Virus record (IMG/VR): IMGVR_UViG_3300045988_094226
Location: 1 to 41,457 of that record
From: a virus
Direction: 5' to 3' (one strand)
DNA length: 41,457 nt
Every line of letters starts with the position of its first letter. Positions within the stretch are counted from its first letter, which is position 1. The notes below the pieces were generated by a model. That model ran no database searches. It worked only from the letters and a program-made list of their open reading frames with translations, and was not told the DNA's origin. The position numbers and the translations under genes were made by a program. This document shows, in pieces, positions 1 to 41,457 of the stretch.

Positions 1-55
1 AAAATTCTATGTATGATTTCATGTTCTTCTCCTCGGCTTGTCTCTTGCCTGTTTC
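1..55. repeat. Terminal direct repeat. Bases 1-55 are identical to 41403-41457, consistent with circular closure or assembly overlap of a roughly 41.4-kb element
   Basis: Exact 55-nt identity between the two window ends, read directly. The helicase start codon (41422-41424) lies inside the repeat and equals 20-22, overlapping the Rep stop (19-21) as ATGA. Confidence 0.9.
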
Positions 56-855
56 ACAGTACATTCTTTTTTCTTCTTCGGTACTCTCGACTGTGTAATC
101 GGCCATACGTTCCTTTCGTTTACTTTGTACATTCTGTAAAACTGGTAAGGGAATCCGTCTGCTGTATATCCGCTTTCTACTTTGACTATCTGGTAGCCTT
201 TTTTCGGTGTCGGATTGTCTTTCCATTTCCGGGCGTAGATGGTTACCTTTTTCACGTTTGGCTGCTTTAGATTTTTAGACGGTACCCATCGGATTTTCTG
301 TACGGCATTTTCGTTTCGGATTTCTTCATCTGTTTCTTTCACAAAATATTCCGCAAGTCTCATGCAGTCTTCTGGGTTTCCATCAAAAAACCTGAATGAT
401 CTGTAATTGAATTTTGCCCACGGCCAGCATTCATTGATTTCTGATCTTGATATTCCTCCTTCGTTAATCAGAACGTGATGATGTACTCGATGGCGGACAT
501 GTTCTGTGACGTAGATATATTTCAGTTCCGCATTTTTCTTTTTATATTTTTTGCGGAGGTCTCTGATAAATTTTCTTATTCTGTTTTTTGCTTCTTCTGC
601 TGTCGGCTCCGGATTTGCATATGTCAGGTCGATACGCAGGTCATCTCTTTTAAAATTGGTTGCTATAAGCCGGTAGAGTTTTGTTTTCGCCCGGCGGGAG
701 TTTCTTTTCTTGAGTCCCTTATCTGTTTTTTGAATATTGGGACCTCTGACTCTGTTTCCCCCTAATCTGTATGTGTGATATTTTTTCACTTCATAAATTC
801 CGGGTGCTTGAAATATTTCTTTTCGGTACGGCACTTTTTTAAATTCCTGTTCCAA
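19..855 (-). CDS. Rolling-circle replication initiator, HUH endonuclease of the pC194/pUB110 (Rep_1-like) family
   Basis: Motif I-like IDLTY, motif II HVHHHVLI (HUH) and motif III LAEYFVKE with catalytic Tyr. TTG start at 855 has a weak RBS; GTG at about 834 has AGGAA upstream. Stop overlaps the helicase ATG across the circular junction. Confidence 0.55.
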   Translation of the reverse strand: MEQEFKKVPYRKEIFQAPGIYEVKKYHTYRLGGNRVRGPNIQKTDKGLKKRNSRRAKTKLYRLIATNFKRDDLRIDLTYANPEPTAEEAKNRIRKFIRDLRKKYKKKNAELKYIYVTEHVRHRVHHHVLINEGGISRSEINECWPWAKFNYRSFRFFDGNPEDCMRLAEYFVKETDEEIRNENAVQKIRWVPSKNLKQPNVKKVTIYARKWKDNPTPKKGYQIVKVESGYTADGFPYQFYRMYKVNERNVWPITQSRVPKKKKECTVKQARDKPRRRT

Positions 856-877
856 GAATTAACTACTATATCAAGTC

Positions 878-905
878 CTCAAAAGGGGCTGAAACCCCCT
901 TTTTT
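878..905. terminator. GC hairpin GGGG-N6-CCCCC with T6 on the plus strand (T4 on the minus strand). It sits beside a minus-strand CTTGATA motif (875-869), which is the pC194-family dso nick consensus
   Basis: Sequence AAAAGGGGCTGAAACCCCCTTTTTT. On the minus strand the motif is followed 5 nt later by CTTGATA. Confidence 0.35.
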
Positions 906-906
906 C

Positions 907-935
907 TTGACATTTTGTGCCGTTTCACTTATAAT
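907..935 (+). promoter_or_regulatory. Consensus sigma-70-type promoter TTGACA-17-TATAAT pointing rightwards, antisense to the rep leader
   Basis: TTGACA at 907-912, exact 17-nt spacer, TATAAT at 930-935. Confidence 0.55.
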
Positions 936-941
936 TTATGT

Positions 942-1000
942 AGTGGTTTGGTGCTACGGCACTTCCGCTCAGAGTTCTTTTCTGGGCGGTTTTATTTTTC
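942..1000 (+). ncRNA. Candidate countertranscript (ctRNA-like antisense RNA), about 58 nt, ending in an intrinsic terminator. It is antisense to the 3' end of the Zn-ribbon gene and the rep leader region
   Basis: Promoter 907-935 upstream. Hairpin 965-989 (8 bp, one G-U pair) followed by TTTATTTTT. There is no plus-strand ORF; pT181/pUB110-type RCR plasmids regulate rep with ctRNAs. Confidence 0.4.
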
Positions 1001-1225
1001 TTCTTTTTCGTTGTTCTCTTCTTCTGGTTCTTCTGTCTTTTCCCGATATATGCATCTCTGCAAAAAGTCCAGGTAATGTTCGCATTTTCTGCAGTGTTCC
1101 TGGCATATATTAGCTTTTTCTTTTCTGCAGCATACGGTCTGGAATACTTTTGCTTTGCATACACGGCATTTTCTGTTCCGGTAAACTTCTACTATTTTCC
1201 CGCCCGCTAATTTCATGACTGCCAC
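992..1225 (-). CDS. Small Cys-rich zinc-ribbon protein (CxxC...CC...CxxHCxxC)
   Basis: ORF track, 77 aa with multiple paired Cys/His. Overlaps the upstream ORF by 13 nt. Confidence 0.45.
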   Translation of the reverse strand: MAVMKLAGGKIVEVYRNRKCRVCKAKVFQTVCCRKEKANICQEHCRKCEHYLDFLQRCIYREKTEEPEEENNEKEEK

Positions 1226-1554
1226 TCTATACTCACCCTTTCCTTTTTATCCCCACTTTGGACGCTCCAATACCCGCGGGGATTTTTTATTATCTTGAAT
1301 TTTCGTCCACCGGATGATGTATAAGTGTTGTTTTCATCCATAAAAAATACCGGCATTTCTTTCTGTGGTATCAGCCGTTCTTTATCCAGTGTTTCTTCTA
1401 TCAGCCAGCCGATAGGTTTCTTCCGGACGTTATCCCACAAAAGATATATGTCAGTACTTCGCCCACTTGGGCTTTTTCGGAATACATCCCGCTCTTTTCT
1501 TTTTGATTCTTCGTTCTTCTTCCGTTTTATAAAGTTCCTGCAGTTCCATTTCAT
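1213..1554 (-). CDS. Hypothetical protein. The 5' boundary is uncertain: it overlaps the HNH-like gene 3' end in another frame, so this is either genuine overlapping genes or one frameshifted gene
   Basis: C-terminal 90 aa look protein-like (DIYLLWDNVRKKPIGWLIEE...). ATG at 1554 is preceded by GGAG with an 8-nt spacer. Confidence 0.3.
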   Translation of the reverse strand: MKWNCRNFIKRKKNEESKRKERDVFRKSPSGRSTDIYLLWDNVRKKPIGWLIEETLDKERLIPQKEMPVFFMDENNTYTSSGGRKFKIIKNPRGYWSVQSGDKKERVSIEWQS

Positions 1555-1888
1555 GTTCTTTTCTCCATTCTTTAACCGCCTTGCAGTTAAGATATGTCCT
1601 GATTTGTTCATCCACGTACTGCTTTCTCGTGCCGGAGAGTCCGTGTGCTTTGAAACGGTGCATTTCGTATGATAAATGTATAAGATTATCTTCTTTATCC
1701 GATCCTCCGCTGCCTGCGTGTTTCGCATGATGGACTTCCCCGCGCGACGGCGGCCACTCTCCGATAATGGATTGATACGTTTCCGCCAGCTCCTCGTCCC
1801 TTTGTTTGACAAGCCGGCATAGTTTTCGGAATGCCGCTTCCGGTAGTTTGAATCTCACTTTTTTCTCCTTTTCTTTGAATATCTCCAT
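1451..1888 (-). CDS. HNH endonuclease-like protein (cysteine-less HNH variant)
   Basis: EVHHAKHAGSGGSDKEDNLIHLSYEMHRFKAH matches the HH...GG.D..NL..L(C..C)H...H HNH signature. The likely true start is GTG at about 1858, preceded by AAGGAG. Confidence 0.5.
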   Translation of the reverse strand: MEIFKEKEKKVRFKLPEAAFRKLCRLVKQRDEELAETYQSIIGEWPPSRGEVHHAKHAGSGGSDKEDNLIHLSYEMHRFKAHGLSGTRKQYVDEQIRTYLNCKAVKEWRKEHEMELQELYKTEEERRIKKKRAGCIPKKPKWAKY

Positions 1889-2009
1889 GTCTCATCGGCT
1901 CGATAAACTTTAAATGAACAGTCCCGATGGACAGGAACCATGTTTCCTTTTCCGTCTTTCGTCCACATCACATATTCAGCGGGAATTGCTTTCCTGCACT
2001 GGTGGCATA

Positions 2010-2369
2010 TCATTCTACGCTGCATATTTCCCCCGTCGGCTTCATTTCATAGATCTGCATATCCATTACATAGGCAGCGGCATATTCCTGATTGCACCCC
2101 CGGCTTTCTCTCCAGTTTCCGCAGAGGATAAGCGCGTTGCATCGCTGCAGCACTTCTAAGCAGTCTTTCATCGGCTTATGCTGATGCTCTTTGTCATACG
2201 GTGTATATCCCCAGTTGTGAAGTGGTGAAAACAACGTTTTTTCAGGGTATTTCTCCTGTAGCATTTTTAAATATGTTTGTACTTTTTCCTTGTTGCTTTC
2301 ATCGCCGCCGTAAGGATGGGCGATGTAAAGTAACTGCCCTTCTATATATGGATATTCCCTTTTCTTCAT
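2010..2369 (-). CDS. Hypothetical protein, DUF4406/nucleoside 2-deoxyribosyltransferase-like (YIAHPYGG...FSPLH)
   Basis: ORF track with start trimmed to MKKREYPY (RBS GGAGAGGAG). ATGA overlap with the upstream gene. Confidence 0.35.
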   Translation of the reverse strand: MKKREYPYIEGQLLYIAHPYGGDESNKEKVQTYLKMLQEKYPEKTLFSPLHNWGYTPYDKEHQHKPMKDCLEVLQRCNALILCGNWRESRGCNQEYAAAYVMDMQIYEMKPTGEICSVE

Positions 2370-2608
2370 GATTGCGCTCCTCTCCCTCTTCGAACAAGAA
2401 TGCACTTTTTCATTGTAGAAATGACTGTTTCCCTGACTTCCTGATCACTGCTCATCATCATCCCTATCATTCCTGCCGGGCATTTGGCACGATATAAACT
2501 ATCAACCGCCACTGCAATCGCCAGTGAAATAAACTTATCGTCATGTCCTTTTTCTGAAATGCTGAATTGTTCTAATTCATCATCTGCTCGTATCGTCAGT
2601 TCGTACAT
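2366..2608 (-). CDS. Hypothetical protein
   Basis: ORF track, 80 aa, translationally coupled to its neighbours. Confidence 0.3.
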   Translation of the reverse strand: MYELTIRADDELEQFSISEKGHDDKFISLAIAVAVDSLYRAKCPAGMIGMMMSSDQEVRETVISTMKKCILVRRGRGAQS

Positions 2609-2864
2609 GTCCTGCCGCCTTTACTTTGATAATTAATTCCTGCCCCGGCTGTACATTGCCGGGATCTTTGATATGGTTCTCTTTCAATGTGTTGTAGACC
2701 AGCTCCTGCATGTGGTCCTTATCACTAGCGACCCTTGCGCAAGCGTCCCACACACTTTCACCGCGCGCTACCGTGACTTTGTACGGTACGAGAGGTGGTT
2801 CTGGTTCGGCCGCGTATCCTGCCATGCAGACGATCGCCGTAAATACTGTTAAAAACGTACGCAT
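2580..2864 (-). CDS. Secreted LysM-like peptidoglycan-binding protein
   Basis: Signal peptide MRTFLTVFTAIVCMAGYAA, then YKVTVARGESVWDAC...GQELIIKV resembling LysM. Confidence 0.4.
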   Translation of the reverse strand: MRTFLTVFTAIVCMAGYAAEPEPPLVPYKVTVARGESVWDACARVASDKDHMQELVYNTLKENHIKDPGNVQPGQELIIKVKAAGHVRTDDTSR

Positions 2865-2943
2865 GATAACTTCTCCACGACCGCAATCATCATTGTCACG
2901 AAAACCGCCAGCCATAAATAATTTATTATCTTGTCTACCATTT

Positions 2944-3177
2944 TTACGCCCTCATCTTTCTAACTTCCGCCCGGAAATCATATCCGCTTTGTTTCATCTT
3001 CCGTTTCTGCGCATTCTCTTCCATCTTCTGCCGGATAGCCGATTCCGCATCTTCAGGGTCAAACAGATACGCTTTCCCTGACGGGATGAATGGTATCTCC
3101 CCTGTTCGGCACAGCATTCGTATCGTTGTGACCGGATATCCCGTTGCCTTGCAGAAATCCTTTGTGTTTGTAAGCAC
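2944..3177 (-). CDS. Excisionase-family HTH DNA-binding protein (Xis candidate or early regulator)
   Basis: FCKATGYPVTTIRMLCRTGEIPFIPSGKAYLF matches the excisionase/MerR-type HTH_17 pattern. Divergent from the lysogeny module. Confidence 0.45.
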   Translation of the reverse strand: MLTNTKDFCKATGYPVTTIRMLCRTGEIPFIPSGKAYLFDPEDAESAIRQKMEENAQKRKMKQSGYDFRAEVRKMRA

Positions 3178-3246
3178 GTCTTCCCTCTCTTTCTTTTTTA
3201 TTCACTTTCCTTTTGATATACTGTGTTCTGAAAGGATGTGATTTTT

Positions 3247-3684
3247 ATGCTCGAATTCAGCGATTTGACGCAATTTGACCTTAAAATCCTTGAATATGTA
3301 AAAAATAACGGATCGATTTCCGAAGAAAAAATTATTAGTCATTTCGATTCGGACCCCGACGTTACAAGCCTCCGCATTCAGGAACTTTCAAAAGTGTCTT
3401 ATAACATGAACTATCCCAATTACAAGGGACTCCGTATTCCTATTTCTGATTCCTCTTATCTTGATAAGGCGTATTCCCGTTACCATGATGAAGACGGCAT
3501 TCCTCAACTTGAATACACCGGAGTTGTTTCCATAAGCAGACGTGGTAAAAAGGCTATTCAGGACTGGAAACAAAATCATTCTTACAAAGCATGGAATAAT
3601 ATTGTTCGGTCAGATCTTGCGCTTGCTGTAGCAGTTTTATCTTTGATTTTGTCTTTTTATGCCGCTTTTTTTAAAACAGATTGA
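3247..3684 (+). CDS. Membrane-anchored winged-helix protein (N-terminal MarR-like HTH, C-terminal TM helix)
   Basis: DLKILEYVKNNGSISEEKIISHF HTH. C-terminal LALAVAVLSLILSFYAAFF TM segment. RBS AAGGA upstream of ATG 3247. Confidence 0.4.
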   Translation: MLEFSDLTQFDLKILEYVKNNGSISEEKIISHFDSDPDVTSLRIQELSKVSYNMNYPNYKGLRIPISDSSYLDKAYSRYHDEDGIPQLEYTGVVSISRRGKKAIQDWKQNHSYKAWNNIVRSDLALAVAVLSLILSFYAAFFKTD

Positions 3685-3757
3685 AAATAGCAAACACTAA
3701 CGAAATCACCGAAATAATAAAGGCTATATTCGCCAACTGTTTATCTGATACTTTCAT
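3671..3757 (-). CDS. 28-aa hydrophobic peptide MKVSDKQLANIAFIISVISLVFAIFNLF (type I toxin-like or holin-like small membrane peptide)
   Basis: RBS AGAGAGGTGAGGGA 6 nt upstream of ATG. Single TM helix. Own leftward promoter, with -10 TATAAG back-to-back with the plus-strand TATAAT. Confidence 0.35.
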   Translation of the reverse strand: MKVSDKQLANIAFIISVISLVFAIFNLF

Positions 3758-3776
3758 TCCCTCACCTCTCTTTCTT

Positions 3777-3805
3777 TTGCTTAACTCGTCACCTTCACTT
3801 ATAAT
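3777..3805 (+). promoter_or_regulatory. Promoter TTGCTT-17-TATAAT, copy 1 of a duplicated roughly 65-bp promoter/RBS cassette
   Basis: 3777-3782 and 3800-3805. The cassette (about 3767-3832) is repeated at about 4160-4228 with roughly 85% identity. Confidence 0.5.
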
Positions 3806-3829
3806 CGGTTTGAAAGGAGGTGAACCAAT

Positions 3830-4051
3830 ATGCAGTGCAAAATAAATACTCCGTTTGCAAAATCTCTGTCGGATATAAAAACAGAGATTTTGGAACAGAC
3901 AACGGATAAAATCCATACAAGACACACATATTCCAATGGCTTAGTATTGGAATATCTTGCTACCGCTGATGGCGTTTCCGTTTCTTCCAATTGGGGTTGG
4001 AAGAAAGAACCGGATGGCAGCCTTACGCCTGTTCCTGTGGTGAAATCGTAA
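3830..4051 (+). CDS. Small hypothetical protein (73 aa) driven by cassette copy 1
   Basis: ORF track. GGAGGTGA RBS 7 nt upstream. Terminator-like hairpin at 4096-4140. Confidence 0.4.
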   Translation: MQCKINTPFAKSLSDIKTEILEQTTDKIHTRHTYSNGLVLEYLATADGVSVSSNWGWKKEPDGSLTPVPVVKS

Positions 4052-4171
4052 TTTTATCTGCTCGGATGATGACTGCATCCGTAGATACGGTTACGGAAGA
4101 AGAGCCTTTTTCGATCCGATATGGGCTCTTTTTCAATTTCTTTTTTTCCATTTTTATTTCCTCTCTTTCTT

Positions 4172-4200
4172 TTGCTTAACTCATCACGCTCCTCTATAAT
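4172..4200 (+). promoter_or_regulatory. Promoter TTGCTT-17-TATAAT, copy 2 of the duplicated cassette
   Basis: 4172-4177 and 4195-4200. Identical architecture to copy 1. Confidence 0.5.
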
Positions 4201-4224
4201 TGGTTTAGAGAGGAGGTGAACCAT

Positions 4225-4434
4225 ATGACCGCTTACATAAAAGTAAAAGGGTATCAGGTTGTCAGTGTTATTAATATTGAAAAAATCGAGTATACTGATC
4301 CTATTTCCGAGTCATGTTCAGAAATTACCGACTTCAAGAAACTTCGGATTTATCCTGGATATCAATATGTTTTTGTCGGAAACGCTATCCTTCATGTCTT
4401 AGGCGAAAATATTGAATGTGTTTGGTTTGAGTAA
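4225..4434 (+). CDS. Small hypothetical protein (70 aa) driven by cassette copy 2
   Basis: ORF track trimmed to MTAYIKVKG. RBS GAGAGGAGGTGA. Confidence 0.4.
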   Translation: MTAYIKVKGYQVVSVINIEKIEYTDPISESCSEITDFKKLRIYPGYQYVFVGNAILHVLGENIECVWFE

Positions 4435-4609
4435 TTGTCATTTTTTTAGAATAAGAGTGCAGTTGCAGCTGTACTCTTTTCTTATTTCATCAATTATCTT
4501 CACTATTTCCTTGATTTCTGTTATTCGTGACAACTTGATCTCTACCTGTACTTCCAAATTTCCCATTTTCCCTCACCTCTCTTCCTTTAAAAATATATTT
4601 TGTGTCTTT

Positions 4610-4822
4610 TTAGGATACTCTTTCGCTAAAAAAAATAGCGTCTATCTCTTCCGGCTTTAATTTATACCTATCTTTTATGAAAAGTATTTCTGCCTGTCGA
4701 AAATCTGCCCCACCGTTGATTTTTAGATTTAATCGAGATAGGCTTATCCCTAACGCATTCGCTAAATCTTTTTGACTATCTCCATATTTCATCATTTCTG
4801 CCCTCATCAATGGTTTATTCAT
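4610..4822 (-). CDS. Cro-like XRE-family HTH regulator
   Basis: SQKDLANALGISLSRLNLKINGG HTH. Divergent from the repressor. RBS GAGGTGA. Confidence 0.6.
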   Translation of the reverse strand: MNKPLMRAEMMKYGDSQKDLANALGISLSRLNLKINGGADFRQAEILFIKDRYKLKPEEIDAIFFSERVS

Positions 4823-4947
4823 TTTTTCACCTCGCTTTCTTTCAGTGTCTTTTCAGGACACCTTGATTGTATATCCGTTTTTGTGTCTTGTCAAGATACT
4901 TTTTCTTGTTTTCAAAAATTTTTATGGTATAATCAAGACACGAAAGG
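4823..4947. promoter_or_regulatory. Divergent cI/cro-type switch region with operators
   Basis: Perfect palindrome TCTTGTCAAGA at 4886-4896 and half-site TCAAGACAC at 4934-4942. Extended -10 TGgTATAAT at 4925-4933 for the repressor. Confidence 0.5.
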
Positions 4948-5406
4948 ATGGTTACGCATATGGAATTTAAAGATATCCTTTATACTTTAAGAAAAAAGAA
5001 TAAACTAACGCAGCAGGAAGTTGCAGAATATGTAGGGTTGCAAAAAGCAGCTATATACAAATATGAACACGGCTTGCTTGTTAATCCCAAACGATCATTG
5101 ATTTCAAAATTGGCTAAGTTATTTCAAGTTACCCCATCGTATATGATGGGATTAACCGATGATGATAAGTCTGCTCATGTGTCTCTTGGTCCATCCCTTA
5201 CCAAAAAGGACGAAAAAGACATCCAAAAAAGACTATCCGATATCTTAAATGATATGGACAGTCAGGATGCTATCGCCATGTATAACGGCGGAGAACCGAT
5301 GGATCCGGAAACACGGGAATACATGAAAGCATCTCTTGAAAATGCTCTCCGCTTTGCAAAATTAAAAGCAAAAGAAAAATTTACACCAAAAAAACACCGC
5401 AAATAA
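4948..5406 (+). CDS. XRE-family repressor (cI/ImmR-like, no S24 peptidase domain)
   Basis: KLTQQEVAEYVGLQKAAIYKYEHG HTH. Followed by an ImmA-type protease, as in ImmR/ImmA systems. Confidence 0.7.
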   Translation: MVTHMEFKDILYTLRKKNKLTQQEVAEYVGLQKAAIYKYEHGLLVNPKRSLISKLAKLFQVTPSYMMGLTDDDKSAHVSLGPSLTKKDEKDIQKRLSDILNDMDSQDAIAMYNGGEPMDPETREYMKASLENALRFAKLKAKEKFTPKKHRK

Positions 5407-5417
5407 AGGAATGTATT

Positions 5418-5861
5418 ATGGACATAAAGAAATTCGCGAATAAACTTGCCGCTGCTCACGATACAAGAAACCCTTTTCGTATAGCATCTGAAAACCATAT
5501 CCATATCTTATATGAAGAATTAGGTGAAAATTTAGGGTATTTCAGTCAGCTGTTTCGTATTAAAACGATACGGATAAATGGTCATGCCGATCCTTTTCTC
5601 TATCCGTTTATCTGTGCTCACGAACTCGGTCATGCGCTGCTTCATCCGCATGCCGGCACTCATGCTTTCAATAGAAATTCTTTTATTGCTAATTGCAAAA
5701 TTGAAAAAGAAGCGAATCAATTTGCCGTAGAATTGCTATTCCCTGATGAGTTGATAGCTGGTCATCCGGAAATAGACATTTATAATCTGGCGCGGACATT
5801 CGGTATTCCATATCAACTGGTTTATCTTAAGTCCATTTCTTACAGAGCACGTCATTTATAA
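5418..5861 (+). CDS. ImmA/IrrE-family zinc metallopeptidase (anti-repressor protease)
   Basis: HELGHALLH HEXXH motif. Gene order repressor then protease. Confidence 0.7.
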   Translation: MDIKKFANKLAAAHDTRNPFRIASENHIHILYEELGENLGYFSQLFRIKTIRINGHADPFLYPFICAHELGHALLHPHAGTHAFNRNSFIANCKIEKEANQFAVELLFPDELIAGHPEIDIYNLARTFGIPYQLVYLKSISYRARHL

Positions 5862-5875
5862 AAAGGGGATTAATT

Positions 5876-6532
5876 ATGAAAAGGTTCTTGGCTGGTGTGT
5901 TTGTAATATCTGTTATTCTTTTATCCGGATGTGGGGGTGCAGGTAACAGCAGTAATAAAAACAGTAAATCTGTCACTTATTCCACAGAACAGAAATTTGC
6001 AGCGAACACCGAAATCTTGAATATTCTTCCTACAATGAGAAAAACCCATGATGATGTTGACAAAATGGACATATATACCAGTTTGGCAACTGAATCATAC
6101 CCTCCCCAAGATGGTCTATATTGGAAATTAATTGTAAATAAAGGCTATGTCTTCGAATATTTTACAATCGTTAATTTTACAAGTGGTATTGAATGGGTAT
6201 TTTGGGATGATGTCGTTTTTTCCACAAATGAAGGGAATTGGACATATCACATCGGGTCTTTTGCCGGACAGTCAGGAAATGGGAAACGCACTCAAATAGT
6301 TATGGGCGGTAAGTATGAATTTTTAAATGTCTCTATTGATAAAATTGCTCCAGGCTTGGAAAAATTGATAAAAGGAACTAACCCGATTATTCGTTTAAGA
6401 GGTAAGGAATTTGTTTATGACATTAAACTCACGGATAATGATATGAATATAATAAATACTGCTATGTATACCTATGAACAATTAAAAATTACAGGAAACA
6501 AGATTTCTTTTGATAATACTGAAAAGAATTAA
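5876..6532 (+). CDS. Lipoprotein (candidate superinfection-exclusion protein)
   Basis: Signal peptide with lipobox LLSGC. Sits in the lysogeny module between ImmA and int. Confidence 0.55.
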   Translation: MKRFLAGVFVISVILLSGCGGAGNSSNKNSKSVTYSTEQKFAANTEILNILPTMRKTHDDVDKMDIYTSLATESYPPQDGLYWKLIVNKGYVFEYFTIVNFTSGIEWVFWDDVVFSTNEGNWTYHIGSFAGQSGNGKRTQIVMGGKYEFLNVSIDKIAPGLEKLIKGTNPIIRLRGKEFVYDIKLTDNDMNIINTAMYTYEQLKITGNKISFDNTEKN

Positions 6533-6552
6533 TTGGTAATCGGAGGGATACT

Positions 6553-7257
6553 ATGGACTTTAAAGATCCTAAAAACAAAGTATACTTACAAAAAGCCATT
6601 TCATCTCTGTCAAAAGACTATTCCAACATGTTAATTTCAATGACAAATCAAGATGATTCTAATTACAAGAGGGCAGCTCTTCTTTACTACTGGCTACGCG
6701 ACTATAGGAACTATGTCAAAAATGAACCAAAATTCAATTCTGTTTATACCCCGCCTTTCCGACGTGGGAACATAGCAAATATTAATTTCGGCTTTAATTT
6801 GGGCAGCGAACTCGGCGGACTGCACTATGCAATAGTTATTTCTGACAGTAGACCTACCAATCCCATGCTGATAGTCGCTCCTATGACTTCATTTAAACCA
6901 AGCCACCAATTAAATGATTGTGAAATATTTATAGACAACCAACTATTTTTACAATTGAAAGGGAAACAAGATGCCCTTGTACAAACATTAAAACATCAGC
7001 GTGCTACTTCCATCGATAGTGAATCGGATGATATCAATTCCAAATTAGATCAACTCCAAAAAATAAAAAAACAAATTCAAAAACTGAAAAATGGAAGTAT
7101 AATCAATATCAGTCAAATTTGTGCAATAAGTAAAATGCGGGTGATTGATCCGCAAAGTCCCCTTGATGTATTTTATAATATTTCAGTTTCATCTGACGTA
7201 TTAGATAAAATAGACAATAAAATAAAACAGTTTTTTATGAATCCTAACAAACCTTGA
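6553..7257 (+). CDS. Extended PemK/MazF-fold protein (234 aa) with a 65-aa N-terminal extension and a roughly 55-aa coiled-coil insertion. No adjacent antitoxin
   Basis: FRRGNIANINFGFNLGSELGGLHYAIVISDSRPTNPMLIVAPMTS matches the MazF/PemK core (rGdi..v.f....GsE..g.RPalV.s.......v.v.P.Ts). Confidence 0.5.
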   Translation: MDFKDPKNKVYLQKAISSLSKDYSNMLISMTNQDDSNYKRAALLYYWLRDYRNYVKNEPKFNSVYTPPFRRGNIANINFGFNLGSELGGLHYAIVISDSRPTNPMLIVAPMTSFKPSHQLNDCEIFIDNQLFLQLKGKQDALVQTLKHQRATSIDSESDDINSKLDQLQKIKKQIQKLKNGSIINISQICAISKMRVIDPQSPLDVFYNISVSSDVLDKIDNKIKQFFMNPNKP

Positions 7258-7260
7258 CAT

Positions 7261-7289
7261 TTGACATGAATCTTCGCTTCTGATACAAT
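7261..7289 (+). promoter_or_regulatory. Consensus promoter TTGACA-17-TACAAT
   Basis: 7261-7266 and 7284-7289, exact 17-nt spacer. Confidence 0.5.
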
Positions 7290-7295
7290 GTGGTC

Positions 7296-7405
7296 ACAAC
7301 TTGAGGAGTACTCCTCAAATAAATTATGGACTTTGCGGCATGCCCGCACTACCGTAGAAAGACCTCGGCCTTGTATCATTTAGGTGCGAGGTCTTTCACG
7401 TTTCA
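7296..7405 (+). ncRNA. Candidate structured sRNA or int leader. It has a perfect 18-bp palindromic hairpin (7301-7318), a GCGGCATGCCCGC hairpin (7336-7348), and a terminator-like hairpin (7358-7396) with a T-rich tail
   Basis: Promoter directly upstream. No ORF. Three consecutive stem-loops between the MazF-like gene and int. Confidence 0.3.
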
Positions 7406-7464
7406 CTTCTTTTTAATCATAGATGATAACCTGTGACTGCTCTACACTATATTGAGGTGATCTT

Positions 7465-8541
7465 ATGAAACAATATAAAAGAGGTTCTTTAATCTACGAT
7501 AAACTCCATGACAGTTATCGTGCTTTTATCATGATCAACGGAAAAAGATATTCTAAGCGTTTTAAGAAAAAAGACGATGCTATGGATTGGATGTCACGGC
7601 AGAAAATAGCAGAGCGTGACGGTAATTTCGTTGAACCATCAGATATGCTTGTCGGTCAGTGGCTTTTGTATTTCCTTTCTACTTATAAAAAAGATACTGT
7701 CAGAGCCAGTACATACGAACGATATCTCTATCTTGCCGCAAAGATTGAGCCTATTTCAAAAATCCCTCTCCAGTCTTGTACCGTGTCTCATGTACAAGAA
7801 TTGTTAAATAGTTTAACTCCGGACTGTTCCCGTAAAGTTCATGTTCTTTTACATGCTGCATTTCAGCAAGCTGTAGATCTAAGTATTATCCATAATAATA
7901 TCGTCCGTCTTTCAAAAGCCAAAAAGATTGTCCGTGATGAACCCGGCATATTTAACAAAAATGAAATTAACAAAATTCTTTCTTACGCAAAAGATAAAAT
8001 CTCCGCTTTCTATCCCATTTTCCTTTTAGCGGCTCATACCGGCATGCGGAGAGGTGAAGTGCTTGGTTTGCGTTGGAAAGACGTAAATTTGAAGAATAGC
8101 ACCGTTACCATCCGCCAGCAATTGCAGCGTGTCGGCAGTGACATTACATTTCAGCCTCCGAAAACAAAATCAGGAAAAAGAAAAATCTCAATCCCCGCTA
8201 CGGTCACCGCTGCACTGCAGGAATTGAGAAATAACGAAAAGACAATAGATATCAAGCAAGAGACGCTTGTTTTCAGAAATGCAAATAATAACCCTATCCG
8301 CCCTGAGGCGTTGGAGCGTGCATGGAAGAAAGCAATTACACAATGCGAACTGCCTTATAGAAATTTCCATTGTTTGCGGCATACCCACGCCACTTTATTA
8401 TTAGCCGCCGGTATTCCGATCATTGAAGTGTCCCGCCGGTTAGGTCATGCGAGAGTAAGCCACACATTAGATCTGTATGGCCATGCTATCCCAAGTTTTG
8501 ATGATCGGATTATAGAAAAAATTAATCAGATTTATGGTTAA
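7465..8541 (+). CDS. int: Tyrosine site-specific integrase
   Basis: Phage integrase C-terminal motifs including RHTHATLLLAAG, HARVSHT and LDLYGH (R..H..Y). Adjacent to attP. Confidence 0.9.
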   Translation: MKQYKRGSLIYDKLHDSYRAFIMINGKRYSKRFKKKDDAMDWMSRQKIAERDGNFVEPSDMLVGQWLLYFLSTYKKDTVRASTYERYLYLAAKIEPISKIPLQSCTVSHVQELLNSLTPDCSRKVHVLLHAAFQQAVDLSIIHNNIVRLSKAKKIVRDEPGIFNKNEINKILSYAKDKISAFYPIFLLAAHTGMRRGEVLGLRWKDVNLKNSTVTIRQQLQRVGSDITFQPPKTKSGKRKISIPATVTAALQELRNNEKTIDIKQETLVFRNANNNPIRPEALERAWKKAITQCELPYRNFHCLRHTHATLLLAAGIPIIEVSRRLGHARVSHTLDLYGHAIPSFDDRIIEKINQIYG

Positions 8542-8840
8542 AAAGTGGAGCAGTTTGTGGAGCAATCTCACCCATATTTTGCTCCACTTTGCCATTTTTA
8601 GCCCTTTTTAGCCTCACAAATAAATCCGCCAGACTATTGATTTTATCGATTAAATCACGCTTTTTAAAAATAATTCTTCCCATATAAAACAGAACTCCGG
8701 AACCAGGTGCGAGGGTTCGAATCCCTCTAGGCGCTCCATTTATTTTTATCAGTATTTATAGGACATTTTCAAATACATACTCATCAATAAACATCAGAAA
8801 ACAAAGAAAGTGGAGCAGTTTGTGGAGCAGTTTACATCAA
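8542..8840. mobile_element. attP region. A tRNA 3'-end fragment (T-arm GGTTCGAATCC plus acceptor and CCA) forms the core, flanked by arm-type repeats GTGGAGCA (8545, 8558, 8810, 8822 direct; 8580 inverted)
   Basis: Read directly. Only the 3' about 45 nt of a tRNA are present (8693-8738). Repeats are positioned symmetrically around it, immediately downstream of int. Confidence 0.65.
8693..8738 (+). tRNA. Partial tRNA (3' portion only: T-stem/loop GAGGGTTCGAATCCCTC, acceptor 3' strand, discriminator, CCA). A phage-borne copy that would reconstitute the host tRNA after integration
   Basis: Canonical T-loop and CCA end. No matching 5' acceptor strand (GCGCCTA) upstream, so this is not a complete gene. 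Confidence 0.55.
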
Positions 8841-8884
8841 GAAAAGAAATGACATAGATTATCTTGACACTATTTCTTTTCTTT

Positions 8885-9607
8885 TTATATTGCATCTAAT
8901 AAACGACGGTGAGCAACTTCTATATTCCCTGGATCTTTCTCTATCCCAATGTATTTTCTATTACAATGTTTAGCCGCGACTAGTGTCGTTCCGCTCCCGG
9001 CAAATGGGTCTAATATCAGGCTTCCATCTGGTACTATTTTTACTAATTGCTCCATCAGCGGTGTCGGTTTACCTGTTAAATGGAATTTATCTGTTAATTT
9101 TACAGGGAAATGATAACATCCGGGATATGGGCCATCGTGAATAGCTTTGTGACATTTCCCTTTTGTTCCCCATGCTATATATTCACATTGGTGACGAAAA
9201 TATCCCTTGTGTGGTGCCCTCGCGCTATTACCTTTATCCCATGAAATAATTCCCCGCCATATTAACTCGCCGATTTGTAATACATCAGTTGCTGCAGGAA
9301 GCTGCCGCCAGTCCGTAAACATCAAGAAGTATCCGTTCGGTTTTAAAATTCTTTGACATTCGGATATCCATAAATTACACCAATGCATCCAACTTCGCTG
9401 ATCTTTTGTGTCACCCCAGAATGTCGGTCGATGAATTATTTTATTTCCGCTTTGCTCATATTTTTTTACTGGATCTTTTTGTCGCTCCGCCATTGTTGCA
9501 CCGCCGGAACTGTACGGCGGATCTGTAATCACCGCGTCCACTGAACAATCATCAAATGTTTTTAATATTGGTAAGCAATCTCCGCAGTATATTTTGTTGA
9601 TTTCCAT
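8885..9607 (-). CDS. N6-adenine/N4-cytosine DNA methyltransferase (beta class)
   Basis: DPPY catalytic motif (ITDPPYSSGG) before the C-terminal FAGSGTT AdoMet motif. Start trimmed to MEINKIY with RBS GGAGGG. Confidence 0.8.
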   Translation of the reverse strand: MEINKIYCGDCLPILKTFDDCSVDAVITDPPYSSGGATMAERQKDPVKKYEQSGNKIIHRPTFWGDTKDQRSWMHWCNLWISECQRILKPNGYFLMFTDWRQLPAATDVLQIGELIWRGIISWDKGNSARAPHKGYFRHQCEYIAWGTKGKCHKAIHDGPYPGCYHFPVKLTDKFHLTGKPTPLMEQLVKIVPDGSLILDPFAGSGTTLVAAKHCNRKYIGIEKDPGNIEVAHRRLLDAI

Positions 9608-9675
9608 TGTATCCCTCCTTATTTTTATTGTAGAACTAACGTTCTGTTTTCGCAATAAAAACTTAGAGTACATAC

Positions 9676-9712
9676 TCCCGAAATTTAAAAAGAGCGATAT
9701 CATTATCGCTCT
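9676..9712 (-). terminator. Intrinsic terminator after the 256-aa gene
   Basis: 9-bp stem AGAGCGATA/TATCGCTCT followed by T5 on the minus strand. Confidence 0.5.
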
Positions 9713-9718
9713 TTTGTT

Positions 9719-10489
9719 TTATAGCTCACTTCTTTTTATAGAACGTGTGCTGCAGCCGATCGCTCCAACGATATCTTTTGTTACAGATAATTTATATTTT
9801 ACTTCCGCATAATCGTCAATGTCTTCATAATATTTCACCACGAAGATTTCATTTCCATTCTGCTTTGCGCTTTTTGCATTTTTAATAGATTTTACAAAGT
9901 ATTCTGCGTAGTCGTCTAAACCTTTAAACCTCCCGTTATTTTCTTCTACAGTCCAGTCTGTACCTTCTCCGTTTACTGTGATATCCCCCATGTCGATTTC
10001 TTCGACTTGCACATGAATCCTGTCAGAAGTCTTGTATATGCTAATTCTGACTAATCCGTATGTTTCTATTTCTTTTAAATCATTTAGATCGTTTCCGCTG
10101 CCGATAAGAACAGTTTCACCGATCATCGATTTCTTTACTGGATAATTAGCGGGCGGTTCGGTGCTCACATAAACCTTGAATCTTGTTCTAAATCTATCAT
10201 CGACAAGCTCCACCCTTTCATTCAATCCGGGTTTCAATGCGGTAGCGACGGCGATCACTCCGTTCGGGCTCCCCTCGATATTGAACAAAATACCTTTTTT
10301 AACGTCTTGCATTCCATACAATTTAAACATTTTATTCCTCCTTGACTCATTTAAAACTTTTTTGACTTTTAATAATTCCTCATCGGTCATATTAATAGAT
10401 CGGCTTCGGGCACCCGGCGGCAGTGTTCTTTTAGCGCCGGACCCTTTACGACGCCCGCCCCAGCCTGTTTTATTTTCTTTCATCCTCAT
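9719..10489 (-). CDS. Hypothetical protein with a basic N-terminus GWGGRRKGSGAKR (possible DNA-binding moron)
   Basis: ORF track. ATGA coupling to the upstream gene. Confidence 0.4.
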   Translation of the reverse strand: MRMKENKTGWGGRRKGSGAKRTLPPGARSRSINMTDEELLKVKKVLNESRRNKMFKLYGMQDVKKGILFNIEGSPNGVIAVATALKPGLNERVELVDDRFRTRFKVYVSTEPPANYPVKKSMIGETVLIGSGNDLNDLKEIETYGLVRISIYKTSDRIHVQVEEIDMGDITVNGEGTDWTVEENNGRFKGLDDYAEYFVKSIKNAKSAKQNGNEIFVVKYYEDIDDYAEVKYKLSVTKDIVGAIGCSTRSIKRSEL

Positions 10490-10818
10490 TCTCCTTTTTT
10501 GTTTTCAGTATATTCCTCAAGCAGATATTTATACTGTCTTATGCTGTCTTCGAGGTCGGTATTTCCGCACTGTTCTTTCATATCTTCAATGGCGTCTTGA
10601 TCATCAATTTCTTCTTCCATTTCATCGCAGCGTTCTTGCATCGCAATGAGGTTTTTCCACCAGTTATACTCATCTTCCCTCATTTCATAGGCGTCAACCT
10701 CATCATTGTACGCCGGCATCGGGCCGAATCCTACCAAGTCTTCTGTGATGTCAAGTCCGTTTTTTCGATAATTGAGATCCTTAATTTCGTTATTTCTGTC
10801 CGTAATTGCAATTTTCAT
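10486..10818 (-). CDS. Highly acidic small protein (110 aa, about one third Asp/Glu). Candidate DNA-mimic anti-restriction protein
   Basis: Composition read from the translation. Located in the att-proximal moron region next to an orphan MTase. Confidence 0.35.
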   Translation of the reverse strand: MKIAITDRNNEIKDLNYRKNGLDITEDLVGFGPMPAYNDEVDAYEMREDEYNWWKNLIAMQERCDEMEEEIDDQDAIEDMKEQCGNTDLEDSIRQYKYLLEEYTENKKGE

Positions 10819-10835
10819 TTTTTATGCCTCCTTTT

Positions 10836-11036
10836 TTAGTACAAATCGTCTGTTGTCATGTTCCACAAATCCGTATCTGTGGTTTCTTCGTCGGCATTTA
10901 CTATGCCGCAGCGGGTGTATCTGTTCCCGCTTAACTCGTACATCTCATATCCTTGGTCTACTCTTTCAAATTTTATTGTCCGGTTTCCGTCCGTTAAAAT
11001 TCTTCCGCCTTCTTCGATTCCGATGTTTCTAATCAT
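10836..11036 (-). CDS. Hypothetical protein
   Basis: ORF track, 66 aa. Confidence 0.3.
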   Translation of the reverse strand: MIRNIGIEEGGRILTDGNRTIKFERVDQGYEMYELSGNRYTRCGIVNADEETTDTDLWNMTTDDLY

Positions 11037-11283
11037 TTTGTTTTCCTCCTTAGTGGTTTTAAATAATCTGTGGGGGTGTTCCCCTTTCTTGATTATATAT
11101 TATAATATCATGTTTGATTTGTCAATATCTTTTCAAGTGTTTTGTTATAATTATTTTTTATATCATGCAACAGAAAAAGAACAAGGATTTCTCCCTGCTC
11201 CTTTTCCTTTTTCAGATTATTTAAACCCACAGAGGTTTCCCTCTGACGTCTATATAATACCACTATAAATTAATTCACGCAAT

Positions 11284-11310
11284 AAAAAAAGAGGGCGGTT
11301 TCCCGCCCCG
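11284..11310 (-). terminator. Strong intrinsic terminator ending the lysis cassette
   Basis: GGGCGG-GAAA-CCGCCC followed by T7 on the minus strand. Confidence 0.65.
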
Positions 11311-11796
11311 TTAATTACTTAATCTGTCTACCAGCCAGCCTGTTGCCACTGCTCCTGCGATGTATGACCAGAGGTTTCTTTGCCGCTTAGCAATTTTCAA
11401 ATCATGTGTTAATTCATCAATTTTCTTCGTCAATTTGTCTAAAGATGTCTGCAGCTTCAGCAAGTTCTCTTCTGCTGTCTTTAATGATATCTCTGCACTC
11501 TGCAATTGTTCTTGCGTTCTCATCAATTCTTTTCTGCACTCTGTCAGCTGATTCTGTAGCTCGGTCAACTCTTGAGATGCTTCGGTCGAGTTGCTCTCCA
11601 GCTGATTTAATTTGCTTTCCAGCTGATCTAACCGCATCTGCTGATTGCTTGCTGTACTCTTGAGTATCTCGTACTGCGTCCTTTGCATCGTTACCGTTTC
11701 GGCTGGTGCCTGTGCATACGAGATATATGAACAAGGCGACAACCACAGCGACAGCAAGACCGCCGATAAAATAGGCCCTTTTTTGATTTTCCACAT
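11311..11796 (-). CDS. Secreted or membrane coiled-coil protein (signal peptide, long heptad coiled coil, C-terminal hydrophobic segment)
   Basis: ATG with GGAGG RBS (5-nt spacer). KIKKGPILSAVLLSLWLSPCSYISYAQA signal-like N-terminus. Confidence 0.45.
   Translation of the reverse strand: MWKIKKGPILSAVLLSLWLSPCSYISYAQAPAETVTMQRTQYEILKSTASNQQMRLDQLESKLNQLESNSTEASQELTELQNQLTECRKELMRTQEQLQSAEISLKTAEENLLKLQTSLDKLTKKIDELTHDLKIAKRQRNLWSYIAGAVATGWLVDRLSN
11417..11794 (-). CDS. Alternative-frame ORF fully embedded in the previous one. Type II membrane-anchor plus coiled-coil protein (i-spanin-like topology), possibly a real overlapping gene
   Basis: GTG start 2 nt after the ATG of the other frame, sharing the same RBS. 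N-terminal TM YFIGGLAVAVVVALFIYLVC, then an Ala/Arg/Asp-rich coiled coil. 125 codons open in a second frame. Confidence 0.25.
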   Translation of the reverse strand: MENQKRAYFIGGLAVAVVVALFIYLVCTGTSRNGNDAKDAVRDTQEYSKQSADAVRSAGKQIKSAGEQLDRSISRVDRATESADRVQKRIDENARTIAECRDIIKDSRRELAEAADIFRQIDEEN

Positions 11797-12366
11797 TTAT
11801 ACCTCCAAGCTCATTACATATTCATAAGTAGCAGTGGCTCTATTTGCGTAACCCTCTGCGTATTCTTCACAGCATGCTGCGTAGGCATACTGTTCCATGA
11901 AAAGTTCATAAATTACATTGATGTCCCGCAGGTCATATCCTCTTTCTTGTCTTCGCATTAAGAAGTTTCTTACCACTGTTTCAGATGTCGGGCACCACAT
12001 ACCTGCGTAGATTGTGCATTTTGTGTTATCAAGATCCGGGACTTCCCAGAGTGTTTCTACATAGTCTTCACAGTCTTCAGCAAGCATATCGAGCTGTGCT
12101 TGCTGTCCTTCATCACTCATCAAGAGTTCTTTTAGCGCCCAGAGATCGCCGGAACATCTCAAATCAGAGTAACTGCGGTAAGCATAATGCGCTCCGCCGG
12201 AAATGTTTTCTAATAACCTGTTCGCCCTTTCTCCTTCCCATTGGCTTACGCCAATTGATGGATAGTCTCCAGCGGTGGAACAAGAGACGGAACCGTAGTC
12301 CCCTTCAATCCCTGTCTCAATTATTCCTTTCGCTATCGCTATTGCCAGTTCTTCTTTCGTCATTTT
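11797..12366 (-). CDS. Putative endolysin, lysozyme-like/SLT-type transglycosylase
   Basis: AIAIAKGIIETG...GDYPSIGVSQWEG resembles the SLT catalytic E-S/T and GLMQ-like motif. Position after the holin. Start trimmed to MTKEEL (RBS AGGAG). Confidence 0.4.
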   Translation of the reverse strand, partial: KMTKEELAIAIAKGIIETGIEGDYGSVSCSTAGDYPSIGVSQWEGERANRLLENISGGAHYAYRSYSDLRCSGDLWALKELLMSDEGQQAQLDMLAEDCEDYVETLWEVPDLDNTKCTIYAGMWCPTSETVVRNFLMRRQERGYDLRDINVIYELFMEQYAYAACCEEYAEGYANRATATYEYVMSLEV

Positions 12367-12694
12367 TTTCTCCTTTCGCAAAAAAGAACGGTGGTTTCCC
12401 ATCGTCCTTTTCGAAAACATCCGGTATTTTATTGTTGTCTTTGTCCACAAACATCTTCCCGATTCCGACTATGCCACCGACTGCCCCCGCAGATAAAAGC
12501 ATTGTGATGAAAAGTCTTAGTTCTGGCTCATTTCCTTTTCCCGTGATCAGCCAGTCGGCTATTGTCATAAGGATATAAAGAAGAATACAGAAAATGCAGA
12601 TAACCGCATAGAGTATCGCCCAGTATAACAGTGGTGCGTTTAATTTTCTGAAGTAGCTTTTTGCTTTTCTCCAGAGTGATTTTAATTTTTTCAT
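12317..12694 (-). CDS. Holin (2-3 TM helices, charged C-terminus)
   Basis: Hydrophobic segments LLYWAILYAVICIFCILLYILMTIADWLI and ITMLLSAGAVGGIVGIG. Lysis-cassette position. Confidence 0.55.
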   Translation of the reverse strand: MKKLKSLWRKAKSYFRKLNAPLLYWAILYAVICIFCILLYILMTIADWLITGKGNEPELRLFITMLLSAGAVGGIVGIGKMFVDKDNNKIPDVFEKDDGKPPFFFAKGEKNDERRTGNSDSERNN

Positions 12695-12695
12695 A

Positions 12696-12941
12696 TCACA
12701 CCGCCCTTCCGATTAATGCAATGACCACCGAAATAATAGTTGAGATCAAGCCAGCCACTTTATAGATGTTGTCAATTCTGTTGTGAGCCGATGCTGCGTT
12801 TTGTTCCGAGCGCGCCTGTGCAATTTGCAGTGCTGTAATTTCCGGGAGCATTTTAACAAGCATATCAAGTTTTTCTTCCATTTTTGCCATCCGTTCCACA
12901 AATTGCATTGTTATTTTTTCGCCTTCATTTCTTTCCATCAT
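12696..12941 (-). CDS. XhlA-like phage haemolysin/lysis-associated membrane protein
   Basis: 81 aa with an N-terminal coiled coil and a C-terminal TM helix (VAGLISTIISVVIALIG), as in PBSX XhlA. Confidence 0.5.
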   Translation of the reverse strand: MMERNEGEKITMQFVERMAKMEEKLDMLVKMLPEITALQIAQARSEQNAASAHNRIDNIYKVAGLISTIISVVIALIGRAV

Positions 12942-12952
12942 GCACCGCCTCC

Positions 12953-13513
12953 TTATTCATTCGTAAAATCAGAAATAAACTCAAACATACAACTCCCTGT
13001 TTTCAGCATGGAGTTCGGATACATTCCGATTTTACCGTCAGCCGTATACATGCGTGATAAATTGACAAAACCGCCAGAGAGCTCTACATACGCGCCGTAT
13101 CCTTTTTCTTCTTTCGTCAGCACATCGCAGTACATCATCGGATACGTAAGTAATTCATGCTTAACGAATTTAGATTGCAGGTATTTATCAAAGTAAGCCG
13201 TGGCAATGCCGATCGAATTATTGTAAAAATTCAGCCATCTAAACTCTGTTGTATTAGTACCTGTATCAATGCACGAGCATTGCACGGTAAACTTTACACG
13301 CCGATATCCTTCTTCTGTATAACCTACGATTTCGGCAACAACGGTACCGATATGCTGCGTCACAAATCCGATATCCCCTAAAAATTTCTTATTTACGATT
13401 CCGGTTGCTCTGGCTTTCATTCTTTTGTCTACTATTCTGAATTTCGCGCTTCCATCTGTTATTTCCCGCATTTTGTTTACTCCTTTCAATCGTTTGTTAA
13501 ATATACTAAACAC
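12953..13513 (-). CDS. Hypothetical structural protein
   Basis: ORF track, 186 aa. Confidence 0.35.
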   Translation of the reverse strand: MFSIFNKRLKGVNKMREITDGSAKFRIVDKRMKARATGIVNKKFLGDIGFVTQHIGTVVAEIVGYTEEGYRRVKFTVQCSCIDTGTNTTEFRWLNFYNNSIGIATAYFDKYLQSKFVKHELLTYPMMYCDVLTKEEKGYGAYVELSGGFVNLSRMYTADGKIGMYPNSMLKTGSCMFEFISDFTNE

Positions 13514-14574
13514 GCAACAGATTCATGTCCTGGCGATGTAGTATATTCATCCGTATAACTGAGATATAGTTTACCATCTGTATTTATTGTCAATCGTACA
13601 GCTTTACCGTTGCTGTTGTTTATAGGGGCATAAAATTCAAGATTTATAAATGATTCTGGTAGCCCCGATGCAATTTCAATGAGACCTTCCTTTGCACCTT
13701 TCATTCGTACAAAAAGATGCACTATGTTTTTTATTTTTACACATGATAAATTTTCGATATATTGTGGGTCTATAGTCGCATTAATTGTTTCCATCTGTCC
13801 GTAATTATCAAATTTTTCATCAACATATTCTTTTGCAGTTACAGTTTTAACTGTCCACTTCACGCTTCCGTCATTAACTTCTACCCCCCCCGATACGGTT
13901 GACATATTAGGTTCGGTGGCTGCTGTTGTGCCTGCTTGCGTGCATTCAAGATATGCCCATGATGGTAGTTTAGATGAATAGACAATATCGCCGACTTTAT
14001 ATGCTTTCTTGCGTTGCAGTCGATTAACAAACGACGCCGTGGATTCTAAGTCCGTCTGCTCCGCCTTTTTGTCTACTTTTGTTGATACCGCCGCTAAATC
14101 TGTTTGATTCGCTTTCTTTCCAATTTGATTAGAGACCGTTGTTGCGAAATTCGGGTCATTACCAAGCGCGGTTGCCAGTTCATTAAGCGTATCAAGAGTT
14201 TCCGGTGCGGCTCCGACAAGTCCAGATACTGTGTTTTGCACAAACTCTGTATTTGCGATTGTTTTAGAATTGTCACCTGTCGGTGCTGTTGGTGCTGCAC
14301 TCGTACCCGTTACCGCTAATGACTTTGCTTTGACCGTATCAGCATTGACTAAATTAAGGTCACTCGTACCCGTTACCGCTAATGACTTTGCTTTGAAATC
14401 TTTATCATCTGCCGCGCCTTGTTTGTATAGATATTCGATATCGTTCGCGAAATAATCGAATATGCCATCGTTCCCTTTTGTACAGAACGGTGTATTTTTC
14501 CCGAATGCTCCGGGCTGTATGATGTTGTCGTTTTCATCTCTTATTTCCGGATGTTGAAATGTCTGCGGTTTCAT
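13486..14574 (-). CDS. Tail fibre protein with an internal tandem repeat
   Basis: TIANTEFVQNTV phage tail-fibre repeat motif. Duplicated KAKSLAVTGTS segments are encoded by a 36-nt repeat at 14299-14334 and 14353-14388. Confidence 0.6.
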   Translation of the reverse strand: MKPQTFQHPEIRDENDNIIQPGAFGKNTPFCTKGNDGIFDYFANDIEYLYKQGAADDKDFKAKSLAVTGTSDLNLVNADTVKAKSLAVTGTSAAPTAPTGDNSKTIANTEFVQNTVSGLVGAAPETLDTLNELATALGNDPNFATTVSNQIGKKANQTDLAAVSTKVDKKAEQTDLESTASFVNRLQRKKAYKVGDIVYSSKLPSWAYLECTQAGTTAATEPNMSTVSGGVEVNDGSVKWTVKTVTAKEYVDEKFDNYGQMETINATIDPQYIENLSCVKIKNIVHLFVRMKGAKEGLIEIASGLPESFINLEFYAPINNSNGKAVRLTINTDGKLYLSYTDEYTTSPGHESVACLVYLTND

Positions 14575-14798
14575 TTAGATACCTCGGTTTCTTCTGGTGC
14601 TTCGACCGTTTCAAGTTCTGCTTTTTTAATTTCAAGAGTGACAGTATCGCCGTAGTTCAGTTCATTGGTTTCTTCTTGCGACGTTGTCTGTATCGTCAGC
14701 ATTTCGCCTGTCTCGGGATTGTGAAAACTAAATGTAGTCAAAACCCCGTCATTTTGCGGATAGGACACTTTGCCGTTTACGATGTAGTTTCTTTTCAT
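14571..14798 (-). CDS. Small hypothetical protein
   Basis: ORF track, 75 aa. Confidence 0.35.
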   Translation of the reverse strand: MKRNYIVNGKVSYPQNDGVLTTFSFHNPETGEMLTIQTTSQEETNELNYGDTVTLEIKKAELETVEAPEETEVSK

Positions 14799-14812
14799 GA
14801 TTTCTCTCCTTT

Positions 14813-15526
14813 TTAGTAATTTGTAACATCGATCACCATATAATTAAATGCATCATAATGATATGAATCGCCAGATCCGGGGAATCCCGTTGCATAGTAC
14901 ATAGATAACGTTCGTACCTGTACTTTCCCGTTGACAATCGCCGGGAAACTTACTTCCGTTATACTGCCGCCAAACTCTCCCTTTGTTTCTGTATAAGCTA
15001 TATCTGATCCGATCTGGCATATGGCATACTTATTTGTTGCCGACGGCAATGTATACCCTGTTGGTCCAAAATGTCTTACCCTCATATATTCTTTAGTGCT
15101 GTCAAATACGCAACATCCAACGCTGTTAAATACTTGTAAGCCGACTCCACTTTGTGCTGGTGTACTCGTGTCAAGGCCGAACACATAAGCATATACATCC
15201 GGGTATGCATTTCTAAAATCTTCAATATCTAATATTTCGTCATCGGTATCCTCATCTTCGCTGTACTCTACACCGCGAAACTCAATTCGTTTTGCCTCGT
15301 AGTCATAATCTTGAATTATCAACATATTGTTATTTGAAGTCATACCACCCACCGCAACGAGGATTTCATCTTTTGCGAGATCTAATACAGGCACATCTCT
15401 TCTCACAATTTCTACCGTTTTTAAATCTATCAATTTTATTTTTCGCTTAAGTACAAGATTCTTGTATGTCTGGTTAACAGTTAACTTATTATCGCCGTTA
15501 TATACTGTAATTCCCGCACTTGTCAT
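14813..15526 (-). CDS. Hypothetical tail-associated protein
   Basis: ORF track trimmed to MTSAG (start 1 nt after the upstream stop). Confidence 0.4.
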   Translation of the reverse strand: MTSAGITVYNGDNKLTVNQTYKNLVLKRKIKLIDLKTVEIVRRDVPVLDLAKDEILVAVGGMTSNNNMLIIQDYDYEAKRIEFRGVEYSEDEDTDDEILDIEDFRNAYPDVYAYVFGLDTSTPAQSGVGLQVFNSVGCCVFDSTKEYMRVRHFGPTGYTLPSATNKYAICQIGSDIAYTETKGEFGGSITEVSFPAIVNGKVQVRTLSMYYATGFPGSGDSYHYDAFNYMVIDVTNY

Positions 15527-15527
15527 G

Positions 15528-16052
15528 TTAGTACACCCCGTATAAAAGAACCATAGACAATCGTTTATCAGCTGGATATGATCCGTAATCCCACGATATG
15601 CTTTTCCCATTTTTTGTTATTGTCGGCATATGATACTCGGTATGAATTGACGGAGTCAATGGCGGTGTTTTTATATTTAGCGGATAATACCACAAATCCC
15701 CATCACTTAATTCGTCGTTAGTAATACTTCCGTTCGTTCCATTGATTTGGACTACTCCGAGATATTTAACCAGCCTGTCGGTAACATCTAATACGCATAC
15801 CCCGTTCTCATCAAAAACTTGTAATCCCTGCGGCATATACCTTATTGTCACCTCTTTCTTAATCCCGTCTTTAACTATGTATCCCTTACTTTCTATCGGT
15901 ACATTTACCGTAATTTCTGTATGACCACCGTTGTCATCAGGCTTTTTCTCCTGCGGCTTTTCTGTGTTGCCTCGTTTCTTCTTTTTCAAGCACGCATACG
16001 CAATGACACCAATAGTCACAACTACAATTAACGCATAGTACATTCTTACCAC
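15528..16052 (-). CDS. Membrane-anchored hypothetical protein (N-terminal TM)
   Basis: YYALIVVVTIGVIAYACL TM followed by a KKKKRG stop-transfer stretch. Confidence 0.4.
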   Translation of the reverse strand: MVRMYYALIVVVTIGVIAYACLKKKKRGNTEKPQEKKPDDNGGHTEITVNVPIESKGYIVKDGIKKEVTIRYMPQGLQVFDENGVCVLDVTDRLVKYLGVVQINGTNGSITNDELSDGDLWYYPLNIKTPPLTPSIHTEYHMPTITKNGKSISWDYGSYPADKRLSMVLLYGVY

Positions 16053-19000
16053 ACTCCCATCCGTACCCTTAACATATTGTTACTGTCATATACTTCAATC
16101 AAGTTGTCTTTGATTTCTGTTCTCGCTCCGCTTGTTTTTGTGCGCAACGTGCCGATATTTGCGGTAATCGCCGATAACGACGTAACCGCCAATTTATCAG
16201 CCGTAATCGCTTTTGCCGCAAGCATGCGGCTCACAATGACGTTGTTATCAAAGACGGTCTGCCCTGTGACGTGCAGATACTTGCCCGCAATCGTCGTAGT
16301 CGTCGGCGACAAGTTGATCTGATTGACAACATCGCCTTTCTGCACTCGTAGATTGATAGCGTCTGTCATCTGAGCGATGGCACTGTAATTCGCTTTTGCA
16401 AGCATGAGATTTCCGAGATTTGAGACAATGGTCGTTACGTCTTGCTTTGCGATTGCGCCCGCTTCGAGCTTCTGCTTGATTAAGTTATCGACTTTCGCAA
16501 GACTAACCACCTCATCCTCAAGCATTTCTTTAGAGATTGAGACTTTAACGACTACGCGGCTTTCTCCGGATTTCTCACCTTCTCCGAACAGGTCATAGTA
16601 AGCGATAGATACATCATAGATTCCTGCACCACAGGTATAGCTGTAGCTGTTGTTTTCGGTCTTAATTGTCTTCTGCCCGTCAGTGCCGCTGATGTAAATG
16701 TTCATCCCGGCGCAGTCTTTCGGAATCGCTTCTGCTGTCAGCCCGAAACCGCCGATTGTACTTGTAAGCGCTGGCTGATTAGGTTTTTTCGGTACCGGCT
16801 TGTTATACTGCAAAATAGCGGGCGCAGAGTATTTGCCGATGGCTGATTTTGCGTACAGATACAGTTTCCCGCTCCGTTCTGTCAGCGGCAGTATCGCCGA
16901 CAGGTTGTTTGTCCGTGCTAACAGCCCAGACGTTTCAGCGCCTGCGTTCTCATCTGTTCGGATCTCGTAAAACGCAACGTCGGTATTCGTGACTTCTTTC
17001 CAGCTGGCCGTGCACGCTGTTCCAAAATCTATGCCGAATTCGTCAGGTGTGTTCGGGATTTCCGTCTTAAGTGCGACAAGGATCTTCAGCTGTGGAGATG
17101 TATCCGGGCTTGTACTTTCACCCCATTCGTCTTTTGTGCAGACCGCAATCAGGTAGGTATCCCCGACGATTGCCTGCGGAATGACGACTTGGTCTTTTCC
17201 GCTTCCGCCGAATGTCCACTCGCCATTGAATCCGAGTTCAGAGCCTTTGGTGCCCTCTTTGATAACGAGATCTTTTGCCTGTGCGTTGCTGGTCTTATAC
17301 CACACATCACCCTGCATGTAACTCTGCAGTTCCGGCGGCGTCCAGTTTATGACAATGTCATAACGAGACACGCCATCCGTGAGCTGCCTGTAACGGTTAT
17401 ATGCGGTTAAATTCGTAACCGACGGTATGTAGTACGGCGTGAGTGTGTACTCGTAAGCTCTAACTTCGGACAAATCTTGATTGCCTGCGCCGAAGATGTT
17501 ATATGAGCAGAATTTCAGATAAATCTTTTTACCGATGTCATCTTTCGTGAACGGTACTTTAAATACTGAATTGTCAAGACGGACAAAGTCTGTATCTTTA
17601 GCATGCATTCTTATCGTCGTATTGCACTGACCGCGGTATAACCCGGACAGCAGCCACGCACCGTTTGACTGCAAATTAGCGTTGATGTAACTCATGCACT
17701 CGCCGTCTATCCAGCATAATGTATTCTTGCGTTCTGCGTCCTGCGGCGTACCGCTAAGCAATTGATCGTTACACGTCACAAATACTTGATTACCAGACGG
17801 GTGATTCGGCATCGGTGACAGCGGCTGTGTTAATTTACCGCATCGCGCGGATCCTGCAATTTGCCCGACTGTTCGATAGTTTGTGTTGTCGTCAGAGACG
17901 TACACGGTACATCCGCCCCAGCCCTCAGTTTTACCTTTAGCAGCAATCCAGAGCTCCAGTCCGTCTGCGGTAAGATCTGCAGGCGGTTGAAAAATAATCG
18001 GCACAGTGTCGGGTGCGGTTTTGTTGTAATCAATATACGGACGATCGTTTGCGTGTACGTTGTACTTCGCCGCAGGATAGTCTCCCGGTGCTCTTGATAT
18101 GGCCGTTACCGTCAGACATCCGTCGGTGCCCTCTGTGATACCGTTAATGACTGCGACCTGCTCAAAGATACCCGAATTTTTATCGGTCAGCCGCACTAAA
18201 TCGCCGACTTCTAAACGACACAGGCTCCAGTCGAGTTTAAATGTGTATTGCGTTCTCTCGTACTTATTGTTTCTTGCCAACTGTTCAGCAATTTTAACTG
18301 CCCGTTCTTTCGTGTAGACATAATGAGCATTCGTTACGCTGGCAGCTCTTACGCCGTAGTTCTTGATGTCTTCGGTGAATTCGTAGCTGACGGATTCTTT
18401 TTCGTAGCCGTTCGCGCGATTAATGAACTCAACCGGGAATTGATTGTAAATCGCAGAGCTGTCTTTTCTTTTATACGTTACAAGAGCCCCGCCAGTCTGC
18501 GGCAGGAAATCATCCAACGTCAAATCTGTAATACCTGTTTTATCCGGTGTCCAGTTCCCTACCGGTCTATCTGCCAGCGGTACGATCTTCAGCTTGTCAT
18601 TGCTCCAAAACACATACGCATTGGTCAGTTTTGCAATTTCATTTACGACTTCCCGGGCGGCTTTTGCGTCTTCGTCTGGCGGAGAGGAAATTAAAAGGTC
18701 GGCCTCTTTACAGTATTTTCTGTAGTTGTCCAGCCCGATGATCTGCATGTCTTTTTTACCGATTTTGTCAAGTACGTATCTGATATAGTCTGCCGGATTA
18801 ACATCGACACCATCTCCGGTCTCTAATAGCCTGCCTTTGACCTCAAAATTGTACGACGGCATCGAGCCCGAATCACCTAAATCGATAACGCCCGCCATGT
18901 ACGCCAATCCCGGATACGGTAATGCCTTATCTGGATGTTTACCCTGCGTGTATGCCCAGGGCTGCTGATTTTCTTTTCCATTAAACATTGTCAGCTGAAT

Positions 19001-19321
19001 GTCCTCTGCCGGATAATCGTGTACATTTTTTCCAATCCACACTTTTCCGATCCCAGCAATTGGCCCTTCGCAAAGTCCTAAAATGACCGCTACCGTGTAG
19101 GTGTAGGTAATGCTGACTTGCTTAGACTTGCCACCTTTCCCCGCTTTATGCGTTTCGCGGTGTTCGTGAGCGGTGAAATCATCATAGTAAATTACATTTC
19201 CCGCAGTTCGTACTGTACCGATGATTTCCGGTACGACGGCTCCGTATTCTGCGGTGTTGACAGTAAATTCACTTATCTTATTTGCCCGTGTTGTCGTTGT
19301 TCTTCCGCGAAAAAAGCTCAT
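16046..19321 (-). CDS. Large tail/host-specificity protein (gpJ or RcGTA g15-like, Phage-tail_3 type) with a C-terminal coiled-coil fibre region
   Basis: 1091 aa. Positioned after the NlpC/P60 gene. N-terminal KISEFTVNTAEYGAVVPEIIG pattern is typical of this family. Confidence 0.65.
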   Translation of the reverse strand: MSFFRGRTTTTRANKISEFTVNTAEYGAVVPEIIGTVRTAGNVIYYDDFTAHEHRETHKAGKGGKSKQVSITYTYTVAVILGLCEGPIAGIGKVWIGKNVHDYPAEDIQLTMFNGKENQQPWAYTQGKHPDKALPYPGLAYMAGVIDLGDSGSMPSYNFEVKGRLLETGDGVDVNPADYIRYVLDKIGKKDMQIIGLDNYRKYCKEADLLISSPPDEDAKAAREVVNEIAKLTNAYVFWSNDKLKIVPLADRPVGNWTPDKTGITDLTLDDFLPQTGGALVTYKRKDSSAIYNQFPVEFINRANGYEKESVSYEFTEDIKNYGVRAASVTNAHYVYTKERAVKIAEQLARNNKYERTQYTFKLDWSLCRLEVGDLVRLTDKNSGIFEQVAVINGITEGTDGCLTVTAISRAPGDYPAAKYNVHANDRPYIDYNKTAPDTVPIIFQPPADLTADGLELWIAAKGKTEGWGGCTVYVSDDNTNYRTVGQIAGSARCGKLTQPLSPMPNHPSGNQVFVTCNDQLLSGTPQDAERKNTLCWIDGECMSYINANLQSNGAWLLSGLYRGQCNTTIRMHAKDTDFVRLDNSVFKVPFTKDDIGKKIYLKFCSYNIFGAGNQDLSEVRAYEYTLTPYYIPSVTNLTAYNRYRQLTDGVSRYDIVINWTPPELQSYMQGDVWYKTSNAQAKDLVIKEGTKGSELGFNGEWTFGGSGKDQVVIPQAIVGDTYLIAVCTKDEWGESTSPDTSPQLKILVALKTEIPNTPDEFGIDFGTACTASWKEVTNTDVAFYEIRTDENAGAETSGLLARTNNLSAILPLTERSGKLYLYAKSAIGKYSAPAILQYNKPVPKKPNQPALTSTIGGFGLTAEAIPKDCAGMNIYISGTDGQKTIKTENNSYSYTCGAGIYDVSIAYYDLFGEGEKSGESRVVVKVSISKEMLEDEVVSLAKVDNLIKQKLEAGAIAKQDVTTIVSNLGNLMLAKANYSAIAQMTDAINLRVQKGDVVNQINLSPTTTTIAGKYLHVTGQTVFDNNVIVSRMLAAKAITADKLAVTSLSAITANIGTLRTKTSGARTEIKDNLIEVYDSNNMLRVRMGVW

Positions 19322-19770
19322 CGTCTCACCTTCTTTTTGTTAAATCGGTATATGCCGCGCAGGCGGCTTCTGCCCTTCGCGTCGGAAAACATTACGTCGG
19401 AAAGGTCCGTCATGACTACGCCGCGGTCTATATAAGCGTGAATAACACGTCCTTTTCCGACATAGACGGCACCGTGGGAAATGCACCGTCCGAATTGATA
19501 CAGCAGGAAATCCCCGGGCTGCATGTCTTCTACTTCATCGCAGTATTTTTGTACGTAACTCAAAAACCACTCTTCGCTGTGATGCAAGTGCCATTCATTG
19601 CTGTACGGTTCGATCGGGATACTGTCTTTTTTCAGCAGTCCCGCATCTTCTACGCAGCCCACCAGGAGCATGCCGCAGTCTACTCCGCGGCCTTTTACCT
19701 TTGCGCCGTTGATATGCGGTGTGCCTAGCCACGCTGCAGCAGCTTTCGCTATTTTCTCGCCGGATGTCAT
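19318..19770 (-). CDS. Phage cell-wall peptidase, NlpC/P60 family (gpK or RcGTA g14-like)
   Basis: Catalytic Cys in GVDCGMLL and His in ISHGAVYVG. 150 aa. Confidence 0.7.
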   Translation of the reverse strand: MTSGEKIAKAAAAWLGTPHINGAKVKGRGVDCGMLLVGCVEDAGLLKKDSIPIEPYSNEWHLHHSEEWFLSYVQKYCDEVEDMQPGDFLLYQFGRCISHGAVYVGKGRVIHAYIDRGVVMTDLSDVMFSDAKGRSRLRGIYRFNKKKVRR

Positions 19771-20348
19771 AAGAGCACCTCTCTTCTCGGTACGAACGGC
19801 GCAATCAGCGTCGCGGCGTCGGTTTCTTTACTGTAAATAACGCCGTCAGCATTCGTCGTGTAGCTTCCCTGCGGGTAGTACCTGCGTACTGGAAACTCCA
19901 TGTTCAGCCCCTGTGTTTCAGCTTTGACAGACAGTTCAATCTTGATACCTCCCGCAGATTTGACCTCAACATTTCCGCCGAACAGGTCAATTGCGCCGAC
20001 AACTGATTGATCGCGGAAGAAGCATCTCCGGAGGTACAATTTAGCTCTATCCAGCGCCCCATTATGAGCTGCCTGCAAAAACGGCAATCCTTCCAGTTTG
20101 TCATTGATATCGGCTTGTACTGTAACGGTCATTGTATCAACTACAACGCAATCGTGGATCTTGACTTGCTGCCGTTTAATCAAAAGTGCGTTATGCAAGT
20201 ACAAATTGCCGCTAAAAGAAATATCCATGTCGGTGTCCGCATAATAATATTTATTGCCATTAAATAAGACAAGCTCATACAAGTCACACGATGTTATGTT
20301 CTTTTCCGTTTCTAAGTATATTTTTAACGATTCATTCACTGTTTTCAT
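19767..20348 (-). CDS. Minor tail protein (DUF2163/RcGTA g13-like position)
   Basis: Gene-order inference. ORF track, 193 aa. Confidence 0.4.
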   Translation of the reverse strand: MKTVNESLKIYLETEKNITSCDLYELVLFNGNKYYYADTDMDISFSGNLYLHNALLIKRQQVKIHDCVVVDTMTVTVQADINDKLEGLPFLQAAHNGALDRAKLYLRRCFFRDQSVVGAIDLFGGNVEVKSAGGIKIELSVKAETQGLNMEFPVRRYYPQGSYTTNADGVIYSKETDAATLIAPFVPRREVLL

Positions 20349-20914
20349 CGTACAGTCACCATTTTAAATGTCTTCGACTTGTTAAAATCAACAAAAATGT
20401 TCTCTGTTTCTATGCCGTCATCAGCAAGCATAACCTTCCAGTAATACGTGTAATCCGCGGTTATTTTAGCGGTATTTGACGGAGCAGTTTTGAATTTCAC
20501 TGTCCCGCCGGTAACTGTATATGCGTCGCTTGCTTGTTTCACGCCGTCTACATATACCGTCACTTTTTCGATATACTCGACCGGCTCTACATAGTCGCCC
20601 ATTTTCATGACCGCCTGATAAATTCCATTTGCGATCAGTGGCAGCTGTATTCCTTTTTCTTCATAGTCTTCCGGGTCGAGCCACAAAAAAGGAGTATGAG
20701 CGCCCTTTAAGAGCGCCGCAAACCCCATTAATTTTCTTGCTTCTGCGTTGGTCAGCTCGATAAGTTTCGCCGTAATAGTCCATTCGGGATACAATTGATT
20801 TGTCAGTGTGCGGACTTTCCCGCTTCCCGATTTCTGTACTTGCGTGTTCCACTTTTGCGTTTTAGTACTTGAGTATGCTAACTTCCGCAATTCCGGGAAT
20901 TTTTTAATTATCAT
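20345..20914 (-). CDS. Distal tail protein (DUF2460/RcGTA g12-like position)
   Basis: Gene-order inference. ORF track, 189 aa. Confidence 0.4.
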   Translation of the reverse strand: MIIKKFPELRKLAYSSTKTQKWNTQVQKSGSGKVRTLTNQLYPEWTITAKLIELTNAEARKLMGFAALLKGAHTPFLWLDPEDYEEKGIQLPLIANGIYQAVMKMGDYVEPVEYIEKVTVYVDGVKQASDAYTVTGGTVKFKTAPSNTAKITADYTYYWKVMLADDGIETENIFVDFNKSKTFKMVTVR

Positions 20915-23403
20915 CCGAATACCCCGCTCTCTGACGCAAAACCTTGCGAATCGTCAAAAAGAAACTGCTTTATCTTATCGCCGTAGCTCTCACGCAGTAA
21001 ATCGAAAAAGTTTGCCGGATCCAGAGCGCTGACATTGAAATTAACCTGATTATGCGTTGTTTGTACGTGTTCTTGCTTATCATCTATCCCCAGCAAGTCC
21101 GAGAAAATGCCTTTTCTAAGCGGGATAACAGCTTCATCATTTTTTCCCTCGCCCATCAGTGCAAACGTCGGAGCTGTAATGATGCCGCCTGATGCGAACG
21201 CGCTAAATCCCATTGCAGATGTCATTGCTGTCGGAACCGCAGCAGCGGCGCGTACGGCTGATCCGGGATGGGCTGTTTCGTAAGCAGTGGCAAGCGCTAT
21301 GGCCGTAGGCAGTTCCGCCGCTATTTGTGCTTTTTTAGCAAGAGCATCTTTCGTTCCGAGTGCTTTCGATAACGCAGACGCCGCCAGCCGTTTCACTTGC
21401 CACTGGATAAACATCTGTATAATCTGTTTCGCAATATTCCCAAAAACCGCTGCTAAATTTTTGCCATTGACTATAGCATCTGCTATGCCACTCGCCAAGC
21501 TGTCTTTCAGCACATTTCCGGCATCTATCGCAAAATCCATATACGTCTGTTCCGCTTCCATTCTCCAGTCGTTATACGCCTGCATCATTTCCTGTCTTGT
21601 GTTGTTCTCGGCCATCTCCGTCTCCAACTGCGTCATTCTGGCTTCGTCTTCTGCAGAAAGCCGGCCTTGGAACATTTCAAAAAGAAGAGCATTATGTTCT
21701 TCTTCTATCTGTCTCATTTCTTGATTATATTTTTGCAATGCGTCTTTTTGCTGTGATAGAGCGTTGTTTTTTATCGACAGTGCCTCATCTTCTGTTTTTT
21801 TAAGCAATTCAAGCCGTTCTTCTTCCGTTTTACGGATGATGTCTGCTGCTTTCTCATTTCCGGCTTCTTCGGCTTGTATTCTCGCCGATTTAGCGTCTTC
21901 ATATGCTTGCCGTACTTTATCTACCTGCTCATCAACTCTCCCAAAAAGAGTGAAGTCGTTGGTTCCTTTAATAGAATTCCAGATGCTCTCGAATTGCTCT
22001 GCTTTTTTCGTAGCATCGTCAAATAGCGCAAGATAATTTCGCGCATCTTCAGCCGATGTATCTCTCTCCTTTTTTTCTGCTTTACCTTTTCCACCACTAG
22101 ATCCGCCGCCGCCACCTCCTCCGCCGCCGCTAAAGTCAATCTGCGAGTTGGCAAGAGACTGTGCGACTTTATCCGCTTCTTCCTGTGCTTTTCTTTGCGC
22201 TTCTGCTATCTTTGCTTCTTGTTCAGCCTTTATAGCTTCTGCCTGGGCGTCGATAGCAGCTTGGTTTTCGGCAGCTAATTGTGCGTTTTCTTCATCCGAT
22301 TTATACGGATTTTGACCTTTGATAAAGACTTCATCTGTTTCTTCACTATAGTCAAACTCTCCGCCGGCGCTCCAGTTATCATATTTCTTGTATGCGCCAT
22401 AAGCCACGGCTCCTACTGCCGCCACCGTGCCCGCGATAGACGCGACATACACCATGGCGGCAGCAGCTCCGCCCGCTGCTATTTTCAGTGCCGTATATGC
22501 CCCTGCAATCCCGTTTATCGCACCGATGAGAGGCCCCGCCAAGGCCATCACTCCGCGTATACCAATAGAAACCGCAGACATCCCTGCCGCCACTTCAAGC
22601 GCGACTACCGCTGCGTGTTTCGCTTCCGGTGATAAATTCGTGAACCATTCTGTCGCGTCTCTTAGTCCGTTTGACATTGCCTGCAATTGCGGAAGCATCT
22701 CCGCCCCGATTGAAACGGCCAGCCCTTTTAATGCCATTTTTGATCTATTCACTTCAAACGTCGCGTCTTCAAACGCCTGTGTCGTCTCATGCGAGAGTAC
22801 AAGCCCTGATTTTTCCGCCGTCTCATATACCGACTGAAACTGGTCTCTTGTCAGATTAAGTAGGTCGTTGAGCTTAGCCCCTGAGCGCCCAAATATCTCC
22901 ATTTCCATTGCGGTTTTCTCTACGCCATTAGCCATAGATCTATGCTTTTCTGTGACGTTCTCTAAGATTTGCTCTGCGGAAAGCAAATGCCCGTTGGTGT
23001 CTAATATTTGAATTCCGAATTTTGTAAAAACATCATTGCTCACACTCCCGGAAGCCGACGCTTTTTCTATAGCTTCTGCCGCGGTGAATGCGGTTTTTGA
23101 CATTTTAGCCATAGCCCCCGACATTTCATCCGTAGCCAGCCCCACGTATTCACCTACAGCCAGCAGACGGCTTGCGCTTTCTCCAGTCATGTTGGTCTTA
23201 TCTTCCAGATCATTGACAGCCGCCGCCCATTCTTTGGCGGAGTTGACCGGAAGCGCTATGGCGCTTATAGACAGAAGTTCCGCTTTGATACTGTTGATCT
23301 TATTCACTGTTGACTGTATCAGTCCTTCGGATTCTTTCAGTCCTTTTCTTAGTCCCGATGTATCCGCTCCCAGTCTGGCAACCAGCGTGCCTACAGTTCC
23401 CAT
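20911..23403 (-). CDS. Tail tape measure protein
   Basis: 830 aa, Ala-rich coiled coil, Gly-run GGGGGGGGSSGG, C-terminal hydrophobic Ala/Gly segments. Confidence 0.85.
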   Translation of the reverse strand: MGTVGTLVARLGADTSGLRKGLKESEGLIQSTVNKINSIKAELLSISAIALPVNSAKEWAAAVNDLEDKTNMTGESASRLLAVGEYVGLATDEMSGAMAKMSKTAFTAAEAIEKASASGSVSNDVFTKFGIQILDTNGHLLSAEQILENVTEKHRSMANGVEKTAMEMEIFGRSGAKLNDLLNLTRDQFQSVYETAEKSGLVLSHETTQAFEDATFEVNRSKMALKGLAVSIGAEMLPQLQAMSNGLRDATEWFTNLSPEAKHAAVVALEVAAGMSAVSIGIRGVMALAGPLIGAINGIAGAYTALKIAAGGAAAAMVYVASIAGTVAAVGAVAYGAYKKYDNWSAGGEFDYSEETDEVFIKGQNPYKSDEENAQLAAENQAAIDAQAEAIKAEQEAKIAEAQRKAQEEADKVAQSLANSQIDFSGGGGGGGGGSSGGKGKAEKKERDTSAEDARNYLALFDDATKKAEQFESIWNSIKGTNDFTLFGRVDEQVDKVRQAYEDAKSARIQAEEAGNEKAADIIRKTEEERLELLKKTEDEALSIKNNALSQQKDALQKYNQEMRQIEEEHNALLFEMFQGRLSAEDEARMTQLETEMAENNTRQEMMQAYNDWRMEAEQTYMDFAIDAGNVLKDSLASGIADAIVNGKNLAAVFGNIAKQIIQMFIQWQVKRLAASALSKALGTKDALAKKAQIAAELPTAIALATAYETAHPGSAVRAAAAVPTAMTSAMGFSAFASGGIITAPTFALMGEGKNDEAVIPLRKGIFSDLLGIDDKQEHVQTTHNQVNFNVSALDPANFFDLLRESYGDKIKQFLFDDSQGFASESGVFG

Positions 23404-23774
23404 TATGCGCCTCCTTTCTTTGCAATTTTCTCTGCAAATTTCATATAGTGTTTCTTTTCGGACAGTAGTTCGTTTTTACTCTTTTCCTTTTTATGCATAA
23501 GCGGTCTCGCTATTTTTTCCGGTGATAAGTTGCTGCTTTTACGCAGATGCGGCGCAATGATCCAATACACAAAATATGCCGTACGCAAATTTAAATCGTC
23601 ACAACGTAGACGATACCCGTCAAACATAGCTTCTATTTCGTGTACCTGCATCTTAACCAATTCACTCGGTTTTATTTTCAGCAGTCCATATGCTGGAACT
23701 TCTACCGCTTCCAGCCATTTCCGCGCCGATATGACCTGCGTTCTGTTTGAATTACTGTCCTTTTTTCGTTTTTT
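23403..23774 (-). CDS. gpGT-like extension reached by programmed -1 frameshift. Slippery heptamers A_AAA_AAC (23774-23768) and A_AAA_AAG (23766-23760) lie near the end of the chaperone gene
   Basis: The -1 frame is open from the slippery sites to 23403. Frame arithmetic is consistent (codon phase 1 to 2 mod 3). Confidence 0.55.
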   Translation of the reverse strand, partial: KKRKKDSNSNRTQVISARKWLEAVEVPAYGLLKIKPSELVKMQVHEIEAMFDGYRLRCDDLNLRTAYFVYWIIAPHLRKSSNLSPEKIARPLMHKKEKSKNELLSEKKHYMKFAEKIAKKGGA

Positions 23775-24100
23775 GGGCGGCCAAATATCCCAGATTCTAC
23801 AATTGCTCTCGCTATCGGTATGGCATAACTCCCTATTCCGATTCCCTTTTCAAGCCCCTGTTCCATAAGTTCATCGATTTTTACTTCTTTTCCTGCGTTT
23901 TTAGCGCAATCCGCGTAGGCAATCGGTAAGATCGTGTAAATCATCTTTAACGTATACTGTCCGTTAATCAACTTGCCCCAGATGTCGACGATCGACTCTC
24001 CTCCCATCATCTCTTCTACTATGATCAAGTCTCCGACGCTGAGCGTCAAATAATCGTTATCGTCTCCAAATAACGGAAACGGTACTGTCTTTTTCATCAT
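23702..24100 (-). CDS. Tail assembly chaperone (gpG-like)
   Basis: Immediately upstream of the tape measure gene. Followed by a -1 frame ORF. Confidence 0.6.
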   Translation of the reverse strand: MMKKTVPFPLFGDDNDYLTLSVGDLIIVEEMMGGESIVDIWGKLINGQYTLKMIYTILPIAYADCAKNAGKEVKIDELMEQGLEKGIGIGSYAIPIARAIVESGIFGRPKNEKRTVIQTERRSYRRGNGWKR

Positions 24101-24104
24101 CTTC

Positions 24105-24145
24105 TCCTTTCAAAGAAAATGACCGCCGGAAATGACGGTCACTTG
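24105..24145 (-). terminator. Terminator-like hairpin after the major tail protein gene
   Basis: TGACCG-N10-CGGTCA followed by ATTTTCTTT on the minus strand. Confidence 0.35.
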
Positions 24146-24146
24146 A

Positions 24147-24602
24147 TTACGGCACTTTAGGTACTTTCGTCAGCGGTCCATTACCGTTGATTGTACAGCT
24201 TAGCGTAGCTGTATCGTCGTGCGGCGTTTCTATGCTGAAATCGGTAACAGATCCCCATCCAGTGAACGCAGATCCGTCCGGGTAAATGAATTTACAGTTG
24301 ACCTCTTTCCCGGTCTCGAATGCCAGCGCCAATGCTTCTGCGCCCTCATCGTCAATAATGACAACGCTCTCCGCTTCCATTGACCATGATCTCAATCCAG
24401 CTTTTGTAACTTTCCATCCTCCAGTGGTTTTATCTGAAGCATCAATTTCATCGGCACTTCTTTTTAAAGATGTGCTTCTCTGCCCGCCAACATTTTTCCA
24501 CACTGGTACTGCGACTGTTCCTGTGTTGACTGCCAGTAAAAATTCCTTACCCAAAGATGCCGATGCCTTATTCGGATTTTCCGGTAATTTTGTAATTGCC
24601 AT
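24147..24602 (-). CDS. Major tail protein
   Basis: Start trimmed to MAITKLPENP (RBS GGAGG, 6-nt spacer). Typical size and position. Terminator follows. Confidence 0.65.
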   Translation of the reverse strand: MAITKLPENPNKASASLGKEFLLAVNTGTVAVPVWKNVGGQRSTSLKRSADEIDASDKTTGGWKVTKAGLRSWSMEAESVVIIDDEGAEALALAFETGKEVNCKFIYPDGSAFTGWGSVTDFSIETPHDDTATLSCTINGNGPLTKVPKVP

Positions 24603-24603
24603 T

Positions 24604-25002
24604 TTATTCCTCCATGTTCTGTACTTTAAAAATAAATGTGATGGTTCCGTGATACCCGTGATCTTCTTCCGCGTAGGATTCAAAGAAATCTACATCAGTT
24701 CCCATTACCCGAAATCCGTCTCCTACGTCATTAAACGGAGCGGCTTGTATCAATGTGATAATGTCATTTGCGATAGAGTTGACTTCTTTTCTTCCTGAAT
24801 AGTCCGACCAGATATCAAGAGAGATAGATGCGTCACATATGTCGTTGATTTTTGTTCCCGTGTCTTTACACGTAAAAAGCCCCATCGTAATGTACGGGGC
24901 TTTAGCTTCTACAGTTACATCATCATAGACATGAATGTCCTGATGCTCTGTGAGCCTTTTGTATAACGCCTTAGCTAATGCGTTAAGTGGTATCCTTTTC
25001 AT
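24604..25002 (-). CDS. Tail terminator/completion protein (DUF3168-like)
   Basis: Position and size. ORF track. Confidence 0.45.
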   Translation of the reverse strand: MKRIPLNALAKALYKRLTEHQDIHVYDDVTVEAKAPYITMGLFTCKDTGTKINDICDASISLDIWSDYSGRKEVNSIANDIITLIQAAPFNDVGDGFRVMGTDVDFFESYAEEDHGYHGTITFIFKVQNMEE

Positions 25003-25484
25003 TTCATTTTATCTACCTCCTGCTTAACAATGTTTTTGACCGATTCCAGATATTCGGGGCGTTCCTGCATATACGACGGTAGCATGAATGGTTTTTTCTT
25101 TGCCCCTGGATGCATGATTTTACCTGAAACCGGATGCCCATTAATTACCATTATTTTTCGTTTTGCACCTTTATCCAGGCTGTGCGGTTTTGTTCCGTAT
25201 TCTACAAGATGAGAATGCGGCGCGGCGCTTATGACGCGCCCGCCCAATTTGCCTTTTGCGAATTTAGCACGTTTCACTTTGATCCTTGATTTGATATCCA
25301 GCTTGCGTCCCGATGAATTGACTCTCGGACCCCGACTTGATACTCTTGCCATCGCTCCACGTTTGATGTTTCGCAAACTCTTGTTAATGGTCTTTTCTAA
25401 CTGAGCTTGAACGTGTCCATCGAACATCCAGTAATTTGCCACAACCGCTTTAGCCTCTTTGACGTCAATCTCTATGTCTCCCAT
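24999..25484 (-). CDS. HK97 gp10-family tail component
   Basis: Position and size. ORF track, 161 aa. Confidence 0.5.
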   Translation of the reverse strand: MGDIEIDVKEAKAVVANYWMFDGHVQAQLEKTINKSLRNIKRGAMARVSSRGPRVNSSGRKLDIKSRIKVKRAKFAKGKLGGRVISAAPHSHLVEYGTKPHSLDKGAKRKIMVINGHPVSGKIMHPGAKKKPFMLPSYMQERPEYLESVKNIVKQEVDKMK

Positions 25485-25485
25485 G

Positions 25486-25806
25486 TTATTTTCTCTTCAT
25501 GATTTCTCTTACTTGCATAACCGTCGCATAGTCATAGCCGTCATAAGCATGCAAGACTTCATACTCTTTTCCTTCACATGCTAATTTTGCCCCGGTTAAT
25601 TCGTCTTTCAACCGCCGGATAACAACTTCATAAATGAGTTCCGAAGACGGCGCCGCTTGTATAATTTGCGATGATGCTCTCGGTACTTTGATGCTGCCCC
25701 ATACTGTGTGTTTGACAATCCACTTTCTTGTTCGCCCGCCTTGTTCGTCCGGTATATCTACCGGTAGCATGATCCGGATACGCTTATTGAGCTTCCCGAT
25801 ATTCAT
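25486..25806 (-). CDS. Head-tail adaptor/head closure protein (SPP1 gp16-like)
   Basis: Position. 106 aa. Confidence 0.55.
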   Translation of the reverse strand: MNIGKLNKRIRIMLPVDIPDEQGGRTRKWIVKHTVWGSIKVPRASSQIIQAAPSSELIYEVVIRRLKDELTGAKLACEGKEYEVLHAYDGYDYATVMQVREIMKRK

Positions 25807-25809
25807 ACT

Positions 25810-26088
25810 TTACGCTCCGGTTTTCTTTGTGCGCCTGACAGTCTTTCTCGTTGTCTTTGGTCTTTCCTTTGGGGTTTCCTCCGGCTCTTCATCTTCCTGA
25901 TCTACTTCTTCATTCTGATTGTCCGCAGGATCATCTTCCGCGTCTTCATCCTGTTCAAGTACTTCTACATATCCGCCGGAAATGTAGGCAGTTAATTCTT
26001 CCGCTGTTCCGTCGTACGTCTCGCCGACATCAACGATTGTTCCGTTTATAATAATTTTCTCCAGTGCTTTTATCAGCATGTCATTCAC
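25810..26088 (-). CDS. Acidic hypothetical protein with a basic C-terminal tail
   Basis: ORF track. DEDAEDDPADNQNEEVDQEDEEPEE then KTTRKTVRRTKKTGA. Confidence 0.35.
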   Translation of the reverse strand: MNDMLIKALEKIIINGTIVDVGETYDGTAEELTAYISGGYVEVLEQDEDAEDDPADNQNEEVDQEDEEPEETPKERPKTTRKTVRRTKKTGA

Positions 26089-26347
26089 CTCTCGTTTCTA
26101 ATTGCAGTAGTTGTGCAGTAATTGTGAACGGTAATTCTGCCCCCTGTCCTACTGCGTTTCTGTTTTCGTACCAGTACCCTACGATCATATGCATACAAAG
26201 GATAGATTGGGCGTCAGTCTCTTTGACTTCGACGCCCGTCCCCTGCAAAATAAACGTTTTAGCGGTATCGATGAGTGTCCGGATGACCTCGTCTTCCTGG
26301 TTTCCGTCAACTCGGAGATACGCTTTAACGCCATCCAGAATGCTCAT
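26081..26347 (-). CDS. Head-tail connector (gp6-like/DNA-packaging protein)
   Basis: Typical N-terminus LDGVKAYLRVDGNQEDEVIRTLIDTAKTFI. Confidence 0.6.
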   Translation of the reverse strand: MSILDGVKAYLRVDGNQEDEVIRTLIDTAKTFILQGTGVEVKETDAQSILCMHMIVGYWYENRNAVGQGAELPFTITAQLLQLETRGE

Positions 26348-26359
26348 AATACCTCCTTC

Positions 26360-27520
26360 TTATGCAAGCGTTAGCTCGCCGTATACGGCTGCGGCGCTGT
26401 CAAACGCTTTAACGTCAAGCCTTGTAATTGCTTTAATGTCGTAAGAATCACGAATAAATGAGTTCCCGCCGATACCCGTGCCTTCGAGTGTAATAAGCTG
26501 GCGGTCAAAGAGTACGATTGCATCCGCCAGAGACCCGACAATAATCGGCGCAACTTTCTTTGGGGATGTCACAGTCGGCAAGTACTTGTTGCTGACAACG
26601 GTAACCGGATAGGCAAACAGCAGTTTTTGCGTCGGATTGAGCGGATTCGGCTGAAGCAGGTAACGCCCTTCGGAGTCTTTCAACTTGTCTAAGAAGTTAA
26701 ATCCGTCCTGATTGGTAACAATGCCGGACGCCAAAGAAATCGCTGGGTCAAGATCCACATTCAGAATATCTTTCAAGCTGTCTACATTAGCAACGGGCTT
26801 CTTTGCCAGTGTTTTCATGATTGCAATGATCAGGCTATTTCTTGTGACCACATCTTTCTTAGCAAACCACGCACTCACATAAGAAATGAGATTCTGGTCT
26901 GTGTCAGACAACATCTCTTTTGAAATCGGAAGAATGCCTGCATATTTTTTGATCGCGTATGCGATTTTTTCAAATTTCGGACCGTCGATTTCTTTGATTG
27001 TTGCCATTTCATCAACGCTTTCAAGCGGCGTCATTTCTGCCCATTTTTCTATAACGCGGGAGCCGGTCATAGTAGTTGTAGGCGTAATCGTGACAAGCTG
27101 GTCCAGCGGATTCAGCGCTCTCTTGAGTTCGTTGATTTTAGTTGAGATGTCCTGCGGAACGATAAGCCCGCCGTCGGCGTCAACTCCCGCTTTCATGCCC
27201 GCCCTGGCTTCTTTCAACACTTCGGCTTCCGCGTCCGTCGGCATCTGGCGCTTAATCTCTTTCACAAGCCCGCTGAACATAAGATCTCTTTTTTCTTCGT
27301 CGGTGATTTCTGCCGCGCGTGCCGCCGGGGGAACCGTTGCCGGAACATCTGCCAGCGTTTGTTCAATCTCCAGCTGCCTTTTGAGTTCTCTTAATTCAGC
27401 TGTTTTACTTTCCGCTTCGTCAAGTTTTTTATCTGCCATTAACGCGCGGATTTCTTCGGTTACTTTCGCCATTCTCTGGCGCAATTCTCTTTCTTTTTCT
27501 GTCATTTCTTCTTCCTCCAT
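26360..27520 (-). CDS. Major capsid protein, HK97 fold, with an N-terminal coiled-coil delta domain
   Basis: 386 aa. Position after the prohead protease. Coiled-coil N-terminus then capsid-like body. Confidence 0.8.
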   Translation of the reverse strand: MEEEEMTEKERELRQRMAKVTEEIRALMADKKLDEAESKTAELRELKRQLEIEQTLADVPATVPPAARAAEITDEEKRDLMFSGLVKEIKRQMPTDAEAEVLKEARAGMKAGVDADGGLIVPQDISTKINELKRALNPLDQLVTITPTTTMTGSRVIEKWAEMTPLESVDEMATIKEIDGPKFEKIAYAIKKYAGILPISKEMLSDTDQNLISYVSAWFAKKDVVTRNSLIIAIMKTLAKKPVANVDSLKDILNVDLDPAISLASGIVTNQDGFNFLDKLKDSEGRYLLQPNPLNPTQKLLFAYPVTVVSNKYLPTVTSPKKVAPIIVGSLADAIVLFDRQLITLEGTGIGGNSFIRDSYDIKAITRLDVKAFDSAAAVYGELTLA

Positions 27521-27544
27521 TTAAAAGCCGCCGTTCGGCGGCAA

Positions 27545-28177
27545 TTATTGATTTAACAATTCCAGCTCTATATTGAGCTTTCGTTTTCTAATGTTTTCTT
27601 GCTCTTCTTTCAAAGAATTAACGTATGCTTCTTTCGATTCCTGCATTGACCGCTGTACAGCCTGCGCTTCGGTGTCCGGGTATGCCGGCGTCGTGACAAT
27701 CGATACATCCCATAGCCTCTCAATATGCTTGACTGCCCGATGGTACATGTCTTTCTCGCTTTCATATGACCAGTCGGCGCCGCTTTCCGCCAACGTGAAT
27801 GCAAAAGAACACTGATTGACAACGCCAGCTGCCATATTCGTCATTAAATCCTTAGCATACGCCGTATCGGTCGGAATCAAGCTGAACCGCAGCCCGGTGT
27901 CGTCTACCGACAGACTTAGATGCCCGGGTCCCTCGCGAACGGTATTTCTTGCCAGCGGATAGTTCGGATCGTGATTAATCAGCGCTACGACGTTAGACAT
28001 GTCCGTTTTATCCAGACACCCGCGCTCTAAGATTTCATCAACGCCGCCGAAGTCTTCTGACCGTTTCCCAAACTTGAGAGCATACCCCTCCAAGATGATA
28101 GTTTTACCATCTTCCAGCGTCCTAATCTCAAACTGCGTCTGATTGATTCTTCTTTCCCTTTTCCCCATTATCATCAC
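27545..28177 (-). CDS. Prohead maturation protease (HK97 family, S78/U35)
   Basis: Position between portal and capsid. 210 aa. Confidence 0.75.
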   Translation of the reverse strand: MMIMGKRERRINQTQFEIRTLEDGKTIILEGYALKFGKRSEDFGGVDEILERGCLDKTDMSNVVALINHDPNYPLARNTVREGPGHLSLSVDDTGLRFSLIPTDTAYAKDLMTNMAAGVVNQCSFAFTLAESGADWSYESEKDMYHRAVKHIERLWDVSIVTTPAYPDTEAQAVQRSMQESKEAYVNSLKEEQENIRKRKLNIELELLNQ

Positions 28178-29399
28178 CTCCTTTCAGTGTTCCGTTCTTC
28201 GCTTTTGCTAATTGCAAATCTTTCAGAACGGTAATATCTGTATAATTCAGCGATGCAAGATGGATATCCCCTACATCGCCTATACATTCCATTTCTTCCA
28301 TATCGCGGATCTCATTAAGCGTATAAATGCCGGCATAGAGCATGTCTTTGTAGTATTCAGCCCTTGCTTTACTGTCGCCTCTGAGTTCAGCCGCGGCGTT
28401 GAATTTCACATAATAGTTTTCTCTTTCTGGTTCAGTAAACAGTTTATAGTTGATTTCCTGTTCCCATGATGTAAAGATCGGAAGAAGCGTTGTTTTGATG
28501 TAGTCAAGGCTCATTGCTTCGGCGTTAGCGTACGTTGCACGATCCAGCTGCGCCAGCTTATGCGGCGGTATCCGGTAGACCTTGGCGACTTCGTTAATTC
28601 CGAATTTCTGCGTTTCGATAAACTGTGCCTGGTCCAGCTGCATGCCAAGCGACTTATATTCCATTCCCAGGTCAAGAACAGCGACTCGTCCGGCATTATC
28701 TATACCGCCGTTGATTTTTTCCCATTCTTGACGGAGTTTCTTTTTCGCTTCCGGATTGATCTTCGACGCTGCTTGCAACACGCCGTGCGTCATTGTTCCG
28801 TTTTTGTAAAATTGGCTCTGAAATTTCTTGATTGCATTTTGGCTGTCCAGCTCGTCAATCAGCGTCCGCCATTTCGGCACGCCGATGAGCCCGTCTTTTG
28901 ACATTTCATAAAAATGCAAGACATCATGCGGCTGTAGATGGTACATCGCCCCTTTTGCATCGCTTGTCGTATATGTCAGCGTTCCAGTGACCACGTTTAA
29001 TCGGATCGTCGTTTTTGTCGGGTCAAGCGGCCATAATGACTTCGGATACCCGTCTGTCCCCCATTCTATATAAGCGATAGCGTTTCCGTAAAATCCCATG
29101 TGATATTGCAGCGTTCGTTTGAACGCAAGCGGTGTCATAAGCGGATTCGGTCGTTTATACAGCAGTTTAGCGACAGGATGTTTCATCCCTTCCGTCTTTT
29201 TCCCGCCGGTCCTGAATGTGTGGATCGGCAGTTTACCGATGTCGTCAGCCAAAATGTTGACGCACGTATAAATGTTGCTGTTTTTACTTGCCGTTGCCGC
29301 CGTTACGCCGTCACCGTTAATGGCGGATATGAGCCAGTCTGCAGGGCTAAGCAGTGTACCCGAGTCCGTCGGGTTTGAAAAAAGCTGTCTTAAAAGCAT
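28128..29399 (-). CDS. Portal protein
   Basis: 423 aa, downstream of TerL. Confidence 0.8.
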   Translation of the reverse strand: MLLRQLFSNPTDSGTLLSPADWLISAINGDGVTAATASKNSNIYTCVNILADDIGKLPIHTFRTGGKKTEGMKHPVAKLLYKRPNPLMTPLAFKRTLQYHMGFYGNAIAYIEWGTDGYPKSLWPLDPTKTTIRLNVVTGTLTYTTSDAKGAMYHLQPHDVLHFYEMSKDGLIGVPKWRTLIDELDSQNAIKKFQSQFYKNGTMTHGVLQAASKINPEAKKKLRQEWEKINGGIDNAGRVAVLDLGMEYKSLGMQLDQAQFIETQKFGINEVAKVYRIPPHKLAQLDRATYANAEAMSLDYIKTTLLPIFTSWEQEINYKLFTEPERENYYVKFNAAAELRGDSKARAEYYKDMLYAGIYTLNEIRDMEEMECIGDVGDIHLASLNYTDITVLKDLQLAKAKNGTLKGGDDNGEKGKKNQSDAV

Positions 29400-29566
29400 T
29401 ATTTACCACCGCCTCTCTGCGCTTTGGCAAAAATAAATGCCAAAATCAGGCACTCTATAGCCGCGGTATATACCGCGACCACGGGAGATATCAATACACC
29501 GCCGGCAATCATTAGAATGCACCCGACGAACAGAAAAATGTCGTCAATCACATACAATATCTTTTT
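29399..29566 (-). CDS. Small hydrophobic membrane protein (about 55 aa) between TerL and portal
   Basis: GTG start after GGAGGA. TAATG overlap with the portal start. Two predicted TM helices. Confidence 0.3.
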   Translation of the reverse strand, partial: KKILYVIDDIFLFVGCILMIAGGVLISPVVAVYTAAIECLILAFIFAKAQRGGGK

Positions 29567-29579
29567 CACATGTCCTCCT

Positions 29580-31298
29580 TTATAAGCTGAAATCGTCGCT
29601 CAAAATATAATCACTCATATCATCTTCTTCGGTAATCCGCGCACGTGTAAACGCATTGATTACCGACGCTATCGGGTCAATTCTGTTTGTTGATTTTTCT
29701 TTGTCAAGCATGATGTTTTCGTTTTGGTCTTTTTTTGTGACCGCGTTACTGATTGACCAGTCAAGCAGCGGATTTTCAAAATGCAAAATGTTTCCCTGAT
29801 ACGCATTTTCTCTAAATGATTTTGTCGGTTCGGATAAAGTCATCATGCCCTGCCGGACTTCGACACATGTATACTCCAGTTTTTCAAGTTCCTGCGCATA
29901 ATAAGTTGCGTTATACGGGTCATAGCAGATTTCTTTAATGTTCAGTCCCAGCTCTTCCGCCGTTTCCACCATCCACTTTGTCATGTATCGATAATCGACT
30001 ACTTCTCCAGAATTGACCGTCAGCCAGCCACCGCGGGCATAGTAATCATACGGCACTCTGTCTGTTTTTATCTTTCTCTGCAGCGTTTCTTCCGGAATGA
30101 AGCTGTGACCGAGGACAATATACTTCGTCACATCCTTTTTGACCGGAATAACCAGTCCGATGGACGTCAAATCGACTTTACTTGATAAGTCCATCCCGAC
30201 ATATGCATCCAGTCCGTATAAGTCGTAACTTTCTATCCGCCCCCTGGTGTTCCATTTCCCCATGTCCATATATGAGGCTCCGGACTGCTGATTCCATATG
30301 TTCATGTTTTTCGTGAGAAATGATGACATTTTTTCTGGTGTCTCAACTGCCACTTTCAACGCGCTCCTTATATTCGCAATGCCCTCCGGATATGTCGCCA
30401 CAATCGGGTTTGCTTTTATCCAGCATTTTTCGTTTTTAACATCATCAATTAGGTTTCCTTCTTTATCTTTGTCCAGCTCATTGACCATGCAGAAATAGTC
30501 CGGTACGTCATAATCAATGTCCGGATTAAGGATCTTTTCTACCAGTGGATATTCTACTCTGTAACACGGTCCCCCGAAGTTCGTCCCCGCGGTAGTGATG
30601 ATAAACAGCAGCGGCTGTTTTCTGGCCATCATACCGGTGTCTATGACATCTAATATTTCGGACGTCGGATGCGCGTGATACTCGTCAATCAGACCGCACT
30701 GCGGATTGAGACCGTCCCCGGTCTTCCCGTCATCTTTTGACAGCGCCCGGATAATCGAATCGCTTTTCAAGTGTCGGATGGTACCATAACTTTCTTTCCA
30801 CTTTCCTTTCATCTCCGGCCATCGCCTAAGCATTGCCAGAATTTCATTGTAGATGATTTTTGACTGGATGCTTTTCGTAGCCCCAATGTAGACTTCTGAC
30901 ATCGGCTCCCCCATGGCCATCATTTCATAGTCACCGACTATGGCGAGTGATTGTGATTTCGCATTTTTCCTCCCAACCTGCCAATACGCTTTTTTAAAAC
31001 GCCGGAGCCCCGTATCTTTATTGACCCATCCGTAGATATTTCCGAAAATAAACCGCCGGATAGGCTCAAAAATAATGGGCTGCCCAGCTAAGATTCCTTT
31101 TGTGTGCTTATGCATCGCGGCCCATGCAAAGAATCTCTCTGCTCTTTTTTCATCAAATACATACGGAAATTTCTTCGTACCCGCCATTTCTATATCCCGC
31201 AAAAAACGCATACATGCCCAGCGATGTTTTTGGCATATATGCGTTTTGTCTTTTATGCATTTCCTGCTGTACCTGATCAGCTCTTGTTTCAGCGTCAT
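29580..31298 (-). CDS. Terminase large subunit
   Basis: 572 aa. ATPase and nuclease halves. Overlaps the TerS stop. Confidence 0.85.
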   Translation of the reverse strand: MTLKQELIRYSRKCIKDKTHICQKHRWACMRFLRDIEMAGTKKFPYVFDEKRAERFFAWAAMHKHTKGILAGQPIIFEPIRRFIFGNIYGWVNKDTGLRRFKKAYWQVGRKNAKSQSLAIVGDYEMMAMGEPMSEVYIGATKSIQSKIIYNEILAMLRRWPEMKGKWKESYGTIRHLKSDSIIRALSKDDGKTGDGLNPQCGLIDEYHAHPTSEILDVIDTGMMARKQPLLFIITTAGTNFGGPCYRVEYPLVEKILNPDIDYDVPDYFCMVNELDKDKEGNLIDDVKNEKCWIKANPIVATYPEGIANIRSALKVAVETPEKMSSFLTKNMNIWNQQSGASYMDMGKWNTRGRIESYDLYGLDAYVGMDLSSKVDLTSIGLVIPVKKDVTKYIVLGHSFIPEETLQRKIKTDRVPYDYYARGGWLTVNSGEVVDYRYMTKWMVETAEELGLNIKEICYDPYNATYYAQELEKLEYTCVEVRQGMMTLSEPTKSFRENAYQGNILHFENPLLDWSISNAVTKKDQNENIMLDKEKSTNRIDPIASVINAFTRARITEEDDMSDYILSDDFSL

Positions 31299-31870
31299 AC
31301 ATCAAAGCCCCTTTTACTTAGCGGGTCTTCTTCTTTCTTTTCTGGCTCTTTCGGTACATTCTTTACTTTTGCAAGCGGTGACAAGAATAATCTGTCTTCC
31401 ATTTGTACGAGTGCCGCCATTTTCGCATTGATTGCTTTGTCCATTGCCATAATACCGCCGGTAGATAAAATGTACTCTATCTTCTCGTAGAGCTTTGCGG
31501 CTTTTCGTTGACTGTATTCTGCTTCAAGAATTTCCTGTGTTGCAGTCGTTTCTTCACCTGTTAATTCTATTCGAGCAATCTTGTCCCGGCGTTCTATTAA
31601 ATCTATGTACTGCGCAAACGCCATGCAGTACCTCGCAATCACTCCGATGTCCGCCGATGAAACGAATTTGAAACCGGTGTAAAGTTTCTTGATTTCTTTC
31701 CATTTTTTGAATGCTTCTTTATTCGTTTTTACATAAACCGGGCATACTAATTTCTGTTCTCCGAGATGTATTTCTGATTTTTTTCTATGCTCGATTTCAG
31801 CTTTCGTCAGGTGACTCGGATTGCCTGAAACTATATGTAAATCAATAGGTTTTGCTGGACGCCCGGACAT
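31295..31870 (-). CDS. Terminase small subunit (P27 family)
   Basis: 191 aa, immediately upstream of TerL and downstream of HNH. Confidence 0.65.
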   Translation of the reverse strand: MSGRPAKPIDLHIVSGNPSHLTKAEIEHRKKSEIHLGEQKLVCPVYVKTNKEAFKKWKEIKKLYTGFKFVSSADIGVIARYCMAFAQYIDLIERRDKIARIELTGEETTATQEILEAEYSQRKAAKLYEKIEYILSTGGIMAMDKAINAKMAALVQMEDRLFLSPLAKVKNVPKEPEKKEEDPLSKRGFDV

Positions 31871-32029
31871 GTTATCCCTCCTTTCTTTTTAATGTTGCCA
31901 TTTTCGCATAATTGACATTTCAACGCATGCGTTTAATGTAAGGTCCATTTCCCGAATTTTTTTCACAAAAGAGGAGGCGCACGGTACTGTCGCATCCGGT
32001 CAAAACATTTTTGACCCGGGGGTAGTCCG
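31871..32029. promoter_or_regulatory. Structured intergenic region between HNH and TerS (inverted repeat GGTCAAAA-CATT-TTTTGACC). Candidate cos/packaging-recognition region
   Basis: Read directly. HNH-TerS-TerL order is typical of cos phages. Confidence 0.3.
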
Positions 32030-32407
32030 TCAAGCTTTAATTTTATTCCCGAATCCGCCGTTTTCTCTTGCTGTTTTCTTGTCGTGACATCTCTTGTTCA
32101 TCGCCTGCCAGTTACTTTCATCCCAAAAAAGCTCTTGATTACCGCGATGCGGAATGATGTGGTCAACCACATTAGCCGGCAGCGGATGCCTTGATACTTT
32201 ACACGCTGGACATTCACAGAACGGATGCTGTGCCAAAAAAGCCTTGCGCGCTTTCGTCCACTTGTAATTGTATCCTCGTTTCGATGGTGACTCCCGTTCA
32301 AACTCTTTCGGATTTCTTATGTGCAATTGTTTATGTTTATCGCAATAGTTTTCTCTTGTTAATGCGTGGCACCCCGGATGTCCGCATTCGCGCAATGCTC
32401 TTCTCAT
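32030..32407 (-). CDS. HNH endonuclease (terminase-associated)
   Basis: Cys/His-rich: CGHPGCH...CDKH...CECPAC...HIIPH...CHDKK. Confidence 0.8.
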   Translation of the reverse strand: MRRALRECGHPGCHALTRENYCDKHKQLHIRNPKEFERESPSKRGYNYKWTKARKAFLAQHPFCECPACKVSRHPLPANVVDHIIPHRGNQELFWDESNWQAMNKRCHDKKTARENGGFGNKIKA

Positions 32408-32590
32408 GTTGCTCCTGTCAAGCAGTCAGTCCCGCTGGAAATTATAGTAAATGCAAAAGCCGCCCATTTCTGAGCGGCTACATGGCTTTGCAGTTCTTCT
32501 ATTCAATTTTCGCATCTTAATCTTATCACACCTTGCTCTGTCTTTTTTGGTCTTTTTGGCTTTTTTGGCATTTTTTTATTATATTTTGAT
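32408..32590. promoter_or_regulatory. Phased A/T-tract (intrinsically bent) region plus a terminator-like hairpin upstream of the packaging genes
   Basis: GTCTTTTTTGGTCTTTTTGGCTTTTTTGGCATTTTTTT with a roughly 10-bp period. Hairpin GCCGC-N10-GCGGC followed by TTTT on the minus strand. Confidence 0.4.
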
Positions 32591-32832
32591 TAAATCTTTC
32601 CGTAAACTCGTTCCATTCCCGCACGTGTCACCAACCAGATATGCCCTGACTTTCGGCACTCTTCACCTGTAAACCGTGGCGGATACCCTCTTTGACCGGA
32701 ACACGCCTTCTTAATTGCCACCACTGAAACTTTCCATCGCTCTGCAGCTTCTGTCGTTGTCATCACCTCATCAATTACTTTGACACTCTCCATCCGATAT
32801 ATCCTCCGATAACTAAGCCGCTTATTAAGCAC
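32590..32832 (-). CDS. HTH DNA-binding protein (excisionase-like HTH_17)
   Basis: TTTEAAERWKVSVVAIKKACSG...IWLVTRAGMERVYG. Confidence 0.5.
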   Translation of the reverse strand: MLNKRLSYRRIYRMESVKVIDEVMTTTEAAERWKVSVVAIKKACSGQRGYPPRFTGEECRKSGHIWLVTRAGMERVYGKI

Positions 32833-32977
32833 TCAATACCATACCTATCCAAACCGATGAAATATAATCCTGCAATAGCAGATATGGCAAATAAAACATC
32901 ATACGTTTTCATATTCTTAACCTCCTGTGATATAATACAGGTAGTAGAGGGCTTTCGCCCTCCTACCCGTCGCTCTC

Positions 32978-33163
32978 TTATCGGTTTCGTTTTCGGCGCT
33001 TCCGATTTGAGGGCTTTTGCTTTGTGGCTTGTACCGCCCAGATTTGGACGATTACATTAATCACGATTGCGATTAGCCACTGCCAGTCTTGCTTTTCTAT
33101 CATTCTCACCTCCTTTCTGTATATATTATATATCTTTTTCGGTATACTGTCAAGTGTTTTCAT
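32978..33163 (-). CDS. Small membrane protein with a basic C-terminus
   Basis: ORF track, 61 aa. TM WQWLIAIVINVIVQIWAV. Confidence 0.3.
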   Translation of the reverse strand: MKTLDSIPKKIYNIYRKEVRMIEKQDWQWLIAIVINVIVQIWAVQATKQKPSNRKRRKRNR

Positions 33164-33169
33164 AAGTTT

Positions 33170-33202
33170 TTATTAAAAAATCCACCTTTCGATGGATTTC
33201 TT
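33170..33202 (-). terminator. Terminator-like hairpin after the ArpU-like gene
   Basis: AATCCA-N8-TGGATT flanked by T-runs on both strands. Confidence 0.35.
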
Positions 33203-33205
33203 TTT

Positions 33206-33664
33206 TTATTTATTGCCAGTATATATCTTTCTTTTCAGTCTTTGAAATACTATCTCAAAGCTTACTTCTGCCGCTTCTTTTGTTTTTGTTATATTGTTCC
33301 TGCTTATGCGTATTGTTCTTGATATTGCTCTATATGACCTGTGATTTAAATACCACTCTCTTAGTATTGTTTTCTCGTCATCGTTTTTTATCATGTCTAT
33401 CAGTCTTCGTGCTTCTATCCTCGCGATAATGAGATCTTCATGTTCTTGCATAACCATTTCTTCATATTTTTCTGCGAGTATTACTCTGTCTGACAGGTCG
33501 GGCTGTATTCCGCCGGAAACCTTGTCTTTTTCGTATCGCTGCCCTTTTATTTGATAGATATGTGATTTACGTTCCGCAATCTCTCTTTGCACCGACAGGT
33601 ACCGCCGGTGTTGATTATATATCGCTTGGAGATATTCCTGCCCGGTTTTAAAGTCTTTTATCAT
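33206..33664 (-). CDS. ArpU/RinA-like late-gene transcriptional activator (sigma-70 region 4-like HTH)
   Basis: 152 aa. C-terminal TILREWYLNHRSYRAISRTIRISRNNI. Sits upstream of the packaging module. Confidence 0.5.
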   Translation of the reverse strand: MIKDFKTGQEYLQAIYNQHRRYLSVQREIAERKSHIYQIKGQRYEKDKVSGGIQPDLSDRVILAEKYEEMVMQEHEDLIIARIEARRLIDMIKNDDEKTILREWYLNHRSYRAISRTIRISRNNITKTKEAAEVSFEIVFQRLKRKIYTGNK

Positions 33665-34026
33665 TTATCCCTCTTGTTTATTCTTTCAATAATCTTATCT
33701 GTTATCTTATCTACGATATCACTTGCTTTATCTATATTCGCAGGTGTTATATAGTTTGTAACAGTCATTTTGTAGAAAGTGTCTCGTGCCGGGATCATAA
33801 TATTTAATATCGTGACAACGACAAGTATCTTTAATAACGAATGAAATGTTTTCTGGTTTCGAATAGTTTCGGCTTCTTTATACGGACTTCTATTTGACAT
33901 ATAGTCGCAAAATGCAATCGCGGTAGCTATGCACAAAATCCACATCAAAACATTAATAACTAAATTTATACTGCCTACTACATCGGCTACATAGAATATC
34001 CACGGACTTATTATTGGCTCACTCAT
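33661..34026 (-). CDS. Membrane protein, hypothetical
   Basis: Two TM helices. ORF track. Confidence 0.35.
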   Translation of the reverse strand: MSEPIISPWIFYVADVVGSINLVINVLMWILCIATAIAFCDYMSNRSPYKEAETIRNQKTFHSLLKILVVVTILNIMIPARDTFYKMTVTNYITPANIDKASDIVDKITDKIIERINKRDK

Positions 34027-34429
34027 GACCTTCTCCTTTCAGTATTTTTAAAATCTCTTCTTTGTGTGCTTCCGCCGATTCTTTTGTTCTAAAGCAGTTG
34101 CCTATTGCCATTGCCATGCAGTCAAACGTACAACCTCGTTCAGATATGTCACTACATACTTTACCGTCAACTTCTACCCACCAATATTTATCTCCGATTT
34201 TCGGTTTGAATGGAATTACTTTAAATTCATAAACATCGAAATATTTTACAAAAACCACCCATTTTGAATCATCACGCCATTCTTCATTAACTTTTGTAAG
34301 CAATTCTCCGTTACAAAACTTATTGACCTGGCATTCTTCATGTGCAAATTGAGCTTCAAATTCTTCATTTTCTGCAACGCCAATTCTTTTCATCAGTAAT
34401 TCAATTACTTCTTCTTTTAGTGTTTTCAT
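34019..34429 (-). CDS. Hypothetical protein
   Basis: ORF track, 136 aa. Confidence 0.35.
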   Translation of the reverse strand: MKTLKEEVIELLMKRIGVAENEEFEAQFAHEECQVNKFCNGELLTKVNEEWRDDSKWVVFVKYFDVYEFKVIPFKPKIGDKYWWVEVDGKVCSDISERGCTFDCMAMAIGNCFRTKESAEAHKEEILKILKGEGHE

Positions 34430-34890
34430 ACTTTCACCTGCTCCACATCTTCAACTAAAAATGCATTGATATTTAAATTGTACTTATCAATCCAGCTCTG
34501 AATAACATTATTAACTGCGCATTCAAGTTTTTCTTTCTCGTCATTATCGACACCCTCAAGAAAACCTTCTGCATATTCCCCGTAAATTGCATATGCCCTA
34601 TCCGTTAAATCTTGAATGATATCATCTGCATATACCTTTGGGCACGGGCTTGTTATCCGACCAACAAAGAAGCATATAATATCATCGTCAATATCATCAT
34701 GAAAAACCTCTGAATAACTTGCATAAGATTCGAGATTATACGATTCAGCATTCATGAGTTCTTCCCGCCCCGCTTTTATTGCCTCTTCTTTGCTCGGATA
34801 TGTATCGTCACAGTTAAAATGATCTTCATCAAGTCCTACTACCCATTCTGCTTTTTCTTGTTTCATTTTCTCCTCCACCATTTCTGACAC
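34426..34890 (-). CDS. Hypothetical acidic protein
   Basis: ORF track, 154 aa. Confidence 0.35.
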   Translation of the reverse strand: MSEMVEEKMKQEKAEWVVGLDEDHFNCDDTYPSKEEAIKAGREELMNAESYNLESYASYSEVFHDDIDDDIICFFVGRITSPCPKVYADDIIQDLTDRAYAIYGEYAEGFLEGVDNDEKEKLECAVNNVIQSWIDKYNLNINAFLVEDVEQVKV

Positions 34891-35387
34891 CCGATCCGCA
34901 TCAACCCAATTTTTACTTCAATCGGTATCTTTTCAACATTGAAATGTTCAGAATTCTTTATTATGTCTACTGCCATTTCTTCTGCATCAACAATAATTAC
35001 TCCTGCTTTTGAAAATTTTTCAAGCAACACTTTCTTGATTTTTCCCTCATTTTCTTTGTACATGTTATGCGGAAATGCATAATAGATTGCCTTCGTGTAC
35101 TTTGTCATGTGATTCTCATTCTTTTTAAAATCTGCTAAGAAGTCACTATAACTGGCTTTGATTTCAACCTCCGTTAAATAATCATTTTCATTTAGCCATA
35201 TTAAATCGGCTTCATGTGTAACTCCAGCAAACGGGTATTCATATCCGATAAAGCAACCGTCTTTATCATATTTTTCTATTCTGCATGATGTTCTCGCAAA
35301 ACTAACATTCGGTATTACAATATTTTTATTACCAAAGTGTTCTGCTATTGCATATTGCATTACTGCTTCTTCTTTACTTTTACTCAT
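34863..35387 (-). CDS. PD-(D/E)xK-type nuclease-like protein
   Basis: HEADLIWL...EVEIKAS matches a D...(D/E)xK pattern. Immediately downstream of the C5-MTase. Confidence 0.35.
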   Translation of the reverse strand: MSKSKEEAVMQYAIAEHFGNKNIVIPNVSFARTSCRIEKYDKDGCFIGYEYPFAGVTHEADLIWLNENDYLTEVEIKASYSDFLADFKKNENHMTKYTKAIYYAFPHNMYKENEGKIKKVLLEKFSKAGVIIVDAEEMAVDIIKNSEHFNVEKIPIEVKIGLMRIGCQKWWRRK

Positions 35388-36806
35388 GTCTCTTCCTTAA
35401 TGTCTTCAACCACCTTACTCATTACATAGTCAGCACATGGCTGTGCCATTCCGTTTCCTATTGCTCTGTATCTCGCCGTATCACTCCCGCCCTTTGTCCA
35501 GTTGTCCGGAAGTCCCTGCAGTCTTTCACACTCAAGCGGCGTAAGGCGGCGGACGTAATCTTTAACTATGATCGGATTTTGATAATTGAGACTATATCCT
35601 CCTTGGTTTTTTGCCTGTAATGTCATTGATATCTGCGAAAGTCGACTGTTTCTACAGTCAATCGCATAGGCAACCGCTAATCTTGTTGATGGTTTTAATG
35701 TAGATGTTTTATCCTCATAGATCGGCATGTTGTTTTTTATACTTGCGTCTCTGTTAAATGTGTATATGAGCGGTACTTGATTCCCGCCGGTCCCCATCCT
35801 GTTATTGAGTGTCTGCACTGTTCCGTCATTTCTTTCTCTGATAACGTCTTGCGCATGTGTCATATCGAGAACGCTTATACAGATGCCGCCTTGGTTTCTT
35901 GCTGGATTACTTCCACTTAGATCTAACGTGTTACTTTTGTCTACTTCTTTTATGCCCGCTGTCGGATTGTTGCTTTTCATTCCTTCGCTTTCGTATGATC
36001 CGATTCTGTATGTTTTGATAAGCACGCATCTCTGGTCATGCATGCAGTTCAGCGCTCCTGTTTTTTCTCTCATTCTTATTGAGTTTGTTTGTCCGTTTCC
36101 GATATCATAGACTGATGTTTCAGTACTTGGTACAGCAGTTCGGGTAAGCGTTTCTTTCTTGCTTTCGCTCTTCGCAAAATACCTTGACATGCTTTCGGGC
36201 TCAAATAGTACTTCCGGTCTACCCCCCCCTATTTCTAAAACTTGCAATAAGGAAGATTCTCTCTCGATGCTGGGGGACGCCCCAATATTGAGCGTCGAGG
36301 ACGCGCCATGCGAGGTGACATCTCTTACTTCGTACCATTCCGCTTCTTGCCCATTTTCCAGATCCAGGCATTGGAATATTGGCTTGTGTGATTTCGCTAA
36401 GCACGGCTTGAAAGTCACGCCCTTTGTTGCTTGAAAATGCTCCAAGAACGTTTTCCCAGATAAAGTATTTCGGGTATTCTCCTTTTGTGGCATTGAGCAT
36501 ATCGGAAACAATGTCATTTGCCGTCCTAAATAGTCCGCTTCGTTCACCTTTTAATCCCTCTCTTTTCCCCGCTACCGACAGATCTTGGCACGGGCTCCCC
36601 GCACAGATAATGTCCACTGGTGGTATTTTGTCACCTTTTATTTTTCTGATGTCGCCAAGTTGCATGACGTTCGGAAAGTGTTTTTTTGTGACTTCTATAC
36701 AAAAAGGTTCTATTTCCGATGACCACACGGGAACAGCCCCGTTTCGTTCTGCTGCTATACACCACCCGCCGATTCCGTCAAACAGGCTTCCCACTGTTAT
36801 TTCCAT
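35384..36806 (-). pseudogene. DNA (cytosine-5)-methyltransferase split by a +1/-1 frameshift at a G8 homopolymer (C8 on the plus strand, 36222-36229). Motifs I-VIII lie in the N-terminal ORF (36219-36806) and the TRD plus motifs IX-X lie in the C-terminal frame (35384-36218)
   Basis: FDGIGG (I), GSPCQDLS (IV), ENV (VI), QHRERIFLIA (VIII), then RRLTPLECERLQGLPDNWT (IX/X) in the other frame. Removing one G fuses GG-RPEVLFEPESM in frame. Confidence 0.75.
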
Positions 36807-37244
36807 CTATTTCCCTGTACTTCCCATACCGCCGGTCCTATCACCATCAGCGCTGTCATCATCCACCTTGTAATATTGATTGAATATCCCTTGCGCTATT
36901 CTGTCTCCTACTTTTATAGCGCAAGGCGAACCCGACGTATTTCTAAGCGCCATCATGATATGTCCTTCGTTTTCCGGATTGTTGTAGTAGTCTGAATCAA
37001 TTACCGCCACACTGTTTGCCAAAACAAGCCCATACTTAATTGCAAGGCTTGACCTTATATAGATTCCCAGCCATTCATTTTCATCCATATATGCTTTTAT
37101 CCCCGTTTGAATCAATTTTGTTTCGCCCGGATTGATTACAACATTAACAGCACTTTCAATGTCATACCCTGCTGATTGCTTTGTCTTTCTTTTGGGAAAG
37201 TTTACATATTCATATCCGCTTACTTTTTCAAAACCTCTTCTCAT
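36807..37244 (-). CDS. dut: dUTP diphosphatase
   Basis: AGYDI, IDSDYY, GDRIAQ and C-terminal RTGGMGSTG motifs. Confidence 0.85.
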   Translation of the reverse strand: MRRGFEKVSGYEYVNFPKRKTKQSAGYDIESAVNVVINPGETKLIQTGIKAYMDENEWLGIYIRSSLAIKYGLVLANSVAVIDSDYYNNPENEGHIMMALRNTSGSPCAIKVGDRIAQGIFNQYYKVDDDSADGDRTGGMGSTGK

Positions 37245-37246
37245 TT

Positions 37247-37378
37247 CAGTTTCCTTTCTTTATAAATCCGCTCTTCTTCATCGCGCAGTTTTCTTGCCGC
37301 TTCGTCGAGTTTAATTGCGGCATACATGATCATGCTGATAAATATCACTACACTCACTACGTCAATTAATCTATCCAT
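37247..37378 (-). CDS. Small membrane protein (43 aa) MDRLIDVVSVVIFISMIMYAAIKLDEAARKLRDEEERIYKERKLK
   Basis: GGAGG RBS. ATGA coupling to dut. Not in the ORF track (under 60 aa). Confidence 0.3.
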
Positions 37379-37389
37379 TTCGTCCTCCT

Positions 37390-37857
37390 TTAAAACGGGA
37401 TTTCATCTTGTTCATACTCCGGCTGATTATATCCCGGCTCTTTACTCACGGTGCCCATGTCTTCAAATTTCACTGGTGCGGAAAATTGCGTTACAGATGT
37501 TCCGCCGGAAAATCCTGCATTCATTGATTGTTGATTACTTCCAATTGGTTTTGCAATTATATTCGCTACTACTTCGGTAATATACCGTCTCTGTCCGTCT
37601 GGAGTGTCATATGACCTGGTGGAATACCTTCCTTCTACAAATACATAGCTTCCTTTTGTAAGTTCATTACCTACTGCTTCCGCCAGTTTCCCCCAGGCGG
37701 TTACATTGACCCAATCTGTTAAATCTAACGTTTCCCCGTTCGCTTTTGTAATTTTCTTACTTACGCCCACGGAAAATGACGCTACGGCTTTCCCTGTCTT
37801 TGTTGCTCTGATAATTGGATCTTTGGCAAGATTCCCCGTGATTTGTACTGTGTTCAT
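37390..37857 (-). CDS. ssb: Single-stranded DNA-binding protein
   Basis: OB-fold N-terminus MNTVQITGNLAKDP. Gly/Gln-rich linker. Acidic tail EYEQDEIPF. Confidence 0.85.
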   Translation of the reverse strand: MNTVQITGNLAKDPIIRATKTGKAVASFSVGVSKKITKANGETLDLTDWVNVTAWGKLAEAVGNELTKGSYVFVEGRYSTRSYDTPDGQRRYITEVVANIIAKPIGSNQQSMNAGFSGGTSVTQFSAPVKFEDMGTVSKEPGYNQPEYEQDEIPF

Positions 37858-37861
37858 CTTC

Positions 37862-38191
37862 TTACCTCTCTATGTATACTTCCGCATTCCTGCGTCCGAA
37901 CTCTATTGCTTCATCGTATGAGTTTTTAAATATGTCTATGCCTTCCATGCCACCCCGGTCTTCCACGGTGTACCAGTGTCCGTATATCTGTACTTGTGTT
38001 CCGAACGGCAGCCAGTTGCACGCTATGGTTCTGCCTTCAGTCGGTATCGTTCCGGATGCAGTGTGTTCATTCGGACATTCATAAGGCGTATATACTGTGA
38101 GTTCTGTCGTTACCCATTCCGCTTTTATAATTCCCGTTAATCCGCATATAAATACCGCTGAAAATAAAATAATCCATAAGTTTCTAAACAT
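37862..38191 (-). CDS. Secreted 3D-domain protein (MltA/YuiC-like cell-wall enzyme domain)
   Basis: Signal peptide, then TVYTPYE...TASGTIPTEGRTIACNWLPFGTQVQIYG...VEDRGGMEGIDIF with the three conserved Asp of the 3D domain. Confidence 0.6.
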   Translation of the reverse strand: MFRNLWIILFSAVFICGLTGIIKAEWVTTELTVYTPYECPNEHTASGTIPTEGRTIACNWLPFGTQVQIYGHWYTVEDRGGMEGIDIFKNSYDEAIEFGRRNAEVYIER

Positions 38192-38193
38192 TG

Positions 38194-38421
38194 TTATGCT
38201 CCTTTCTTTTTTAACTTTCTGATTTCAACATCTCCAATGAGGATCTTTTCTATTAGCGTTCCGTTGGCTTTTGTCCAGTTCTTCCCAACCAATACCATTA
38301 ATCCTTTTCTTTCATCTATACAGAAGTGTTTTGATACTCTCTTCTCCGCCGGAAATAATATGCCGAATTCTTCCCCAGGCTTGATCCCGAATATGTCTGT
38401 AAATGGTTTGATGTAGTTCAT
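38194..38421 (-). CDS. Hypothetical protein
   Basis: ORF track, 75 aa. Confidence 0.3.
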   Translation of the reverse strand: MNYIKPFTDIFGIKPGEEFGILFPAEKRVSKHFCIDERKGLMVLVGKNWTKANGTLIEKILIGDVEIRKLKKKGA

Positions 38422-38636
38422 GTTTCCTCCTCCATTCTGTCAATTTCATGTATAAGCAGTGCCGCCGCTCTTTTCAGATTTTCTTTTCGTGATTTTACTC
38501 CCCGTATTTTCTTTCCGTGTATAATCGTCGTTCCACCAATCAGGTACGCCGCCATAGCATTAAATAGTTCCGTATTGCTATATGGTTCCGCCGGAAATCC
38601 TCGGGATATTTTCAGTATTTCTTCTGTGTCTATCAT
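38418..38636 (-). CDS. Hypothetical protein
   Basis: ORF track, 72 aa. Confidence 0.3.
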   Translation of the reverse strand: MIDTEEILKISRGFPAEPYSNTELFNAMAAYLIGGTTIIHGKKIRGVKSRKENLKRAAALLIHEIDRMEEET

Positions 38637-38926
38637 TGAATACCTCCTATATCTCTTATGTACCGTTTATATCCGTTTTTTATTCTTTCAAACTCAATGG
38701 CCATCATGATTTCTTGCGGACCATCTTCATATACTTTCTTAATGGCTGCTTTTATGATGACTATCGGGCTGGTAATCAGTGTTATCAGTGACGCCAATAT
38801 TACTACACCGGCTATGGTTATCAGAGCGGCAATCGCTCTTCCCACTCTGCACGGAATCATACCGTATACAAGCTTCTGCCATTTCCTATAACCTTTATAT
38901 GCATTGATATAATCTATTTCGTTCAT
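38633..38926 (-). CDS. Membrane protein, hypothetical
   Basis: TM AIAALITIAGVVILASLITLITSPIVII. ATGA coupling. Confidence 0.35.
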   Translation of the reverse strand: MNEIDYINAYKGYRKWQKLVYGMIPCRVGRAIAALITIAGVVILASLITLITSPIVIIKAAIKKVYEDGPQEIMMAIEFERIKNGYKRYIRDIGGIQ

Positions 38927-41424
38927 TTTCCCTCCATGAAATCAAAGAGTGTCGGTGTTTCCTGGTTATCTTCTTCCCGCTTGAGATACCAGCATCCGTC
39001 ACGGTAGTATTCCGGATTGAGTTCTATTCCTATGCCTTTCCGCCCTGCTTTCATGGCTTCCAGCGGTACTGTCATCAGTCCGCCGAAGGGGTCAAGCACG
39101 GTTTCTCCTTCGTTTGTGTACCGGTTAATCAGTCGGTCTACTATGTCAAACTGGAGAGGACAGAGGTGCATTTGTTTTCTCCTTTGTGATTGTTCTGTGT
39201 TGAGTGTTCTCATACGGTTCACATCGTCCCACACGTCAGGAGACCAGCTCGCTGGATCTATGCACATAAATGTCGCGGGCAGTTTGTTTTTTTCGTCCAT
39301 CGCATTGGCCATCTCTACATGCTTATCAAAGTCATACACGGTTTCTTTACTGTATTTGTTGTACAGTTTTCGTATATCCGATATGGGCATGTCTTTTAGG
39401 TCGTCAACGGACAGCTGCCTGTTTCCGCTGCTTCTCCAGAATGCATGAGCGTCTAATTGCCATTGCCCGCGGGTATATTCTTCTTTACTCTTTGTGACAG
39501 GTGTATCTGCATAGGCTCTTGATGTATCCGTAGGGAGCTTTCTGAACAGCAGGATGTATTCCGGGCAGCCTACTCCCATTTTTGTTCCGTCCTTGCACTG
39601 CTCCGTCCATCCAAGACGGTATGTCTGATTGTTCTCCCGAACCACGTCGGTTATGACGGTTATCATGCCGAAGAATTGGAAGCCGTGTTTCATGTAGTGC
39701 ATGATGGTCAATGCATGGAACGGTTCTATGGTTGGCATGCCTGTTCCCGTTGCGTTCCCGAATAGTACACGGTCTTTCACGTGGCATGCATATACTCTTC
39801 CGGGCTTCAAAATTCTAAGTAAATTCGGCGTTAAATAATCCATCTGCTCAAAAAATTTGTCTGTATTTTCGTTATGCCCGAAATCGTTATAGCTTGCGCA
39901 GTATTCATAGTGATTTCCAAACGGAATTGATGTAAGAAGCATGTCCACTGAGTTATCTTGCATTTTCCCCGTTTCTTCAACACAGTCGCCATGTATCGCG
40001 ATGTAGTTTTTCCCTTTTGTTATGACTTCTTCCACGCCTATACTCCTTTGCATCTCAATGATGGCATCGTTTCTTGACAGTCCATATTTCCTGACTATTT
40101 CTTCCATGCTTTCCGTGAGTTTGTTATATTGCTCCCATTTCTTTTTCAGTACTTCTAGCACCTGCTGTTCTGTTTCCATGTATATGATGTCTATAATGAC
40201 AGGTTTTATTTGTAGGAAGCGGTAACACCGGTGGATGGCTTGGATAAAGTCGTTAAACTCATAGTCAATCCCCATAAATATCTGGCGATGGCAATGTTTT
40301 TGGAAGTTACATCCGCTCCCTGATAGTTCTTTTTTTGTAGCAAGGATACGAAAGTCTCCCTTTGAAAAGCCGATGGTGTTTCTTTCTCTTTCGTCCATAT
40401 CTTGTGAGCCGTAGATAAATTTAGCTTCTGGGATTGCATATTTGATGGCATGACGCTCGCTTTCCAGATCGTGCCATATAATGAAATGTTCATCAGGTGA
40501 TTCGTCGATAATCCGTTTGGTTTCTGCCAGCCTGACATCGATGCTCTCTCTTTTCTCTCTGGCCGCTGCCGAAAGTCCCACGGCAAAGTCTTTTATAAGT
40601 TTGACCTGCCCGTTCTTTTCTTCTTCATTCACGGGTTTTGTGTTTGCCAGCATGTGGTAATTCACTTGCAGTGGCGGAAGGTTATATCCTTCATCGCTGT
40701 ACCCCAGATCAGAGGGCTTTTGAATAAATAATGCCCAGGTAGATAGCCACAGCCAGAATTCTTTTTCTTTATGCGGATAGAGAGTGAGGTTATTTGCTTT
40801 TGTACTGTCCCGCTGAAAGAAGCGTGTTAATGCCTGCCCCGTATCCATAACTTCCAAGTATCCGCCATAGTGAATAAGTTCTTTATATCTATTTGGCGCA
40901 GGTGTAGCCGTGGCAACAAGTTTATATTTCACGCCTTTAAATTTTGGCAGAAATGTCTGATATGTTTTGCTGCCGAAGCTTCTTAAAACGGACGCTTCGT
41001 CTAAGCTGCATGCCGTGAAGTAGTGAGGATCTATATCTCCGTCACGAACTCTTTCATAGTTTGTAATTACTATTCTGTTATCTGCGGCTTTGACTTCTTC
41101 CATATTTCTTACATATGTCGGAGCAGGGATATTGAGCAGATGAACCGCGTCTTCCGCAAATTCCTGCTTGACCCCCAACGGACAGACAATCAACGCTTTA
41201 CCGCCTATTTTCTTAGTGAGTACACGTCACCATTCCAATTGCTGTATACTCTTCCCCAGCCCGAATGCTTCAAACAATGCCCTGCGCCCGCCTTTGAGCG
41301 CCCACAAGACAGCATCTCTTTGATGTGGTTTCAAGACGGAACTTATATCCGCCGGACTGACTTCTATTCCTGATACTGGTGCTTTTATCACTTTATCTTT
41401 CAAAAATTCTATGTATGATTTCAT
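38923..41424 (-). pseudogene. SNF2-family helicase fused to a C-terminal N6/N4 DNA methyltransferase domain, interrupted by one in-frame TGA (about 41227-41229) between helicase motifs I and Ia. Either read through or a pseudogene
   Basis: LKPHQRDAVLWAL...GLGKSIQQLEW-TGA-RVLTKKIGGKALIVCP. DEAS box (SLDEASVL). C-terminal VLDPFGGLMTV AdoMet motif and SIPF catalytic-like motif. TGA is otherwise used as a stop in this genome (ATGA overlaps). Confidence 0.7.
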
Positions 41425-41457
41425 GTTCTTCTCCTCGGCTTGTCTCTTGCCTGTTTC

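What the first reader, a model, noticed from the sequence alone, without database searches (positions are those of the whole stretch)
38923..41424. In-frame TGA inside a conserved SNF2 helicase-methyltransferase gene, in the weakest termination context
The reading frame is continuous from motif I (GLGKS) to motif Ia (LIVCP) except for one TGA. That codon is preceded by a TGG (Trp) codon and followed by C (UGA-C, the leakiest bacterial stop context). Elsewhere TGA is a genuine stop (several ATGA overlaps), so genome-wide recoding is unlikely. The remaining options are programmed readthrough giving a low-level full-length helicase-MTase, a recent TGG to TGA nonsense mutation (pseudogene), or a base-call error.
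Basis: partly seen in the sequence, partly recalled or inferred. Interest (0 to 1): 0.55.

Follow-up and report, generated by a model that had tools for sequence, protein, structure and literature searches.

The report
One-off nonsense mutation in phage helicase-methylase
The in-frame TGA is real in the sequence, but it is a single C-to-A change of a cysteine codon (TGC) seen in this one phage genome and in none of 179 relatives, so it is an ordinary recent nonsense mutation or base error rather than programmed readthrough.

Summary
The gene lies on the minus strand (41424..38923). Codon 66 is TGA (41229..41227), preceded by TGG and followed by C, between motif I (GLGKS) and motif Ia (LIVCP) of an SNF2-ATPase/N6-N4 DNA methyltransferase fusion.

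The ancestral codon was TGC (Cys), not TGG. All 117 listed protein homologues with the motif have Cys there. Of 179 related DNA loci, 155 carry TGC or TGT, 24 carry another sense codon, and none carries TGA.

The two nearest relatives differ at only 6 and 9 of 2502 bases and encode an intact 833-aa protein with TGC. The window's gene has only two private changes, C66* and H329Y, so the stop is very young.

I found no supporting recoding signal:
- no SECIS-like fold, no Rfam hit and no tRNA gene;
- TGA ends 24 of 49 confident genes here, five of them as TGA-C;
- the +4 C is simply the first base of the conserved Arg/His codon 67.

The verdict is a sporadic nonsense allele or a consensus error. 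Weak readthrough is possible but was not selected for.

In passing: a neighbouring C5 methylase gene is frameshifted at a poly-G tract whose length varies among relatives.

The parts
41227..41229 (-). In-frame TGA at codon 66. It replaces TGC (Cys) of all close relatives. The changed base is window 41227: A on the minus strand, T on the plus strand.
41226..41226 (-). The +4 base C, which is the first base of codon 67 (CGT, Arg). This context is inherited rather than evolved.
   Evidence: The +4 base is C in 121 of 166 homologous loci.
41230..41424 (-). Codons 1-65, the only part translated if termination occurs at the TGA. It contains the SNF2 Q-motif region and motif I.
   Evidence: phrog_31240 and phrog_16 match this region.
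41248..41262 (-). SNF2 motif I / Walker A, GLGKS (codons 55-59), upstream of the stop.
   Evidence: The motif is conserved as G-L-G-K-S/T in homologues.
41179..41193 (-). Motif Ia, LIVCP (codons 78-82). The TTG at 41193..41191 is the first in-frame start candidate after the stop and has only a weak GGCGG upstream.
38923..41226 (-). Codons 67-833 plus the natural TGA stop (38925..38923, which forms an ATGA overlap with the next gene). This covers the rest of the SNF2 ATPase and the whole methyltransferase, and is otherwise intact.
39001..39948 (-). N6/N4 DNA methyltransferase domain (residues 493-808).
   Evidence: Pfam PF01555, 63.8 bits. The DPF-GG and catalytic regions align to solved methylases 2zie and 1g60.
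40438..40440 (-). Codon 329, TAT (Tyr). This is the only other change private to the window (relatives have CAT His or CAG Gln), and it sits at a variable position.
1..55 (.). 55-nt terminal direct repeat, identical to 41403..41457. The window is therefore a circular assembly, and the gene's start region and the upstream replication-initiator gene (19..855, minus strand) join across the ends.
41403..41457 (.). Second copy of the 55-nt terminal repeat.

Best explanation
The TGA is a recent, unprogrammed nonsense allele in a temperate siphovirus-type phage genome assembled as a circle from a human-associated metagenome. A single C-to-A transversion at the third position of the Cys66 codon (TGC to TGA) interrupts an otherwise intact 833-codon SNF2-ATPase/DNA-methyltransferase fusion gene, seven codons after the Walker A motif.

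Shown: the ancestral state, the uniqueness of the allele, its youth, and the absence of recoding signals.

Inferred consequences:
- Most ribosomes terminate and release a 65-aa peptide.
- Because UGA-C is a weak signal, a small share may read through, most likely inserting Trp. Position 66 tolerates C/L/V/A/M/I/H/S in the family, so a trace of full-length enzyme is possible.
- Rare re-initiation at TTG78 would give a Walker-A-less protein that keeps the methylase domain.
- The long untranslated stretch could also reduce expression of the translationally coupled downstream early genes.

The allele is therefore a null or strong hypomorph, probably transient, in a gene that relatives always keep intact or replace with another helicase-plus-methylase cassette.
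For: - All 117 listed homologous proteins that carry the motif have Cys at this position (WCR or WCH) and are uninterrupted 828-861-aa proteins.
- Of 179 related loci from IMG/VR, GTDB genomes, ENA and Logan, 128 have TGC, 27 TGT and 24 another sense codon. None has TGA.
- The nearest relatives, L084 and L083, differ at 6 and 9 of 2502 nt, carry TGC and are called as 833 aa.
- Against 16 close relatives the window has only two private bases in this gene, C66* and H329Y. Position 329 is variable in the family.
- The 102 differences from the more distant L001 are almost all synonymous, so the gene was under purifying selection until very recently.
- The TGA-bearing 19-21-mer is absent from IMG/VR. 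Its only four hits in JGI metagenomes are unrelated DNA.
- The would-be split products (65, 756 and 726 aa) are not on record in the 153-billion-gene index.
- Every contig sharing this phage's exact 97-aa neighbour, TerL, SSB or integrase has an intact 832/833-aa gene or a different two-gene cassette.
- 4.8% of all possible single-base changes in this gene create a stop, so a singleton nonsense allele is unremarkable.
- Two other family members carry sporadic internal TAG stops, L070 and L170.
Against: - No reads are available, so a true mutation cannot be told apart from a consensus error.
- The rest of the genome looks complete and functional, with full-length terminase, portal, capsid, tape measure, tail and integrase genes, and it assembled as a circle. 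The phage carrying this allele may therefore be viable, which leaves room for the gene being dispensable or partly rescued by readthrough.
- There is no further decay downstream of the stop, so 'pseudogene' in the sense of long-term loss is not shown.
Confidence: 0.65

Rival explanations
1. Sequencing or assembly artefact: the true phage population carries TGC, and the A at 41227 (minus strand) is a consensus error or a minority variant promoted by the assembler.
For: - The allele is a singleton among 179 loci and is absent from every collection searched.
- The change is C>A (G>T on the plus strand), the signature of oxidative 8-oxoG damage, which is also a known library-preparation artefact (my own knowledge, not tested here).
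- The sequence is a metagenome assembly with a k-mer-sized 55-nt terminal overlap.
Against: - Consensus substitution errors in short-read assemblies are much rarer than real variants.
- The other differences from L083 and L084 in the same 3.3 kb look like ordinary polymorphism, including a recombination-like patch at codons 671-676.
- No other large gene in the window looks damaged apart from a homopolymer-length difference that relatives share.
Confidence: 0.25
2. Functional leaky stop: the UGA-C is kept because low-level readthrough by tRNA-Trp or tRNA-Cys supplies a small, useful amount of full-length helicase-methylase. That would make it programmed or selected readthrough.
For: - UGA followed by C is documented as an inefficient terminator in bacteria, and UGA is misread by tRNA-Trp in E. 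coli and B. subtilis (PMC5289835).
- Position 66 tolerates several hydrophobic residues in distant homologues.
- The frame downstream is fully open and the genome otherwise looks viable.
Against: - The stop is not conserved at all: 0 of 179 loci and 0 of 117 proteins. Relatives 0.24-0.36% away in the gene have TGC.
- The +4 C predates the stop, being C in 121 of 166 homologues.
- Five ordinary gene ends in the same genome are also TGA-C.
- The downstream 83 nt fold no better than shuffles (z = +0.58), and there is no Rfam hit.
Confidence: 0.04
3. Selected loss of function. Knocking out the helicase-methylase is advantageous in the current host, for example to escape a methylation-dependent (Type IV) restriction or a defence that senses the protein. 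Re-initiation at TTG78 might leave a stand-alone methylase.
For: - In this same genome a second methylase gene (C5 type, 36806..35384) is also out of frame, at a G8 tract. Two of three methylase genes are therefore interrupted.
- Relatives swap this locus for a non-orthologous helicase (461 aa) plus methylase (326 aa) cassette, which suggests the locus is under diversifying pressure.
Against: - The G8 'off' state of the C5 methylase is common in relatives whose SNF2-methylase is intact, so the two lesions are not linked.
- A single occurrence cannot show selection.
- The candidate restart codons lack a ribosome-binding site.
Confidence: 0.05
4. Selenocysteine codon: TGA aligned with Cys in homologues is the classic signature of a selenoprotein.
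For: The TGA aligns with Cys in 155 of 179 homologous loci.
Against: - There is no SECIS-like hairpin downstream (fold z = +0.58) and no Rfam hit.
- The downstream sequence is the same as in the TGC-bearing relatives L083 and L084.
- The Cys is not a redox or catalytic residue, since L/V/A/M/I/H/S occupy the position in distant homologues.
- The allele is a singleton.
Confidence: 0.005
5. Genome-wide reassignment of TGA (code 4 or code 25) in the phage or its host.
For: None beyond the single in-frame TGA.
Against: - TGA ends 24 of 49 confident genes, many through ATGA overlaps.
- Treating TGA as sense does not lengthen the real genes.
- The window has no tRNA gene.
Confidence: 0.005

Closest known systems
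Phage 'DNA helicase/methylase' fusion proteins, for example mycobacteriophages Sarma624 gp65, Cerasum and Kingsley; PHROG phrog_16
   Same: The architecture and length match: an N-terminal SNF2-like ATPase and a C-terminal N6/N4 methyltransferase. Identity is 56% over 99% of the length, and phrog_16 matches residues 26-831 at E = 1.5e-130. The gene also sits in the early/replication module.
   Different: In the cultured phages, and in every metagenomic relative examined, the gene is one uninterrupted ORF. The window's copy has a stop at codon 66.
The DNA methylase / SWI2-SNF2 ATPase dyad of phages and conjugative elements, with phage P1 DarB as archetype (Iyer et al. 2017, PMC5512222)
   Same: An adenine/N4-type methylase is coupled to a SWI2/SNF2 ATPase in one polypeptide on a mobile element. 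The proposed role is ATP-driven translocation with methylation of the element's own DNA to evade restriction.
   Different: DarB is a roughly 2,200-aa virion protein (size from my own knowledge, not tested here) in which the helicase follows the methylase. Here the protein is 833 aa, the ATPase comes first, and nothing indicates virion packaging. The function of this family has not been tested.
Leaky UGA termination in bacteria: UGA-C as the weakest tetranucleotide, the prfB UGA-C site, and the Qbeta coat/A1 UGA readthrough
   Same: The stop codon and +4 base are those documented as poorly recognised by RF2 and misread by tRNA-Trp (PMC5289835). The Qbeta example is from my own knowledge.
   Different: Those sites are conserved and functionally required. 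This one is a singleton that arose from a Cys codon, in a context that was already present for coding reasons.
Sporadic nonsense alleles or pseudogenes in metagenome-assembled phage genomes
   Same: The lesion is a single-step change from the ancestral codon, the orthologues in the nearest relatives are intact, and there are no recoding signals. Two other members of this same family carry unrelated internal TAG stops, L070 at aa 449 and L170 at aa 282.
   Different: Nothing distinguishes this case from that class.

Membership tests
Phage SNF2-ATPase/DNA methyltransferase fusion (phrog_16; 'DNA helicase/methylase') | N-terminal SNF2-related ATPase lobe with motif I GxGK[ST] and motif Ia | tested here: met
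   Pfam SNF2-rel_dom covers residues 34-184 at 25.1 bits against a cutoff of 24.9. GLGKS and LIVCP are read directly from the sequence. phrog_16 E = 1.5e-130.
Phage SNF2-ATPase/DNA methyltransferase fusion (phrog_16; 'DNA helicase/methylase') | Second helicase lobe (Helicase_C) | tested here: inconclusive
   Pfam Helicase_C scores 17.3 bits, below the 23.5 cutoff. Weak matches to DDM1 and DrmD cover residues 333-447. The phrog_16 match spans this region.
Phage SNF2-ATPase/DNA methyltransferase fusion (phrog_16; 'DNA helicase/methylase') | C-terminal N6/N4 DNA methyltransferase domain | tested here: met
   PF01555 at 63.8 bits, residues 493-808. Aligns to solved methylases 2zie and 1g60.
Phage SNF2-ATPase/DNA methyltransferase fusion (phrog_16; 'DNA helicase/methylase') | One uninterrupted ORF of about 830 aa | tested here: not met
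   The window has TGA at codon 66. All close relatives have 832-833-aa ORFs. The window copy is therefore a disrupted member by descent.
Programmed stop-codon readthrough site | The stop codon is conserved at the same position in homologues | tested here: not met
   0 of 179 loci and 0 of 117 proteins have a stop there.
Programmed stop-codon readthrough site | A specific stimulatory context or downstream RNA structure | tested here: not met
   Fold of 83 nt starting at Trp codon 65 (TGG), three bases before the stop: -16.3 kcal/mol, z = +0.58 against shuffles. The +4 C is inherited from codon 67. Five normal stops in this genome are TGA-C.
Programmed stop-codon readthrough site | Measured readthrough product | not testable with these tools
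   Needs a reporter assay or proteomics.
Bacterial selenoprotein gene | In-frame TGA aligned with Cys in homologues | tested here: met
   155 of 179 loci have Cys at this position. This is expected anyway for a TGC-to-TGA mutation.
Bacterial selenoprotein gene | SECIS hairpin immediately 3' of the TGA | tested here: not met
   No stable hairpin and no Rfam match.
Bacterial selenoprotein gene | Host Sec machinery (selA, selB, selC, selD) | not testable with these tools
   The host was not identified. The nearest genome hits (73% or less) are Negativicutes such as Megasphaera and Selenomonas.
Stop-codon-reassigned genome (TGA as sense) | Many genes with in-frame TGA, and TGA not used as a terminator | tested here: not met
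   24 of 49 confident genes end in TGA. ORF statistics fit code 11. The window has no tRNA gene.
Sporadic nonsense allele (recent pseudogenisation or error) | Single-step change from the codon found in the closest intact orthologues, restricted to one genome | tested here: met
   TGC to TGA against L083 and L084, which differ at 6-9 of 2502 nt. The allele was not found anywhere else.
Sporadic nonsense allele (recent pseudogenisation or error) | Presence of the allele in the underlying reads | not testable with these tools
   No read data are available.

The most novel reading that the evidence does not exclude
The TGA-C is a real, circulating hypomorphic allele. Its weak context lets a few per cent of ribosomes insert Trp (or Cys) and make full-length enzyme, so the phage 'dims' rather than loses its helicase-methylase. 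Together with the poly-G on/off switch in the neighbouring C5 methylase, this would mean the prophage lineage tunes its own methylation repertoire by cheap, reversible point changes.
Probability: 0.04. Interest if true: 0.45.

Novelty: already known. Interest (0 to 1): 0.08.

Why it matters
The finding has little biological weight. It is an annotation matter: the gene should be labelled as a helicase/methylase with an internal stop, not as two genes, a selenoprotein or a recoding site.

It is a useful cautionary example in two ways. A TGA aligned to a conserved Cys in a 'leaky' UGA-C context still turns out to be a singleton mutation once close relatives are examined. The leaky context itself is just the next codon's first base.

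The more interesting lead is incidental. A C5 methylase in the same widespread human-associated prophage carries a G-tract whose length (6, 7 or 8) varies among independent assemblies and switches the reading frame.

Tried and rejected
- **Whole-genome TGA recoding:** rejected from ORF statistics and stop usage.
- **Suppressor tRNA in the phage:** none found.
- **SECIS or other RNA element:** the fold is no better than shuffles, and Rfam gives nothing at either gathering or permissive thresholds.
- **Frameshifting at UGG-UGA-C:** rejected by inspection. The downstream frame is the zero frame, and the P-site Trp codon offers no re-pairing.
- **The same allele elsewhere:** the exact TGA k-mer is absent from IMG/VR. 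The four hits in JGI metagenomes are unrelated. Exact look-ups of the 65-, 756- and 726-aa fragments find nothing.
- **Natural split near codon 66 in cultured phages:** Flavobacterium phage records showed 'two features' under the N-terminal match. This was only an 8-nt overlap with the upstream gene, and the gene there is one ORF of about 840 aa.
- **Megablast of the gene against cultured phages:** no near-identical relative.
- **Host identification:** the genome collection gave at best 73% identity, to Megasphaera and other Negativicutes. Cluster names carried no organism. Contigs with the exact integrase end at the att site without host flank. The host remains inferred only.
- **Tail-fibre poly-G tract:** the look-up is by exact protein, so it returns only same-length tracts and says nothing about variation.
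Full report
**1. The observation**

The feature lies on the minus strand. Translating 41424..38923 gives 834 codons with a single internal stop at codon 66...FGLGKSIQQLEW*RVLTKKIGGKALIVCPLGV.... The DNA reads TGG TGA CGT.

On the joined protein, Pfam finds an SNF2-related domain (residues 34-184), a weak Helicase_C match and an N6/N4 DNA methyltransferase domain (493-808). PHROGs places it in phrog_16, 'DNA helicase', at E = 1.5e-130 over residues 26-831.

TGA is an ordinary terminator elsewhere in the window:
- It ends 24 of 49 confidently called genes, many through ATGA overlaps.
- Treating TGA as sense does not merge real genes.
- The window has no tRNA gene.

The in-frame candidates after the stop are TTG78 (upstream GGCGG), TTG83 and ATG108, none with a proper Shine-Dalgarno. 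Genuine genes here have GGAGG-like sites.

**2. What the window is**

The first 55 nt equal the last 55 nt. Relatives align across the junction: L083 positions 1-1524 match window 1524..1, and positions 1470-4738 match 41457..38189. The window is therefore a circular assembly of about 41.4 kb.

It encodes a complete temperate siphovirus-type genome:
- integrase, repressor and ImmA-like protease;
- replication initiator, the SNF2-methylase, SSB and dUTPase;
- a C5 methylase and an HNH endonuclease;
- small and large terminase, portal, protease and major head protein;
- tape measure and tail proteins;
- a further stand-alone N6/N4 methylase.

Proteins identical to its TerL and SSB occur in 309 and 120 blocks of the public gene index. 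These come from human gut and oral metagenomes, on contigs up to 0.2-1 Mb, so this is a very common prophage lineage.

The host was not identified. The best hits among species-representative genomes are 73% or less, to Megasphaera, Selenomonas, Schwartzia and other Negativicutes.

**3. What relatives have at codon 66**

A protein search returned over 8000 homologues. The top 33 are 96-99% identical and are uninterrupted proteins of 828-861 aa. Every one of the 117 listed sequences containing the motif has Cys at this position, as WCR or WCH.

At the DNA level I examined 179 related loci from IMG/VR, GTDB genomes, ENA and Logan assemblies:

| Codon at position 66 | Loci |
|---|---|
| TGC (Cys) | 128 |
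| TGT (Cys) | 27 |
| Other sense codon (Leu, Val, Ala, Met, Ile, His, Ser) | 24 |
| TGA | 0 |

Close relatives share the identical context CAATTGGAATGGTGCCGTGTACTCACT.

**4. How old the stop is**

Contigs carrying the window's exact 97-aa downstream neighbour include L084 (Logan ERR15493484) and L083 (Logan SRR28428387). In this gene they differ from the window at only 6 and 9 of 2502 positions. Both have TGC and are called as 833 aa.

Against 16 close relatives, the window has just two private bases in the gene: the nonsense change and H329Y. Position 329 is a variable, polar position across the family.

The 102 differences from the more distant L001 are almost all synonymous. The gene was therefore under purifying selection up to the very recent past, and no decay has accumulated since the stop arose.

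**5. Whether the allele occurs elsewhere**

- The TGA-bearing k-mer is absent from IMG/VR.
- Its four exact hits in JGI metagenomes have no similarity to the window or to the protein.
- The predicted split products (65, 756 and 726 aa) are not in the gene index.
- Every contig found through the window's exact neighbour proteins has an intact 832/833-aa gene. A few instead carry a non-orthologous two-gene cassette at the same position: a 461-aa helicase plus a 326-aa methylase, 26-34% identical to the fusion.
- That cassette splits between the helicase and methylase domains, not near codon 66.
- An apparent split in Flavobacterium phages was only an 8-nt overlap with the upstream gene.

**6. 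Recoding signals**

- The 83 nt starting at Trp codon 65 (three bases before the stop) fold at -16.3 kcal/mol, with z = +0.58 against dinucleotide shuffles.
- Rfam finds nothing in the window at gathering thresholds, and nothing relevant near the site at E up to 5.
- The downstream sequence is the same as in the TGC-bearing relatives, so no element could have co-evolved with the stop.
- The +4 C is the first base of the conserved Arg/His codon 67 and is C in 121 of 166 homologues.
- Five ordinary gene ends in this genome are also TGA-C.

The 'weakest context' is real chemistry. The inefficiency of UGA-C and the misreading of UGA by tRNA-Trp in E. coli and B. subtilis are summarised in PMC5289835. 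Here, though, it is inherited rather than designed.

**7. Most likely mechanism and consequences**

Shown: a single recent substitution created a premature stop in one genome of a lineage that otherwise keeps this gene intact.

Inferred:
- Termination yields a 65-aa fragment that ends just after the Walker A motif.
- A small share of ribosomes may read through UGA-C, probably inserting Trp. Distant homologues accept hydrophobic residues at position 66, so such a product could be active.
- Rare re-initiation at TTG78 would give an ATPase-dead protein with an intact methylase domain.
- The 2.3 kb of untranslated message may depress the translationally coupled downstream early genes.

About 4.8% of all possible single-base changes in this gene make a stop codon, and 18 of those 363 would be TGA-C. 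Two other family members carry unrelated internal TAG stops in genomes where TAG is a normal terminator. A singleton like this one is therefore background noise for the family.

I cannot separate a true mutation from a consensus error without reads. I put roughly 0.65 on a true variant and 0.25 on an artefact or minority variant.

**8. Comparison with known systems**

The gene belongs by descent to the phage 'DNA helicase/methylase' fusions annotated in several hundred cultured phages. Mycobacteriophages such as Sarma624 and Cerasum are 56% identical over 99% of the length.

It is an instance of the methylase/SWI2-SNF2 dyad discussed by Iyer et al. 2017, with P1 DarB as archetype (PMC5512222). 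The domain order and size differ from DarB.

As a recoding candidate, it fails the defining test of conservation. As a selenoprotein candidate, it meets only the Cys-alignment criterion, which any TGC-to-TGA mutation satisfies. It fails the SECIS test.

**9. Seen in passing**

The C5 cytosine methylase next to dUTPase is out of frame in the window, at a G8 tract (plus-strand C8 at 36222..36229):
- Residues 1-195 are 100% identical to the intact 483-aa gene of L187, in one frame. The remainder continues in another frame.
- Among 17 related loci the tract is G7 in 7 (in frame), G8 in 7 (frameshifted, as in the window) and G6 in 3. Of the three G6 loci, L006 is out of frame, and L004 and L005 are in frame because an A replaces one G.

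This looks like slipped-strand phase variation of a prophage methylase, although homopolymer miscalls are not excluded. In this genome, then, two of the three methylase genes are interrupted. The G8 state is common in relatives whose SNF2-methylase is intact, so the two lesions are not linked.

**10. Verdict**

The programmed-readthrough interpretation is not supported. The finding is an ordinary, very recent nonsense allele or base error in a known gene family, and its interest is low.

Noticed in passing
window 36222..36229 (plus-strand C8), within the C5 methylase gene 36806..35384 (minus strand): The C5 cytosine methyltransferase is frameshifted at a poly-G tract. The N-terminal part (195 aa, PF00145 positions 2-160) and the C-terminal part (PF00145 positions 262-322) lie in different frames. 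In 17 related loci the tract is G7 in 7 (in frame, 483 aa), G8 in 7 (out of frame, as here) or G6 in 3. This suggests slipped-strand phase variation of a prophage methylase, or homopolymer miscalls.
   Followed up: partly
window 13884..13891 (plus-strand C8), inside the tail-fibre gene 13486..14574 (minus strand): A second 8-nt G/C homopolymer, the only other one of 7 nt or more in the genome, sits in a tail-fibre gene that is in frame here. It could be another phase-variable site. The exact-protein look-up could not reveal length variants.
   Followed up: partly
window 1..55 and 41403..41457: An identical 55-nt terminal repeat shows that the window is a circular assembly of a complete temperate phage genome of about 41.4 kb. 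The replication-initiator gene (19..855, minus strand) and the SNF2-methylase start are contiguous across the ends.
   Followed up: yes
L085 1629..3991; L180 1..2216; L191 1054..3416: Some otherwise closely related prophages carry a non-orthologous two-gene cassette at exactly this position, between the replication initiator and the 97-aa gene. It is a 461-aa helicase plus a 326-aa N6/N4 methylase, only 26-34% identical to the fusion, which indicates module swapping at this locus.
   Followed up: partly
L070 (internal TAG at aa 449) and L170 (internal TAG at aa 282): Two other members of the helicase-methylase family carry single internal TAG stops. TAG is a normal terminator in both loci, so these are further sporadic nonsense alleles or errors, 2 among 166 loci.
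   Followed up: partly
window 39397..39414 (codons 671-676 of the gene): Four of the six differences from the nearest relative L084 cluster within 18 nt, and three of these alleles are shared with other relatives. This looks like a short recombination patch rather than independent mutations.
   Followed up: no
window 8885..9703 (minus strand): A third DNA methyltransferase gene is intact (272 aa, PF01555 at 116 bits, phrog_67, the same PHROG as the fusion's methylase domain). It lies at the far end of the late region beside the att/integrase junction and may overlap in function with the interrupted gene.
   Followed up: partly
window 4948..7257 (plus strand): The lysogeny module holds an HTH repressor (4948..5406), an ImmA/M78-like metalloprotease (5418..5861) and a 234-aa protein matching MazE-like/PemK-like PHROG and Pfam families (6553..7257), just upstream of the integrase.
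   Followed up: no
residues 1-55 of the gene product (window 41260..41424, minus strand): phrog_31240, an 89-position family of unknown function, matches only the first 55 residues (E = 1.3e-15). Some phage annotations may therefore contain a short stand-alone ORF homologous to this N-terminus. I could not inspect its members.
   Followed up: no
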